Origin: an uncultured Rhodospirillaceae bacterium | GTDB taxonomy: Bacteria > Pseudomonadota > Alphaproteobacteria > UBA8366 > GCA-2717185 | DNA length: 62,453 bases | Assembly (NCBI GenBank): GCA_964474755.1 | Contig: CAYYUG010000013.1 | Coordinates: 1-62,453 of the forward strand | Direction of reading: 5' to 3' | Part shown: piece after piece, positions 1-62,453 of the stretch | How positions within the stretch are numbered: the stretch's first letter is position 1 | Layout of the letters: every line of letters starts with the position of its first letter | Translations under genes and position numbers: made by a program | Notes under the pieces: generated by a model | What the model was told of the DNA's origin: nothing | Database searches by the model: none | What the model saw: only the letters and a program-made list of their open reading frames with translations

Positions 1-588
1 GGGCTCCGAATAGGTCTTAGGTCCACCTTGCGCGTGGGTATACGTCGTATCAAGATCAATGATGTCGCGAATGTTAGCAGTTTCATCAATAATCATACTG
101 AACCAATGCGCAACGGATCGCATGGTCAATAGGCTTTCCCGTAGAGCCGCCGTGCGGCGCTCGCGTCCCGCCTCAATGCGCTTTGCGATGGCGACTTCAC
201 CCTCGCGGGATAGTAATTTCACGCTGCCCATTTCACGAAGATACAAGCGGACAGGATCATCGGTGAGAGCTTGATCGTCTAGATTGCCGATCGGCGCCGT
301 TTTTACGGCTGGTTTTACCTCCTCGGATTCAGAAACGTCATCAGACGCACTATCGTCTACAACGTCGATACCCATTTCGGACAACGTTGCCATCATGTCT
401 TCGATTTGTTCGGACGACACCTGTCCTTGCGGGAGGACTCGATTGAGCTGGCTCAATGTTATGCTGCCAAGCTCTTTGCCGGCAGCCAGCAGCTTTTCCG
501 TCTCCTGACCGATGTCGTCTATAGCCAGCGTGGCCTGTGTTGTGTCTGTTTGATCGTGACTTTGCGTTTGCTCTATCGCTAATTCCAT
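1..588 (-). CDS. rpoD: RpoD (sigma-70 group 1)-like RNA polymerase sigma factor, N-terminal part; runs off the window edge
   Basis: Not in the ORF track. Hand translation from ATG at 588 is open to position 1. It shows region 1.1 (KELGSITLSQLNRVLP..SSEQIEDMMATLSEMGIDVV) and region 1.2 (TDDPVRLYLREMGSVKLLSREGEVAIAKRIEAG). May be a paralog rather than the primary rpoD. Confidence 0.9.
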   Translation of the reverse strand, partial: MELAIEQTQSHDQTDTTQATLAIDDIGQETEKLLAAGKELGSITLSQLNRVLPQGQVSSEQIEDMMATLSEMGIDVVDDSASDDVSESEEVKPAVKTAPIGNLDDQALTDDPVRLYLREMGSVKLLSREGEVAIAKRIEAGRERRTAALRESLLTMRSVAHWFSMIIDETANIRDIIDLDTTYTHAQGGPKTYSEP

Positions 589-838
589 GATTTTCCGTTT
601 TTTGTGCTGCACAATGCTAACGTCGTCGACCCCGATATTTGCGGCGCCGAACGATGGAATTGCGAGCTTACTCCCCAAACCAAAGATAGTTTTTTATGCG
701 TCAAACGGCCGCAACATTGGCTCCACACTACGCATAGGAAAAGAGAATATTTTCAATATTTATTATTGTTTTTGCAAATATATAAAAATCGACCGAATTC
801 CGCTGCTTCCAGCCGATATATCTTTATTCTACGTATCT

Positions 839-1717
839 TTATTCTATCAAACGATCGTTACGATATTGTGCCACCGTCGCATCGAGGCCGCTTAGGGCAT
901 CTTGAAGGGCTTCGTCATCCATGTCTTCGGTGTGCACGGCGTAGACTGGGTATGAGAAGACCGGGGCGTTCGGGACTTTGCGCAGAGTGCCGTTTTGTAA
1001 ATAAGGCGCGCAAATTCGTCTTGGGAAGTACCCCGCTGCGCTAGCCCGGACTAAATAGTCTATCCCCAAGACACCAAGATCCAACGAAATGTGTGGTCGA
1101 CTGATGTCGGGAAAGTTCAACGCATGGTCGCTGCGGAATTCCGGTCCCCAATTTACGAAGACGTAATCTTCGCCCAACATCGGGTCCTTCGCCCCAGGGC
1201 TGGCCACCAAGATCATATCGTCATTGAACAATTTTCTTACCTGCAAACCACCGCGTTGTTGGGGTCGATACATGACGGCAATGTCAAGAGAGCCTTCAAG
1301 TAGGTTGTGCATCAAAATGTCGTTGTAGCCGACTTCGCATTTAATCGAGATCGCGGGCGCCTCGGCATGCATCCAGGCGAGCCAGGCGACGAGAAAGCTA
1401 CCCCAGATGCTCACCTGCCCACCTACGCGCAAAATCGCTGCAGTGTTTTCGCCGACGCCAACCTCAAGGCAAGCCTGATCCCAAATGCGGGCAAGGGCGA
1501 CTGCGTGCTTGGCGAACTCGCGGCCGGTCTTTGTCAGGGACGCGCCATTTTTGTTACGAGCGAAGACCTTGACACCCAGCTGCTCTTCTAGAGCACGAAT
1601 ACGCATACTTACCGTCGACTGAGTGACGTGTACATGGGCCGCGGCAGAGACGAAGCTGCCCGTCTCGACAACTGCTAAAAATGTCCGAATAATTGTAATG
1701 TCCATCTTCGGGTCCAT
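839..1717 (-). CDS. LysR-type transcriptional regulator
   Basis: N-terminal HTH (TFLAVVETGSFVSAAAHVHVTQSTVSMRIRALEEQLG), 292 aa, divergent from the dioxygenase pair. Confidence 0.95.
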   Translation of the reverse strand: MDPKMDITIIRTFLAVVETGSFVSAAAHVHVTQSTVSMRIRALEEQLGVKVFARNKNGASLTKTGREFAKHAVALARIWDQACLEVGVGENTAAILRVGGQVSIWGSFLVAWLAWMHAEAPAISIKCEVGYNDILMHNLLEGSLDIAVMYRPQQRGGLQVRKLFNDDMILVASPGAKDPMLGEDYVFVNWGPEFRSDHALNFPDISRPHISLDLGVLGIDYLVRASAAGYFPRRICAPYLQNGTLRKVPNAPVFSYPVYAVHTEDMDDEALQDALSGLDATVAQYRNDRLIE

Positions 1718-1738
1718 TTAACGTGTAACTAAAATAAT

Positions 1739-1753
1739 ATTCGATAATCGAAT
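1739..1753. promoter_or_regulatory. Putative LTTR recognition site (T-N11-A palindrome)
   Basis: ATTCGAT-A-ATCGAAT in the divergent LysR/TauD intergenic region. Confidence 0.55.
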
Positions 1754-1920
1754 TTAATTTAGCAATTGAATTCGAGTTTTCTTTAAATGAACAAAATCCC
1801 AAATTTTCCCGTTTGCGCAGACAGTGTTGATAGATTTGCCCCATTGGGCGCAAAATGTGTCTACCTGCCGAGGGATATCTAAACTTTTCACCGGGTGCGC
1901 GTGCCGTGAAAGTTAAATGC

Positions 1921-2910
1921 ATGAGTTTGACGACCGAAATGCAGACGCCATCGATGCTGGACCGGGCGGTGCGGGGGCGCAAGGCTTGGCGTCGTGACAC
2001 TTTGTGCCGCGACAATTGGTTCGTGCCGTTTCCCAATTCGTGTCTATCCGAGATCGCTGCCGTCATCGATAAATTGCGCGTCAATCCGGTGCCGGTGATC
2101 GCGCTTGACTGCGACGAATACGAACTCGAGGCATGTCACCGTTTTATGAAGCGTGTGCGTGCCGGGCTTGCGAAGGGCGTTGGGTTTGCCATCGTAGATA
2201 AATTGCCTGTCGATCGATATTCGAAAGAGGAACTCACGTCGATTTACTGGTTGTTGAGCAAGATGATTGCTCGGCCCGTCGCCCAATCTTTCGACGGGAC
2301 TTTGCTCTACGACGTGCATGATACTGGTAAGAAAATCGCCCCCCGCACCCGTGGGGATAAGACTAACCAAAAGCTTGCCTGGCATACGGATTATGGTTTT
2401 AACTATCCGCCTCCTTTCTTCGGGCTTATGATGTTGCGTTCAGGCAAGACCGGTGGCGAGAGCGCCGTCGTCAGTTTGGGGCATGTGCACAACGAAATGC
2501 GCCGTCATTATCCGGGACAGCTGGCGCGCCTCTACAAACCCTTTTATTGGAACCGCCAGGGGGAACACCCGCCTGGCGACCAGATCACCAGCGTCAATCC
2601 AATTTTCCGCTATGACGGGGACCGGCTGCGCGCCCGGGTCAATTTTCGCCTCCTTCAAGTGGGCTATCAATTGAAAGGCGAACTGATGGATGATGAGGGC
2701 GTTGCAGCACTTGAAGCGCTCTATACGGTGATGGACGATCCAGCGAACCATTTTGTTTTCACGCTCGAAGCTGGACAAATCCAGTATCTGAACAATTGGT
2801 GGTGCGCTCACCAGCGTTTGGACTATGTTGATTTTGAAGAACCGGACAAGCGTCGGCATCTCGTTCGCATTTTTCTGCGCAACGAAGGTTTACGCAGCTA
2901 TATGGGGTGA
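1921..2910 (+). CDS. TauD/TfdA-family Fe(II)/2-oxoglutarate dioxygenase (CAS-like)
   Basis: WHTD, GGES, NNWWCAHQR, RHLVRIFL motifs; start uncertain (1921 or 1939). Confidence 0.85.
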   Translation: MSLTTEMQTPSMLDRAVRGRKAWRRDTLCRDNWFVPFPNSCLSEIAAVIDKLRVNPVPVIALDCDEYELEACHRFMKRVRAGLAKGVGFAIVDKLPVDRYSKEELTSIYWLLSKMIARPVAQSFDGTLLYDVHDTGKKIAPRTRGDKTNQKLAWHTDYGFNYPPPFFGLMMLRSGKTGGESAVVSLGHVHNEMRRHYPGQLARLYKPFYWNRQGEHPPGDQITSVNPIFRYDGDRLRARVNFRLLQVGYQLKGELMDDEGVAALEALYTVMDDPANHFVFTLEAGQIQYLNNWWCAHQRLDYVDFEEPDKRRHLVRIFLRNEGLRSYMG

Positions 2911-2917
2911 GGGAAGC

Positions 2918-3769
2918 ATGCCGAATTGTCTGACCAATCAGCAGATCGCTGATTACCGTAGCGACGGTTATTTGTTTCCGGTGGCGGCGATGGGCGAGAG
3001 GGAAGCGGCCCGCTATTTTGGTCTGCTGCAGGAATATGAAGAGAAATTAGGTGGCTTGGTGAGTTCGGTTGGCGGTGCTGCGCGTTTCAAGAACCATTTG
3101 CTGCTGACCTGGGCGAATGATCTTGTTCGCCATCCCGTGATCCTTGATGCGGTGGAAGATCTGATCGGTCCGGACATCCTCTGCTACACCAGCACATTCT
3201 TCGTGAAGGAGCCAAATAGTTTGGAGGTGGCCGCTTGGCACCAGGACGCTACATATTTTGGTCTACAGCCGCATGACCACGTCACGGCGTGGTTGGCATT
3301 CACTGAGTCGACGCCGGAAAGCGGCTGCCTTGAATTCCTGCCAGCGCGGAATGCGCATCGCCAGCACAAGCACCTAAACGATGCGGTCGAGTATAGCGTC
3401 AACGGCGGTAAGCAGGCGATTGTGGAGAATTTGAATGTAGACGGTGCCGTAATGGCACCCCTCCGACCAGGAAACTTCTCGCTTCACAATACTTTGTGCA
3501 TTCATCGCTCTGCACCGAACCGATCGAAGAAACGGCGTATTGGCATTGGTATCAGCTACGTACCGACCAGTGTCAAACATATCGGCACCCACCGGATGCC
3601 GGCGATGTTGGTCCGGGGTATGGACAAATATGGACATTTTGCGCTGGAGCCCGATCCCGTGTGCAACCTCGACGATGCAGCCCGCACAGCGCATGAAGAA
3701 TCCTACAAGGCCTATCGGGCAAATTACAACGAACAGCTAGCGTGGCACCACGAGGGCCGAAGCCACTGA
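2918..3769 (+). CDS. PhyH (phytanoyl-CoA dioxygenase)-family Fe(II)/2OG enzyme
   Basis: WHQDATY (HxD), distal His in CIHRS, SGCLEFLP; ATG at 2918 after GAGGGAAG. Confidence 0.9.
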   Translation: MPNCLTNQQIADYRSDGYLFPVAAMGEREAARYFGLLQEYEEKLGGLVSSVGGAARFKNHLLLTWANDLVRHPVILDAVEDLIGPDILCYTSTFFVKEPNSLEVAAWHQDATYFGLQPHDHVTAWLAFTESTPESGCLEFLPARNAHRQHKHLNDAVEYSVNGGKQAIVENLNVDGAVMAPLRPGNFSLHNTLCIHRSAPNRSKKRRIGIGISYVPTSVKHIGTHRMPAMLVRGMDKYGHFALEPDPVCNLDDAARTAHEESYKAYRANYNEQLAWHHEGRSH

Positions 3770-4555
3770 TCAGTGCGTCGTATAGCCGCCGTCGATGATA
3801 AGGTCTGTGCCCTGCATATAGGTCGCGTCGGTTGCGGCGAGATAGAAAGCTAATTCTGCGATTTCCTCCGGTTCGCCGAACCGCCCGGATCGCAGATAGG
3901 TGCCTCGTGTGTTGATGTAGTCTGGGTCCTTTTCCAGCCGGTCGAGGATCGGTTGGGTCAGGATTGGGCCAGGGCTGATCGAGTTGACGATGATATTTTC
4001 CTCGCCTAGTTCGAAGGCCATGGTCTTCGTCAAATGGATCAGCGCCGCCTTTGTCAAGCCGTAGATCGCACGCTTGTCGAAAGCTACGGACCCCATCTGG
4101 CTGGCAATATGAATGATCCGGCCGCCGCCCTGCTTGCGCATCGCCGGCAGCACTGCCTGGCTGGCAAAAAACGCGGCAGCGACATTCACAGCGACGATCT
4201 TATCGAACTCCGTTCGGCTAAATTCGCCGAATGGCTTATGATCGCGGATACCCGCATTGTTGACTAGGATGTCGATCTGTCCATGTGTCTCTAGGGCAAT
4301 TTCGATCATGGCCTCCGGCGCCCCTGGTTCTGCCAGGTCCAACTGTCCAGACTCGATCTTGGCGCCATTGGGGCTGAGGCCGCGGCAGGTTTTCACCGCT
4401 TCGCTCAGCTGTTGCTCAGTTCCTTCCGCGACGAGATACAGGGCAGCCCCCTCTGCTGCGTAGCGCCGTGCGATCGCGTTGCCGATGCCTTTCGGGGTCG
4501 AGGCGCCGGTAACAACCGCGACCTTACCGTTCAATCCATCTTTTAAACCGCTCAT
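3770..4555 (-). CDS. Short-chain dehydrogenase/reductase
   Basis: VVTGAS..GIG, LVNNAG, YGLTK (YxxxK), IIDGG. Confidence 0.95.
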   Translation of the reverse strand: MSGLKDGLNGKVAVVTGASTPKGIGNAIARRYAAEGAALYLVAEGTEQQLSEAVKTCRGLSPNGAKIESGQLDLAEPGAPEAMIEIALETHGQIDILVNNAGIRDHKPFGEFSRTEFDKIVAVNVAAAFFASQAVLPAMRKQGGGRIIHIASQMGSVAFDKRAIYGLTKAALIHLTKTMAFELGEENIIVNSISPGPILTQPILDRLEKDPDYINTRGTYLRSGRFGEPEEIAELAFYLAATDATYMQGTDLIIDGGYTTH

Positions 4556-4566
4556 GGTCTCGCCCC

Positions 4567-5352
4567 TTAGTTCCGCCAGTCCGTGCTGATGTCTTGGTCG
4601 ACCTTTCGAATCATAGCCGGCCACTGCATGTTCTTGGACGCAAAGCCATTCTTTCCAAAAAGCTTTGCCGCCAGGTTAATCGTCTCTTCTTGTACCTTCT
4701 TGTCGGGCAACTTCAGCTTCTGACCCATGCTTAGGATGTCGACCTGGTACTGGCAGGCCATTTCCATGCGATACATCCAGAAGAACGCCTCGCCAATGGT
4801 TTCGCCAACCGTCAGTAACCCGTGATTACGCAGCACCAGGATCCGGGCATCGGCCAGATGTTCGACGATGCGCGCCCGCTCGTCATGATCCAGCGCCACA
4901 GATTCGTAGTCGTGGTAGGCGACGAAGGGGATGAGGGTCAGCGCCTTCTGGTGATAAGGCAGAAGCCCATCTTCCATGCAAGCGACTGCGTTTCCCGCGC
5001 GAGTGTGTGTGTGCAGCACCGCATTCATTTTGTCCGATGACATATGAACCGCAGAATGAATTGTGAAGCCAGCTGGGTTGATGGGTAGTGTGCTATCGCT
5101 CAGCATATTACCGCCTTCGTCAACCTTGACGAGGGAGGATGCGGTGATTTCGCTGAACAGCATGCCGTAGGGATTGAGCAGGAAGTGGTCCGTACCGGGT
5201 ACACGCAGCGATACATGGGTCCCAAATAGATCACTCCAACCGTAATAGTCCACCAGTCGGTAGCAAGCGGCGAGATCACAGCGGGCCTCCCACTCCTCTG
5301 GGCTGTACTCGCTGGGCACGGGGCCATATTTGCTTAGTCCTGCAGAGGACAT
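4567..5352 (-). CDS. Class II aldolase/adducin family protein
   Basis: FLLNPYG, NPAGFTIHSAVH, HTHT, LRNHGLLTVG; start taken at MSSAG. Confidence 0.92.
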   Translation of the reverse strand: MSSAGLSKYGPVPSEYSPEEWEARCDLAACYRLVDYYGWSDLFGTHVSLRVPGTDHFLLNPYGMLFSEITASSLVKVDEGGNMLSDSTLPINPAGFTIHSAVHMSSDKMNAVLHTHTRAGNAVACMEDGLLPYHQKALTLIPFVAYHDYESVALDHDERARIVEHLADARILVLRNHGLLTVGETIGEAFFWMYRMEMACQYQVDILSMGQKLKLPDKKVQEETINLAAKLFGKNGFASKNMQWPAMIRKVDQDISTDWRN

Positions 5353-5428
5353 AGAAATTCCTTTCATAGGGCGAAACGCAGTGCGTTGCGAGAATAGCCG
5401 CCAGTGGCCTTGCGCCAAAGCGTGCCAG

Positions 5429-6355
5429 TCAGACGCCCCCGCGCATCCAGGAAAGATAGGCAGCGACGCCAGCACGTACATCGGTTTTCGGATCAAAGCC
5501 AAGGTCGCGTTCCGCGGCAGTAATGTCCATTGGTGTCCGGGTCGTTGTCGTCGTCGCTGCATCGGTTCCGAAGGCGATATCAGCTCCTGGGATCAGATCG
5601 GATACGATTGCCGCCAGCTCAGCGTCACTGGTCATCCCGCGGTTACTTATGTTGTAGGCAGCCAGCGGCGTATCCTGCACATCGAGAGCCAAGGCAAGCG
5701 CTTCGATTACATCGTCGCGATAGACATATTGGTAACGGGTATTGCCATCGCCGTCCGGTCGCGATGGATTCCCAGCGAGCGCATCCTCCAGCAGCGTCTT
5801 TACGAAAGATTGCGTGCTTCGGCCAGGACCATAGACCCGCCCAATGCGCAAAGCGATCCCGTTGAGCCCATGTTCGGCACGATAGGCGTGGATCAGCGCG
5901 TCACCAGCGGCTTTACTGGCACCATACACATCTACGGGCCGAAAGGGTCCTGTTTCTGTTAGCTGCGTATCACTGTCGACCCATCCGTAGGCCGCAATGG
6001 AGGAACAATGAACGAACCGCTTGATGTTGAAGTGACGTGCGAGGTCCATCAGTTGCACCGTTGCAGTGATGTTGATGGCGCAGACATCGAGCGGCCGGTC
6101 CGGTGCAACCATCGGGCCGGATATGCCACCGCAATGCACAACGCCATCAAAACCGTATCGTTCGAAAAGCTCTTGCAACGTCTTGCCGTTGCGTAATTCG
6201 CCCATCTCGACCGCGTAACCTGGATCGCCGCCAGTGGGTAGACCGAGATCGAACCCGACGACGTCGCGTCCTTCCACGGAGAGTTTTTGGGCGAGGGCCC
6301 GACCGAGCATGCCATTCGTGCCGGTAACAAGAATTTTGCTGAGTTTTTCTGTCAT
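5429..6355 (-). CDS. NAD-dependent epimerase/dehydratase (extended SDR)
   Basis: LVTGTNGMLG, SSIAAYG, YGASK, VYGPG. Confidence 0.92.
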   Translation of the reverse strand: MTEKLSKILVTGTNGMLGRALAQKLSVEGRDVVGFDLGLPTGGDPGYAVEMGELRNGKTLQELFERYGFDGVVHCGGISGPMVAPDRPLDVCAINITATVQLMDLARHFNIKRFVHCSSIAAYGWVDSDTQLTETGPFRPVDVYGASKAAGDALIHAYRAEHGLNGIALRIGRVYGPGRSTQSFVKTLLEDALAGNPSRPDGDGNTRYQYVYRDDVIEALALALDVQDTPLAAYNISNRGMTSDAELAAIVSDLIPGADIAFGTDAATTTTTRTPMDITAAERDLGFDPKTDVRAGVAAYLSWMRGGV

Positions 6356-6440
6356 GGATCGTTCGTCTAGCGGTTAGATGCGTTAGCATGACCCGGCACT
6401 AGTAGCAGACGCAAATGTGCGAGGGGAAGGAAGTGGCGCC

Positions 6441-7760
6441 GTGACGATCCATCAACGTGTCTGGCGTATGGCGGGACCGATTATCCTGTCTAATGTGTCA
6501 GTGCCGTTACTCGGCGCTGTGGACACAGCTGTCGTTGGTCATCTACCGGAAGCCTATTACATCGGAGCCGTGGGCGTCGGTGCGGTGATCTTCAGTTTTA
6601 TCTTTTTTATTTTTAACTTCCTCCGCATGGGCACGACGGCGCCAACAGCGCAGGCGGTGGGTGCTGACGATTGGGCGGAAGTACGGGCCATGTTGGGACG
6701 CGCCTGGTTTCTCGCGTTGTTGATTGGCACCGGTCTGATTCTGCTGCAATTGCCGATCGTGACCTTCGCGATTTGGATAGTAGAGGCGTCCGATGAGGTC
6801 GAGGTTTTGGCCGAGCGCTATTTCCTGATCCGGATCTGGGCGGCGCCCGCGGCGCTGTCGACATACGCAATCATCGGCTGGTTCTACGGGATGCAGGAAA
6901 CCCGTATTCCATTAGTCCTGCAGGTCGGGATTAATGTCGTCAATATCCTGCTTGATCTGCTGTTCGTCTTTGGTTTTGGCTGGGGGGTTGAAGGCGTCGC
7001 CGCCGCGTCGCTGATAGCGGAATATGCCGGGGTATGCGTCGCGGTCTATTTTGTGCACCGGCACCTGAAACATTTGCCGCTGGCCCGGAACCGGGTGCGT
7101 ATCTTTGATTTCACAAAAATAAAACTCATCCTCACCTTCAACAGCTTCATATTTTTGCGGACCCTATGCGTTGTATCCGGCACTGCCATATTCATGACTC
7201 AGGGTGCGAAGCTGGGCGATGTCCCATTGGCTGCCAACCACGTCCTGTACAATTTAATGTTGATCACCTCGTTTGGCCTCGATGGGCTGGCGAACACAGC
7301 GGAAGCGTTGATCGGTCAGGCGATCGGACGCGGTGATCGCGGCGCCTTCGATCGGGCGGCCCGAGCCGTCCTGCTCTGGTCTGGCGTGGTTGGGGTGGTT
7401 AACTTTTTGATTTATTGGCTCTTCGGTTCGGCGATTATCGCGTTGCTGACAGATATCGAGGCGGTCCGGATGGCTGCGGCTGTCTATTTGCCCTGGGCTA
7501 TTGTGATGCCACTAATTTCCGTTTGGGCTTTTACCTTCGACGGCATCTTTCTGGGCGCCGGCCGCGCCCGCACTATGCTCTCCTGTATGCTGTTTTCCTT
7601 CGTCGTGTATATGGTGGCAATGTTTACTTTGTTGCCCGCCTACGACAATCACGCACTCTGGTTGGCGCTGAACGTGTTCCTTGGGTTCCGGGGCCTCACC
7701 TTGATGTTGTGCTATCCTCGTTTGCGCCGGGAGCTGAAAAAACCAATGCTCAGTCGTTGA
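6441..7760 (+). CDS. dinF: MATE-family efflux transporter (DinF-like)
   Basis: PIILSNVSVPLLGAVDTAVVGHL, FLRMGTT, about 12 TM segments; start GTG at 6441 or 6417. Confidence 0.9.
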   Translation: MTIHQRVWRMAGPIILSNVSVPLLGAVDTAVVGHLPEAYYIGAVGVGAVIFSFIFFIFNFLRMGTTAPTAQAVGADDWAEVRAMLGRAWFLALLIGTGLILLQLPIVTFAIWIVEASDEVEVLAERYFLIRIWAAPAALSTYAIIGWFYGMQETRIPLVLQVGINVVNILLDLLFVFGFGWGVEGVAAASLIAEYAGVCVAVYFVHRHLKHLPLARNRVRIFDFTKIKLILTFNSFIFLRTLCVVSGTAIFMTQGAKLGDVPLAANHVLYNLMLITSFGLDGLANTAEALIGQAIGRGDRGAFDRAARAVLLWSGVVGVVNFLIYWLFGSAIIALLTDIEAVRMAAAVYLPWAIVMPLISVWAFTFDGIFLGAGRARTMLSCMLFSFVVYMVAMFTLLPAYDNHALWLALNVFLGFRGLTLMLCYPRLRRELKKPMLSR

Positions 7761-7829
7761 TTGCAAATTCAGGTGCTGCCCGTCATTTTAAATATTCACT
7801 ATTCACCACGACCCTGACCCTCCCGGTTC

Positions 7830-8639
7830 ATGAATAACGCTAGCTTGCAACCTCCCATGTCTCGCCCGGTGCTGCGCAAGAACGCGTTGCTGGTCGCGCT
7901 CGGTTCCGTTGCGGGACTGACAGTGCTGTTTTTCACCGTACGGCCGGTTCTTCCAGTGGCGTGGTCCACGCCGGGTAGTCCTGAGCTCTATCTGACCGGC
8001 GTGCTTGGCGCGATACTATGTCTAACTCCCTTTGCCTTCTCGATCGCCAAACGGTCCGGCATGACGGAGAGCCCGCCTGCCTGGTTCATCGCCCACGTTT
8101 TAGCTGCAATGGTTGGCGTGGCGCTTTTGGTCGTTCATTCCGGGCTGTATGTGCGGCGACCCCCCGCACTGCTTTTGGCCGGCGGCTTGTTTTTGGTGCT
8201 GCAAGGAACCTGGGTGCGGGCCTATTTTGCGCACCATGTGTCTGGCGTGTTTGGGAGTAAGTATGAGGCGATCATTGGAACTGGCTCAGTGGACAAGGTT
8301 CAGCTGCAAAATATCATCGAGGCGAAGGTGGTGTTGCTGTCCCAGCTCGATCGGGGCGCAGATGAAGCGTTGTTCTCGCCAACCCTGTCGCACTGGATTC
8401 GGTATCCAATTTTGAGTTTTCAGTACACGAAACTGGCGAGAGTGGAGGAAAATCTCATCGGCCAACGCCGCGCAATATCTCCAGTGCTGGGCTATTGGCG
8501 CGCCTTGCATATTGGGATCGCGTTTTTGTTCCTGATAGGTTTGTTCGTGCATGTGGTGACGGTGACGTTTTTCGCCGGCTATGTGGCCGGTGGTAGTCCG
8601 ATCACTTGGTGGCATCTCGCCGCTTTGGGGGGGCCATGA
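7830..8639 (+). CDS. Membrane protein, predicted di-heme cytochrome b (ferric-reductase-like TM domain)
   Basis: Several TM helices; two H-x13-H pairs (AHVLAAMVGVALLVVH and LHIGIAFLFLIGLFVH); ATGA overlap with the next gene. Confidence 0.7.
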   Translation: MNNASLQPPMSRPVLRKNALLVALGSVAGLTVLFFTVRPVLPVAWSTPGSPELYLTGVLGAILCLTPFAFSIAKRSGMTESPPAWFIAHVLAAMVGVALLVVHSGLYVRRPPALLLAGGLFLVLQGTWVRAYFAHHVSGVFGSKYEAIIGTGSVDKVQLQNIIEAKVVLLSQLDRGADEALFSPTLSHWIRYPILSFQYTKLARVEENLIGQRRAISPVLGYWRALHIGIAFLFLIGLFVHVVTVTFFAGYVAGGSPITWWHLAALGGP

Positions 8640-11557
8640 GCCGTATTTCCCTGATGATAGACATGGCCCGCTGTATCGGCTGCAAGAGCTGTGAGGCGGC
8701 GTGCAAGCAGGAGCACGGGCTGGGACCACACGAATACCGTAACAAGGTGCTTTGGTTGGAAACGCCGGGTACGCCGTATGTCGATCTCTTGACCGTCAGC
8801 TGCCAGCATTGCGAACGGCCCGCCTGTCTGCGGGCCTGTCCGGTCAACCCGAAGGCGATCCACAAGGATCCGGAAACCGGTGTCGTCGCTGTGAACGAAG
8901 ACCGGTGCACTGGATGCGGCGAATGCGTCACGGCCTGTCCTTACGGTGCGATGGGTTTCGATCCGATCGATCATCATGCGGTGAAATGCGACCTGTGTGC
9001 TGACCGCCGTGGTCGCGGCGAAACGCCGGCCTGCGCCAGCGTCTGCCCGACCACCGCCATTCGTTTCGGCGAGCGAACGGATCATCTCGCTGCCGTCGCG
9101 CAAGAGGGTCGTGAGCCGATCGATCACGATCATTTTCTGATGGGGCCAGCGACGGTCTACCTGCCGTCGGAACGACCACAAAGCGAGTATGAGGCGTTGC
9201 CAAAGCTCATCGCTTTGATGGAAGATCAGTCGAGCCGCGATCCCCTGAAGACGGTGACCCGCGAGGGGCCCTATGGTGCGGACCGTGAGATGCGTACACC
9301 GGACCGCGTGGTGCCTGGCTCATGCAATGTCTGCTTCAACGGCTGCCCAGTGAAGTTTCATATTAAGGACGACAAGGTCGTCGGCATCACGGGCAATGAC
9401 GAGGACCCCGCGTTCAAGGGTCATATTTGCCCAAAATCGCAGATGACCCTGCAGCTCTATAACAATGAACGCCGACAGACACGGCCGATGAAGCGAGTTG
9501 GTCCCAGAGGCTCCGGGCGTATGGAACCTGTGACCTGGGAGCAGGCGCTGGATGAAATTGCCACAAAGCTGATGGAATTGCGTGACCGCTACGGTCCGGA
9601 GACATTGGCGCTCTTCTCCGGCACTCGCTCCGGCATTATCACAAATAACGGGTATGTCCGCTTATTCCAACAGATGTGGGGGACGCCTAACCAGGAGAGC
9701 ACAGAGCCTTATTGTTCCTCTACCAAAAACCTGACCTTCGGCATGGTGCAAGGCAATCGAGCTTTGTCCAACACCTACACGCCGACCGACATTGGTAGCG
9801 CGGAACTTTTTGTCTATATCGGCGACAATCAGGCGGAAACGCGGCCGGTCTATTTCGGCATGATCAACGAGTGGCGGCGGCAGAGTGGCGCGCGCATGGT
9901 CGCCATCGATCCGCGTCTCAGCGCTACTGCGAACAAGGCGGATGAATGGTTGGCGATCCGCTCCGGCACTGACATGGCACTGGTTCTGGCCATGATCAAC
10001 CACATCTTTACTAAAGGTCTGCACGATACCCATTTCTGCGAGAACTGGATGGAGGGCTGGGAGTGCTGGCGCGACTATCTCGATCTGCAGGGTTACACGC
10101 CTGCTTGGGCCGAGCCTATTACGGATATTCCTCAGGAAAAAATCGAGGAACTTGCCGAGGCAATCGCGACCGTCGATGGCTGCATGATCTACGGTAGCCG
10201 GGGCATCAATCAGCACTCGAACGGGACGCAAACCAACCGGGCGCTGATGTTTCTGGCCGCGATGACGGGCAACTGGGGACGCCCTGGCGGTGGTTATTTT
10301 AACATTTCATCGGCTATGTTTATCCAGGCGAACGCGCCGCAGGGTCGTCAGGTCACTCCGGATCGACCGGCAGTGGGCCGCACCCAATCGGCCTGGCTAC
10401 GCGCTATGACCGAGGGCGAGCCTTACCGCATCTCAGCTATGATTGGCTCGAATAATCCTTTCTCGCTTTGGCCGTCACAGGAACATGTCCGCGCGGCAGC
10501 GCAGGCGCTAGATCTATACGTCCATATAGGTCTTTTCGAAAACGAAGCGAACCAGTACGCGGACTACGTCCTGCCAGTGGCGAGCGGGGTTGAGAAGGGG
10601 GGCATTAGCCGTGCGTCGGAGGAGCGTCGCATTGTCTGGAACGATAAGTTGATTGAACCACCTGGCGAGGCCCGCGCGGATGGTTGGATCTGGATCGAGC
10701 TAGGCAAGCGTCTTGGGTTTGGTGACGTGCTGAAGGACGAATACAAGGATACGAGCGTTTTCTGGGACGATATGTGCGCCGGCAGCGCCTTCCTGCGTGG
10801 CTGCACGTCGGAGGCGTTCCGGGCCAGTCCGACGCGGACCCTGCGCTTCCCAATGGATGAGAACGGTGTTGCGCCGGAAACTCTTTATCGAGAAGGTACG
10901 ACGGCACTCGGCCAGCCCGAAGGCAAGCGGTTCCCGACCGAAACTGGCAAACTCGAATTCTGGACCGAAGAACAAGAGGCGGCCTTCGCCGAATTAGGCC
11001 TGTCCGCCTTGCCAGAATTCTACAGCGAGCGGGAGCAACTCATCGAACTACCCTATATTGAGCGTGAGGGTGACCTAGGGGAAATAGAGCAACCCACCAT
11101 GTTCTCGGAGCGGCGCACCTATGGTCGCCCGGCGCGCATCGTTCAGGGCTCGAATGATTCACCAGGCGCACAGCTGCGGGCACAAGGCTTCGATACAGAA
11201 CTAGTCACCGGGCGCCCGCCAGCGCCACACTTCCATTCCTGGACACATGACTTCTGGCAGGCGCAGGAAATGTGGCCGGACCTTTATGTACAGATCCATC
11301 CAGATAAGGCTGCCAAGTTGGGTATCACGGATGGCGCGGTGGCACGGGTCGAGACGACGGATGGTGTGATCGAAGCGCGTGCATGGGTACGCGAAGGCAT
11401 CCGGCCCGCCACGGTCTATATCCCGCTCGGTTGGGGTGAGAAGCAGCCTTACAACCCGTGGCGACCGGTTAATTACCTAACCGACCATACCCAACGTGAT
11501 CCCATGGCTGACCAAACTAATTTGAAGACGAGGCTGTGCAAAGTATCGGCCGTATAG
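8636..11557 (+). CDS. Mo/W-bisPGD (DMSO reductase superfamily) oxidoreductase with an N-terminal DmsB/NrfC-like 4x[4Fe-4S] domain
   Basis: CIGCKSCEAAC, CQHCERPACLRACP, CTGCGECVTACP, CDLC..ACASVCP; then FS0 motif CNVCFNGC..ICPK, IDPR, IRSGTDMAL, ADYVLP and a C-terminal dinucleotide-binding domain (HFHSWT..IHPDKAAKLGI). Confidence 0.92.
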   Translation: MSRISLMIDMARCIGCKSCEAACKQEHGLGPHEYRNKVLWLETPGTPYVDLLTVSCQHCERPACLRACPVNPKAIHKDPETGVVAVNEDRCTGCGECVTACPYGAMGFDPIDHHAVKCDLCADRRGRGETPACASVCPTTAIRFGERTDHLAAVAQEGREPIDHDHFLMGPATVYLPSERPQSEYEALPKLIALMEDQSSRDPLKTVTREGPYGADREMRTPDRVVPGSCNVCFNGCPVKFHIKDDKVVGITGNDEDPAFKGHICPKSQMTLQLYNNERRQTRPMKRVGPRGSGRMEPVTWEQALDEIATKLMELRDRYGPETLALFSGTRSGIITNNGYVRLFQQMWGTPNQESTEPYCSSTKNLTFGMVQGNRALSNTYTPTDIGSAELFVYIGDNQAETRPVYFGMINEWRRQSGARMVAIDPRLSATANKADEWLAIRSGTDMALVLAMINHIFTKGLHDTHFCENWMEGWECWRDYLDLQGYTPAWAEPITDIPQEKIEELAEAIATVDGCMIYGSRGINQHSNGTQTNRALMFLAAMTGNWGRPGGGYFNISSAMFIQANAPQGRQVTPDRPAVGRTQSAWLRAMTEGEPYRISAMIGSNNPFSLWPSQEHVRAAAQALDLYVHIGLFENEANQYADYVLPVASGVEKGGISRASEERRIVWNDKLIEPPGEARADGWIWIELGKRLGFGDVLKDEYKDTSVFWDDMCAGSAFLRGCTSEAFRASPTRTLRFPMDENGVAPETLYREGTTALGQPEGKRFPTETGKLEFWTEEQEAAFAELGLSALPEFYSEREQLIELPYIEREGDLGEIEQPTMFSERRTYGRPARIVQGSNDSPGAQLRAQGFDTELVTGRPPAPHFHSWTHDFWQAQEMWPDLYVQIHPDKAAKLGITDGAVARVETTDGVIEARAWVREGIRPATVYIPLGWGEKQPYNPWRPVNYLTDHTQRDPMADQTNLKTRLCKVSAV

Positions 11558-11935
11558 GCGGGCGCTAACGTGATTTAACATCCGTGCCGGGCATCCTTGC
11601 AGGTTGCCTAGAATTTGCCTAGCTAAAGGGCTTGAAAGGCACGTTTGATCGGCAATGCGGTCATCGGCTAAGCAAATAATTTCCTTGGTGCGACTTTAAA
11701 GCCTATTTCTGCCTGTATGGTACGAGCCCCGGTGTTGCGTAAAAGTTAAGCTTCATCGTGACGGATAGCAGTCGCTATGAGATCGATGGCGACCCGCGAC
11801 GGTGAAATGTTCAATTTTAACACTGGCGATTTAATGGCCTTGCGCCAAGATCACTCGCGATGGCAACCCGCTGCCATGCTATGGCGCGACCCACGGTCTG
11901 CCGTATAAGGAGGCTGGACATAAGGGGGAGAACGC

Positions 11936-12847
11936 ATGAGCGATCGCATCAAGCTGGGCACGGCATTGCCTTTAACCGATATTGGGTATGACCCGAAAAC
12001 GGTGACCGCCTTCGCCCAGACGGCGGAAGCGCTGGGTTATGATCACTTGACCGGGACCGATCACGTGCTGGGCGTGAATGTCGCGAACCGCCCCGATTGG
12101 GATATGAGCCGTAACACCTCCGCCGATGTGTTCCATGATCCCTTCGTTCTGTTTGGTTTCCTGTCGAACGTGACAGAACGGATTGAGTTCTCCGTCCAGG
12201 TTCTGATCCTGGCGCAGCGTCAGACGGCGCTGGTCGCGAAACAGGCGGCGTCGCTCGATGTGCTGTGCGGTGGCCGCTTCCGGCTTGGGGTTGGGATTGG
12301 TTGGAATAAGGAAGAGTTCGTCGCCCTAAACGAGAATTTTCACGACCGTGGCAAACGCTCAGAAGAGCAGGTCGAAGTGATCAAGAAGCTCTGGGCTGAA
12401 GACCATGTCACCTTCAAAGGTAAGTGGCATCAGATACCGGACGCGGGCATTAATCCACGGCCGCTTAACGGCAAAATTCCCCTGTGGTTTGGCGGCCATG
12501 TCGACGCGACCTTGCGGCGCACAGCGAAATACGGCGACGGCTGGATTATGCTGTCGCATCCTGCCGGTACAGAAGCGGTTGCGTTGTTCGATAAACTGCG
12601 CGGCTTTGCAGCCGATGAAGGCCGTGACCCGGCCGCTATGGGGATCGAAATCTGGACTTCGATCGCCGAAGGTGGACCGGAGGAATGGCGTGCCGAGGCC
12701 CAGTTCTGGAAAGAGGCGGGCGTCTCCCACATCACGGTCAATAATGCCCGAGAGCGTGCGCACCACAAACGTATCCAGGGCAGCAGCTTTTCCGATCACG
12801 TTTCCGGCATCGAACGCTATCGCGAGGCCGTCGCTGACATCCTGTAA
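11936..12847 (+). CDS. LLM-class (luciferase-like, putative F420-dependent) oxidoreductase
   Basis: DHVLG, AKQAASLDVLCGGRFRLGVGIGWNKEEF. Confidence 0.9.
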   Translation: MSDRIKLGTALPLTDIGYDPKTVTAFAQTAEALGYDHLTGTDHVLGVNVANRPDWDMSRNTSADVFHDPFVLFGFLSNVTERIEFSVQVLILAQRQTALVAKQAASLDVLCGGRFRLGVGIGWNKEEFVALNENFHDRGKRSEEQVEVIKKLWAEDHVTFKGKWHQIPDAGINPRPLNGKIPLWFGGHVDATLRRTAKYGDGWIMLSHPAGTEAVALFDKLRGFAADEGRDPAAMGIEIWTSIAEGGPEEWRAEAQFWKEAGVSHITVNNARERAHHKRIQGSSFSDHVSGIERYREAVADIL

Positions 12848-12879
12848 AGACGGCTGGACTAGCACCGAGGATTTCATCT

Positions 12880-14043
12880 GTGTCTCAAGATCGCTTGCTC
12901 TTCACGCCCCTCCAACTGCGAGGTGTGACCCTACCTAATAGGGTCGTTGTGTCGCCGCTATGCATGTACTCTGCTGAGGACGGTCTAGCAACCGACTGGC
13001 AGTTTGCGCACCTTAGTACCTTCGCGCGAGGCAAGGCCGGGTTAGTTTTTACCGAGGCGACGGCAGTCGAACCTCGCGGTCGTATAACGCCGGGTTGTCT
13101 TGGTATTTGGACTGATGAACAGGCCGAGGCGATTAAGAAGACGGCGCATTTCATTGAAGAGATGGGCTGTGTGCCGGGCATGCAGATCGCTCATGCTGGT
13201 CGCAAAGGTTCGGCAGAGCCGCCTTTCCGCGGCGGCACCCCCTTGGCCCCCGATCATCCGGATGCTTGGCCGACTGTCGGCCCTTCAGCTGATCCAGTCA
13301 GTGATGGATGGCCGGTACCGCAGGCGCTGGAAATCGGCGAGATTGCGCAGATCGTCGAGGCTTTCGCCGCCGCCGCGCACCGCGCCGCCGAAGTCGGGTT
13401 CAAAGTTATCGAGGTCCACGGCGCGCATGGCTATCTGATCCAGAGTTTTTTGTCGCCACTGGGTAACAAACGCAACGATACCTATGGCGGTGACATCCAT
13501 GGGCGCATGCGGTTCGCCCTAGAGGTAGCGGAGGCGGTGCGGGCCGCTTGGCCGGACGAACTTCCGCTGTTCTATCGCATCTCCGCTATTGATACACCGA
13601 CGGAAGGCTGGTCGATGGAGGATTCAGTCATTCTGGCGCGCGAACTGGCTGTACGCGGCGTCGACGTGGTTGATTGCTCCGCCGGCGGCATTCGCGGTGC
13701 GGCGGCTTTCCGTGCGAACGATGCGGGCAAGCCTTTTGGCAAAGGCGCGGAGCGCCCGCCAGGCTTCCAGGTACCCTACGCCGACCGGATACGCAAAGAG
13801 GCTGCGGTCAAGACCATGGCAGTCGGCGTTATAGTCGATCCGCATCAAGCAGAAGCTATTTTGAAGGAAGGCCGCGCCGATCTCGTCGCACTGGGTCGAG
13901 AAATTATGTACAACCCTTTCTGGACGTTGCACGCGGCGCAAGCGTTAGATGCTGACCCGGATTGCGCGATGTGGCCTAATCAATACGGCTGGGCGGTGCA
14001 ACGCCGTCGCGAAATAATCGCGCAGAATGAAGGAACAATTTAA
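12880..14043 (+). CDS. NADH:flavin oxidoreductase, old yellow enzyme (YqjM/NamA-like)
   Basis: NRVVVSPLCMYSA, QIAHAGRK, HGAHGYL, NKRNDTYGG. Confidence 0.93.
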   Translation: MSQDRLLFTPLQLRGVTLPNRVVVSPLCMYSAEDGLATDWQFAHLSTFARGKAGLVFTEATAVEPRGRITPGCLGIWTDEQAEAIKKTAHFIEEMGCVPGMQIAHAGRKGSAEPPFRGGTPLAPDHPDAWPTVGPSADPVSDGWPVPQALEIGEIAQIVEAFAAAAHRAAEVGFKVIEVHGAHGYLIQSFLSPLGNKRNDTYGGDIHGRMRFALEVAEAVRAAWPDELPLFYRISAIDTPTEGWSMEDSVILARELAVRGVDVVDCSAGGIRGAAAFRANDAGKPFGKGAERPPGFQVPYADRIRKEAAVKTMAVGVIVDPHQAEAILKEGRADLVALGREIMYNPFWTLHAAQALDADPDCAMWPNQYGWAVQRRREIIAQNEGTI

Positions 14044-14435
14044 AGCAATGCGACCCCAGACCGGGCGCAGTCCTCGTCCTCCTCCGCCGTACCGCCTCCG
14101 ACGCCACATGCGCCGATGGTGATACCGTCGCGGATGATCGGGACGGCCCCCTGTCCCAGCATCATATGATCGCCTTCCGCAGCGACAATGCCACGTAGGG
14201 TGGGGTGGTTAGCCCGCTCAGTTAAATCACCGCTGGGCCTCCCGAATGCGGCAGAGGCAATCGCTTTACCCTGACTACCGAAACTGCCTGCCCACATTGC
14301 GTGGGTCATGCGTTGGAACGCGACCAACCGTCCGCCACCATCGCAGATGGCGACATTGATTTTGATGCCGATCTCTTCCGCTTTCACGATCGCACCCGCC
14401 GCGATCCTGTTGGCTTCTTCCAGGGTGACATTCAT
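14040..14435 (-). CDS. GlcG/HbpS-family heme-binding protein
   Basis: VAICDGGGRLVAFQRM, KAIASAAF, GACGVGGG..EEDEDCA. Confidence 0.9.
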   Translation of the reverse strand: MNVTLEEANRIAAGAIVKAEEIGIKINVAICDGGGRLVAFQRMTHAMWAGSFGSQGKAIASAAFGRPSGDLTERANHPTLRGIVAAEGDHMMLGQGAVPIIRDGITIGACGVGGGTAEEDEDCARSGVALL

Positions 14436-14759
14436 GGGACAAAACCCTCCGCTATGTTTCCAGTAATTACTGACATGCAGCGTAGCGTCGTTATCACAGC
14501 GTGCAATCGAAATTCAGCAGCGGCTGCTTGGCGGGAGTTATTTCATCAGAACGGCGGATGATTATTTCGACGGTCCATTCGCATTGTAATTATCGTCTGC
14601 TAAGCAAATATCGAGCCGTGCCTTCACATCTGGCTATTAGTCTTTGAGGGTCGAGAATCAGGCAGTGTCCTGGTTCAATCCCTAGAATATAAGAAAGTTG
14701 TAAAAGGTCTTTCGTAGAGGAAGCTGAGATGAGGGACAGTACCGCGAGACTTCGTTTTG

Positions 14760-14940
14760 ATAGTATTGCCGCAGCACGCGTTGGAAGCGCAGATCGGGCA
14801 TCGTAAGGACGGTCATGATAAAAATCGCTTTCGTTGCGGTTTGCGTGAGCTCCAGTGATTTTGTGACCAAATATGTCCGATCTCGAGCACGCTATCGCCG
14901 GAATGCATATACATGAAAGTCATATGCCCCCCAGTAGGTT
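14760..14940 (-). pseudogene. Degraded RimL-like GNAT acetyltransferase relic
   Basis: Minus strand reads ..GDSVLEIGHIW, then after a frameshift near 14869 SLELTQTATKAIFIM..DLRFQR. This resembles the GNAT pattern IEIGHIWFSPxLQRTxAATEAIxLM..DLGYRR. Confidence 0.5.
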
Positions 14941-15309
14941 TGTTACGATCGTGTGTCACAGTGTTGGCGCAAATGTGGGTGTGATACGCACACTAACCGG
15001 CCAAGGTTTTCCGGTAAGTATTTCTAGATGGCACACCCGACTAAGGCCTTCTGGGTCGCCTCTGAGATTGGTTAGTCCAAGAACCTAGCCCTAAGTAAGT
15101 TGTTGATAGCGCGACCATTGAGGTGTCGGTCGAAGTAATGAGCTTTAGCGTTAGCTATGGCTGCTATTTTTGTTCAGTTCGGCCATGTCGGCGGCAAATG
15201 GCCTCAAGTGAAGGGTCAATTGGTCATATTTTTGTGACGAATTAATGGGCTTGCCTCGCCGAGATCCAATTGCGAGGTTGCCGAAACAGCCATGCAAAGG
15301 AGTACCAGG

Positions 15310-16086
15310 ATGCAATCGATCGATGGAAAGGTCGCTTGGGTTACCGGGGCCGGCACCGGTATTGGCAGGGGCGGAGCCATGGTTCTGGCGAGCGCGGGGG
15401 CTAAGATCATCCTTTCCGGCCGACGAGAGGAGCCGCTTGAGGATACACAAATGCGGATCGCCGATGCAGGTGGCGAGGCGGTGATTGAACCACTCGACAT
15501 CAGCGATGCTAATGCGGTCTATGCTGTCGCTGATGCGATTAAAGAGCGATTCGGCCGGCTTGATATCCTGGTCAACAGCGCTGGGCTAAATATTCCCAAC
15601 CGTCGCTGGAAGGTTGTCGAGGCGGAAGGTTGGCGCTCAGTCATCGATATAGATTTGAACGGCGCGTTTTATTGCTCACATGCGGCACTTCGTATCATGC
15701 GTGAGCAGCGCGATGGTCTCATAATTAACATCTCCTCGCTGGCAGGGCGGCGGGTTAGTACTGTTTCCGGCGCCGCCTATACGGCGGCGAAGCACGGTCT
15801 AAACGCGATGAGCGAAAGTCTCAATTTGGAAAACTGCCATCTGGGCATTCGTGCCTGCGCTATCTGTCCAGGCGATGTCGCCACCGATATTTTGGACAGG
15901 CGACCTTTCCCCCCAACGGCGGAGGCCCGCGAGCGCATGATCCAGGAGAAAGAGATGGGGGAAACGATTCTGTTCGTTGCGCAGATGCCGCCACATGTCT
16001 GCATTAACGAACTGGTTATCTCGCCGACCTGGAACCTGAGCTATATCGGCGGCACACCCGATCGTGAAATTCCGCGCGACGATTGA
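15310..16086 (+). CDS. Short-chain dehydrogenase/reductase
   Basis: VTGAGTGIG, LVNSAG, YTAAK. Confidence 0.93.
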   Translation: MQSIDGKVAWVTGAGTGIGRGGAMVLASAGAKIILSGRREEPLEDTQMRIADAGGEAVIEPLDISDANAVYAVADAIKERFGRLDILVNSAGLNIPNRRWKVVEAEGWRSVIDIDLNGAFYCSHAALRIMREQRDGLIINISSLAGRRVSTVSGAAYTAAKHGLNAMSESLNLENCHLGIRACAICPGDVATDILDRRPFPPTAEARERMIQEKEMGETILFVAQMPPHVCINELVISPTWNLSYIGGTPDREIPRDD

Positions 16087-16101
16087 GTAGGAGTTAGAAG
16101 T

Positions 16102-16956
16102 ATGGAAGTTGGTATCGTTTTGCCGGGTTCGGCGAAAACGCCGCCGGAACTTATCATCAATGCGGCTATCGCTGTCGAGGAACGCGGCTTCCATTCTGTT
16201 TGGGCGCCCGAACATGTGGTGTTCTTCGAACAGTACAAGTCGCAATATCCCTATGCGGAGGATGGCAAGCTGCGCGGCTTCGACGGCGGTATGATCGAGC
16301 CCTGGACCCTGCTGAGCTTTATTGCGGCGCATACCAAGAGGGTCCGTCTCGGCTCGTCGGTCTGCCTCATCCCGCAGCGTAATCCGGTTTATACCGCGAA
16401 GCAGATCGCCGATCTTGACTTTCTGTCTGGTGGGCGCGTTGACGTCGGTGTGGGGGTAGGTTGGCTTAAAGAAGAATTTGACGTCCTGCAGGTGCCGTTC
16501 GAACACCGCGGCGCTCGGGCTCGGGATTATATGCGCGTCATGCAGGCCCTTTGGACACAGGATCTGTCGTCCTATGAGGGTGACTTCTATAGCCTGCCGC
16601 CCTGCACGCAGAACCCAAAGCCGGTTCAGGATCCCCATCCGCCCTTTATTTTCGGGGGTGAGAGTACACCGGCGTTGCGCCGCGTCGCCGATTTTGGAGG
16701 CGGTTGGATGGGCGCGAGCATGCTGCCGGAAGACATGCCGGCTAAACTGGCGGAGCTCGATACACTCTTGGAGGAACGTGGCCGCAAACGTTCTGATATC
16801 AAACTCCTAGTGATGCCAAACCAGCGACCGGAAGCCGATCTGTTCCCGCGCTATCAGGAACTGGGTGTCCAACAGGTAGTGCACCTCTTGCCTCTCAAGC
16901 ATATCGATGACGTAAAGGCACGGCTCGACCGCATTGCCCAAATGGCGTTCAGTTAG
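16102..16956 (+). CDS. LLM-class (putative F420-dependent) oxidoreductase
   Basis: WAPEHVV, AKQIADLDFLSGGRVDVGVGVGWLKEEF, PKPVQDPHPP. Confidence 0.9.
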   Translation: MEVGIVLPGSAKTPPELIINAAIAVEERGFHSVWAPEHVVFFEQYKSQYPYAEDGKLRGFDGGMIEPWTLLSFIAAHTKRVRLGSSVCLIPQRNPVYTAKQIADLDFLSGGRVDVGVGVGWLKEEFDVLQVPFEHRGARARDYMRVMQALWTQDLSSYEGDFYSLPPCTQNPKPVQDPHPPFIFGGESTPALRRVADFGGGWMGASMLPEDMPAKLAELDTLLEERGRKRSDIKLLVMPNQRPEADLFPRYQELGVQQVVHLLPLKHIDDVKARLDRIAQMAFS

Positions 16957-17490
16957 TTCAGCCTTGGGTCCTCCAAGTGTCTGGCAGGTATACACTGTGG
17001 TGATTAACCGGAATTAGTTTTGTCTCGCTTAGGGTGAGGAAGAAACCTATCCCGCGTGCCCTTAGAAGGCTTCTCTAAGGCCGTCGTGTGATCTGATTGC
17101 GAAGACTGCGGCGGCCAACGTATGGAATTGATCTGAACGATATGCGCATCTGGCAGTGACGTGCGCGGGCCAAGTATGCCGAGATGCTGGAATTCGGCAT
17201 CTTGAGGACGCCGAGTTAACAATTGCTAAAACCAAATGCATACCAATGCCGATTGCCCCGTTCTTCTCCGTTTCCACTTTCGGTATTCATATTGGTTAGG
17301 GCTAAGCGCAGATACCGATTGACCAAGCGGGAACCTCCATCGGCGTCAATACGTGCTTCATGCGGCTTGCAGTGGCTATCTAGCAGTGCAGATGGAGCAG
17401 CTCGTCTTTTATCAAGGTTGAGCAAAAGGGTTTAATGCATCAGACGAATGGTGGGAGTGCCTACCCAGCGATGCACGGCCTGCTGTTGGC

Positions 17491-18387
17491 TCAGGCGGTG
17501 GCGCGTTTCGAGGTTGTCAAGATCGCATCGGCGATCCTGGGGACCGCACCGTCGGGATAGTCGTGCCCCATGCCGTCGATGACCAACATCTCAGCACCAG
17601 GGATAGTCTTTTTTACATCCTCCGCACAGGCAAGATCGACAAGCGGATCCTCGCGTCCGTGGATTACCATTGTTGGGGCCGAGATTGTGCTCAGACGTTC
17701 AACGCGGCCGTCGCCTGATGCAATGCTGGCCAGCAAGTGGCGACCGTTGCCGGCGGGATAAAATGACCGATCGTAAAGACGGGCTGCGCGGCCGCGCAGC
17801 ACTTGTTCGTTGCGCGCGAAGCCTGGGCTACCAATTAGGTATGAGGTCGATACTGCTTCGTCCATCGCACCTTCGCGTGTGCCGGATGGATTACGGGGAC
17901 GGGCTAGCCACTCGGCGACGGCGCCCTGAGGTCGGGGTAGGCCGCGACGGCCGGACGTGGCCATGATCGAAATTATGGTAGAGACCTTGTCTGGGTGATG
18001 GATGGCGAGTGTCTGAGCGATCGCGCCACCGTTTGAACTGCCAATGATATGGGCTTTATCAATGCCCAGCGCGTCGAGAAGCCCGGCGGCATCGTCCGCT
18101 AGATCTTCCAGCGTGTAGGGTGCTTCAACCTTCTGTTTTAAGCGCGCTTGTGCGAAGGCTGCCTTTATGTCGGCTGGTCCCCAGTCGCCATGCTTTGTCG
18201 AAAGCCCGATATCGCGATTGTCGTATGCGATCACCCGGAACCCGCGATCCGCAAGCGCAGCCACGAAGCTCTCCGTCCAGCTGATAATCTGGACACCGAG
18301 ACCACCGATCAGCAACAACGGGGGGCCATTTTCCGGGCCCATGAGTTCGTATTCCAGTTTGACGCCGTTCGTTGTGGCCTTCGGCAT
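17491..18387 (-). CDS. Alpha/beta hydrolase (esterase-like)
   Basis: YDNRDIGLS, nucleophile elbow GSSNGG, IHGREDPLV, GMGHD. Confidence 0.92.
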   Translation of the reverse strand: MPKATTNGVKLEYELMGPENGPPLLLIGGLGVQIISWTESFVAALADRGFRVIAYDNRDIGLSTKHGDWGPADIKAAFAQARLKQKVEAPYTLEDLADDAAGLLDALGIDKAHIIGSSNGGAIAQTLAIHHPDKVSTIISIMATSGRRGLPRPQGAVAEWLARPRNPSGTREGAMDEAVSTSYLIGSPGFARNEQVLRGRAARLYDRSFYPAGNGRHLLASIASGDGRVERLSTISAPTMVIHGREDPLVDLACAEDVKKTIPGAEMLVIDGMGHDYPDGAVPRIADAILTTSKRATA

Positions 18388-18434
18388 TGTACTTCCTTTT
18401 CTATGACTGGTGTGATCGGTGGGATGGTCGGCTT

Positions 18435-19295
18435 TTAGTGATAGGTAACCGTCGCGGCCATGGCGATCGTGCCCTGCGGTGTGATAGCCCAAAGCTCGCA
18501 GCCTTCGCCGTCTTTAATCGGGCGGCCGACGACCTGGAACGGATCGTTGTCGAAGAGGGGTGCGCGCGCTCGCATGGCGTAGCTCTTCAGATTGCGTCCG
18601 CCGCCATGATCTCGGGCGAAATCGAGTAAGCATTGCGAGGAGTAGGGGCCGTGCACGACGAGACCCGGATAACCTTCGATATCCATGGCGTAGGGCCGGT
18701 CATAATGGATGCGATGCGGATTGAAGGTTAGTGCTGAATAGCGGAACAGGGAGACGGGGTCCGCAGCGATCGTTCGACGCCACGGCAGATTGGCGGGGGG
18801 TGCTTCCCGTTTCGGTACGCCGCTCTTCTCTCCGGTTCTGACTTCCTCACGAAAAACACCGGCGGCTTCTTCTTCCATCGCTAGTCCTTCGGGGCCGTAG
18901 ATGCGGGAGACGATAGTCGTGAAAATTAGCGCGCCAGTGCTGCCCTCACGCAATTGGATGTCTGCTAGTTCGGTTTCACGGCGTAGTTTGTCACCGACCT
19001 TGATTGGTTTTTGGAATTCATGCTTGGTGCCAGCGAACATGCGGCGGGGAAATGGCATTTTGGGCAGTACCCCAGTCGACAACGGCAGCCCATCCGCGCC
19101 CAAACCTTCCGGAGGTGTCATTGGCAGGAAGTAACATCGATGCCAACCCGGTGCGATCGGTTCGCCCTGCTTCGGCGCTTCCTCATCTCGTCCGAAGGTC
19201 ACGATCATTCCGCGCAGTGGAGCTGCGGTAGCGACGTCTATGCTTTCCATTTTCGTGCCGATATGCTCGCGCAGCTTTTCTATGTCGACGGTCAT
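18435..19295 (-). CDS. MaoC/hotdog-fold acyl-CoA dehydratase (mesaconyl-CoA hydratase-like)
   Basis: PRRMFAG, LFRYSALTFNPHRIHYD..EGYPGLVVHGP. Confidence 0.88.
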   Translation of the reverse strand: MTVDIEKLREHIGTKMESIDVATAAPLRGMIVTFGRDEEAPKQGEPIAPGWHRCYFLPMTPPEGLGADGLPLSTGVLPKMPFPRRMFAGTKHEFQKPIKVGDKLRRETELADIQLREGSTGALIFTTIVSRIYGPEGLAMEEEAAGVFREEVRTGEKSGVPKREAPPANLPWRRTIAADPVSLFRYSALTFNPHRIHYDRPYAMDIEGYPGLVVHGPYSSQCLLDFARDHGGGRNLKSYAMRARAPLFDNDPFQVVGRPIKDGEGCELWAITPQGTIAMAATVTYH

Positions 19296-19379
19296 GAGAT
19301 CCTCCGGTTCCTTTCGTTCGGTCATTGCCTTTATGCTGGCATAAAGCATGGCTAACGCAAATCGGGAGATTTTGGGAAC

Positions 19380-20408
19380 ATGTCAAATTCACCAATCGTA
19401 ATTTGGGGCGCTGGCGCCATCGGCGGCTGCGTTGGGGCGTTTCTGTCGCGCGCTGGAGAAAACGTTCTCTTCGTTGATCGGGCAGCCGATCATGTTGCAG
19501 CGATGAGCAAATCCGGAATACGTATTTCAGGGCCCGTAGCAGAATTTACTGCCCCGGCGCAGGCCGTGACGACAGATGCGGTCAAAGGCACCTTCAACAC
19601 AATTTTCCTGTGCGTCAAAGGCCAGGACACCGTTGGCGCCGTCGAGGCACTGAAGCCGCATCTGTCCGAAGACGGTTGTGTAGTTTCGTTACAGAATGGC
19701 CTCAACGAGCCGGTGATTGCCGACCTGATAGGTGTCAAGAGCACCGTCGGTGCATTCATTAATTTTGGTGCCGATTATCACGAACCAGGACATATTTTCT
19801 ACGGCGGGCGCAGTGCCGTCGTTGTCGGTGAAGTTGACGGTTCGGTTAGACCACGTACTGAGCGGTTGCATGCGCTTCTCAAAATTTTTGAGGAAAATGC
19901 GCTCCTGACGGATAATATTTCGGGCTATTTGTGGAGCAAGATGGCCTACATATCGCTGTTGTTTGCTACCGCACTGGTCGATGCGACTATTGATGAGGTG
20001 ATGGCGGCCGTTCCCCACCGGCCGATGTTAGAGGCCTTGGCGAGAGAAGTTGTGTCCGTCGCCGAGGCAAAAGGGTTGAGCCTCGAAAGTTTTGATCCGT
20101 TCGAGCCGTCCGGCTTCGTAAGAGATGCCGATGCGTCGGCGACGCGTGCGGCATTCGATAAGATGGTCGACTACCGCCACAGGTCAGAGAAAAGGCATAG
20201 CGGTATGTGGCGTGATATCGCCGTTCGCAAACGTAAAACCGAGGTGAACCAACTTTTGGTACCGATGGCAGAGGAAGCCGATGCGCAAGGCGTGCCCGTA
20301 CCACTCAACAAACGGATGATCGAGTTAGTCTATGACATCGAAGAAGGCCGCCGTCCACAGAGCTGGGATAACTTGAAAGTACTCGAAGCCGAAATAGGTC
20401 GAGAGTAG
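19380..20408 (+). CDS. Ketopantoate reductase (PanE/ApbA)-family oxidoreductase
   Basis: WGAGAIGG, LCVK, SLQNGL, WSKM, RKTEV. Confidence 0.88.
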   Translation: MSNSPIVIWGAGAIGGCVGAFLSRAGENVLFVDRAADHVAAMSKSGIRISGPVAEFTAPAQAVTTDAVKGTFNTIFLCVKGQDTVGAVEALKPHLSEDGCVVSLQNGLNEPVIADLIGVKSTVGAFINFGADYHEPGHIFYGGRSAVVVGEVDGSVRPRTERLHALLKIFEENALLTDNISGYLWSKMAYISLLFATALVDATIDEVMAAVPHRPMLEALAREVVSVAEAKGLSLESFDPFEPSGFVRDADASATRAAFDKMVDYRHRSEKRHSGMWRDIAVRKRKTEVNQLLVPMAEEADAQGVPVPLNKRMIELVYDIEEGRRPQSWDNLKVLEAEIGRE

Positions 20409-20430
20409 AGATCCGAGAAAGGAAACACTA

Positions 20431-22092
20431 ATGCGTAAATCCGCTGCCCACGTTTTGGCTGCGACTTTGGATGCACACGGTGCGGACGTCGCCTATTGCG
20501 TGCCGGGCGAAAGCTATCTGCCGCTGACCGACGCGTTCCTCGATTTCCCGAATATGCAGCTAGTGGTGTGTCGACATGAGGCCGGGGCGGGGCTCATGGC
20601 CTGCGCCCATGCGCGGCTGCGCAATGAGCCGGGGGTATGCGTTATCAGTCGCGGGCCCGGCGCGATGAATGCCGCGATTGCGCTTCATGTAGCCTATCAC
20701 GACGCTGAGCCCGTTGTGTTCCTGGTGGGCCAGGCGGATCTCGATGAATTAGGTCGAATGACGCTGCAGGAAATGAACTATTCCAAGACCTTCTCTGACA
20801 CCGCGAAGATGGTAATTGAGGTGGTCCACTCGAGCCAGGTTGGCGAGGCGGTGGCGCGCGCCTTCCATGTGGCGCAGGCAGGTACACCGGGACCGGTTGT
20901 AGTAGTCCTGCCGGAAGATATCCTCTACGGTGAAACGGAGGCGGAGCCGCTGGGGCCGCGGCCATTGAACCGTCTGGCACCATCGCCGGAGGATACAGAG
21001 CAGGCGCTGCAGCTGCTGTGTGATGCGGAGAAGCCGCTGGTCATCGCTGGTGGTCGCCTACATGGGTCGGCGGCGCTTGGCGCGCTCACCGAATTTGCGG
21101 AGATTTTCAATTTGCCGGTGGCGGTGTCGCAACGGCGGTTCCACGTTTTCGACAGCCGGCATCCGAACAGCGCCGGCCGGCTAGCCAACCGTGCTCCAGC
21201 GGAACTACTTAGCGTGATGAAAGAATCCGACCTGCTGGTTGTGATCGGTGAGCGGATCGGTCCGTCGACGAGCCAGGGCTACAGTTTTCCGCGGGCGCCG
21301 GTCCCTGATCAGAACATGATCCATGTCTGGCCCGACCCGGTCGAGGTGGGCCGTGTCTTCCAGCCGACCCTGGGCCTTGGCTGCGATACGCATGAATTTC
21401 TAAAGGCGATGCTGACGGCTGGACCGGGTGCGATGCCTGTGGCGCGTAAAGACTGGGTCAAGCGGCTGAACGATGTGCACAATTCGGTAATGGAATGGGA
21501 TGCCGTTTCCGCCAACGACGGGGTCGTATACGGCCATGTCATAGCGGCGATTAACAAGCATTTAACCAAAGATGCGGTTGTCACGACTGATGCCGGTAAC
21601 TTTTCTAGCTGGCCGGCGCGGTTCTTACATATGGGACAGGACAATCTGTTTATTGGCGCGACCGTCGGTGCAATGGGGCCAGGCGTGCCCTCTGGCGTCG
21701 CGGCGGGATTGTCCTCGCCGGGCCGACAGATTGTCGTCTTTGTCGGCGATGGTGGTGTGATGATGACGGGGAACGAACTCGCAACGGCTGTGCAATACGG
21801 TGTGCCGGTCAAAATTTTTGTCGCTAATAACAGCGCCTTTGGGACGATCCGTATGCATCAGGCGAAGGCCTTCCCGGGCCGTGTTTCTGCCACAACAACC
21901 TTGCGGAACCCGAATTTTAAAGCATGGGGCGAAGCGTTCGGCGCAAAAGGATTTCTGATCGAGTCTGAGGCCGATGCGGAAACGGTGGTTGCGGAAGCCA
22001 TGGCATATGATGGGCCTGCTGTGATCGAAACACGTATCAGTCTTAACCATATTTCGCCGTCTGCGCGTATAGATGAAATAGAGTCGCGTTAG
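20431..22092 (+). CDS. Thiamine-pyrophosphate enzyme, acetolactate synthase-like
   Basis: VPGESYL, CRHEAGA, SRGPG, TPP motif GDGG..NN. Confidence 0.92.
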   Translation: MRKSAAHVLAATLDAHGADVAYCVPGESYLPLTDAFLDFPNMQLVVCRHEAGAGLMACAHARLRNEPGVCVISRGPGAMNAAIALHVAYHDAEPVVFLVGQADLDELGRMTLQEMNYSKTFSDTAKMVIEVVHSSQVGEAVARAFHVAQAGTPGPVVVVLPEDILYGETEAEPLGPRPLNRLAPSPEDTEQALQLLCDAEKPLVIAGGRLHGSAALGALTEFAEIFNLPVAVSQRRFHVFDSRHPNSAGRLANRAPAELLSVMKESDLLVVIGERIGPSTSQGYSFPRAPVPDQNMIHVWPDPVEVGRVFQPTLGLGCDTHEFLKAMLTAGPGAMPVARKDWVKRLNDVHNSVMEWDAVSANDGVVYGHVIAAINKHLTKDAVVTTDAGNFSSWPARFLHMGQDNLFIGATVGAMGPGVPSGVAAGLSSPGRQIVVFVGDGGVMMTGNELATAVQYGVPVKIFVANNSAFGTIRMHQAKAFPGRVSATTTLRNPNFKAWGEAFGAKGFLIESEADAETVVAEAMAYDGPAVIETRISLNHISPSARIDEIESR

Positions 22093-22395
22093 GTTGGATC
22101 GCCTTAGCTAAAAATCCCAAATTTCAGAGGAGCGGGAGATAGTCAGCGTACTGTCTTCTTTGACGGTATGACACTAAAACAACTAGAATTGTGAAAAATG
22201 TGAACCTTGGTTTTCGACCAAAAACGAGTATTTTAATGACAGGGAGGCAATAGTTAGCAATCTCTGGAATTGGGGCCGATGAACCCTAATAAATTGGATG
22301 GAGAAACATTGAAGGAGAATGATTATTCTCTGTGCTTGTTCGACATTGAGGTTCTATTTGGATAATCAAGTATTACCCAAGGCCAAGCGAGAGCG

Positions 22396-23247
22396 CTACT
22401 TCGCATCTTTATCCATGATTGTGGTGCGATGCATATGACGGGTCTGTTCTGGCCTGTAATCGCCCACCGCGCAATGCATTAGAGAGCGGTTGTCCCAGAG
22501 TACAAGATCGTTTGCGCGCCAGTTATGGCGATAGAAAAACTGAGGCTTGATCATATGGTCGTAAAGATAAGACAGGATTGCGTCGCTTTCGTCGTAAGAC
22601 AATTCGTTGATGCGCACGGTGAAGCCCGGATTAACAAATAGGCATTGGCGGCCAGTTTCCGGATGGAGCCGGATGACTGGATGCTCAACCGATGGTCGAG
22701 CGGCGAAGATTTCTTCTGAAATTGGCATCGTTCCAGGAATTCGCTTGGAGAAGGTTTCGTACGCGTGGCGGAAATCATGGATTGCTGTCTTGTCAGACAG
22801 GAACGCCTTCATCGGTTCCGATAGGGCCTCATAGGACGCAGCAGTATGTGCGAACAGTGTATCGCCGCCGGTGTCCGGAACTTCCATCGCATACATGACC
22901 GATCCTTTTGAGGGCACCTTTTCGTAGGTTAGATCGGAGTGCCAGTATTGTCCCGCATTGGGACGACCCTGGGGAACTCCTTTTTCGACCTTATTTGACA
23001 GTCGGTAGATCTCTGGTTGGCCTTCCAATAGATCATCTTTCAACACATGAACCATTAGCTTGCCGAAGCGACGGCTAAAATCGGCGTGTTGCTCCGGTGT
23101 GATGTTTTGGTCGCGAATGACGACGACCGAGTGTTGGTTGAAGGACTCGTAAATCGCGCTAAATTCTTGATTGTCCAAATTCGCGACATCGACACCGGTA
23201 ATTTCGGCGCCGAGGCTTGGCGTCATCTGGCGCAGTGACAAGGTCAT
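22396..23247 (-). CDS. TauD-family Fe(II)/2OG dioxygenase
   Basis: LGAEITGVD, WHSD, GGDTLFA, HPETGR, WDNRSLMH. Confidence 0.95.
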   Translation of the reverse strand: MTLSLRQMTPSLGAEITGVDVANLDNQEFSAIYESFNQHSVVVIRDQNITPEQHADFSRRFGKLMVHVLKDDLLEGQPEIYRLSNKVEKGVPQGRPNAGQYWHSDLTYEKVPSKGSVMYAMEVPDTGGDTLFAHTAASYEALSEPMKAFLSDKTAIHDFRHAYETFSKRIPGTMPISEEIFAARPSVEHPVIRLHPETGRQCLFVNPGFTVRINELSYDESDAILSYLYDHMIKPQFFYRHNWRANDLVLWDNRSLMHCAVGDYRPEQTRHMHRTTIMDKDAK

Positions 23248-23319
23248 TTTCTAGAGTCCTTCTATATTTACTGTCTAGAAGCTAAATCTATCTCATCAGG
23301 TTGGCGTTACAAAACGCCA

Positions 23320-24330
23320 CTATTCATCCGGTCGATCGAACAAGGTCACAGTCGTACCGATATCCCTGGCATTTGCCTCGGTGAGGATCTGGCTTCCCAG
23401 CATGATGTCGCTTATCGCAAAGCCGCGGTGCCAGAGAACGATCAAACCATCGCTCTCCTCACGGCCGGAAATATTACCGGCGGTTATTTCTCCAATCTCA
23501 CCGTGAATTCCCTCACGGGTTAGCTCGCCGCGCTCAATCATTGGCTGCAACTGGCCGCCCTTGCAGCACTGCTCCCAATCGTCGACGACGACCTTCGATG
23601 CCCGCAGCACGGTTTTTGGGTCGGTGGCCATAACCCAGCCATAGGTGATCAGCAAGCAATCATCTTTGAGCCATTCATCCCTGATCAGCACTTCTGTTTT
23701 TTCCAGCCTTGTCGCCTCGATCACGATGTCGGCGTCACGAACGGCACTCTCTGCATCGTCAACGGCGACGGCTGCGATACCAAGTTTCGACTCTATTTCA
23801 GAAACCAACGCCTTGCGCGTTTCCGGCCGCTTGCTGTTTACGCGTACTTCCGCGATATCGAAATTCTCCTTCAGTGCGGCGATATTGGAGAAGGCCGTGC
23901 CGCGAGCTCCGATATGGCCGACAATCTTGGAAGAAGGTCTTGCCAGGTGTTTTGCTCCTATGCCGGTAACGGCACCAGTGCGATGCGTCGTGATGTCGGT
24001 TGCATCCATGATAGCGCGCGGAATACCAAGTTGTGGATCGTAGAGGGTCAGTAATCCGACCTCGGAGGGTAGGCCGTGGCGGTAATTGTCCACATAATCG
24101 CCAACCACTTTTACGCCTGCCATATCGTTTGGGCCAGACCAGCCGACCAGAACGTTGAAGTGGCCGTTATACCGGTCGTCTAGACGGATGTGTGATTTCG
24201 GTGGCAGCACGATGTCGCTATTACCATGTGCGGTCAGGCCTGTTTCCACCCGTTCCAGGATAACATTCATCGGAGGCATTACTGATGCGACCTCGTCGCG
24301 CGTCAGTAGGCGAAACTCGACCTTTGCCAT
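23320..24330 (-). CDS. Ornithine cyclodeaminase/mu-crystallin family (imine reductase-like)
   Basis: GVKVV..N..GLP, ITTHRTGA, HIGARG, VVDDW, GFAISD. Confidence 0.9.
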   Translation of the reverse strand: MAKVEFRLLTRDEVASVMPPMNVILERVETGLTAHGNSDIVLPPKSHIRLDDRYNGHFNVLVGWSGPNDMAGVKVVGDYVDNYRHGLPSEVGLLTLYDPQLGIPRAIMDATDITTHRTGAVTGIGAKHLARPSSKIVGHIGARGTAFSNIAALKENFDIAEVRVNSKRPETRKALVSEIESKLGIAAVAVDDAESAVRDADIVIEATRLEKTEVLIRDEWLKDDCLLITYGWVMATDPKTVLRASKVVVDDWEQCCKGGQLQPMIERGELTREGIHGEIGEITAGNISGREESDGLIVLWHRGFAISDIMLGSQILTEANARDIGTTVTLFDRPDE

Positions 24331-24504
24331 GGCTGTGGGTCCTTTCTCAGTAGTACAGAAATACCGTAAGCGAGTGCTGCTTAAAATTTAACGATTTGCC
24401 AGCTATTCACCTTTGCCTATAGAGTCTTGCGTCTGGATAAAAAGAGCCGAATTTTACGGCCGACCTAAGTTCTACAGCATGGAATCATAGAGGGAGGCAA
24501 TATC

Positions 24505-25527
24505 ATGAATTTCCGAAAGACAATCCTTGCGACCAGCGCACTCGCTTTGTGCGGGTTTCTGTCGGTTGCCGCACAAGCGCGCGACGAGGTGCGGGTCCCC
24601 GCATTAACCGCACCATTCGGCGCCGGCATCCACGAGCAGGTAGTGATTTTTGAGCGTTTGATTGCCAAGAAGCATCCTTGGTTGCGCCTTGTGGCGCAGG
24701 AATCGCCGGGTTACGTCTACAACGTAAAGGAAATGGGATCGAACAAGAAGCGTGAAAAGACGACCGTGACTTGGACCAGCACCGGTGCACTTTGGGCTGG
24801 CGATACGGCAGCGAAGGGTTTTTTCCAAAAACGAATTCCGCGCGATACATTCCGCTGGCTGATGACGCGATCCAGCAACTGCATTTGGTTTTTGAGCCTC
24901 GATGATTCCATCAAGTCGATTAAGGATTTCAGCGGTAAGCGCATCGGCCTCGGTCGCCGCTCGCAGACACACTGGGGCCTATTCACGACCAAGGCGATCG
25001 AGGTTGGCTATGGTGTCAAAGACGCTAAACTTGAATACCTTGGCAACAATGCCGGTATGTCAGCGTTGTTGGATGGCCGTGTAGACGTAGCGGTTGGATT
25101 GACAACCAATACGTCCGATCTTGAGATCGTCTTCCCGACGGGTCCGGTCCGCAAGATCAACGCGTCTGGTCGGAAGTATGTGAACATTCCGATCTCCAGT
25201 GCGGCTGTAGCAAAGGTGAATAAGGAATTGAACTCACCTTTTGTCTCGCATTCCTTCCCAGCTGGAACAGTACCCAAGCAGACGGAGACTTTGGAATGTA
25301 TGGGTGATTTTGCAATGCTCGCGTCACACCGTAATTTTCCGGACGATATCGCACACGCCGTGACCACCGCCTACCTGATGGTTGGCGATGATGCGGGTAA
25401 ATACCTCGGTGGCGGCAAACTCTATCGCCGTAAGAGCATGTGTGTGGTGCCGCCAGGTATCGAAGCTCATCCGGCGTCTTTGAAGGCCTGTAAGGACTTC
25501 GGTCTAGAACCAAAAATCCTGAAATAA
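24505..25527 (+). CDS. TAXI-family TRAP transporter solute-binding protein
   Basis: Signal peptide, SIKSIKDFSGKRIGLG, ALLDGRVD; adjacent to a fused TRAP permease. Confidence 0.85.
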   Translation: MNFRKTILATSALALCGFLSVAAQARDEVRVPALTAPFGAGIHEQVVIFERLIAKKHPWLRLVAQESPGYVYNVKEMGSNKKREKTTVTWTSTGALWAGDTAAKGFFQKRIPRDTFRWLMTRSSNCIWFLSLDDSIKSIKDFSGKRIGLGRRSQTHWGLFTTKAIEVGYGVKDAKLEYLGNNAGMSALLDGRVDVAVGLTTNTSDLEIVFPTGPVRKINASGRKYVNIPISSAAVAKVNKELNSPFVSHSFPAGTVPKQTETLECMGDFAMLASHRNFPDDIAHAVTTAYLMVGDDAGKYLGGGKLYRRKSMCVVPPGIEAHPASLKACKDFGLEPKILK

Positions 25528-25556
25528 GAACGAGATAGCGCTGTAGAACAGCCTGG

Positions 25557-27482
25557 GTGGATTCGTCCACCCAGGCACAGCGCATAGCCATGATCCGAGA
25601 AAAGAGCATTAAGATCGTTGACCGTTTATTGGTCGTGATTGGTGTTGCTGCAGTCATCTACCACCTAACGATGGTGCAATGGCAGCTTCAAGGCTCCACC
25701 GACCACTACATCACGCATGCGTTTTTGGTGATGCTGATCGCGGCGTTGGCTGCGCTCTCCGATGGTTGGAAAGCGTGGGGTCACTGGCGCGGAAGGGTGA
25801 AGTCGGTACTGGCAATCATATGCATTGTTACGACGTTCGTGACCTTGGGCTATTTCCGACAGAACGCCATCGAAATCGAGATGTCGCAGCCCTACATTAC
25901 GGACGCTGCGATATGGGTTACCGGTGTGATGGTCGGCACAGTCGTGATCTTAAGCTGGATTCATTGGGGTTGGATCATAAGTTCGCTGACACTGCTCAGC
26001 ATTGCCTATTTTCTCTGGGGTCATCTGATACCGGGACCGATGGGCCATCCCGAACTCTCTTATCAAGAGATGTTTTCCTATATGGGCGGCAGCCTCACTA
26101 CGGGCATGTTCGGCCATGTCGTGCAAGTCTCTGCTAATGTGATTTTTCTGTTTGTCATCTTTGGGTCTTTGTTTCGTTACACCGGCGTTCTGCCGCTGTT
26201 TCTGGAAATCGGAAAATATGTTGGGAACGTATTCCGAGGAGGGGCTGCCTTCCCGGCGGTAATAGGCAGCGGTTTTATGGGAACAGTTACTGGCGCTGCC
26301 GTCGCCAATGTCATTCTGACTGGCAGTGCCACCATACCAATGATGAAGAAGACTGGCTTCCGCAAGGAACACGCGGCGGCGATTGAGGCAGTGGCCTCTA
26401 CGGGAGGGCAGATCGTGCCGCCAATCATGGGATCGGCCGCCTTCCTGATGGCAGCCTTCCTAGAGGTTCCCTATCCGGTGATCATGTTGAAAGCCGTGAT
26501 ACCGGCCTTCCTCTACTATGTGGGTGCCGGTGTAGGCGTGTTCTTCTTGGTGCGGGCAGCGCAGCTCAATCCGCCGAAAATGGAAGTCGACATTCGTCTT
26601 ATCCTAACTACGGCGCCGGTCTTCGTTATCCCAATGACCCTCGTCATCTGGATGCTGCTGCAATATTATTCGGCCGGTTTAGCTGCGTTCTACGGCATTA
26701 TCCTTATGGTCGCACTGGCGCTTATTCGCAAAGAGGGGCGGCCGAAACTTAGCGACTGGATCGAAGGCTTTGCAGATGCGGCCAAGATGGCCTCGTTGCT
26801 AGCGATCATAATCTTGTTGGTAGGCATTCTTATGCAGACAGCGCTTACCACGAATATTGCGACCAAACTAAGTCAAACCATCATCGGCCTTGTTGGCATG
26901 AATTTGCTGCCAATCCTAATCATCTCCGCGGTCATTGCGATCATCGTCGGTATGGAGCTACCAACACCTGCGGCCTATGTCATTATGTTCGTAACGGTGG
27001 TGCCGCTGATGATCGATGTCGGTGTGGATATCTACGCGGCAAATTTCTTCGCATTTTATTTCGCTATTCTGTCTACATTAACACCGCCTGTCGCGCTCTC
27101 GGTATTGGCAGCCAGTCGCCTCGCAGGATGCGGGTTTCTTGAAGCCTGCAAACATTCTCTACGCCTTTCGATCGTCGGTTATCTGTTGCCGTTTGCCATG
27201 GCGTTTACCCCGGCGATCCTCGGTTTCCCCGACAAGGTGGGGACAACAGGCTGGATGGTGGTCAGTGTATTGATCCTTGCCACAATTGCGGGTGGTGCGG
27301 CGCTCTATGGTTATTTCTTGCGGGTTCTCAGTGTCGTAGATCGCTGCATCATGGGAGCGGCCGCTTTATTTGGGCTCGGCTTCGTATTCAACCATAACGA
27401 AGTTACGTTGCTAATATTCTGTGTGCTTTTGTTGATTGGCGGTATCAAGCCGTTCATTGCCAATCTGCGAGAACGCAGATAG
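25557..27482 (+). CDS. TRAP transporter 4TM/12TM fused permease
   Basis: AVANV..TGSATIPMMKKTG..AAAIEAVASTGGQIVPPIMG, TPPVAL. Confidence 0.93.
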   Translation: MDSSTQAQRIAMIREKSIKIVDRLLVVIGVAAVIYHLTMVQWQLQGSTDHYITHAFLVMLIAALAALSDGWKAWGHWRGRVKSVLAIICIVTTFVTLGYFRQNAIEIEMSQPYITDAAIWVTGVMVGTVVILSWIHWGWIISSLTLLSIAYFLWGHLIPGPMGHPELSYQEMFSYMGGSLTTGMFGHVVQVSANVIFLFVIFGSLFRYTGVLPLFLEIGKYVGNVFRGGAAFPAVIGSGFMGTVTGAAVANVILTGSATIPMMKKTGFRKEHAAAIEAVASTGGQIVPPIMGSAAFLMAAFLEVPYPVIMLKAVIPAFLYYVGAGVGVFFLVRAAQLNPPKMEVDIRLILTTAPVFVIPMTLVIWMLLQYYSAGLAAFYGIILMVALALIRKEGRPKLSDWIEGFADAAKMASLLAIIILLVGILMQTALTTNIATKLSQTIIGLVGMNLLPILIISAVIAIIVGMELPTPAAYVIMFVTVVPLMIDVGVDIYAANFFAFYFAILSTLTPPVALSVLAASRLAGCGFLEACKHSLRLSIVGYLLPFAMAFTPAILGFPDKVGTTGWMVVSVLILATIAGGAALYGYFLRVLSVVDRCIMGAAALFGLGFVFNHNEVTLLIFCVLLLIGGIKPFIANLRERR

Positions 27483-27510
27483 TCGGTGCAACGAGAACGA
27501 TGCGGTAATA

Positions 27511-29145
27511 GTGACGCTGTCGTCTTTTTATGAAATGGATTGGCAAGGCGTAACGATTGGCGAAGCGTTGCGCCGCTCGGCGGTGCGTTGGCCGGGAAGC
27601 GAATTCCTTGTCGGCGACGGAGAGCGTATCGTCTATACGGATTTTGATGCGCGTGTTGACCGGCTGGCTTCGGGATTACTTCAGCTTGGCTTGGGTAGGG
27701 GAGACAAGGTTGCCGTCTGGTTGACAAATAGTCCTTGTTGGGTGCTGACCTGGTTTGCCTGCTGCCGTATCGGGGCAACGGTCGTCTCAATTAACACAAG
27801 GTATAAGACCGACGAGGTGGCCTTCATCCTAGAGCAGTCGGATGCAAAGATCCTAGTCGCGATGCCGCGCTTTTGGGATATCGACTATCTGAGCATGATC
27901 GGCGAAATGGCGCCGAATTTCGAGGAAGGTGCCTTACCAAATGCGCGGTTCCCCAATCTGGAAGCAGTATTGCTTTGGAAGGACGAGCGCTATCCCGGCA
28001 CGCAATCTCTGGCGCAAGTTAGTTCGCAACCGTTCGACGAAACAGCGTTGAGGAATGCAGAGGCGGAGATTGATCCTGAAGATCCGGTTGTGATCATCTA
28101 CAGCTCGGGTACGACTGGTGTGCCAAAGGGAGCCATGCATTGCCACCGGGTTTTGATAGAGGGGGGAAACATCGCCCGCGTCATGCAAATGATACCCGGT
28201 GACAAGGTTCTGGGTCATATGCCGTTCTACCATGTAGCCGGCAGTGTCGCGACGCTCATTCCGGCCATGCAGCATGGCTGTGCGATTGTCGTGATGCCGC
28301 AATGGGAGCCTGGCGCGGCACTTAATTTGATCGCGGATGAGCGTATCAACGTGATGGGAGGTATCCCGACACACTTCATCGATTTGTTGCAACAGACCAA
28401 ACATAATCCGCGCGATACGACCTGCTTAAAATCAGCTTGGATCGGTGGCGCACCGGTGACGCCGAAAATTGCTCGTTCGGTCAAGGACACGCTGCATTTC
28501 GATGCACTGCAGGCGGTTTACGGTATGACTGAGACAATGGGCATGACGACGCTCAGTGAATTCGATGCGCCGATAGAGGTGACTTGTGAGAATAAAGGTA
28601 AGCCAATCGGTGATTATGAGATCAAGGTAGTAGACCCAAAGACAGGCGCTGAAAAAGCGGTTGGCGAAAATGGTGAAATCTGGGTTCGCGGCTACCTGGT
28701 CATGTTGGGTTATTACCAGAACGATGAAGCGACCCGGGAGGCGATTACTCCTGAAGGTTGGTTCCGCACCGGTGATCTGGGAAGGTTCGACGAGGAGAAT
28801 TATTTGCAGATCACCGGCCGTGCAAAAGAGATGTTCATCGTTGGCGGCAGCAACGCTTATCCGGCGGAGATCGAACGGTTCTTGGAAACCCATCCGGATG
28901 TAGACCAGGCGGTAGTCTGCGGTGCACCGCACGAGCGGCTTGGCGAGATATGCTTCGCCTTCGTTATGCCCAAGAACGGTACCGTTTTGACGGCTGATGC
29001 CGTGATCGAACATTGTCAGGGATCGATTGCGGACTATAAGGTCCCTCGACGGGTCGATATCGTCGACGATTTCCCGCGCACTTCGACCAATAAAATTCAA
29101 CGCTACCTGCTGCAACGGGAGGCCGAGAGAATTTTAGCAGGCTAG
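27511..29145 (+). CDS. AMP-binding acyl-CoA synthetase
   Basis: YSSGTTGVPKG, YGMTE, FRTGDLG, PRTSTNKI; start uncertain (27511 or 27535). Confidence 0.92.
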   Translation: MTLSSFYEMDWQGVTIGEALRRSAVRWPGSEFLVGDGERIVYTDFDARVDRLASGLLQLGLGRGDKVAVWLTNSPCWVLTWFACCRIGATVVSINTRYKTDEVAFILEQSDAKILVAMPRFWDIDYLSMIGEMAPNFEEGALPNARFPNLEAVLLWKDERYPGTQSLAQVSSQPFDETALRNAEAEIDPEDPVVIIYSSGTTGVPKGAMHCHRVLIEGGNIARVMQMIPGDKVLGHMPFYHVAGSVATLIPAMQHGCAIVVMPQWEPGAALNLIADERINVMGGIPTHFIDLLQQTKHNPRDTTCLKSAWIGGAPVTPKIARSVKDTLHFDALQAVYGMTETMGMTTLSEFDAPIEVTCENKGKPIGDYEIKVVDPKTGAEKAVGENGEIWVRGYLVMLGYYQNDEATREAITPEGWFRTGDLGRFDEENYLQITGRAKEMFIVGGSNAYPAEIERFLETHPDVDQAVVCGAPHERLGEICFAFVMPKNGTVLTADAVIEHCQGSIADYKVPRRVDIVDDFPRTSTNKIQRYLLQREAERILAG

Positions 29146-29267
29146 GGTCGATACAAATTGCAAATGGCAAATTCCATTTCATACAGCGAGAGTGTTTCAT
29201 GGCGCGCGTTTTACGATACTCGACGACGAGGCCTCCGGACACAAACTGGTTGTAGAGTGTTACAACA

Positions 29268-30488
29268 TTACTGAACTACTTTCGTGGACCTGTCTGGCTT
29301 GTGTGCGAGTAAGGCACCGGATTCGACCATGGCTTCGATTTCAGCCCCGCTATATCCGACCTCGCCGAGCAGATCATAGGTATGCTCACCGAGCAGTGGT
29401 GCCCCATGACGGATAGCTGTTGGGGTTCCTTCAAAGCGAGCGGCAGGGCGCGCTTGTCGCAATTTGCCGGCATACGGATGGTCGTGCTCGATGACGATGC
29501 CACTAGCCTGGACCTGAGGGTGGTCGATCATCTGCCGTCGGGTCAGTACAGGGGCGCTGGGCACACCGGCATCTTCAAGAATTTTGAGCCATTCATCGGA
29601 ATTCCGTTCGAGCAGAGCTTCCTGGATTAGATTTAGCCGTTCGTCTGCGTTCTCATCGCGTAAGGCAGGGGTCTTGAAGCGCTCGTCCTTCAAAAGATGT
29701 TCGCGGTTTGCAGCCTTGCAGAAACTGCTCCACTGGTCGTTAGTCATGGTCGAAACGGTGATGTAGTCTGTCTTTGTCTCGTAAATTAGATCGATGAAGG
29801 TTGCTGCTTTCTGAATGCTGACCTCGTTTTCGACGAAGGTCTGGCCTCCCATGTCGGATGACCAAAGAAAAGCAATGATGGAATCGAGCATAGAAACCTT
29901 CACGTGCTGGCCTTTGCCAGATTGCGCGCGTCCGGCAAGGGCGGATGTTACCGCCTGTGCCGCTGTCATACCGGTCAGCTTGTCGGGTAGAATTGTGCGG
30001 ATCAAACGTGGGCGTTCTTTGTCGGATCCGGCTTGTATTGTCGCCAAGCCGGATAGGGCCTGAATGATTGGGTCGTAGACCGGCTTGTGCGCGAATGGCC
30101 CATGCTCACCCCAACCGCTCATTGAGACGTAGATTAGGTCGGACTTGATAGCTCTTAATTCCGGTTCGCCGATGCCGAGCCGTTCGACCACGCCAGGACG
30201 AAAATTTTGAATGAACACGTCGGCTGTGGTGACCAGCTTTTTTAACACCTCGCGTCCCACCTCCGCTTTTACATCTATCACTACCGATCGCTTGTTGCGG
30301 TTGTTGTTTAGGAAGGCCGCGCGCAACCCTTTATGCGAATTTCCGGCATGGCGTGTGTGATCTGGTCGCTGTGGCGCCTCAATTTTGATGACATCCGCCC
30401 CTTGGTCGGCGAGGATCATGGTCGCATAAGGTCCGGCTATTACATTGGTGAAATCGATAATCCGGTAACCTTCGAGCGGTCCTGGCAT
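29268..30488 (-). CDS. CaiB/BaiF family III CoA-transferase
   Basis: GPLEGYRIID, AGPYATMILADQGADVIKIE, NRNKRS, NFRPG. Confidence 0.95.
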   Translation of the reverse strand: MPGPLEGYRIIDFTNVIAGPYATMILADQGADVIKIEAPQRPDHTRHAGNSHKGLRAAFLNNNRNKRSVVIDVKAEVGREVLKKLVTTADVFIQNFRPGVVERLGIGEPELRAIKSDLIYVSMSGWGEHGPFAHKPVYDPIIQALSGLATIQAGSDKERPRLIRTILPDKLTGMTAAQAVTSALAGRAQSGKGQHVKVSMLDSIIAFLWSSDMGGQTFVENEVSIQKAATFIDLIYETKTDYITVSTMTNDQWSSFCKAANREHLLKDERFKTPALRDENADERLNLIQEALLERNSDEWLKILEDAGVPSAPVLTRRQMIDHPQVQASGIVIEHDHPYAGKLRQARPAARFEGTPTAIRHGAPLLGEHTYDLLGEVGYSGAEIEAMVESGALLAHKPDRSTKVVQ

Positions 30489-31274
30489 AAAATTTATCTC
30501 CGTTGTGTGCAGGTATTCTATAGTGTGTCCTTGTTCATTGTGAAGCAGGTGAAAACACTTAGGCGAACCGTAATTGGCCTCGCCGTGCATTAGCGGTGTT
30601 CGACGCATAAATCGCCAAGCTTTGGACAAGAAAATTCCATATGCGAGTCAAACGAACCGGTTTAGAAGACCTCGCGCTCGCGTCTGTTCGGTCTAAGCTG
30701 AAATTTCTGCGCTCTTTCGATAGTGGTACTGCTAGTGCAACGTGCTCAAAATAACGTGTATGCCGCTATTGCAGTGCTGGAACGGTCAATCTTCGTATAT
30801 TGAGAAAGGGATATTTAGCTAGAAATACTGCTTATACAGTGGATTTCTCTAAGGTGGCATGCTGCATGAAGTGTCACCTAAATATTTCAGGTGTTGTCGA
30901 TTTTTTCCAAACGTAAGAAGCCCATATGAGAAACTAATAGAACTTTATCGTCTGATATATTCTATGTAACAACGAATTCATCATCTTTGGTACCGATTAC
31001 GGTGCTCTTTCGTATTTTGGAAAATATTGACCCAATGCTAGTGCCGTCGGAGACTTATTGGCAATCTCTCAACTCGCCTTCATTACTTCCTGGCGCCAAA
31101 TTTTCGATCATCGCAATTTATGGGGAGCCTGTTCGCACCGTTGTTTGTAGCAAACTTAGCGCTAGATCTGATAATATGCCCTTCACAGTTCAATTGAAAC
31201 TTATGATGGATTTGATTTTGGGAAAATAGTTGAAGTTGACTGTGGGGTGATCAATTGTTTGGTGAAAGGTAGCC

Positions 31275-31994
31275 CTAAGGACCCACTGGTGCCTGATGCC
31301 GCCGTCTGGCGTATTCGTTCATATAGCCGGCCGCGCCGCTTATGCAGATTGATAGGGCGATCAGAATGATGCCAAGACCAAGCGCCAGAGATAGGTCGCC
31401 TTTGCTGACCTCAAGCGCGATCGCTGTGGTCATAACGCGGGTCAAATGATCTATATTACCACCAACGATCATCACCGCGCCGACTTCTCCGCTGGCTCGT
31501 CCGAACCCTGCCAGCACTGTAGTCGAGAGACTGAACCGGCCTTCCCAAAGCAAAGTTAACAGGGTTTGAGATAGGGTTGCATCAAGCGAGTACAACTGTT
31601 CGCGGTACTCCGTCCAAAGGTCTTCAATAGTCTGACGGGTGAGGGCAGCGATTATTGGGAGGATAAGCAAAAACTGAGCGATAATCATCGCAGTTGGTGT
31701 GAACAGCAGGCCGAGTACGCCGAACGGGCCGGCGCGCGACAGAAGCAGATACACGATCAATCCAACCACAACTGGTGGCATTCCCATTAGAGCATTCAAG
31801 AAAACGCTTAAGATCTTGCGACCGGGAAAACGGAAAATTGCGATCGATGCGCCGAGTGGAAATCCGACAAGGATCGCTGTCCCAACAGCGATAAAGTTGA
31901 CCTGTAGCGAACGACTGACAATTTCCATCAGGCTAGAGTCGAACGCGATAACCATGTTGAATGCGGTAAGTATGGCTGAGAAAAATTCTGGCAT
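31275..31994 (-). CDS. tupB: Tungstate ABC transporter permease
   Basis: MGMPPVVVGLIVYLLLSRAGP, AGFGRA..EVGAVMIVGGNI..TRVMTTAI. Confidence 0.9.
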   Translation of the reverse strand: MPEFFSAILTAFNMVIAFDSSLMEIVSRSLQVNFIAVGTAILVGFPLGASIAIFRFPGRKILSVFLNALMGMPPVVVGLIVYLLLSRAGPFGVLGLLFTPTAMIIAQFLLILPIIAALTRQTIEDLWTEYREQLYSLDATLSQTLLTLLWEGRFSLSTTVLAGFGRASGEVGAVMIVGGNIDHLTRVMTTAIALEVSKGDLSLALGLGIILIALSICISGAAGYMNEYARRRHQAPVGP

Positions 31995-32080
31995 GGTAGC
32001 TAGTATAGATCCTCAAGGCCGGGGTCGTTATGTTCCGAATTTTGTATGTTTGTGCAGTGTTTTGCCGCAGCGGAAGGTGA

Positions 32081-32923
32081 ATGAAAATTGCTATAAAACA
32101 TTGGTTGCATGTCAACCTGTTTGCCATGTTAATCGTCGTTTTGCTTGGCGGGCCTGACGCCTATGCCAAGGACCATGAGCTTATATTGGCGTCGACCACG
32201 TCGACTGAAAATTCGGGCTTGTTCGCTCACATACTGCCGATTTTCGAAGCTAATTCGCAAATTAAAATACGTGTGATTGCGGTTGGAACGGGACAGGCGT
32301 TACGGCTGGGTCGCAATGGCGACGCAGATGTGTTGCTAGTTCATGACTCTGCAGCGGAGAAAGCCTTCGTTGCCGCCGGCGATGGCGTGAATCGACGGCC
32401 TGTGATGTATAACGATTTTGTTCTCCTTGGACCGCGAAAAGACCCGGCAGGCATAACGGGGAAGTTGGATGCAGTTACGGCTTTGAGAGCTATTGCAGAG
32501 ATGAAAGCGGTTTTTGTTTCTCGTGGCGACGACAGCGGTACGCACCGGGTAGAACGACGGCTATGGAACTTGAGCGGCATTGACGTTGAAACAGCCTCGG
32601 GCACCTGGTATCGGGAAGCGGGTGCGGGCATGGGTACGGCCCTCAATATTGCGAGCAGTATTGATGGTTATATCATGTCCGATCGGGCAACATGGTTCAG
32701 TTTTCAAAACAAAGGCAATTTAGAAATCCTTGTCGCTGGCGACCCCCGCCTATTTAACCAATACAGTGTCATTCGGATTAACCCGGCACGGCATAGGCAT
32801 GTGGATGTGAGTACTGCGAAAGCGTTTGCCGATTGGCTAGTATCTGCTGCAGGGCAGCAGGCCATCAGCCAATTTCGCATCCATGGGCAACAGTTGTTTT
32901 TTCCCAACGCATTCGATCCCTGA
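32081..32923 (+). CDS. tupA: Tungstate ABC transporter substrate-binding protein
   Basis: ASTTSTENSGL, AVGTGQAL, MYNDFV, SRGDDSGTH, LFNQY. Confidence 0.92.
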   Translation: MKIAIKHWLHVNLFAMLIVVLLGGPDAYAKDHELILASTTSTENSGLFAHILPIFEANSQIKIRVIAVGTGQALRLGRNGDADVLLVHDSAAEKAFVAAGDGVNRRPVMYNDFVLLGPRKDPAGITGKLDAVTALRAIAEMKAVFVSRGDDSGTHRVERRLWNLSGIDVETASGTWYREAGAGMGTALNIASSIDGYIMSDRATWFSFQNKGNLEILVAGDPRLFNQYSVIRINPARHRHVDVSTAKAFADWLVSAAGQQAISQFRIHGQQLFFPNAFDP

Positions 32924-33165
32924 GTAGGAGGGGCAGATCGGCAGGTTTCAGCATACGCTTTCTCTTTAGATTTTGGTTGTTCCCAAGTCCGTATTAATTG
33001 TTACCGTCAATTGGAAAATTATAAAACGAAAGGTTCTTTATTGGTCAGAACGGCCGCAGTTTTGTTGGAAATATTTTTCTAGCTATCTCGGTTATTTAAC
33101 TTGTACACCTAGGCGACAATATTTTTTACGGCCATTTGTTGAATTAGAAATTAGCTGCGGCACAT

Positions 33166-33678
33166 GTGCGTGAAATCGGCGCCACTGTTTTCGCGTATCA
33201 CGTTCAAGACCCAGAGCGATATGGTGTGGTTGAATTCAATAAAGATGGCAAAATAATCAGCCTTGAAGAAAAGCCAACCGCTCCAAAGTCAAACTACGCT
33301 GTGACAGGCCTCTATTTTTACGATGAACACGCGCCAGCGTATGCAAAACAAATAAAACCATCGCATCGGGGTGAGATAGAAATCACAGACCTCAACAAAA
33401 TCTATCTAGAAAAAGGGCAACTCAATTTTGAACGAATGAGCCGTGGTTATGCTTGGCTGGATACAGGTACACATGAGAGCCTCGTCGAAGCACATCAGTT
33501 TGTGCAAACCATCGAACATCGCCAAGGCCTCAAGATTGCATGCCCGGAGGAAATCGCTTTTCGGCGCAAGTGGATCAATAAACAAGCGCTGGAGGCTTTG
33601 GCGCAACCGATGCTGAAAAACAGTTACGGCAAATATCTCATGCAAGTCATCAAAGAGTTAGAACAAGAAGGTCACTGA
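33166..33678 (+). pseudogene. rmlA: 5'-truncated glucose-1-phosphate thymidylyltransferase
   Basis: [37 protein letters not shown] present; the N-terminal GGxGTRL nucleotide-binding region is absent. Confidence 0.85.
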
Positions 33679-34210
33679 CACTAAAATTCCTGATGTCAAA
33701 ATCATTGGGCCAGTTGTGTTCGAAGACAAGCGTGGCTTCTTCTTTGAGAGTTTCAATCACAAGAAGTTTGAAGAAGCCATTGGATACGAAGTCACTTTTG
33801 TACAAGATAATCACTCGAAGTCTAAGAAGGGCGTACTGCGCGGATTGCACTACCAATTGCCTTCTCATGCGCAAGGCAAGTTGGTGCGTGTCGTGCAAGG
33901 CGAAGTCTTCGACGTTGCCGTTGATATTAGAAAGTCGTCGCCAACTTTTGGACGGTGGGTTGGAGAGATGCTCTCTGAAGAAAATAAGAAGCAACTTTGG
34001 ATACCAGAGGGCTTTGCGCACGGTTTTCTGACACTCTCGGAGACAGCAGAATGTCTGTATAAAACAACCAACTATTACGCACCTAATTCTGAGCATTCCA
34101 TACACTGGAACGATCAATTACCGGTCATAGATTGGCCAATACCTATCCAGACAAATTCATTAAAAGATCAAGAAACATTTAGCCTTTTGGCTGCTGAGGT
34201 ATTCACATGA
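33665..34210 (+). pseudogene. rmlC: dTDP-4-dehydrorhamnose 3,5-epimerase lacking its normal start codon
   Basis: [45 protein letters not shown]. No ATG precedes KVT, and an in-frame TAG lies at 33659-33661. Confidence 0.8.
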
Positions 34211-34276
34211 AATTTCTATCTAGCGGCAGAATAGGTTACGCTCGATTTTGATTGTTAATCCTTTACGGTGTGTTGA

Positions 34277-34945
34277 ATGCTGAAAATCTGGGGGCGGCGA
34301 AATTCGGTCCATACTCAGCGGGTGCTTTGGGCCTGCGAGGAAGCCGGTTTGCAATTTGACTTGATATTGGCAAGCGCGACCATGGGTCCGGATGGCCATG
34401 TCTCTGGCGGCGGTAGCGCTTTCGGCGTAGTTGATACACCGGAGTACCGGACGATAAATCCAAACGGTACTATCCCGACGATTGACGATAACGGATACAT
34501 CCTTTGGGAATCAAACTCGATCAGCCGATACTTGGCGCAGACTTATGCGCCAAAAGCTTTGTTCGGGGATGACATTAGGACGCTCGGTCTCGCCAGCCAA
34601 TGGATGGATTGGACAAATACACAGCTTGAACCCGCACTGCACATACTCGTGATGGAACTGGTTCGGCTTACCGAGGCGGAGCGAGAACCGGCTAATGTGG
34701 AGGCAACGCGTCTTAGCGTTTTGCCAGCGTTGCTACGCCTCAATGATCATCTTAGCACTCGGGCTTATGTCGCTGGTGATGAATTTACAATCGGCGACAT
34801 TGCACCGGCGACCACCATCCGTCGATGGTATCTATTCGCGTTGGATGCGCCGCCGATGCCACATCTGGCGGATTGGCAGGAGCGGCTCGCGCAGCGCGAG
34901 GGCTTTCGGCAGCATATCGAGCCAAAGATATTTCATTTGCGCTAA
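34277..34945 (+). CDS. Glutathione S-transferase
   Basis: IWGRRNS, INPNGTIPTI, LWESNSI, FTIGDI. Confidence 0.93.
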   Translation: MLKIWGRRNSVHTQRVLWACEEAGLQFDLILASATMGPDGHVSGGGSAFGVVDTPEYRTINPNGTIPTIDDNGYILWESNSISRYLAQTYAPKALFGDDIRTLGLASQWMDWTNTQLEPALHILVMELVRLTEAEREPANVEATRLSVLPALLRLNDHLSTRAYVAGDEFTIGDIAPATTIRRWYLFALDAPPMPHLADWQERLAQREGFRQHIEPKIFHLR

Positions 34946-34964
34946 GGCGCAACTAAAGTCACAC

Positions 34965-35440
34965 CTATCCGCCATATAAATATCTGGGACATTTGCGTCT
35001 TTCTCATTGGGAGGGCTCATGTCGTCTGGGTTGAGTACTGTACCGCATTCTGTTGATGATTTTAGCGGTGGCTTTGGAAGCTATGTTTCTTAGTTTTTTC
35101 AATCCCATAGATGATGCTGGCGAGACGGCAAAAGAGGGTAGTGGCAGGCATGACGTTTCCGGCGCTCTGGTGGTAACGATGGATTTTATAATAATTGACG
35201 AAGACACTGATATGATTTTGTGGAACGCTGGGTAGATAATAATTTTCGAGCAAGATGCGGTTATTCTATGTTTGGTGCCAAGGTTTTATCTTACCCGAGC
35301 CCTGCGGGTGATACGTATTGCTTCGAGCGCAGCGCATGCCCTGAACTTAATGAATATTCTAACTGATCCATCAGCGCATTCGTATCACCCGAGACAAGCG
35401 GCTATCGTGCTTCCATCATTGTGTGATCGAAGCCGGAACA
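34965..35440 (-). mobile_element. Degraded IS3/IS481-type (integrase-core) transposase 3' end
   Basis: Minus strand reads YHPQGSGKIKPWHQT*NNRILLENYYLPSVPQNHISVFVNYYKIHRYHQSAGNVMPA. This matches the recalled pattern YHPQTQGKIERWHQTLKNRILLENYYLP..FVxHYNHxRYHESLxNxTPA. In-frame stop at 35266-35268. Confidence 0.8.
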
Positions 35441-35679
35441 AAACGGACAAATTTGTGAATATGCTTGTTAGTTTGATTGTGGGAAGAAAACAAAGCCCGC
35501 AGGTCGCTTATTAGGCTATCAGGATCTTGTATCCAAGACTGTCTTGTCAGCACGGGAAACATCGCGCGCCAAGGGCTTTCGGATGCAAAGACTGAGGACG
35601 GAACAGAGCTTTAGTCTGAATAATCCCACGTGTGAGACTGCCTGCCACCATGTAAAAAATGTGATTTCGAGGGACTTTC

Positions 35680-38600
35680 TTAGTTACGTTTTTCACGCTT
35701 AGTGGAAGTGGCTGGAACATCTATCGAGAGCGCATCCGGAGTGAGTACGACGCCATAATCCTGGGCAGCCGCTGCCGCGCTGACAACACCATCTCGGACA
35801 TCTCGCAGTACAAGATCGGGTGGACGGGTGTAAGGGTCACCCCATCCGCCACCACCGGGTGTATTGGCGATAATACGGGCAGGTCCCAGCCGCCGTACAC
35901 CGTATTTGGGTGGCACGAACGTTGGGCCGTCGGTGGTTTCGTCTTTAGGCGAGACCCAGACTTCGCCAACCTCACCGGTTGCTCCGCCCTGGACGCCGAA
36001 GCCTGACGGCATGTCGAGGCCCTCAGCCCGGAACGACCAGGTGGCGGGGCTCAGTATATCAGCATCATAGCAGACGCCGGAACCGCCACGACGTGTGCCA
36101 GGACCAGCGGCATCGGTTCGGAATTCCCAGCGCCTGTAGCGTACCGGGTAGACTTGCTCGTGGTATTCAAGATTGGGCAGGTCTAGGCCGCCGAGCGAGC
36201 TTAAATGGCCCATTTGAGGGAAGCCATCGCGTTCGGCGGTGCCGCCGGGCGCTCCCATGGCGTGCCATTGGTACATAACCCAGGTGCGGCCTTCGTCGTC
36301 ATGACCGGAAATGTGGTTGTGTACAGTCTTTGACCAACCAGCGCAGGCGCGTGAAGGGTCTGCCTGCGCCAAAGCTTGCCAGACCGCATGTATTATTTCA
36401 TGGGCCACAAAGACAGTGTTCATTGTCATCGGCGCTGGCGGATTGGCATTCACGATCGAACCTTTTGGGGCGATTATCTTGACACAACGATAGGTGCCCT
36501 CGTTGCGGGGAATTGAAGTGTCAAAGAAGGATGATAGGGCTAGGTAAACTGAAGAGTAAGTGTTGGCAATCGACGAATTTTTGAAGCCGGCGATTTGGCC
36601 ATCAGTACCGGTGAAATCAACCTTTAGGTTCTCACCCGAAATAGTGAGCGCTACGCGGACTACCACATCAGCCTTGCGAAAGCAGTCATTGTCGGTTCGG
36701 TCTTCGCCGTGATATCTGCCGTCAGGAAGGGTTGCGACTGATTCCCTCATTCGGGCGTCGGCGTGATCAAGTATACCGGCGATATGCCGGATATAGGTTT
36801 CGAAGCTTAACTCTTCGACTAATGCCATAATACGTTCTTCGCCGATCCGAGTAGAGCCGAGCATGGCTCTGAGATCCCCATCCAGAAGCTCCGGCGTACG
36901 CGAGTTGATCAACAAAAGTTTCCAAAGGTCGTCGCGCAACTCACCAGCGTCAATTAGTTTACAAACTGGTAAACGGATGCCTTCCTGCCAAATTTCAGTG
37001 GCCTCAGGGTTGTAGGTGCCTGCAAGCCCCCCGCCGATGTCTGACTGATGAGCACGGTTGCAACAAAACCCAGCTAGCTGCCGCGTATCTGAAACAAAGA
37101 TTGGGCGCGCGATGACCCAGTCGGGTTGGTGGTTGCCGCCTGCGACATATGGGTCGGACAAGACGAAGACATCGTCGGGGTTAATGCGTCCCTCAAAGTC
37201 GTCGAGCAAAGCACGTACGGCGAAACCGCCACCTCCAGTGTGGATTGGAATACCGTCGGCGTTAGCAATCAGAGTGCCAGCAGGGTCGGTCACGAAGCAG
37301 GAGAAATCATGGCTTTGAGAAAAGATCGGGCTGCGGGCGGTGCGCGTCATGACCCAGCCCATATGTCGGCTAATCTGATCGAGTCGGTTTTGCATCAATG
37401 CTAAGGTCACTGGGTCGTGCCCCGCTGGTTGCTCCGTTGGGGATTTTGCCACCCACTCGGTTTGGCCTGATACATCGATTAGGAAATTGCCCGTAGCATC
37501 CACGTTTAGCGCGTCCGCTGGTCCGACTAAGACAGTGGTTGTGCTCTCCTCGACTATCAGTGGGCCATTTAGCCGATGGCCGGGGCCTAAATCTGAGCCA
37601 GCGTAAACTGCAGTCTCGAGCCAACCGTTTTCTCTGTGCCAGACCGGGCGTGTAGCTATCGGTGCGGGAGTGCCTTTGGTGAGTTCCAACTCGGGCGCGG
37701 TGGTCTGGCTGCTGGCAGCGGACGCCGTAACGTGGAGCGAGGCGAGCATGATCGTTCCGTCGGGCTGCGCATGCCCGTAAAGCCGCTGGTATTCGGTTTC
37801 GAATGCGGCGCGAATAGCAGTGGGATCAAATAGCCCTGGATCTAGCGGGACCCTGATTGGCCAGAGTTGGCCGCTGTAGTGCATCTCGGCTTCGCGTCTG
37901 AGCGAGATTTCTGGCGTCGAGAAGCCTTCTTCGGCCATGACTGCCTGTGCTTGCTCTACCAAATCCTTGAGATTGGCTTCTACCGTCGTCGACTTTATTT
38001 CTTTGAGCGAGCCCCTCAGGAAGCGAGCGAAGTCCTGGCGCAAATCAGCATGCAACATACCAGCGGCACACAAGGCGCCAGCATCACGCGGTACATAGAC
38101 CTGCTGACAACCAAGACCCCGAGCGATCACGGCACCGTGCATTGGTCCCGCCCCGCCAGCTGCAACAAGAGTAAAGCGAGCAGGTGCGTGGCCTCGTTCG
38201 ATAGAGATGTACTCGACTGCGTGAAGCAAATTTTGCTCAAGAAGCGAAATTATGCCTGCAGAAGCAGCTTCGATTGAAAGTCCCAGCGGCTTAGCCACGT
38301 GAGAGTTGATTGCCTGACGTGCGGCTGCAAGGTCTAAGCAAATACCGCCTTCTGCGTAGACGCCTGGGCGCATTCTACCAAGCACCAGTTGCGCATCGGT
38401 CACTGTGGCATCGTTACCGCCGAGGCCATAGCAGGCAGGCCCAGGGTTGGCACCTGCGCCTTCAGGTCCGACCGACAGCATTCCGGCCGAATCGACCTTG
38501 GCAATAGTTCCACCGCCAGCGCCAATCGTGTGAATGTCGATAACCGGCGTCGAAACGTGATAGCCGGCGATTGTGAGCTCATCCTTATCGGCAACACGAC

Positions 38601-39570
38601 CGTTCGACATCAACATAACATCACATGAGGTGCCGCCGATTTCCATGGAAATAAGGTTGCCAGCGTCTTTGGCGTCCTTATTTCCATTGTCGATGGCCCG
38701 ATTGAAGTACTGCAGAGCCCCGACCGCTGCAGACGGGCCACTCAAGAGCAGATTTACAGGCCGGGGAGCAATCCTGTCCAGAGATGCGGCGCCACCATTA
38801 GATTGGATAAGAAGCATCGGCCTGGGTAGCCCGAGATTATCCAGACGCTCTTCCAGTTTACGCAGATAATCAATAACACGAGGTGCCAGACTGGCATTTA
38901 CGACAGCGGTAGAGGTACGTTCATATTCTCCCATCAGTGGCGAGACGTCCGCTGAGCGAGTGATCCATTCGCCGTGCCATTTGCGACGTACAATCTTTTC
39001 AGCGTCTATTTCATGCGCATCATTGATGAAACTGTTGAAGAAGGCGATCGCAACTGCCTCGACGTCCTCCGCTGAAAACACATCTAGTGCCTCTTCAACA
39101 TTAGTGGCAGAAAGAGGAACCAGTTCTTGCCCGTCTTTATCCATACGGCCGCCTACGCTCAGTCGTCGATAGCGAGGCACTAACACAGGGGCAAAGGGCG
39201 CACGATGATCCCATTGGTCTTCGCGCAGACCCCGACGCAGTTCTAAAGCGTCCCGGAAGCCTTCGGTCGTCAATAGGCCGACAGTGGCGCCCTTGGCTTC
39301 AAGCATAGTGTTGGTGGCCACGGTGGAGCCATGTACGAAAAGGTTGCAGTTGCAGAGCACATTCTGGATATCCAGATTGAGATCGGATGCCAACCGTTTG
39401 AGAGCATCAATGACGCCTTGACTTGAATCTTCGGGAACCGAAAGCACCTTGGTTACCCAGGTAGCTCCGCAGCTATCGGCCATTACGAGGTCGGTAAATG
39501 TGCCACCTACGTCGACCCCGATGCGCCAAGGTGGTTTTGGTATTGTATATGCAGATTTTTTTTCAGTCAT
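35680..39570 (-). CDS. Fused hydantoinase/oxoprolinase A+B (ATP-dependent cyclic amide hydrolase)
   Basis: A half: GVDVGGTFTD, HGSTVATN, GGTSCD, GAGGG, GGAGPMH. B half: ARSPIF, HQPD, HQSDIGG, TPGGGGWGDP. 1296 aa. Confidence 0.92.
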   Translation of the reverse strand: MTEKKSAYTIPKPPWRIGVDVGGTFTDLVMADSCGATWVTKVLSVPEDSSQGVIDALKRLASDLNLDIQNVLCNCNLFVHGSTVATNTMLEAKGATVGLLTTEGFRDALELRRGLREDQWDHRAPFAPVLVPRYRRLSVGGRMDKDGQELVPLSATNVEEALDVFSAEDVEAVAIAFFNSFINDAHEIDAEKIVRRKWHGEWITRSADVSPLMGEYERTSTAVVNASLAPRVIDYLRKLEERLDNLGLPRPMLLIQSNGGAASLDRIAPRPVNLLLSGPSAAVGALQYFNRAIDNGNKDAKDAGNLISMEIGGTSCDVMLMSNGRVADKDELTIAGYHVSTPVIDIHTIGAGGGTIAKVDSAGMLSVGPEGAGANPGPACYGLGGNDATVTDAQLVLGRMRPGVYAEGGICLDLAAARQAINSHVAKPLGLSIEAASAGIISLLEQNLLHAVEYISIERGHAPARFTLVAAGGAGPMHGAVIARGLGCQQVYVPRDAGALCAAGMLHADLRQDFARFLRGSLKEIKSTTVEANLKDLVEQAQAVMAEEGFSTPEISLRREAEMHYSGQLWPIRVPLDPGLFDPTAIRAAFETEYQRLYGHAQPDGTIMLASLHVTASAASSQTTAPELELTKGTPAPIATRPVWHRENGWLETAVYAGSDLGPGHRLNGPLIVEESTTTVLVGPADALNVDATGNFLIDVSGQTEWVAKSPTEQPAGHDPVTLALMQNRLDQISRHMGWVMTRTARSPIFSQSHDFSCFVTDPAGTLIANADGIPIHTGGGGFAVRALLDDFEGRINPDDVFVLSDPYVAGGNHQPDWVIARPIFVSDTRQLAGFCCNRAHQSDIGGGLAGTYNPEATEIWQEGIRLPVCKLIDAGELRDDLWKLLLINSRTPELLDGDLRAMLGSTRIGEERIMALVEELSFETYIRHIAGILDHADARMRESVATLPDGRYHGEDRTDNDCFRKADVVVRVALTISGENLKVDFTGTDGQIAGFKNSSIANTYSSVYLALSSFFDTSIPRNEGTYRCVKIIAPKGSIVNANPPAPMTMNTVFVAHEIIHAVWQALAQADPSRACAGWSKTVHNHISGHDDEGRTWVMYQWHAMGAPGGTAERDGFPQMGHLSSLGGLDLPNLEYHEQVYPVRYRRWEFRTDAAGPGTRRGGSGVCYDADILSPATWSFRAEGLDMPSGFGVQGGATGEVGEVWVSPKDETTDGPTFVPPKYGVRRLGPARIIANTPGGGGWGDPYTRPPDLVLRDVRDGVVSAAAAAQDYGVVLTPDALSIDVPATSTKREKRN

Positions 39571-40098
39571 GATAGAACCTTTGTGGCTTAAAGCCGGTGA
39601 GGCTATCTGTCAGATCATCGGGCGAAATACGGGGCTGATTGGTGCTAAGAGAGGTGCGAAAGCGAAAATATTAGACGGTTGAAGAGTAATTACAGACCCT
39701 AGCAATTTTATAAGTGATGGCAAAAGTATCTGGCGTAGCCCGGCAAGTGAAATTGAGAACAAAAAATTAACTCAATAAGTTGATACTCTAGTGGGCCTTG
39801 CTTCAAGACTTATATGATAAAAGGGAAGGTTTGGTTTAAGATCTCTGCGTAAAGTGTGTTGCAGATATGTTCGTAAGGCGCGGTCAAAATAGTATCTGTC
39901 ACCTTCAGTGGTATTTATAAATTATTTAGGCTCGGTAAGTGTAGTATCGGATATTTATATTTTCTCTACATTCGACGACAGATACCACGCTAACGTTTTC
40001 GGCTTAGTTTCAGAAATGGTCTCTTTAGAGACCTTGTTTCCAAATAGGTAGGAGCTGTAATCGTCTTTGGATTAAATCATCTCTTACAAACGATTTTG

Positions 40099-41502
40099 TT
40101 ACAATATGGGTCGCTTATCAGCCCAGGGCTGTGCGGCTTCGAACGCTGCGGCCGCACGTAACACACCGAGGTCGTCGAGCCGCCGCCCAACAATTTGAAG
40201 CCCTACCGGCAGCCCGTCATCTGTAAAGCCGCAAGGGATACTTGCTGCTGGGTTGTGTGAAAAATTGAACGGATAAGAAAATTCCGCCCAACTCACCCAA
40301 TCCCAATCATGTGCTGGCCAATCATCGGGCTGCAGCCTTTCGGCCGGGAAGGCGGCCACAGACACTGCCGGGGTAAGCAGCAAATCCCAATCTTCGAACC
40401 ATTCATGGATTGCAGCGATATAATCGAGCTTGCGCTGGCGCATTGATAGATAGTCTGTGGCGCTTGGTTCCCCTGCCGCGTCAATACATGCTACCAGCCC
40501 TTGGTCCATCAGGTCGCCCCATTTTTTAAGAAACGGCCGAAAGCGCAACTCGTGAGCAGCCCAGAAGAACCGGATCAGCTCCGGTCCGTCCACGCCCCAG
40601 GGCGGGGTAACCTCCTCCACATCGGCGCCCAAGTCCGCAACAGCACTGACAGCATTCCTTACTAGGTTTGCGACTTGTTCGTCGACACGCGCATGCCCCA
40701 GGTCAGGGCTGTACGCGACACGCAGTCCCTTAAGATCACCCGACAAAAGCGCCAGATAGTCGGCAGGCTGTGATTCCAAACTGTAATGGTCCAATGAGTG
40801 AGGCCCAGACATTACCTGCAGCATCAGCGCGGCATCGGTCACATTGCGTGTCATTGGCCCGTTGTGGGATGTTTGGTCGCCATTCGCCACCGGTGCGTTT
40901 GGGATCCGTCCAAAAGATGGTTTTAGTCCGAATATCCCACAGAAATGCGCAGGCATACGCACTGCGCCGGCTCCATCAGAGCCCTGATGCAGCGGCCCGA
41001 AACCAGCAGCAGCTGCTGCCCCTGCACCGGCCGAACTGGCGCCAGCATTGTAGTTTTGCTTCCATGGATTATGAGTTATCCCGGTCAGCGGGCTATGGCT
41101 TACCCCCTTCCAGCCGAACTCTGAAGTTGTTGTTTTCCCGATAATAATCGCTCCCGCCGAGCGCAGTCGGGAGACAAAGGGAGCATCTACGGTACCTATG
41201 TTACCAGCCTCGATATGCGAGCCACGCTCGAAAGGAAGTCCTTTAACCGAAGCCAGGTCTTTGATAGTCACCGGGATCCCGTGAAGTGGGCCGGGGTGGA
41301 CGTCTGATGCTTTTAGCACGGCTTCGGCAGTTTTAGCCTCAAGCATTGCTTCGTCGGCTGCAAGGGCAGCGAAGGCGTTGACTTTGGGCTCTAGTGCCTC
41401 GACTTGCGTGAGCACAGCGGACATTAACTCGACCGGTGACAATTTTTTGTTGCGGATCAGTGTTGCGGCTTTGTTTGCCGGCATAAAACAAAGGTCGTCC
41501 AT
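40099..41502 (-). CDS. Amidase-signature family protein with the nucleophile Ser replaced by Ala
   Basis: GPLHGIPVTIKD, GKTTTSEFG, GASSAG, GSDGAGAVRMPA, GLPVGLQIVG. Confidence 0.92.
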   Translation of the reverse strand: MDDLCFMPANKAATLIRNKKLSPVELMSAVLTQVEALEPKVNAFAALAADEAMLEAKTAEAVLKASDVHPGPLHGIPVTIKDLASVKGLPFERGSHIEAGNIGTVDAPFVSRLRSAGAIIIGKTTTSEFGWKGVSHSPLTGITHNPWKQNYNAGASSAGAGAAAAAGFGPLHQGSDGAGAVRMPAHFCGIFGLKPSFGRIPNAPVANGDQTSHNGPMTRNVTDAALMLQVMSGPHSLDHYSLESQPADYLALLSGDLKGLRVAYSPDLGHARVDEQVANLVRNAVSAVADLGADVEEVTPPWGVDGPELIRFFWAAHELRFRPFLKKWGDLMDQGLVACIDAAGEPSATDYLSMRQRKLDYIAAIHEWFEDWDLLLTPAVSVAAFPAERLQPDDWPAHDWDWVSWAEFSYPFNFSHNPAASIPCGFTDDGLPVGLQIVGRRLDDLGVLRAAAAFEAAQPWADKRPIL

Positions 41503-41542
41503 CGTTCCCCTACCCAGAAAGTTTTTATAACGGCTTGAATAT

Positions 41543-42949
41543 TCAATTGTTATTGAACTTACTATTAATTCCTATTGCTTCAATTTGGATTAAGGATTCT
41601 GGTATTGGGCCTGGAGAGGGTATGACTACACATTCTATTGCTGGTAGTTTTTCGTGTGGTACTAGGTCTAATAAAATTCTTTCAAAGATAAAAAAGTGTT
41701 CAGAATTTCTGAGATATAAAGTGATTTTTACTAAATCATTAATGCTAGAACTAGCATCCTGTGAAGTCTGTGAAAGTAAATTAATTGCTGCTAAGGTTTG
41801 ATATATAATATCGCTATTATCTTTTTGTAATGTGTGGAGGTCTTCAGGAACCCTTGGTGCTACATCAAAGTCTTTTGGATTACTCGCAATTCTGCAATTT
41901 TTATCTATTCCTAGTATTCCGGAATAAAAAATAAAATTTCCTACACTCACAGAGGCTGGGGCACAAAATGGTTTATTTATTGGCCAGTCAGTAGTGAATT
42001 TTTTAAAATTTTTCTGATTTTTTGATGCGGTAAGTTCTATTTCAATAAGGCAGCCACGGTGGCCAACTTCATCGAAACCAGAGACTGTAAGTGCTGTGTT
42101 CATATCAGGAAAAAAATGTTGATGTATTCGATGGAATGTTGGAAAGTCCTTTACATCTGCAAGAAAGACAGTCGAATTGATTGTATCTGAAAGGTCCAAA
42201 CCTTGGTTTGCAAGTGTACGCCTTAGCTCGTTGTACACATACCAGCTTTGAGCTGCTATAGGTCCATCTCGACTGTCAGGGTGACTCTGACCAGTTTCAA
42301 GAAACCTGCCTTCGCTTGGTATATCATCAAAAGAGTTCACAAGTGGCTTGCCTTCATCGGAGGTTTTGATTGGAATATGTCCCGCTGTGAAGACCAGTGG
42401 GCCAGAGCGAACAGCCTGAGAGTAGAAGGAGGCTGCTGGCATTTTTTGATTATCAAAAGTCACGACTACTTCTCGACCTGAAAAATTAGGATTTTCTCCA
42501 GGGCAAACTGCTATTGCATCTATACCTATGGTATCATTAGTTTCTTTGAAAATCTCGGATACTCCAAGACCAGAACTAGGTGCAGGTTCTTTTTGTAATA
42601 CCTGACGAATATTCTGATAAACCGGGAAAAACCTTTTGTCTGTTTGCCAAATATGTTGGCGTAATATTTGGTCGCCGCCGCTTCCCCCAGCTTCAAGAAT
42701 TGCGTCCAAATTTTGGTGTGTAAACCAAGAATCGTGAGCAACTTTTCCTTCTAAGTGATCCGCTAAAGGAAAACCTTGTTTCTTTTCGTGACCTGGATCA
42801 GGAATATCAGAAAATTGGCGCGATGAGTTTGGGTTTTGGCTAGACCGCACGCCCGATAAAAATATGAGGCCTTCTGCTTTGACCGCATGGGGAAAGTTTG
42901 GAAATACGCTTGGTTGGCTATCCAAGACTATCTGTTTTTTTGTACTCAT
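41543..42949 (-). CDS. Protein of three tandem RidA/YjgF-like domains; AT-rich gene
   Basis: Three repeats start FPHAVKAEGLIFLSG, FYSQAVRSGPLVFTAG and APASVSVGNFIFYSG. They end GIDAIA, IEIELTA and IQIEAIG. Confidence 0.8.
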   Translation of the reverse strand: MSTKKQIVLDSQPSVFPNFPHAVKAEGLIFLSGVRSSQNPNSSRQFSDIPDPGHEKKQGFPLADHLEGKVAHDSWFTHQNLDAILEAGGSGGDQILRQHIWQTDKRFFPVYQNIRQVLQKEPAPSSGLGVSEIFKETNDTIGIDAIAVCPGENPNFSGREVVVTFDNQKMPAASFYSQAVRSGPLVFTAGHIPIKTSDEGKPLVNSFDDIPSEGRFLETGQSHPDSRDGPIAAQSWYVYNELRRTLANQGLDLSDTINSTVFLADVKDFPTFHRIHQHFFPDMNTALTVSGFDEVGHRGCLIEIELTASKNQKNFKKFTTDWPINKPFCAPASVSVGNFIFYSGILGIDKNCRIASNPKDFDVAPRVPEDLHTLQKDNSDIIYQTLAAINLLSQTSQDASSSINDLVKITLYLRNSEHFFIFERILLDLVPHEKLPAIECVVIPSPGPIPESLIQIEAIGINSKFNNN

Positions 42950-43442
42950 CGTAATTCTTCCTCGATAACTATAAAACAAATAAAAATCGCATATCTTTGT
43001 GGACAGAAATTATTCGCAATTCGCATCAAAGGAGAGGCCTCGGCCTTTCGAGAATTAAGTCGAACCGATTTGACTATAATTTGTAACAATAAGGCCTAGA
43101 AGAATTACTTTGTAAATAAATTTATGACGGCCCAAGAGGCTGGGCTGGATCAGCTACAAAATTGACCTCGCCGGTGTAAATTGGGTTCCCCCTCAAGACC
43201 TGAGAGAATACTCGGGTCGACGGTGAAATGCATAATCGGAGTATCATTGATTGCAAATATTGCAGTTTTCTCAAAACGCTCATATTTATCAGGCGTATAA
43301 TATTCTGACTGCCTGTAATGCGGCTCCTGGCCCGTAATTTCAACGAGTTGGGGCAGGAGAATAGGCGTCTAAGGTGTGTTTTCTCTTCTCGTACAACTAA
43401 TTTTAACTCACCTATCAAACAGCTTGATTGCATACTAAGCAG

Positions 43443-44303
43443 TCACCGCGCTTCGCTGGTTTCGGCGAGGCCAACAGTTCCTTCGCGATTGGTGCCTTTT
43501 AGATAGATTTGTCCTTGGATCTCGGCGATGCGCTGGTGTTCCGCTACCGCGTCTGTATGCATGGTCGCAGAGGGCCGGGCCTCAGGCAGGAAATGCCCGA
43601 AGTGGTCCTTGCCTCGGACCAAGGTCGCAAAATCGGTCTCAACCCGTTCCTGTCGTGCCTCCGGAGTTATGTATCGGAGTGCTAGGCCAACCCGGCGGCG
43701 CTCAGTTTCGTTTGGTTTCGATGCGTGCCACATATTCACGTGATGGAACGATGCCTCGCCCTGCTGCAGCGTCACCCAGATGGCTCTTTCTTCATCGATT
43801 TCACTGTTGATGGTCTGGCCGCGCGTTAAAATGTTGTTGGGGTCCCAGGTGTCGTGATGTGACACAATCCCTTGTGTGTGGCTGCCGGGCAGCATTCGCA
43901 TACAGCCATTCGCATTGTTCGCTTCCGTCAGTGCAATCCAGACCGTCAGTATTTTGTTACTGTCGAGCCCCCAATGAGCTGAATCCTGATGCCAAGAAAT
44001 ATACCGTCCGTCACCCGGTTCCTTCGGGTAGAGGTGGCTCGACCAAATCATGATATCGGGACCTAGAAAATTTTCGACTAGGTCAAGAATTTTCGGCCTC
44101 CGCATCAAGTCGTTGATCCAGGGAAAGACTAGATGCGATTTGTAACGCCATTTTCCATTTACGGGGCCGCCGCTCTTGCTTTCATATAATTCAAGCTCGC
44201 CAAGGAGGGTCGCTGCTTCCGTCTTTGACAAGATGCGCTTAGGAAAAAGAAGTCCAGTCTCCCAGAAGGCCTCGATTTCATTCGCAGTCAATTCTTTAGG
44301 CAT
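43443..44303 (-). CDS. PhyH-family Fe(II)/2OG dioxygenase
   Basis: SWHQDSAHW, NGCMRMLPGSH, HHVNMWHAS; paralog of 2918-3769. Confidence 0.92.
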   Translation of the reverse strand: MPKELTANEIEAFWETGLLFPKRILSKTEAATLLGELELYESKSGGPVNGKWRYKSHLVFPWINDLMRRPKILDLVENFLGPDIMIWSSHLYPKEPGDGRYISWHQDSAHWGLDSNKILTVWIALTEANNANGCMRMLPGSHTQGIVSHHDTWDPNNILTRGQTINSEIDEERAIWVTLQQGEASFHHVNMWHASKPNETERRRVGLALRYITPEARQERVETDFATLVRGKDHFGHFLPEARPSATMHTDAVAEHQRIAEIQGQIYLKGTNREGTVGLAETSEAR

Positions 44304-44809
44304 AATACCTTTAACATTCCTGTATCAAAGGGTTTCTCAGTTTTGTGTAATGTTTGTAAGTGATTCTAAATAATATGGTTGTAGAGTTTACTAATGTTGC
44401 ACATATTAACGTAAAAAAGAAGATATAGCCTGCCTCAAAAACAAGAAATAATATTTTTAACTCGGCTAATTTTTTAAAAATTCTTTTTAGTAAATTCAAA
44501 TTTTTATAATAAAAAAACTGAACCTAAGTGTCTGAAAAAAAATATTTTAACAAACGGCCGCCCTTTTATTAGTGTGCAAACAACAGACCCGACGTGTCGT
44601 ATGCGGCAAAATTGCTGTTTTTAGTTGTAAAATAGTGAACTGCAGATAGGGAGGGCTGATTTGCATAAAGCTTTAGTTGTGGGACTTCAGTAGCGGTAAG
44701 CGGCTGCATCGATTTTTTGCCTTCTTTTAATTGCCACCGGTTTTCTTCCTATCCGAAATATGCTCGCTTCTTTCTTTGTTTTTTATGTGTTACAGGAAAG
44801 CTATTAGTC

Positions 44810-46654
44810 CTAATGTGGAGGGTGCTCGGCCAAATAGTCTGCAGCATTAAAGTAGGGTAGGTTGTCACGCCTGGAACTGCCAATTGCAGCAATCCTTTCA
44901 GTGATCCGGATCGCTTTTTGATACTTCCGTTCACAGGATTCGCTCGTTTGCGTTTGGAATGTCGGTCCACAAAGGGAAATTCCATAGTGTGCTTGGAGGG
45001 TCCGAATTTGGGTGCCGTTGAATATGCCGTCGGATATAAGTGATAGGTCAAATTCGGGGCGTGCTGAGATGTGGATCTTGTTCTCAGCGAAATAGCCGCG
45101 AATTTTTGCTTCTGCTTCCAACGCGACTTCCCAATAATCGGATTCAGTTTGCGTTGATTCGCCCGAAACATTTTGAAATGCCATGCAAAAGGTGAGAAAG
45201 ATTTGTTCGTCTTCCGTCGCTGTTTTCCATGCCGTCTTGCCGAGTGCGTTCCAGATCGTCAGGTCCATATCGTCGAAAACTTTTGGTACTCTCTCGAGAA
45301 ACAGGGTGTGCAGGCGGTTCTCGTTTAATGAACTGCCGAGTTTTTGTTCCGTGTAGATATCGATTGCTGCATATGTGCCGCATATAGGACAGGTATCGTC
45401 TTTATATTTGTCTTTAGCATAAATATGCGAACAACGTTTCCTGTCGGGCAATTCGTTTTTGCACAGTAGATATGTCGAAGTACCTTCATTGCTATCCTGC
45501 TGTTCACCAATCCAATTGAAACGGTTTATGAACTGCTTATAGGATTGTCGATGGCTCCATAGGCTCCACTGCAGCTTTTCAACCGGTCCAAATGTACTCC
45601 AGTTCGAACTCACATCGATGATTATGCATTGCGTCTTGCCCGGAGCCATCCGCAATCCGCGCCCGACAGACTGTCCCCAAAGCACCTTGGAGAGGGTGGG
45701 CCTGAGATGGACGATAATATTGCAATAAGGATTGTCCCAACCTTCTGCAAGAACACCTACGGAAACCATCGCTTCGATCTCGCCGGTTTCATGGCGAGCA
45801 AGCAGCTTCATCCGCTCTCCAATTGGCGTTGATGCAGTGACAATTGCTGCTTCGATGCCATTTTCCTGTATGCGTCTTAATGTCTCTTCTGCAACGCTGA
45901 CATCAGCGCAGAACCAGGCCGAGACTGGCAGTGTTGTGAGCTTTTCTCGTTCTTCCTTATAGCTCCACATTGCATAGTCGATCATTGACGATTTGATAAT
46001 CGCAGGAGCTAGTTTTGCGACCGGAAAATCGCCTGAGCTAATATCTATTTCGCCCAGATTTAAATCATGCACGAAATGCGGCCGGTACACCGGCTGTACC
46101 AAGACGCCTTCGTCGATTAAATTTTCAATGTTTGCGCAATCGATTATTGCATCAAAAGCGAGGTGAAGCTGGTCGCGTTGGTCGCCAGTTCGTCGTTCGG
46201 GTGAAGCGGTGAGACCGATAAATTGTGCGGTTGGATTGCCATCCTTTTCGAACGCGTCGAGTAGCTTTTTATAGCCTGTCCCGTTTGGCGAGACGCGATG
46301 TGCTTCGTCAACGATAATGAGATCCGCCTTAGGAATGGCATCCATCAATACATTTTTTGCGCGCACATTCGTCGAGAGCAGAATGTCATAGTCAGTGAAG
46401 GCAGGCCCTGTGTCGGAAACAGCGAGTTTTCGGACAGAATGTTTCTTGCTTAGCGCCTTTTCGAGTTGTTCAAGAAGAACAAGGCGATGGCAAAGCACTA
46501 CAATTTTTTTGCCACTGTAAAACCGCTCAACGAGTTCGCTCGCGAGTACGGTCTTGCCCGCTCCGGTTGGTGCTTTAAGGATAAAACGACGATGTTGTGC
46601 AACAATCGTTGGAAAACGATCGATGATTTCTTGTTGCCATGTTCTGAGATGCAT
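44810..46654 (-). CDS. SF2 DEAH helicase (RadD/YejH/ResIII-like) with a putative Zn ribbon and an unknown C-terminal domain
   Basis: LRTWQ, APTGAGKT, VDEAHR, GLTASP, LAEGWD, QSVGRGLR; C..C / CPIC. Confidence 0.88.
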   Translation of the reverse strand: MHLRTWQQEIIDRFPTIVAQHRRFILKAPTGAGKTVLASELVERFYSGKKIVVLCHRLVLLEQLEKALSKKHSVRKLAVSDTGPAFTDYDILLSTNVRAKNVLMDAIPKADLIIVDEAHRVSPNGTGYKKLLDAFEKDGNPTAQFIGLTASPERRTGDQRDQLHLAFDAIIDCANIENLIDEGVLVQPVYRPHFVHDLNLGEIDISSGDFPVAKLAPAIIKSSMIDYAMWSYKEEREKLTTLPVSAWFCADVSVAEETLRRIQENGIEAAIVTASTPIGERMKLLARHETGEIEAMVSVGVLAEGWDNPYCNIIVHLRPTLSKVLWGQSVGRGLRMAPGKTQCIIIDVSSNWSTFGPVEKLQWSLWSHRQSYKQFINRFNWIGEQQDSNEGTSTYLLCKNELPDRKRCSHIYAKDKYKDDTCPICGTYAAIDIYTEQKLGSSLNENRLHTLFLERVPKVFDDMDLTIWNALGKTAWKTATEDEQIFLTFCMAFQNVSGESTQTESDYWEVALEAEAKIRGYFAENKIHISARPEFDLSLISDGIFNGTQIRTLQAHYGISLCGPTFQTQTSESCERKYQKAIRITERIAAIGSSRRDNLPYFNAADYLAEHPPH

Positions 46655-46987
46655 GCACGGCGTATATCAAATTTTTAACGACGGTGCACCAGCAATGAAA
46701 CACAAAATAATATCCAAATTTGCCAACAGAGCGTCACATTAGGCGGGGGTATAACTCACTTGACCTCACGCCTGGATGTTGCCCCATACTATATTAGATG
46801 TCGTTGTGACAGTTCCGGTGTGTTGTGGATCACGAAATACATCAGATACAGCACTAAACCCTTATATTTGATGCAGGAAACGGGATCTGACGGCTCCTTT
46901 GAGTTGCGCTACGCTGCTTTGGTGGGCGAACTACAAACGCGCCCAGCTATGGACAAATTTCTTCTGCTGAACGATGTTGTGGCCGTC

Positions 46988-48499
46988 ATGACGTCACAGA
47001 CTGAAAATTTCAAGACCCGCGAGGGGGCACCAGAAAACTTCGAGTTCGACAATAGCTTTGCTCGCGAACTCGAAGGCTGCTACGTCCCTTGGGATGCTGA
47101 AAAGGTTTCCGAGCCCCGCTTGCTAATGTTCAACTGTGAGCTGGCCGCTGAGCTTGGCCTCGATGGCGCTGCGTTAGAGACCCCTCTGGGTGCTGAGATC
47201 TTTGCCGGTAACCGTTTACCAAATGGGGCGAAACCGCTGGCCCAGGCCTATGCTGGTCATCAGTTTGGCGGTTTTTCGCCGCAGCTAGGTGACGGTCGCG
47301 CTCTGCTGTTGGGTGAAATTGTTGATACCTGCGGAAGGCGTCACGATATCCAGCTAAAGGGTTCAGGACGAACGCCTTTTTCGCGTGGCGGTGATGGCAA
47401 GGCTGCCCTTGGACCAGTGCTGCGCGAATACCTTATCGGTGAAGCAATGCATGCGCTTGGTGTGCCAACGACGCGAGCCCTTGCCGCTGTTACCACAGGT
47501 GATCAGGTTATCCGAGAGACCGCGCTGCCGGGAGCCGTACTCACGCGCATTGCAGCCAGTCACCTGCGCGTTGGCACATTTCAATTCTTTGCTGCACGCG
47601 GAGAGACAGAAATCGTCCGCCAGCTTGCCGATTACGCTATCGCACGTCACTACCCAGCGGCGCGCGAGGCAGATAACCCCTACTTGGCATTTTTTATTTC
47701 GGTTGCAAAGGCGCAGGCAGTGCTGGTTGCTGAGTGGATGAGCATCGGCTTCATCCATGGTGTTATGAACACGGATAATACCACAATTTCTGGCGAGACG
47801 ATTGACTATGGCCCTTGTGCCTTCATGGACGTCTACGATCCAGACACGGTTTTCAGTTCCATAGACCTGCAGGGACGCTACGCCTATGCCAATCAACCGT
47901 CTATCCTGACCTGGAACCTGGCGCGGTTGGCGGAAACCTTGATCGCGCTGGTTGATCCAAATAAGGATAGGGCGGTTGAATTGCTCACCGATGGCGCCAA
48001 TGAGGTTTCAAGCCTGTTTGGCGATGCTTGGCTGGCGCGCATGCGCGCCAAGATCGGCCTCAACTCTGCAGAAGATAACGACGTCAAATTGATCAACCGC
48101 CTCCTTGATGCGATGTATCAGGGCAAGGCGGATTTTACGCTGACGTTCCGGCGCCTGTCAGACGTCCTGCGCGGCAACGATATGCCGGTGCGCGCACTAT
48201 TCGAAGACCCTGCAGTATTCGACGTGTGGGAGAATGATTGGCGGAGTCGGTTGGATCGAGAGCAATTCTCTGCCAGGGATTGCGCAGGCGCAATGGACCA
48301 GGTGAACGCTATCTACATTCCTCGCAACCATAAGGTAGAAGAGGCTTTGGTCGCCGCCGTAGACCAAGGCAATATATCGGCATTTGAGGATATGTTGTCG
48401 GTCGTCTCGAAACCGTTTGACGAGGTTAGCGGATGCGAGGGTTACGCGGAGCCGGGGAGCAAAACCGCTGTTCCCTATCAGACCTTTTGCGGCACATAA
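46988..48499 (+). CDS. selO: Protein adenylyltransferase SelO/YdiU
   Basis: YAGHQFG, LGDGRA, QLKGSG, HGVMNTDN, IDYGP, C-terminal TFCGT. Confidence 0.95.
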   Translation: MTSQTENFKTREGAPENFEFDNSFARELEGCYVPWDAEKVSEPRLLMFNCELAAELGLDGAALETPLGAEIFAGNRLPNGAKPLAQAYAGHQFGGFSPQLGDGRALLLGEIVDTCGRRHDIQLKGSGRTPFSRGGDGKAALGPVLREYLIGEAMHALGVPTTRALAAVTTGDQVIRETALPGAVLTRIAASHLRVGTFQFFAARGETEIVRQLADYAIARHYPAAREADNPYLAFFISVAKAQAVLVAEWMSIGFIHGVMNTDNTTISGETIDYGPCAFMDVYDPDTVFSSIDLQGRYAYANQPSILTWNLARLAETLIALVDPNKDRAVELLTDGANEVSSLFGDAWLARMRAKIGLNSAEDNDVKLINRLLDAMYQGKADFTLTFRRLSDVLRGNDMPVRALFEDPAVFDVWENDWRSRLDREQFSARDCAGAMDQVNAIYIPRNHKVEEALVAAVDQGNISAFEDMLSVVSKPFDEVSGCEGYAEPGSKTAVPYQTFCGT

Positions 48500-48548
48500 T
48501 CGTTAATCATTTTTGCATAATTACTTGTGAAATTTGAAAGAAAAGACG

Positions 48549-48584
48549 TAGTAAATTAAGTATGCGCGCATAATTAATTTACTA
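48549..48584. repeat. 36-bp near-perfect palindrome
   Basis: TAGTAAATTAA-G-TATGCGCGCATA-A-TTAATTTACTA (one mismatched pair). Confidence 0.9.
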
Positions 48585-48915
48585 GCTGGTTAACACGGTA
48601 TGTCATTTATGCGCGTTGTTTGTTCCAGTCTCGGTCAATTGAATTACGGCGTTCTTGAATATATCCGCAATGCTGTTTCATCAATTATCAATTCGTTATC
48701 AGCCTCTGGGTCAGGCTATAAGAGGCTCGACCCATTGCCCGTATGCTGTAAAACTCGATAAATTTGTCGCGCGCTTAAAAAAACTAACTTGCTGAATTAT
48801 AATATTAAAATCGGGTTTATAGGTGCCATAAACTAACGTCAGTGATTTGGTAATGCGAGGGTTTGTAACCAGCTCTATAGGTATTTTTGCGCCCTCTGCG
48901 TTTATTAGTTAACTA

Positions 48916-49461
48916 ATGGTTATGAGTTTTGTAATGCACAGAATTAATAAACCTGAGCTCAATCGAGACCGCTTGAGGTACAAAAGAAGCTTCGATCTCC
49001 TAGGGCTTATTGTATTTATAATTATGTGTCTTGCGGTATCCAGTGTTGGCGGCGCTATCACGGCAACGAGTGTGGACACCTGGTATCAAGCTTTGGAGAA
49101 GCCGCCGTTCAATCCGCCTGATTGGGTATTTGCACCAGTTTGGACCGCACTTTACATCCTTATGGGCGTTGCGGCTTGGCGGATATGGCGACTTCGATCA
49201 TCAAAAGCGCATCATATTGCTCTTTCGGTATTTGGTTTGCAGCTCTGTCTCAACCTAGCTTGGTCTTTTCTATTTTTCGGTTTACAGCATATCAATTTGG
49301 CTTTGGTCGAGATTGTCATTTTACTCATTGTGATCATCATCAATATGATCATGTTCTGGCGCCTCGAACGCCTAGCCGGCCTGCTTTTCGTGCCTTACGT
49401 CGCGTGGGTCTCATTCGCAACAATACTTAATGCCTCACTTTCGCTGCTAAACAAAATTTAG
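48916..49461 (+). CDS. tspO: TspO/MBR tryptophan-rich sensory protein
   Basis: WYQALEKPPFNPPDWVFAPVWTALY, LNLAWSFLFF, PYVAWVSFATILN; exact start uncertain. Confidence 0.95.
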   Translation: MVMSFVMHRINKPELNRDRLRYKRSFDLLGLIVFIIMCLAVSSVGGAITATSVDTWYQALEKPPFNPPDWVFAPVWTALYILMGVAAWRIWRLRSSKAHHIALSVFGLQLCLNLAWSFLFFGLQHINLALVEIVILLIVIIINMIMFWRLERLAGLLFVPYVAWVSFATILNASLSLLNKI

Positions 49462-49565
49462 CTATGGCAGGTAAACGCGGATTAAGCGCGGTCTTGGTGG
49501 TATTCTCGTTGCGCAGAAACCACTAGAACTAATCAGCGTTTTGAAACTTTATCTAAAGCGCCGGT

Positions 49566-49967
49566 TCACAATTTCCGTCCGTAAAGCTCCAGTTTACGGT
49601 CGACAAGTTCGTATCCAAGACGGTCGGCGATGTTTTCTATCAGGGCTTCAAGGTCGTCGTCCTGAAACTCTAGTACCTTCCCATCTTTTACATCGATAAC
49701 ATGATGGTGCTGGTCTAGGTTGGTCTCGAAGCGGGCTTGCCTATCATTGAATTCATGGCGTCGGACAAGGTTCATGTCGTCCAGGATATTAAGCGTCCGA
49801 TAAACTGTGGCTACGCTTACGCTAGAATCTATCACCCTCGAACGCTGGTGAATCGTATCGACTGACGGGTGGTCGTCCGCTTGGTCGATAATCTGAAGAA
49901 TGACGCGGCGTTGAGCAGTCATTTTCAGCCCCGCATCGATACACCGCTGTACTAAACTAACTGCCAT
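49566..49967 (-). CDS. fur: Fur-family metalloregulator (Fur/Mur type)
   Basis: GLKMTAQRRVI, DHPS, SVATVYRT, HHHVID, LELYG. Confidence 0.92.
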   Translation of the reverse strand: MAVSLVQRCIDAGLKMTAQRRVILQIIDQADDHPSVDTIHQRSRVIDSSVSVATVYRTLNILDDMNLVRRHEFNDRQARFETNLDQHHHVIDVKDGKVLEFQDDDLEALIENIADRLGYELVDRKLELYGRKL

Positions 49968-50229
49968 ATTCACACACTCTGTTTCCTTGGAAATCGCACA
50001 TGCCTTTTTGGCAAAAGTTATTGGACGATTTTACCGCTTCACTGGCCTAACCGATTTTTGATCCCTTGCTGCCCAAAAGGGCTTTAAAGCCCTCGAGCCT
50101 CGGATACCTTAAATAGAGGCCCTTCTTTCTACCGGTATCCGTTTGCGACCCGCAAAACGCATAGTATCGAGGCCAGGTTTTGAATTAGTGGTGGCTGGAC
50201 CAGACAGTCTTGAGTAGTCCTGCGTAATG

Positions 50230-50739
50230 TCAATGACGTGGCCCGATGTAGTTTTCGCCATTAACCTCGGAAATTGTCCTTGCCGCTTCGACTTTGACAG
50301 GTTTGCGTAAGCGGAGCCTCAAGCCAGCCTTACTCAGCGCGCAGGAAAGTTGTTTTATCGGGGTCTGGGCCACACGTTGTGCAGCTTTAGGCAACCAAGC
50401 ACTCAAATACGGATTAATATGACTTTCATCGTAATCGTGTTGCCAGGCGGCGATTGCGCCAATAATACGTTCTTCGTCGGGACTAATCGATGAGCACTTG
50501 GTGCAACGAATGTCGATACGCTGTTGCGCTGATACGGTGATGATCGTCATCAAATCGTCGAGCGCCGGATGGCCATCCGGCGCGCGGGCAAGTTTGAAAG
50601 CCGTCCGCAATTCAGACTGGACATTCGTCTCATTTTTCAAGGCCTGAACCCAGAAACGGACGGCCCAAACAATTAACTGTTCACTGAAGGGGAGCTCTCC
50701 ATATTCGTCTGAATTGGGTAGGTGTTCAGAACTGTCCAT
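50230..50739 (-). CDS. Hypothetical protein with CxxC..SxDE motif (paralog of 55817-56329)
   Basis: Clean ORF just downstream of the DUF2325 gene; EQLIVWAVR, RCTKCSSISPDE, ALSKAGL. Confidence 0.8.
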   Translation of the reverse strand: MDSSEHLPNSDEYGELPFSEQLIVWAVRFWVQALKNETNVQSELRTAFKLARAPDGHPALDDLMTIITVSAQQRIDIRCTKCSSISPDEERIIGAIAAWQHDYDESHINPYLSAWLPKAAQRVAQTPIKQLSCALSKAGLRLRLRKPVKVEAARTISEVNGENYIGPRH

Positions 50740-50782
50740 CTGTTTTATCCAACTACTGGGGGGAATGGTTTTTTCGAAAGGT

Positions 50783-51949
50783 TTATGTGGTGTACAGGCC
50801 ATTACGAAGGACGGCGACGAAAGACGTGATCCCGGAGCTGCGCAGCGGAACGAAGGGTTTCATTGTCTGGTGGCAAAGTTGTTTGACCTTAAGGGCCGCG
50901 CTGTGGCTGACGCAGTCGGTCGGAAACATTACCGCGTCGGCTTTAGAGACTTCGCGTGCCAACCCAGCTATAGACCGCTCTATACCGCCGTCATGGTGTA
51001 AAAGCTGGCCGTTCCATTTTTCGACCAGAGCACGTAGATGATGAACCGTATGCTGACGTCCGCCGACGTATAGTAGACAACGGCCATCGAGATCGAAGTC
51101 GCATCTGGTTTTTGATGCAGTGCATTCGCCATGAATGATGCTTTCAAGGGACTGGTTCTCTTCCCGCAGAGCAACGTTTTGTTGCTGCAGTCTTTCGACT
51201 TCGACACCTTTCTCCGCAACAGCTGCGTAGAGACGTGTGATCTCTGCATCGCGTTGCGCCATTTCGCTTGTAAGGTGCTGCTGCAGGGCCGGTTGCAGCC
51301 GGTCAAAACGCACATCGTCTGCAACCTTCGCCTTAGAGTACGGTTGAGCTCTTAGGCTATTTTTCAGCTGCGCGATTTCTCGGTTTTTTTCTTCGAGGCG
51401 TAGATAATTTCGCTGATGTTGTTTCCCTAACTTTTCGTCCAGTGATGCCACTTGGTTTTCGAGTGCGCTGAGGCGCCGGACATCGGCCCGATTGGAGGCG
51501 CCGACGAGATGTGAAAGCATGTGAACATCGGCAAACATGCGTTCGCATAACGCACCGGCGTCCATGGGGTGGGTGAGTATTGCCCAATATAATCCAGGGA
51601 CGCTGCCTGACGCCCGAGCATCCGACCAAAGCGCCTCCAGATCTTTAATGGATCTTGCATCTTTCGCTTTGCGGATTGCGCCCGTATGCCGTTTGTCCAA
51701 CAACTTGTTGAGCAATTTAGCCGGCCGTTTCGGCTCACACGCCTCCTTCACGAAGTAGCCGTGAAACTGATAATCCTGCGGCTCGCCGGCGCGGGTGTGC
51801 AGCGACAGCTTTCGCCCTAGCGCACGGAGATCGGATAGGGTCAGGCAGGTCCCCAGGATCGAGCAATGCCAACCGCTGTTCAAATCCCAAAGGCGTTTTC
51901 GACGCCCTGATGCCATCTTTGTATCCAATTTGTCACATGCCGTGCACAT
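50783..51949 (-). CDS. Long-form DUF2325 protein (Cys/His N-terminal domain, coiled coil, C-terminal DUF2325)
   Basis: RRKRLWDL..HCSILGTCL, HMLSHLVGA, heptad-rich middle, YVGGR..HHDGG..ADAVMFPTDCVSH; GGAGGG RBS. Confidence 0.85.
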   Translation of the reverse strand: MCTACDKLDTKMASGRRKRLWDLNSGWHCSILGTCLTLSDLRALGRKLSLHTRAGEPQDYQFHGYFVKEACEPKRPAKLLNKLLDKRHTGAIRKAKDARSIKDLEALWSDARASGSVPGLYWAILTHPMDAGALCERMFADVHMLSHLVGASNRADVRRLSALENQVASLDEKLGKQHQRNYLRLEEKNREIAQLKNSLRAQPYSKAKVADDVRFDRLQPALQQHLTSEMAQRDAEITRLYAAVAEKGVEVERLQQQNVALREENQSLESIIHGECTASKTRCDFDLDGRCLLYVGGRQHTVHHLRALVEKWNGQLLHHDGGIERSIAGLAREVSKADAVMFPTDCVSHSAALKVKQLCHQTMKPFVPLRSSGITSFVAVLRNGLYTT

Positions 51950-52094
51950 GAAAAAAATCCCCTCCGTGAGGTGCTTTGCGCTTAGTTCTTTGAGATTGTT
52001 CGGGGCGTGTTTTGCTTTGGTTTTTTAGTTTTTCTGGCAATTGCTTCAGCGACCAAAATACGCGCCAGAATTTGTAAATTGATAAACCTGATGG

Positions 52095-52655
52095 TCATTG
52101 GGCGATGTCCGTCTGGACTTGGTCAACATCTTTGCTCATGCCGGCTTCATCCGCGACGCCGGATAGGAAATGAACCATCGCTTCCAGCCGCTGCTGCTCC
52201 ATAATCATCCAAAATGTTTTGTACCGGCCCTCATACGGACATTTCGCACTGCGCTGTTCGAAGGACTCAAGCCTTGCCTGCAGCCTATTTCGAAAGCTGG
52301 TAAGGACCGAATGCGCAGTCTTCGCATCCGTCGAATCCAGCAAGCACATTTGAATTGCTTCGGCCGCATGGAAAGCCGACGGTGCCAGATCCTCTGGCGG
52401 GCATAGCAGTAGTTTTTTGGTTTTCGCTATACCCTTGAGCGTAACGTTAAGGCGTTCGTCTGATCGGTGAACCCCTGTGCGCCGCAAGTGAGCCGTGCCC
52501 AAATTTCTCTCTATTACAGCTGCTATTACACTCGTAGTAGGGTGCCAGTGTTCTGGAACCAATGCCTTAGCGGCGACCGCAATACTATCGGGTTTGATCG
52601 GTCCATCGCTGGCAATACCTAAAACGGCTAGATCGACGATGGATGCGCCTATCAT
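52095..52655 (-). CDS. Hypothetical protein, PadR-like winged-helix architecture
   Basis: LAVLGIASDGP, ..NVTLKG (wing-like) and a helical C-terminus; preceded by Fur-type boxes. Confidence 0.65.
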   Translation of the reverse strand: MIGASIVDLAVLGIASDGPIKPDSIAVAAKALVPEHWHPTTSVIAAVIERNLGTAHLRRTGVHRSDERLNVTLKGIAKTKKLLLCPPEDLAPSAFHAAEAIQMCLLDSTDAKTAHSVLTSFRNRLQARLESFEQRSAKCPYEGRYKTFWMIMEQQRLEAMVHFLSGVADEAGMSKDVDQVQTDIAQ

Positions 52656-52680
52656 AAATGTGCCCTTTTCAAGTAATGCA

Positions 52681-52750
52681 AATGCGACTTATTATCATTA
52701 TATTTGCCGAATATGACCAATATTGCAAGTGATAATAAGTCGCATAAACT
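52681..52750. promoter_or_regulatory. Two identical Fur-type iron boxes in inverted orientation plus a sigma70-like + strand promoter
   Basis: ATGCGACTTATTATCA (52682-52697) and its exact reverse complement TGATAATAAGTCGCAT (52730-52745); TTGCAA-N16-TAAACT at 52723-52750. Confidence 0.7.
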
Positions 52751-52989
52751 AATAATGCACTGGCAATGCAAAGGGCAACAAGTAGGATTCAATGATGGTA
52801 TCTGTCCGCACCGATTAGTGTCTTTTGGAAACACCGTTGCAGGAAGCCGGACCTAAAATGACAAAAGTTGTGAGTAGAAAAAGTAAGTGCCGAGAGGTTT
52901 TGGATACTCGGCTAAATACACCAGTCCATATGCCTAGCCTACAGGACGTTACCCGATTGGGCCATTTAATAGCCAGGTTGCGTAGGCGT

Positions 52990-53256
52990 CTATTCGATCC
53001 ACTCGGCGACCTTCAACTGCGCGTCACGCTCTGGCATCTTCGGGTTATGCAGCCGGTAGACATTAGTTGCGGAATTGAAAGCCATCACTTCGGTAACGCC
53101 GCATCTGCGCAGTTCACGGAAAGCGCGACGGACAATTTTGCGGAATTTCAATGCGGCTTGTCCGTGGGGACATAGATTTTCGGTCTGTTTTGCTTGCACG
53201 GTATTTGGATCCGATCTGTCTGACTGAGTGTGCCCTTGGCTTTGAAGCTGGTTCAC
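52990..53256 (-). CDS. Small hypothetical protein
   Basis: GTG start; helical core VRRAFRELRRCG..AFNSATNVYRLHNP..VAEWI; downstream of and co-oriented with bfd. Confidence 0.7.
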   Translation of the reverse strand: MNQLQSQGHTQSDRSDPNTVQAKQTENLCPHGQAALKFRKIVRRAFRELRRCGVTEVMAFNSATNVYRLHNPKMPERDAQLKVAEWIE

Positions 53257-53372
53257 CGCACTTCTTCAAAGCTATAAATTCACAGTTTTCCGCTTACGTA
53301 CCGGCTTCAATCTTCAAAGCGGCGAGAAGGTTGAGTACCACGCTGCCTTTGAGGGAAGGCAAAGCAAACATT

Positions 53373-53594
53373 TCAGGTTGCTACAGCTAAGGCATTGGAG
53401 TCGATGAATGAATTTGGCTCGTGATGCGATGTTTTGAGATGATCGGCGATTGCATCGGCGATCTCACATTCGCATTTGCCACAGCAGGGGGTGAAGTCGT
53501 AATAGGCGTGAACTTCGTTCCAGCAAGCCGCCCCGCTGCAGGCAGCCGCCTTTACTTGACGTTCAGATATACCATTGCAATTACATATCAGCAT
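53373..53594 (-). CDS. bfd: Bacterioferritin-associated [2Fe-2S] ferredoxin
   Basis: MLICNCNGIS..CCGKC. Confidence 0.92.
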   Translation of the reverse strand: MLICNCNGISERQVKAAACSGAACWNEVHAYYDFTPCCGKCECEIADAIADHLKTSHHEPNSFIDSNALAVAT

Positions 53595-53620
53595 TTACGC
53601 CTACTTTCTAACACGGTTTA

Positions 53621-53660
53621 ATGCGAATGATTATCATCATTATTGCGAATGATTGTCAAT
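53621..53660 (-). promoter_or_regulatory. bfd promoter overlapped by tandem Fur-type boxes
   Basis: TGCGAATGATT(A/G)TCA repeated at a 22-bp period (53622, 53644); minus-strand TTGACA-N18-GATAAT. Confidence 0.75.
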
Positions 53661-53963
53661 ACCATAACGGCCACACGTTATACGAAAGACGAGACTACGC
53701 GGTCCGAAAATTTCATTATCCGCGAGAGAAACGATTTACGTAGTGAGGAACCGGTTGAAGTGACACCCGAAATCCCGAGCAGCTCAACCTCATCTTTATA
53801 ACCGCACCAACGGCTATCGACCTCATAGCTAGTCGCCAGATGAGACTGATGGTTAAGGTTTTCTGGCGCATCGCGTTACCCAATTGCATCTACGCGCGCT
53901 TGGTCGTGTTTTTGTCGGGTACGAGCTAGGGCCCGCTTTTGCGTTGGCGCCCCAACAAACGCA

Positions 53964-54926
53964 TCACGCGGCTTCTGAGGCAACTAAATGCCCTGGGCTC
54001 ACTTCATTGTAGGTGAGAACTGGCGGCGCGTAATCAAGCGGACGTACCGCACTTGGGATTTCGTCCACTTCTATATTGCGTTCGGTGCGGCGCAACGCGG
54101 GATCGGCCACCGGAACCGCCGACAGAAGCTTTTTCGTATACTCATGTATCGGGTTTTCAAAGACTGCGGCACGGGGTCCGATTTCCACGATGCGGCCCAG
54201 ATACATGACGGCCACGCGATGGCTGATCCGCTCGACCACGGCCATGTCATGACTGATGAAAAGAAAAGATAGGCCTAAATTTGACTGCAGGTCCATCAGC
54301 AGGTTGATGACCTGCGCCTTGATCGTAACATCGAGCGCAGACACAGCTTCGTCGCAGATAATCATTTTTGGATCGAGCGCGAGTGCTCTCGCGATAGAGA
54401 TGCGCTGCCGTTGTCCACCGCTGAGCTCGTGCGGGAACCGGCTCGCGAAGTGGGGCTTAAGATTGACTTTTTCAAGCAAGTCGGCGATGCGGGCCTCGAC
54501 ATTTTTTTGCTGGAGTAGATTGTGCACCCGGATCGGTTCTGCCAGCGTGTCATAGACCGACATGCGGGGGTTGAGGGACGAATACGGATCTTGGAAAATC
54601 ATTTGCACCGAGCGACAAAACGCGAGGCGCTCCTCCCGCGAGTGCTCCAGTACTGACTGACCGTTGAACAGGATTTCTCCCGAGGTTGCCTCCTGAAGTC
54701 CCATAATGGTGCGGCCCGTGGTTGTCTTCCCGCAACCGCTTTCGCCGACTAGGCTCAACGTCTCGCCCCGCTTGATCTGAAAGGAGATGTCCTCGACCGC
54801 GTGCACTCGTGATGACGTACGCTTGAAGAAGCCGTCAGTGATATCGAAGCGGGTCGTCAAATTGTTGACTTCGAGTAGATAGGGGCTCGGGTGCATCACT
54901 GGTTCCATAGGGGAAAATTCCTTCAT
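53964..54926 (-). CDS. Oligopeptide/glutathione-type ABC ATPase (DppF-like; resembles the C-half of GsiA)
   Basis: GESGCGKT, IFQDP, LSGGQRQR, CDEAVSALD, HDM; start may be 54908. Confidence 0.9.
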   Translation of the reverse strand: MKEFSPMEPVMHPSPYLLEVNNLTTRFDITDGFFKRTSSRVHAVEDISFQIKRGETLSLVGESGCGKTTTGRTIMGLQEATSGEILFNGQSVLEHSREERLAFCRSVQMIFQDPYSSLNPRMSVYDTLAEPIRVHNLLQQKNVEARIADLLEKVNLKPHFASRFPHELSGGQRQRISIARALALDPKMIICDEAVSALDVTIKAQVINLLMDLQSNLGLSFLFISHDMAVVERISHRVAVMYLGRIVEIGPRAAVFENPIHEYTKKLLSAVPVADPALRRTERNIEVDEIPSAVRPLDYAPPVLTYNEVSPGHLVASEAA

Positions 54927-54945
54927 TTCACTTAGCTAAAATTGA

Positions 54946-55806
54946 CTACTCGACAACTTCCGGAAATTTCTCCGGCTTCTGCTTGCCGGCCATGCTGCCG
55001 ATACGGGGTACGGCGCCGATAAGCTTTTTCGTGTAGTCATGTTTCGGTTTGTGGAAGATGTCATGCACAGGGCCATGCTCGACAATCTTGCCCTCGTACA
55101 TGACGATGACATCGTCAGCCATCTCTGCAATGACCGCCATGTCGTGGGTGATAAACAACACCGACATGCCAAATTCCTCTTGAACGTCTTTTATCAAATC
55201 GAGGATCTGCGCCTGAATTGTCACATCGAGGGCTGTCGTAGGTTCATCTGCGATCAACAGCGATGGGCCGCAGGCTAGCGCCATAGCGATCATGACGCGC
55301 TGGCGCATGCCGCCAGATAGGTTATGAGGGTACTGACTGAGCTTACTCTCAGCATCAGGAATGCGGACACGCCGCAACAGGCCTAGTACTTTCTCTTCCG
55401 CTTCGTCTCCTGTGAGGTTTAGGTGTTGGAAAAGTGCCTCGGTTAGCTGCGTTCGGATCGTCAGTACGGGATTGAGGCACGTCATGGGTTCCTGAAAGAT
55501 CATGCCAATTTCTCGGCCTCGGACCGTTCCCATTGTCTTTTCGTCCGCCTTCGTGATGTCAACCCGACCGAGACGATCACTGTTTAGAAATATACTTCCC
55601 ACGGGCATGTATGCGCCTGCCATATCGTTGAGCCGCAGCATCGACATAGATGTCACAGATTTGCCTGATCCGGATTCGCCGACGACGCCCAGGGTTTTCC
55701 CCTTCGGGATATTAAAAGTAATGCCCCGTACAGCCTCGACATGCTTTCCGACGGTGGGGAAGGTGACATGGAGGTTGTCGACCTCCATTAGGACGTCCTG
55801 CGACAT
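54946..55806 (-). CDS. Oligopeptide/glutathione-type ABC ATPase (DppD-like; resembles the N-half of GsiA)
   Basis: [33 protein letters not shown]. Confidence 0.9.
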
Positions 55807-55816
55807 GTGTGCTCCT

Positions 55817-56329
55817 CTAATGCAATGTTTCGGTGTTGAGATTTTTAAATTTCAGGTTCAAGCCGTGGTTGATACTGACCGACGGCACGTTTCGATTGTT
55901 GCGGTTGACGGAGGTCACCAGCATCCTCGCTTTCAGTTGTCTTGTTGTGCGCATCTTTAGGCCTGCTTTGTTCAATGCGGTGGCGATATCGTTCAAAATT
56001 TCCTGCGCTATTTGGACGCTGTCCTGTGGAAACCACCAATGCAGCACTTCCGTGACCGTTTTTTCGTTACCACAGTGTTTCTCAGAAATTACGTAAAGCA
56101 ATTGAAGTTCAAACAGAGTTGTCTTCGAATCGAAGAGGGGCCGAAGCTTTACGGCAAAGGGATCGTGGTCGCGTAGTAGGTCGATGAAAATTTGAAGAAG
56201 TGGTCCGATTTCGTCGAAAGCTTCTCTGTTCTCTGCCGACAGCCATGTGTCCTGCGACCTATAGAGGTGTCTCCGCGTGGCTTGGATGATAAGCGTTTCA
56301 AGGGCATCTAGAGAGATGTGTAGTGTCAT
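55817..56329 (-). CDS. Hypothetical protein, CxxC-less paralog of 50230-50739
   Basis: ETLIIQATR, WFPQ..IAQ..ALNKAGL; 10 bp upstream of the ATPase gene. Confidence 0.75.
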   Translation of the reverse strand: MTLHISLDALETLIIQATRRHLYRSQDTWLSAENREAFDEIGPLLQIFIDLLRDHDPFAVKLRPLFDSKTTLFELQLLYVISEKHCGNEKTVTEVLHWWFPQDSVQIAQEILNDIATALNKAGLKMRTTRQLKARMLVTSVNRNNRNVPSVSINHGLNLKFKNLNTETLH

Positions 56330-56351
56330 ATTTCAACTAGTTAGGAATTAT

Positions 56352-56376
56352 AATGATATTAATAATTATTCTCAAT
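56352..56376. promoter_or_regulatory. Fur-type box upstream of 55817-56329
   Basis: GATATTAATAATTATTCTC (56355-56373) matches 15/19 of GATAATGATAATCATTATC. Confidence 0.6.
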
Positions 56377-56654
56377 AATGGCATAAAGCAAACGAAAATT
56401 ATTCGTACCACTGGAAATGTATGCCGATTTACGACTCGTTAAGGAATTAAATTAGGTCAATTTGTGACATTACGCTAAATGCGATGACGAGTGTGCTAAC
56501 CCGTGATTTGAAGGTTTCCTGCCTATGTGACGTACCAATATGAGATCGTTGAAAACGGTAATTCTCTATTGGTGCCGGTTAATATTAGTACTGTGGAATC
56601 AAATACAATTTAGAGAAATTAATAATTATTCGCAAATATAAATAAAGAAATACT

Positions 56655-56673
56655 GATTATGATAATCATTATT
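56655..56673. promoter_or_regulatory. Fur box upstream of the bfr pair
   Basis: GATTATGATAATCATTATT matches 17/19 of GATAATGATAATCATTATC. Confidence 0.75.
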
Positions 56674-56773
56674 AATAACAGTTCTGATAATTAATCGTAA
56701 TTAAATAATGTTTACTTTAATTAATTATGTTAATACTTTAATTTATATAGAGCAGGTTATTTGGAGGTTGAGC

Positions 56774-57238
56774 ATGAAGGCAAGCACAACCATCATCAGA
56801 CAGCTGAATGCTGTTCTCAAGAATGAACTGATTGCGATCAATCAGTCTTTTCTACATTCCCGCATGTTCAGAAATTGGGGCATGGGCCGTATCGGCGAGC
56901 GGGAATACAAGAAATCAATCAATGACATGAAGCAGGCCGATAAACTTATCGAACGGATTTTGTTTCTCGAAGGGCTTCCGAACCTGCAAGATCTGGGCAA
57001 GCTGCGTCTCGGCGAAGACACCGAGGAGATCCTGCAATGTGAACTTGCACTAGAAACTGACAGCATTGCCGAATTGCGAAAAGCGATCACATTTTGCGAG
57101 AACGAGAAGGACTTCGTCTCACGTGAAGTGCTCGACGATATTCTTAAAGATGAGGAGGAATTTGTCGATTGGGTGGAAACCCAGATCTTGCTGGTTAGAG
57201 ATATGGGCCTCAAAAATTATATCCAATCACAAGCTTAG
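56774..57238 (+). CDS. bfr: Bacterioferritin, heme-binding subunit with a degenerate ferroxidase centre
   Basis: ERILFLEG; Met52 retained; Y25S, E51D, H54Q and the second His ligand replaced by F; GGAGG RBS. Confidence 0.92.
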   Translation: MKASTTIIRQLNAVLKNELIAINQSFLHSRMFRNWGMGRIGEREYKKSINDMKQADKLIERILFLEGLPNLQDLGKLRLGEDTEEILQCELALETDSIAELRKAITFCENEKDFVSREVLDDILKDEEEFVDWVETQILLVRDMGLKNYIQSQA

Positions 57239-57251
57239 GGAGGACAAACGG

Positions 57252-57722
57252 ATGAAAGGTAACGCCAAGGTAATCGAAATTCTAAATGGCCTGCTTACTC
57301 ATGAGATGTCCGCCGCCGATCAATACTTCATCCACTCACGAATGTTTGAAGATTGGGGTTTGGAGGAACTCTATGAGCGCCTCAAGCACGAACAGGAAGA
57401 GGAATTAGGGCACGCTGCGCAGCTCGTCGAACGAATCCTGTTTTTGGAAGGCATGCCTGATGTAGCTGCGCGCGAGAAACTCAACATTGGTGCTGACGTT
57501 AAGAGTATGGTTGAGAACGATCTCGCCTACGAAGTTTTCGTGCAAAAAGAGCTGGTTGCAGCCATTGCAAGCTGCGAGCAGGAAAGCGATTTTGTCAGTC
57601 GGCAAGTTTTAATCAAGCTACTCGAAGATACCGAAACCGACCACATCCACTGGTGTGAACAGCAGCTCGGCCTCATCGACAAAATGGGTGTGCAGAACTA
57701 TATCCAGTCGAAGACCTCGTAG
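57252..57722 (+). CDS. bfr: Bacterioferritin, ferroxidase subunit lacking the heme ligand
   Basis: E18, Y25, E51, H54 and ETDH retained; Leu at position 52; GGAGG RBS. Confidence 0.92.
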   Translation: MKGNAKVIEILNGLLTHEMSAADQYFIHSRMFEDWGLEELYERLKHEQEEELGHAAQLVERILFLEGMPDVAAREKLNIGADVKSMVENDLAYEVFVQKELVAAIASCEQESDFVSRQVLIKLLEDTETDHIHWCEQQLGLIDKMGVQNYIQSKTS

Positions 57723-57733
57723 CCGATTGGTTT

Positions 57734-57764
57734 GGTAGCTTTTCGGGCAAAACCCGATGCTACC
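57734..57764. terminator. Hairpin after bfr (probable terminator between convergent genes)
   Basis: GGTAGC-TTT-TCGGG-CAAAA-CCCGA-T-GCTACC; no clear U-tract. Confidence 0.45.
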
Positions 57765-57986
57765 GGGTATAGTTGGTTAGCGCGGATGTTGTTGCCCTCT
57801 TGCGTCGCAGAAGTTGGCCCGGACGCAGAAATTATCGTTATTAATGGCAAAATCAGCTATTTCAAAGTGGTTTAATAGGAACATATTTATCCGGGCGCGC
57901 CGGCTATGCCTGCCGATATAGCCTACCAGCCACCACATGAGTGTGCGTCTTTCGATTATCATCGCCTGGGTCGTGCCATGTCGCAG

Positions 57987-59264
57987 TCACACATGAGCAT
58001 TTATTTGTGACTTGCAGGTTGGTGTCGCAAGAAACGCCAGAATTGCAGAACCGAACCCGAGCATGGAAAATAACGTAAGCGACGCATCATAGCTGCCAGT
58101 GATATCAAATAGCGCACCTGAGACCAGCGGGCCGGACGCCTGTGCGAGTGTTTGCACCGGTATGGTGACACCACGGATAGCGCCAAGATTTTCACGTCCG
58201 AAATTGTTCGCCCATGCGACAGGCAGGATGGTCAGTAAGCCTCCGATACCGGCACCGAAGGTGACCGCTGCTAAATAGGCAGTCCAGGTATCTGAAACAA
58301 ACAGCATTACGGTACTGCCAAGACCAATCAGTGTTGCTGCCACCGCGAGACCCAATCGTGCGCCGTGTCGCAATTCGAATTGCCCGAAGAGGAGCCCTCC
58401 AAATGCCGCCGACATAGAAAATAAGCTTACGGCTGAGGCTGCGATACCCATGGATAATCCACGATCGATCATATGTGGGGCCTGATGCAGGCTGACACCA
58501 GCCTGTACGGGATAGATGAACACGGAAAACGCAATCAAGAGCCAGAAAGTCGAAGTTTGCATTGCCTCTCGGCGCGTAAAACTCACTTCTGGATTGGTTG
58601 CTTTATCGCTGTCGGTGTTTTCAAGGGTAGACTGCGAGACAGTATAGGGGCGAAGGCCGACATCTTCCGGTCGCTGAACCACTAAAAAGTAGTTTGGTGT
58701 AACACCGACGACTAGCACAAAAGCGGCGATCACAAGCCAACCTATTCGCCAATCCCAGAGATCTATAACCGAGAAAGCGACCAGCGGTAAAACGGTCAGG
58801 CCGATGCTGTGCGCTAGCGCGGCAAATGACATGGCACGCCCACGAAGTTGGATAAACCAGTTGGCTATTGCGCTGGTAATGGCGATTTCGAACGGTCCCG
58901 CGAAGGCCATTCGGCCTAGGCAAAATGCTATATAGAACCAGATCAGTGATCCCGTTTGCGATAGAGCAATCATGCTGACGCCAATTAAAAAGGTGCCGGC
59001 TACAAGTATCTGACCGGAACCTCGGCGATCGACCAAGACGCCAACTTTTGGAGAAACGACGGCGCCCAGTAATCCTCCAAGGGATACAGCGCCCGAGAAT
59101 TCAGTCATTGACCAGTCAAACGCTGTGGACATGGGAATAGCAAAGATCGACAGCGTCGCGACCGCGGAACCCTGCCGTGCAAAATTTGCACACATTGCGC
59201 ATCCCACGATTACCCAACCGTAGAAAAACGGCGTCCGTTGGATCAAACCTTTGGGGTTGGGCAT
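57987..59264 (-). CDS. MFS transporter
   Basis: FFYGWVIV, GVLVDRRG, NWF..RGRA, FGRENLG, GALFDITGSY. Confidence 0.92.
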   Translation of the reverse strand: MPNPKGLIQRTPFFYGWVIVGCAMCANFARQGSAVATLSIFAIPMSTAFDWSMTEFSGAVSLGGLLGAVVSPKVGVLVDRRGSGQILVAGTFLIGVSMIALSQTGSLIWFYIAFCLGRMAFAGPFEIAITSAIANWFIQLRGRAMSFAALAHSIGLTVLPLVAFSVIDLWDWRIGWLVIAAFVLVVGVTPNYFLVVQRPEDVGLRPYTVSQSTLENTDSDKATNPEVSFTRREAMQTSTFWLLIAFSVFIYPVQAGVSLHQAPHMIDRGLSMGIAASAVSLFSMSAAFGGLLFGQFELRHGARLGLAVAATLIGLGSTVMLFVSDTWTAYLAAVTFGAGIGGLLTILPVAWANNFGRENLGAIRGVTIPVQTLAQASGPLVSGALFDITGSYDASLTLFSMLGFGSAILAFLATPTCKSQINAHV

Positions 59265-59334
59265 AACTGCTTTGAGCGTTTTAGGGCTTCAAAGTCAGTC
59301 GGTTAGGCTGACTAAAAACTTGCCATTTCCAAAT

Positions 59335-59868
59335 CTAGTTTTTCGCTTCAATGTTCTCGAAAATATTCTGGGGTGATGATGCGCCGTAGGGGTCTGTATC
59401 GCAATTGTCACTAAAGCCGGGTTCTTCGAACCACGCTTCGATCACCCCGTCATCGACGACTGCGGCGTATCGCCAGGAACGCATGCCGAACCCAAGATTA
59501 TCCTTATTTACCAGCATTCCCATCTTTCGTGTGAATTCGCCGGAGCCATCGGGGATTAATTCTACGTTTGTGACGCCCTGATCCTTTCCCCATGCATTCA
59601 TCGTGAAGGCGTCGTTCACCGATAGGCAATAGATCGCGTCGACGCTTTTTGTCCTCCTGAATTCATCGCTCAAATTTTCGAAATCTGGCAGTTGATAGGT
59701 TGAACAAGTGGGTGTGAACGCACCAGGCAAGGAAAATAGGATTGCCCGCTTTCCCTTGAAGTAGTCCGCTGTTGTTTGATCTTCCCAGCGGTACGGATTG
59801 GCCCCCTCAAGAGTTTCGTCGCGGACGCGTGTTTTGAATGTGACATCGGGAAGCGATTTTCCGATCAT
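59335..59868 (-). CDS. Peroxiredoxin, Prx5 type
   Basis: LPGAFTPTCS, SVNDAF, GMRSWRY. Confidence 0.95.
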   Translation of the reverse strand: MIGKSLPDVTFKTRVRDETLEGANPYRWEDQTTADYFKGKRAILFSLPGAFTPTCSTYQLPDFENLSDEFRRTKSVDAIYCLSVNDAFTMNAWGKDQGVTNVELIPDGSGEFTRKMGMLVNKDNLGFGMRSWRYAAVVDDGVIEAWFEEPGFSDNCDTDPYGASSPQNIFENIEAKN

Positions 59869-59947
59869 CGGGTTCTCCAGGTTTTAATGAGGTTCCGGCG
59901 CGTCAACGGGCGATGGCTAGCGCGCGCCAAAAGTAGCAACAATTTTA

Positions 59948-59972
59948 TTGCAAATGCAAATTAGTATCATAA
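59948..59972. promoter_or_regulatory. Possible Fur-type box upstream of the peroxiredoxin
   Basis: TTGCAAATGCAAATTAGTATCATAA resembles the boxes at 52681 and 53621; AT-rich context. Confidence 0.4.
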
Positions 59973-60069
59973 TAATTTATTTACAAGGCTAAGCCTTCGT
60001 TAAATTTTTTTTTAAGGGGGCTTATTTGGGATAGATCGATATCTGTCGCAATTTCACAACTAGAAGTCA

Positions 60070-60760
60070 CTTATCGGAGGAGTGGATCTCGGCTCGGAGA
60101 ACACCGTATTCACCCAAATGAAGACGGTGTTTGTGCGGCACTCCGAAGAAGTCTAAATAAGTCCATCGACCGCAACACTTACTTTGGCGGGTCGAGCCGA
60201 CCTGAAGAGGCTCGTTTTCACTATTGATATAATGAATAAGGAGCATCGACTCCTAACGACCCCATATATAACGATAAACGTTATACGGTCAGGCTATGAA
60301 GGCGATGCGCATTTCAAAAATGCCCCTAGTACCGTTATGGAATTTGGCAGCTCTGACCCAGTAATGAAATGGCAGAGAAATAATTCTATTTTATCAAAGC
60401 TCTTTTTTCAGTCCTTCGGAACAACGGCAATCCAGTTATGAAGAGATAATCGATACTGTTTCTATAGCAGCCGACAGTGATTAGCCTCTCAAAGGTCGCC
60501 GGTTGCATCACTGAGACCGACACCTGCGTCGCCTTCAAAAATAGGTTTTCCGACTGACAGAGCATTGTTTGTACAGTTTAGAGAACTGGCCAGAAATTCA
60601 GGTCGGTTCTCATTTTCTCGAACTGGTGTTCAGTTCGCAGTAAATCCGCGTCGGCAGAATATTAACCGACGAACTTTGTGCCCACCGACAAACCATTTTG
60701 CGCAAATCCATCACGAATGGTTAGGGCAGGCTGACCGCTTATATTCGCTGACATCGTTAA
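60070..60760 (+). pseudogene. Heavily decayed TauD-like relic
   Basis: One frame with stops: IGGVDL..FTQMKTVFVRHS, GDAHFKNAPS, PTDRALFVQ, QIHHEW. These are colinear with ITGVD..FNQHS, HSDLTYEKVPS, ETGRQCLFVN, YRHNW of 22396-23247. Confidence 0.35.
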
Positions 60761-60925
60761 CGAGGACTTCCCAAAAAATAATAGTCCTGTCGACTAATCT
60801 GCGCTGGGCCGTGGCAAACGTACCAAGGGACCCAAGAAAAATTTTGAGCGGTATGCAGCAACGATTGACAGGCTAACTCGCCCTTTTTACCATTTTTCGG
60901 CTGTATTTGTTTTGTGACGGGGTTG

Positions 60926-61972
60926 ATGATGGCAATACTCAGGGAGCAAGTGCGTTCGCCGCGTGCCTGGACTCGAGACAGCTTACAAGGTGCCTCTCTC
61001 TTCTATGATTTGACTGCGGAGAGTCAGTCAGAGATCGCTAGTGCGCTTAACGACATTGCGCTACGCGGCCTTCATCTGCGTACTGTCGAGCAGGAAGATT
61101 TCCGCATTCCGTCCTTTGCCCGTGACGTGTCGGCTCTGCGCGATCGGCTCGACAACGAGAACGGCTTCTTCATTTTGCGCGGCCTAGATACCGCCTTGCT
61201 CGAGGATCAGCTCAATATCGTATATTGGGGCCTCGGAAATTATCTCGGTCGGGTGATCCGTCAGGATTTGAGCGGCGCCCGGCTCGACACGGTCTCCGAC
61301 AAAGGACACGACGACAGTTCGGAACGCGCCGAAGTCGGCGGTAACATCGACCACGGTGGCTATGATCCCTACCGAGTGATCGATACCAACAAATTCTGCA
61401 CCCTGCACACGGACAATGCCTATTCTAACCCGCGGACACCGGACTATCTCGGTCTTATGTGCTTGCGCCAGGCGGCAAGGGGAGGTGAAAGTCTGTTGAT
61501 CTCCGCTTACACGGTACACAATGAAATCCTCAGAAAACATCCGGACTTTGTCGACCGGTTGTACCAGGACTTCCACTGGCACACCCCGCCACTGCAGACC
61601 TTGCCTGGCGGACCCGAAACAAAGGCGATGCCGATTTTTGAAATTAGTCATGGCGATCTAGTGATCCACTATCTCGACATGTACCTGCAGCCTGGTATGG
61701 AAATTGCCGGCACGCCGATGGTTCCCGCCGAGCTTGAGATGCAGTCCGTCATCGACTCGCTGTTACTGCGCGAAGATCTGCAGCATCGATATCTGCTACA
61801 GCCCGGAGAAATTCTCTTCAGCAACAATCGCTGGACACTGCACGGCCGCGAGGCCTTCACTGATCACAACGACCCGGACAGAACCCGGAAACTTGCCCGT
61901 CTATGGATGTGGCGCCGCCATATTGGCCCGGGTATGGATCCTGTAGCGCTAGATGCCGCGGAACTAGGGTAG
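60926..61972 (+). CDS. TauD/TfdA-family Fe(II)/2OG dioxygenase (CAS-like), paralog of 1921-2910
   Basis: LHTD, GGES..VHNE, NNRWTLHGR, RKLARLW. Confidence 0.88.
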   Translation: MMAILREQVRSPRAWTRDSLQGASLFYDLTAESQSEIASALNDIALRGLHLRTVEQEDFRIPSFARDVSALRDRLDNENGFFILRGLDTALLEDQLNIVYWGLGNYLGRVIRQDLSGARLDTVSDKGHDDSSERAEVGGNIDHGGYDPYRVIDTNKFCTLHTDNAYSNPRTPDYLGLMCLRQAARGGESLLISAYTVHNEILRKHPDFVDRLYQDFHWHTPPLQTLPGGPETKAMPIFEISHGDLVIHYLDMYLQPGMEIAGTPMVPAELEMQSVIDSLLLREDLQHRYLLQPGEILFSNNRWTLHGREAFTDHNDPDRTRKLARLWMWRRHIGPGMDPVALDAAELG

Positions 61973-62453
61973 CTCTTGTTACTAATACCATTCCATACAA
62001 GGCGCGAAGCGACGCATAAATTTTATCTCTTTAGTTTCCCAAGCACTGGTTGACTGCGCAGGAAACGGAGCCTTAAGACATTCGCGGTTAATAGTGTTTA
62101 ATCCTGAATGCCTCTAACCTATCGGCTATTTATTAAAAAAAGCGGTATTAATAAAGTCAGTACGAGCGTTGTCCGACATTGCCAAAAGCGAACGTCATGG
62201 CAAAGCGCAATTCACGACTACATCTGGAACAAAGAAAATATTCAGGGTTGGGTGCCTGCCTACAAAATTCACAAGAGAACGATGTTTCGGATGAGAGGTA
62301 AGGGTCGCTCTCAGCCTTAAAAAATAACAATAGCTCTTTGCAATGAAGCAGTTAGGTTCATGTTGCAGTCACAGAGATGGGGCAAATTTGGTCAGATCAA
62401 TTCCCTCCACCGCAGACTTGTACTCTTCTATACTCGGCGTCCTGCCAAGAATT

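Follow-up and report, generated by a model that had tools for sequence, protein, structure and literature searches.

A predicted Fur-controlled iron-homeostasis island joining uncharacterised protein families to bfd and bacterioferritin genes in a marine Rhodospirillales bacterium

Four protein families encoded beside iron-storage genes in a marine Rhodospirillales bacterium (genome 4.3 Mb), namely a long DUF2325 protein, the CxxC protein P190, an AphA-like regulator and the small protein P88, recur as neighbours in other alphaproteobacteria. In those genomes, too, Fur-type boxes stand in front of the group, and bfd, bfr or an imelysin iron cluster lies next to it; this recurrence together with the boxes suggests that the families are conserved, uncharacterised members of a predicted iron-starvation regulon. 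In the genome studied here they sit in an island of about 8 kb, at positions 49566-57722 of the window (the whole 62,453-nucleotide stretch of DNA that was analysed). We are confident that the membership of the uncharacterised genes in an iron regulon, and their linkage, are real. A Fur-controlled iron-homeostasis island is the best explanation of the locus as a whole, and we hold it at a little under even confidence.

As read from the sequence, the island appears to comprise four units, all with Fur-type boxes in front. The first, on the minus strand, consists of the AphA-like (PadR-type) transcription regulator (186 aa, 52095..52655), the long DUF2325 protein (388 aa, 50783..51949) and P190 (50230..50802; an alternative start at 50739 may apply, giving 169 aa), with possible read-through into a Fur-family paralog of 135 aa (49566..49973). 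The second, on the same strand, is bfd (53373..53594), for the bacterioferritin-associated [2Fe-2S] ferredoxin, and P88 (88 aa, 52990..53256, or perhaps 69 aa from a start at 53199). Bfd scores 23.4 bits against PF04324, where the cut-off is 26; its translation shows the CxC...CxxC cysteine pattern, and its homologs lie near bfr in relatives. The third unit, again on the minus strand, is led by P170 (55817..56329), a CxxC-less paralog of P190, whose stop is followed after 11 nt by the gene for a DppD/OppD-type ABC ATPase (54946..55806) and then by that for a DppF/OppF-type ATPase (53964..54926), both matching PF00005 and PF08352. P170 opens the operon of the two ATPases and is divergent from bfr1 (56774..57238), which forms the fourth unit with bfr2 (57252..57722) on the plus strand. 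The two bacterioferritin subunits score 214.9 and 170 bits against TIGR00754 (cut-off 125.55). In what we take to be E. coli numbering, Bfr1 carries Met52, presumably the haem ligand, with Asp and Gln at positions 51 and 54 in place of Glu and His; Bfr2 has Glu51 and His54, with Leu in place of Met at position 52. Every gene named in the earlier note was recovered as an open reading frame with its translation, but that inventory had overlooked the two ATPase genes, near which we found no permease or binding protein. Metatranscriptome-library contigs, the sole RNA evidence, cover parts of bfr1, bfr2, bfd, P88, P190 and the DUF2325 gene.

The gene that had been read simply as fur does belong to the Fur family (PF01475, E 2.4e-33), but it is a divergent paralog, scoring 82.3 bits where the Fur equivalog cut-off is 146. 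Three Fur-family genes occur in this genome; contig C17 carries one of a more canonical type (46% identity). The local protein lacks two residues kept by that canonical Fur, has an HHH motif and shares a one-residue gap with the Irr-like protein of the genome, to which it is 32% identical. Its model scores are higher for Fur than for Irr, with PerR almost equal to Fur, and the protein falls short of every equivalog cut-off.

Fur-type boxes were sought with a 19-mer consensus, counting mismatches, and dinucleotide-preserving shuffles set the chance level. All of the boxes described earlier, at 52682/52730, 53622/53644, 56355 and 56655, proved to be where they had been placed. At six or fewer mismatches there are 20 positions in the 62-kb window, 15 of them inside four intergenic spots: 52678-52749 before the AphA-like gene, 53617-53663 over the bfd promoter, 56349-56379 over the P170 promoter and 56615-56679, roughly 100 bp ahead of bfr1. 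Two mismatches separate the site at 56655 from the consensus, where 0.02 sites are expected by chance at three or fewer. Across the 4.3-Mb genome, only 15 positions have four or fewer mismatches; the boxes are far from chance because five of these, including the top match of the whole genome (56655-56673), fall in the 8-kb locus. The tandem bfd boxes (4-5 mismatches) form a 19-nt direct repeat with a spacing of 22 nt, and the P170 box at 56355 has four mismatches. The pair before the AphA-like gene is weaker (5-6 mismatches), and its members, 52682-52697 and 52730-52745, form a perfect 16-nt inverted repeat; in the relatives L039 and L043, boxes likewise lie upstream of the AphA-like gene. The two top promoter-like sites of the region, each matching 11 of 12 positions, are those overlapping the bfd boxes (TTGACA-18-GATAAT, 53659 to 53630) and the P170 box (TTGAGA-17-TATAAT, 56375 to 56347), and a 9/12 site (52719 to 52691) overlaps the operator pair of the AphA-like gene. 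A Fur box ahead of bfr is unusual for a storage gene.

The long DUF2325 protein (PF10087 at residues 291-382, 76.9 bits, cut-off 33.6) is predicted (pLDDT 88) to have three parts: a helical Cys/His domain at the N-terminus, a long helical hairpin and, at the C-terminus, the alpha/beta DUF2325 domain, the model of which bears a generic similarity to a receiver or flavodoxin-like fold (Z 9.9). Residues C29, C35, H63, H147, H319, D320 and H349 are invariant among 63 sequences, and an MCxxC stands at the N-terminus in 22 of the 34 relatives whose loci were readable. A long DUF2325 relative is encoded in 582 of 596 candidate stretches of species genomes, and the family is rare in our class sample (5/201 alphaproteobacterial genomes). 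Fur-like boxes occur within 1.5 kb upstream of the start in 28 of the 80 best loci, and no consensus-type box was found in the other 52. The 1.37 Mb searched around these 80 loci holds 116 Fur-like positions, 40 of them in the 500 bp before the DUF2325 gene and 15 more at 500-1500 bp upstream. Within 10 kb, the same 80 loci have bfd in 17 cases and bfr in 13 (either one in 20), as well as members of the P190 (19), AphA-like (11) and P88 (4) families. Downstream of the gene, 22 of 97 loci have an imelysin/DHOR/DUF1513 cluster, which Pfam confirmed on locus L041. A second copy, on contig C81 of the same genome, has a long DUF2325 gene preceded by, in this order, a Fur-like box, a P190-like gene and a peroxiredoxin gene.

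P190 serves here to define a large, all-alpha family, with 2812 clusters at 50% identity, that matches no Pfam or NCBIfam model. Its structure is predicted with a pLDDT of 86, and a search with this model recognised no solved fold relative (best PDB match Z 5.8). Its members typically have a CxxC loop and finish in a hydrophobic-His C-terminus, whose His is conserved in 92 of 121 rows. The earlier note had described the uncharacterised proteins as rich in Cys and His ligands. This holds for the DUF2325 protein, at about twice background, but only 87 of 122 P190-family rows retain the CxxC. The other 35 lack it, as do two of the three paralogs encoded in this genome, which speaks against a metal site being essential in the P190 family. 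The Cys/His richness may still point to sensing or trafficking. P170, proposed earlier as a CxxC-less paralog, is indeed related to P190 (BLASTP 30% identity over 64 aa, E 3e-8; E 6.8e-5 against a P190-family HMM built without it) and shares the C-terminal TLH end, but with homologs in only four clusters it is a rare, lineage-specific paralog. P88 matches no known family; its own family conserves a C-terminal part of about 50 residues, and of 91 genomes from the order, 11 encode a homolog. In four loci (L092, L094, L106, L113) P88 stands beside AphA-like and long DUF2325 genes, and in two (L115, L118) beside P190-like genes and bfr.

The P190 family, present in 44 of the 201 sampled alphaproteobacterial genomes, gives a second view of the linkage. 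Of 40 alphaproteobacterial loci, 20 have Fur-like boxes within 600 bp of the P190-family gene; the sequence this close to it makes up 11% of the total and holds 29 of the 39 Fur-like positions. No consensus-type box was found in the remaining 20 loci; an Irr-type box occurs in one further locus of the 40. The box-less loci of both families may be under other iron regulators or under no iron control. The 40 P190-anchored loci contain no long DUF2325, AphA-like or P88 gene, and this, with the presence of long DUF2325 in only 5 of 201 genomes, indicates that the four families are not an obligate complex. Homologs of the uncharacterised genes are thus joined to iron genes and Fur boxes elsewhere, the linkage for which the earlier note had suggested a check. 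Since the same families recur behind Fur boxes and beside iron-storage genes in relatives, they probably act in iron starvation. That note's absence of a functional description is borne out by the literature: publications mentioning DUF2325 yielded no functional assignment, and our search found no paper on DUF6628. Its uncharacterised iron module stands as far as box and iron-gene linkage is conserved, and has to be narrowed for the rare P170 and for the PadR-like protein, which is not an unknown family at all. The latter falls narrowly below the cut-off of PF14557 (25.6 against 27 bits), and its family profile matches, over the full length, PDB 2rkh (E 5.5e-15), a solved structure described as a 'putative AphA-like transcription factor'. 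No paper that connects this family with iron came up in our search.

Our best guess, from sequence and predicted structure, is a sensing and regulatory module, switched on by loss of Fur repression, that acts on iron release from bacterioferritin; the mechanism in the form given here is tentative and may well be wrong. Falling iron would take Fur off the boxes and the module would be made. The long DUF2325 protein may dimerise through its helical hairpin and serve as the sensor, its Cys/His set (C29, C35, H63 and H147, often with the N-terminal MCxxC) binding iron or an Fe-S cluster. The AphA-like winged-helix protein could provide a transcriptional output, and the small P190-family and P88 proteins could be adaptors at the Bfd-bacterioferritin step, tuning release of stored iron against storage. 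Output through the AphA-like protein is not general, since only 11 of the 80 best loci have its gene, immediately before the long DUF2325 gene, and the other 69 lack it.

A rather unlikely alternative is non-regulatory: the P190-family, P88 and long DUF2325 proteins would themselves take part in mobilising iron from bacterioferritin, perhaps as electron-transfer partners, as acceptors of Fe2+ or Fe-S, or as chaperones that assist alongside Bfd. A P190-family gene adjoins bfr in 6 of 40 independent loci, in four of them with a small bfd gene between or beside the two; P170 is divergent from bfr1, P88 follows bfd here and is near bfr in two relatives, and the conserved Cys and His residues of the long DUF2325 and P190 families would suit such roles. 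However, no bfr is nearby in 34 of the 40 P190 loci, the CxxC is dispensable in many members, and the predicted-structure search recognised no redox or metal-binding fold for P190. The coiled-coil and receiver-like architecture, with a linked DNA-binding protein, looks more like signalling. Incidental adjacency, with unrelated genes in an AT-rich region that happens to resemble Fur boxes, is highly improbable. GC content does fall to 0.44 at 56001-58000, AT-rich DNA yields weak consensus-like matches, and promoter-like sites are in no excess (12 in the region against 9.6 in shuffles). Shuffling nevertheless almost never reproduces a site of the stringency of 56655, and boxes in the same place with respect to the homologs, like the gene linkage itself, recur in many genomes of differing GC content; this recurrence around DUF2325 and P190 homologs largely refutes the idea.

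The locus could instead serve mainly peroxide or oxidative-stress defence, sharing regulators with iron control, its Cys-rich proteins being redox sensors or thiol buffers. The peroxiredoxin gene between the P190-like and long DUF2325 genes on C81 is consistent with this, as are its paralog at 59335-59868, which has weak Fur-like sites upstream, and the near-equal PerR and Fur scores of the local regulator. Furthermore, in the available text of PMC9426514, the Campylobacter DUF2325 gene is PerR-regulated, adjoins katA and shows the strongest induction of all genes under ROS-generating light. Yet we consider this distinctly unlikely: the genes found repeatedly nearby are bfd, bfr and those of the imelysin cluster rather than catalase or peroxiredoxin genes, the recurrent neighbour clusters of the DUF2325 and P190 loci include no peroxiredoxin, and the boxes fit the Fur consensus. 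There is a slim chance that the theme is haem, with the proteins sensing or trafficking haem or porphyrin destined for the bacterioferritin subunit that binds haem and for further haem proteins. TspO, of a porphyrin-binding protein family, is encoded next to the locus, Bfr1 keeps Met52, and Dpp-type transporters, of which the locus has two ATPases, import haem in E. coli. The local Fur paralog, with its HHH motif, Irr-like gap and missing canonical residues, would also fit, as would the haem-trafficking gene that, in the text available to us, adjoins the Campylobacter gene (PMC9426514). Against this, TspO stands beside the module in none of 96 loci searched, and no haem uptake or synthesis gene recurs near DUF2325 or P190 loci.

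The proposed sensing and regulatory module can be set against several known systems. Two-subunit bacterioferritins, with a haem-binding and a ferroxidase subunit, exist as heteropolymers, and Bfr1 (Met52 without Glu51/His54) and Bfr2 (Glu51/His54 with Leu52) show nothing unusual in this respect. Among Irr and other alphaproteobacterial Fur paralogs, the local regulator resembles Irr in its motif and gap and differs in being nearer to Fur, without equivalog status. The AphA-like gene matches AphA/PadR-type winged-helix regulators such as 2rkh, and differs in opening a Fur-boxed operon with a long DUF2325 gene. The BfrB-Bfd system of Pseudomonas aeruginosa is an example of a Fur-repressed locus for iron storage and mobilisation. 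The bfd-bfr and irpA genes are described, in the portion of PMC1698941 available to us, as predicted members of alphaproteobacterial iron regulons; like those loci, the island brings bfd and bacterioferritin genes together behind iron-regulator boxes, and its relatives also have an irpA-type imelysin cluster. The closest known counterpart of the long DUF2325 protein is Cj1384c of Campylobacter jejuni, a Cys-rich PF10087 protein of 104 aa that is, in the available text of PMC9426514, under control of the Fur-family regulator PerR and without an assigned function. The local protein differs from it in build, with 388 aa and an added N-terminal Cys/His helical domain and long helical hairpin, and in linkage, with bfd and bfr instead of catalase. 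Unlike known bfd-bfr loci, the island has the long DUF2325, P190, P88 and AphA-like families built in with Fur boxes of their own, and a box that also precedes bfr itself.

The island at 49566-57722 holds eleven genes in the ORF map of the window. The earlier note had described it as fur, bfd and a bacterioferritin pair with five uncharacterised genes woven between them; the genes it named are all present, but it had missed two Dpp/Opp-type ABC ATPase genes (53964-54926 and 54946-55806, minus strand, each with PF00005 and PF08352). The minus strand also carries a Fur-family gene (49566-49973); P190 (50230-50802), our handle for a CxxC protein without a Pfam or NCBIfam family; the gene of the long DUF2325 protein (50783-51949), whose 388 residues end in 92 residues of PF10087; that of a 186-aa AphA/PadR-like protein (52095-52655); the 88-aa ORF P88 (52990-53256); bfd (53373-53594); and P170 (55817-56329), a CxxC-less, distant relative of P190. 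The bacterioferritin genes bfr1 (56774-57238) and bfr2 (57252-57722) lie on the plus strand. The apparent transcription units are the AphA-like gene with the DUF2325 gene and P190, bfd with P88, P170 with both ATPase genes, and bfr1 with bfr2. No permease or binding protein gene was found near the Fur-boxed operon of P170 and the ATPase pair (53964-56329), so the ATPases may energise a transporter encoded elsewhere in the genome. Genes for a SelO protein adenylyltransferase and TspO directly adjoin the island (46760-49461). In relatives, neither the Dpp-type ATPases nor SelO nor an MFS gene recurred beside the module, the ABC matches (25-31% identity) being generic, and TspO had no match beside it in the 96 related loci searched. 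A Redoxin-family peroxiredoxin gene lies at 59335-59868; the Fur-like sites just ahead of it, at 59950-59974, are weak (6 mismatches). Rfam models, at E up to 1, matched nothing in 49000-58000.

We scanned the window with the classical 19-bp Fur consensus, allowing up to 6 mismatches. The four intergenic regions in which Fur-type boxes had been proposed contain 15 of the 20 window positions at this threshold, and the boxes are real and above chance level. The site at 56655 has 2 mismatches, against 0.02 sites with up to 3 mismatches in shuffled sequence, and 5 of the 15 positions with at most 4 mismatches in the 4.3-Mb assembly fall in the island, the best one included. The two best sigma-70-like promoters of the region, each matching at 11/12, sit exactly under the boxes of bfd (reading from 53659 to 53630) and P170 (56375 to 56347), and a weaker one lies under the box of the AphA-like gene (52719 to 52691). 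The boxes at 52682/52730 form a perfect 16-nt inverted repeat with arms 32 nt apart (52682-52745), bracketing the promoter-like site of the AphA-like operon; the pair 53618/53640 is a direct repeat, and these tandem boxes share with the arms of the inverted repeat the core GCGA..T.ATTATCA. Consensus-like sites thus stand at or near promoters more often than expected by chance, both in the island and in its homologs.

The gene first read as fur does belong to the Fur family (PF01475 at residues 14-131, E 2.4e-33, 115.3 bits with a cut-off of 23.1), but it departs from canonical Fur. It scores 82.3 bits with the NCBIfam Fur equivalog NF006999, whose cut-off is 146, and 73.6 and 52-59 bits with the PerR and Irr models, reaching no equivalog cut-off. 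The genome holds three Fur-family genes, in the window and on contigs C17 and C84; the C17 protein has the canonical motifs of Fur and the C84 protein is Irr-like. The local protein is 46% identical to C17 Fur, with HH-HV in place of HHDH and Arg for the His of the VDH motif, which we take to be metal-site residues of Fur, and its HHH motif shares with the Irr-like protein a gap of one residue. By these alignments it is best regarded as a Fur paralog. A Fur gene stands beside the long DUF2325 gene in two other genomes (L024, where it is of canonical type, and L032), and in none of the 80 best loci does one lie within 10 kb of it.

The bacterioferritin part of the locus is more familiar. Both bfr products exceed the cut-off of 125.55 bits of the equivalog TIGR00754 (214.9 for Bfr1, 170 for Bfr2). 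The 73-aa bfd product narrowly misses that of PF04324 (23.4 bits against 26); it has the four-Cys pattern CxC...CxxC (C4, C6 and a CGKC motif) and its gene lies 3.2 kb from bfr1, bfd homologs of 41-63% identity also occurring near bfr in relatives. Bfr1 has Met52 with Asp51 and Gln54, and Bfr2 has Glu51 and His54 with Leu52. If residue roles follow E. coli numbering, as we assume, these residues suggest that the two are complementary, a haem-binding and a ferroxidase subunit. To our knowledge, iron release from bacterioferritin and its control have been detailed in few bacteria only, with Bfd the sole known partner there.

The long DUF2325 protein matches PF10087 with 76.9 bits (cut-off 33.6) over residues 291-382 and profile positions 1-92 of 94. 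In the order, 17 of 91 genomes have a full-length relative. From a collection of species genomes, 582 of 596 candidate stretches encode a relative, their hosts being mostly Rhodospirillales, Acetobacteraceae, Reyranella, Inquilinus and similar; when the class is sampled evenly, few genomes have the family (5/201). Records titled Flavobacteriaceae, Leptospira interrogans, Mycobacterium sp., Udaeobacter and Anaerolineae (L051, L059, L063, L088, L102, L109) also carry such genes, with 37-45% identity to those of alphaproteobacteria, which could reflect contamination, gene transfer or mislabelled records. Shorter matches resembling a stand-alone N-terminal domain all came from contigs of 2.5 kb or less or of unstated length (15/15) and are most likely fragments. 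In an alignment of 63 sequences, C29, C35, H63, W108, W122, M144, S146 and H147 are invariant in the N-terminal part and G296, H319, D320, G322, P343, S348 and H349 in the DUF2325 domain, with C346 and C359 conserved in at least 90%; an N-terminal MCxxC is present in 22 of the 34 loci with a readable start.

The AlphaFold model of this protein (pLDDT 88, pTM 0.48) predicts a helical domain at about 17-130, a hairpin of two helices of 60 to 70 residues (132-278) and a small alpha/beta domain (291-382). Foldseek found nothing in the PDB at E up to 0.001 for this model or that of P190, the DUF2325 profile met coiled-coil proteins only among the sequences of solved structures, and an Atlas search with the N-terminal 150 residues gave no usable match. 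In a wide VIA search the alpha/beta domain was the only part with structural neighbours: receiver domains, deoxyribosyltransferase and TIR, at Z 8-10, which is a generic likeness. The best match, 4b09 (Z 9.9, rmsd 2.5, 93 residues), stands within 1 Z of a deoxyribosyltransferase, sugar-binding proteins and TIR domains, and the conserved residues of the domain are His, Asp and Cys, the receiver pattern being absent.

The surroundings of the long DUF2325 gene were surveyed in its best 80 loci (1.37 Mb, boxes with at most 5 mismatches). A further 16 loci from the order search partly duplicate these (L019 is L044, L020 is L045), and we count on the 80 alone where possible; since many loci end at contig ends, the neighbour counts are lower bounds. 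Of 116 Fur-like positions, 40 lie at most 500 bp ahead of the gene start and 15 at 500-1500 bp upstream, in front of the AphA-like gene that precedes the DUF2325 gene; the remainder lie mostly 4-8.5 kb downstream, in the stretch of bfd/bfr homologs and beyond the imelysin cluster. A Fur-like site stands within 1.5 kb upstream in 28 of the 80 loci, and within 10 kb of the gene we count the P190 family at least 19 times (16 within 1.5 kb), bfd 17, bfr 13, AphA-like genes 11 and the P88 family 4. Imelysin and di-haem oxidoreductase genes come next, downstream of the DUF2325 gene, in 22 of 97 loci, Pfam identifying the cluster of L041 as Peptidase_M75, DHOR and DUF1513. This cluster, absent from the window, separates the DUF2325-P190 pair from bfd in the nearest relatives (L041:11711-16860; 21 more loci). 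The other 52 of the 80 loci, mostly from soil lineages, have neither such a box nor any of these neighbours; the genes that recur around them are those of a PF01497 periplasmic binding protein and an ABC ATPase.

P190 represents a far larger family. With a profile of 27 sequences, E up to 0.001 takes in 2812 cluster representatives (50% identity) and E up to 1e-10 takes in 1404; of the 201 alphaproteobacterial genomes in the even sample, 44 carry the family. Pfam models matched no aligned member (0/27) at E up to 1 and none of the ten top representatives at E up to 0.1, save for two chance-level rows. DUF6628 (PF20333), a lead from 12% of one Atlas cluster, was dropped when Pfam scans gave no match. 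The P190 model is all-alpha (pLDDT 86, core above 95), with a best PDB similarity of Z 5.8, and its profile found nothing below E 0.5 among the sequences of solved structures. Across 122 aligned rows, E110 is conserved in 122, R49 in 120, W51 in 118 and the CxxC in 87, and the chain ends in His in 92 of 121 single-length and 26 of 29 doubled members. These tandem-doubled forms, of more than 260 and mostly 303-376 residues, make up 29 of the 150 top representatives (for example P0006, P0008 and P0013); the doubled form of L084 (11265-12272) has a first repeat without and a second with CxxC, mirroring the P170/P190 pair. As a public record begins at residue 22, P190 itself probably starts at 50739.

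That P170 is a CxxC-less paralog had been proposed already, and the comparisons bear this out: BLASTP aligns it with P190 at E 3e-8 over the C-terminal 64 residues, a family HMM from which it was left out finds it at E 6.8e-5, and it has the family's C-terminal T-L-H end, all of which marks it, by sequence, as a weak but real relative. P170 is rare (4 clusters in a large protein collection). The genome has three family members, P190, P170 and a gene on contig C81, where a second Fur-boxed module lies (L002:1-1676). Behind a Fur-like box at C81:1409 (4 mismatches), a P190-family gene without CxxC (867-1337, minus strand) opens the unit, followed by a peroxiredoxin gene (294-824, minus strand), a close paralog of that at 59335, and by a second long DUF2325 gene, of which the N-terminal 86 residues remain before the contig end.

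Anchoring on the P190 family alone, in 40 loci from the sampled alphaproteobacterial genomes, gave a corresponding picture. Of 39 Fur-like positions, 29 lie within 600 bp of the gene, a distance that covers 11% of the sequence; 20 of the loci have such a site, that of L195 being a perfect match. Irr-type ICE boxes matched only three times, once, in a further locus, at the gene start and with one mismatch. Bacterioferritin is the only recognisable recurrent close neighbour, adjacent in 6 loci and within 8 kb in 7, with a small bfd ORF between or beside the two genes in 4 of the 6. Long DUF2325, AphA-like and P88 genes were found in none of these 40 loci. Iron- and Fur-regulated "hypothetical proteins" are known from Caulobacter, according to a study of that genus (PMC3751524).

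The two remaining families are smaller. A word-index search with P88 returned P88 itself only, and its relatives were taken from genome searches and an HMM: 11 of 91 genomes of the order have one, with a conserved part of about 50 residues. In L115 and L118 the neighbours of P88 are bfr and a P190-like gene; in L092, L106 and L113 it sits next to AphA-like and DUF2325 genes, in divergent orientation, and in L094 it stands upstream of the DUF2325 gene. A recorded form of 69 aa makes 53199 its probable start. The AphA-like protein as a single sequence falls just short of PF14557 (25.6 bits, cut-off 27). A profile of 12 homologs matches 2rkh, a "putative AphA-like transcription factor", at E 5.5e-15 over query residues 5-175 and residues 7-178 of the 180 of the chain, and because this match is full-length the protein can be taken, by family, as a putative DNA-binding regulator.

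The nearest named relatives of the window's DUF2325 gene come from Magnetovibrio and Rhodospirillaceae MAGs, and the locus is nearly whole in seawater and marine plankton metagenomes of several studies; the host is for these reasons a marine Rhodospirillales-type alphaproteobacterium. Sequences of the island are present in RNA libraries. Among four marine metatranscriptome libraries, three have contigs of at least 95% identity that partly cover bfr1/bfr2, two have such contigs over bfd and the 5' part of P88, and one or two have them over P190, the DUF2325 gene and the stretch from P190 to the Fur paralog; such contigs record presence rather than strand, level or iron response, and uncovered parts carry no meaning.

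The four uncharacterised families belong to a recurring neighbourhood network with bfd, bfr and the imelysin cluster, and Fur-type boxes stand at their promoters in many genomes. It is very probable that the genes are part of an iron regulon and that their linkage is real. To this extent the comparative check that the earlier note proposed comes out in its favour, and its reading, an iron-starvation or iron-mobilisation module, is partly supported; what the proteins do within it is a matter of weaker claims. We tentatively favour a sensing and regulatory mechanism, plausible but short of probable, in which the island genes would be switched on when Fur loses its iron. The long DUF2325 protein might then act as a dimeric sensor or transducer with iron or an Fe-S cluster as its ligand, a suggestion prompted by its invariant Cys/His set, hairpin coiled coil and small alpha/beta domain, and the AphA-like protein, where present, would be the DNA-binding output. 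The P190-family and P88 proteins, being small, soluble and cofactor-poor, with a disordered tail and a conserved final His, could be adaptors docking on a partner, for which bacterioferritin or Bfd is the recurrent candidate. A complex prediction of the long DUF2325 protein with P190 gave no answer (score 0.00), which counts neither for nor against binding.

Other functions can be imagined for the same genes. They might act directly in the release or trafficking of iron beside Bfd and bacterioferritin, which we consider unlikely. In one study (PMC9426514), the Campylobacter DUF2325 protein Cj1384c is PerR-regulated, strongly induced under oxidative stress and explicitly of unknown function; this was the one context for DUF2325 in the literature searched, in line with the initial impression that these families lack a functional description. 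Peroxide defence as the role of the present module is in our estimate quite improbable, and haem as its common theme more improbable still. Sensing and regulation remain our preferred reading. Its boldest form is doubtful as a whole: the P190 family (at least 2812 clusters) would be an unrecognised, widespread partner of Bfd-bacterioferritin induced by iron starvation, the long DUF2325 protein a dimeric Cys/His sensor of a new kind, for iron or Fe-S, working with P190 and the AphA-like regulator, and the three together a second tier of regulation, below Fur, for iron starvation in alphaproteobacteria.

Iron is growth-limiting in much of the ocean. The locus and its relatives point to four more families that share predicted regulation and neighbourhood with Bfd-bacterioferritin, one of them very large and entirely unannotated. 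In a cultured carrier, Hwanghaeella grinnelliae (L045), a Fur-like box precedes the long DUF2325 gene by 88 bp; this organism makes the hypothesis directly testable, and the outcome would give DUF2325 its first functional context. Nothing was found on DUF6628, or on AphA-like proteins with iron, in the literature searched. Within the same literature, we did not find described the P190 family as a conserved Fur-boxed neighbour of bacterioferritin, the long form of DUF2325 as Fur-boxed and linked to bacterioferritin, or the AphA-like regulator and small P88 family that complete the set. The frame into which these additions fit is well known: it is the Fur-regulated bfd-bfr locus, joined in relatives by the irpA-type cluster, which a comparative study places beside bfd-bfr in alphaproteobacterial iron regulons (PMC1698941).
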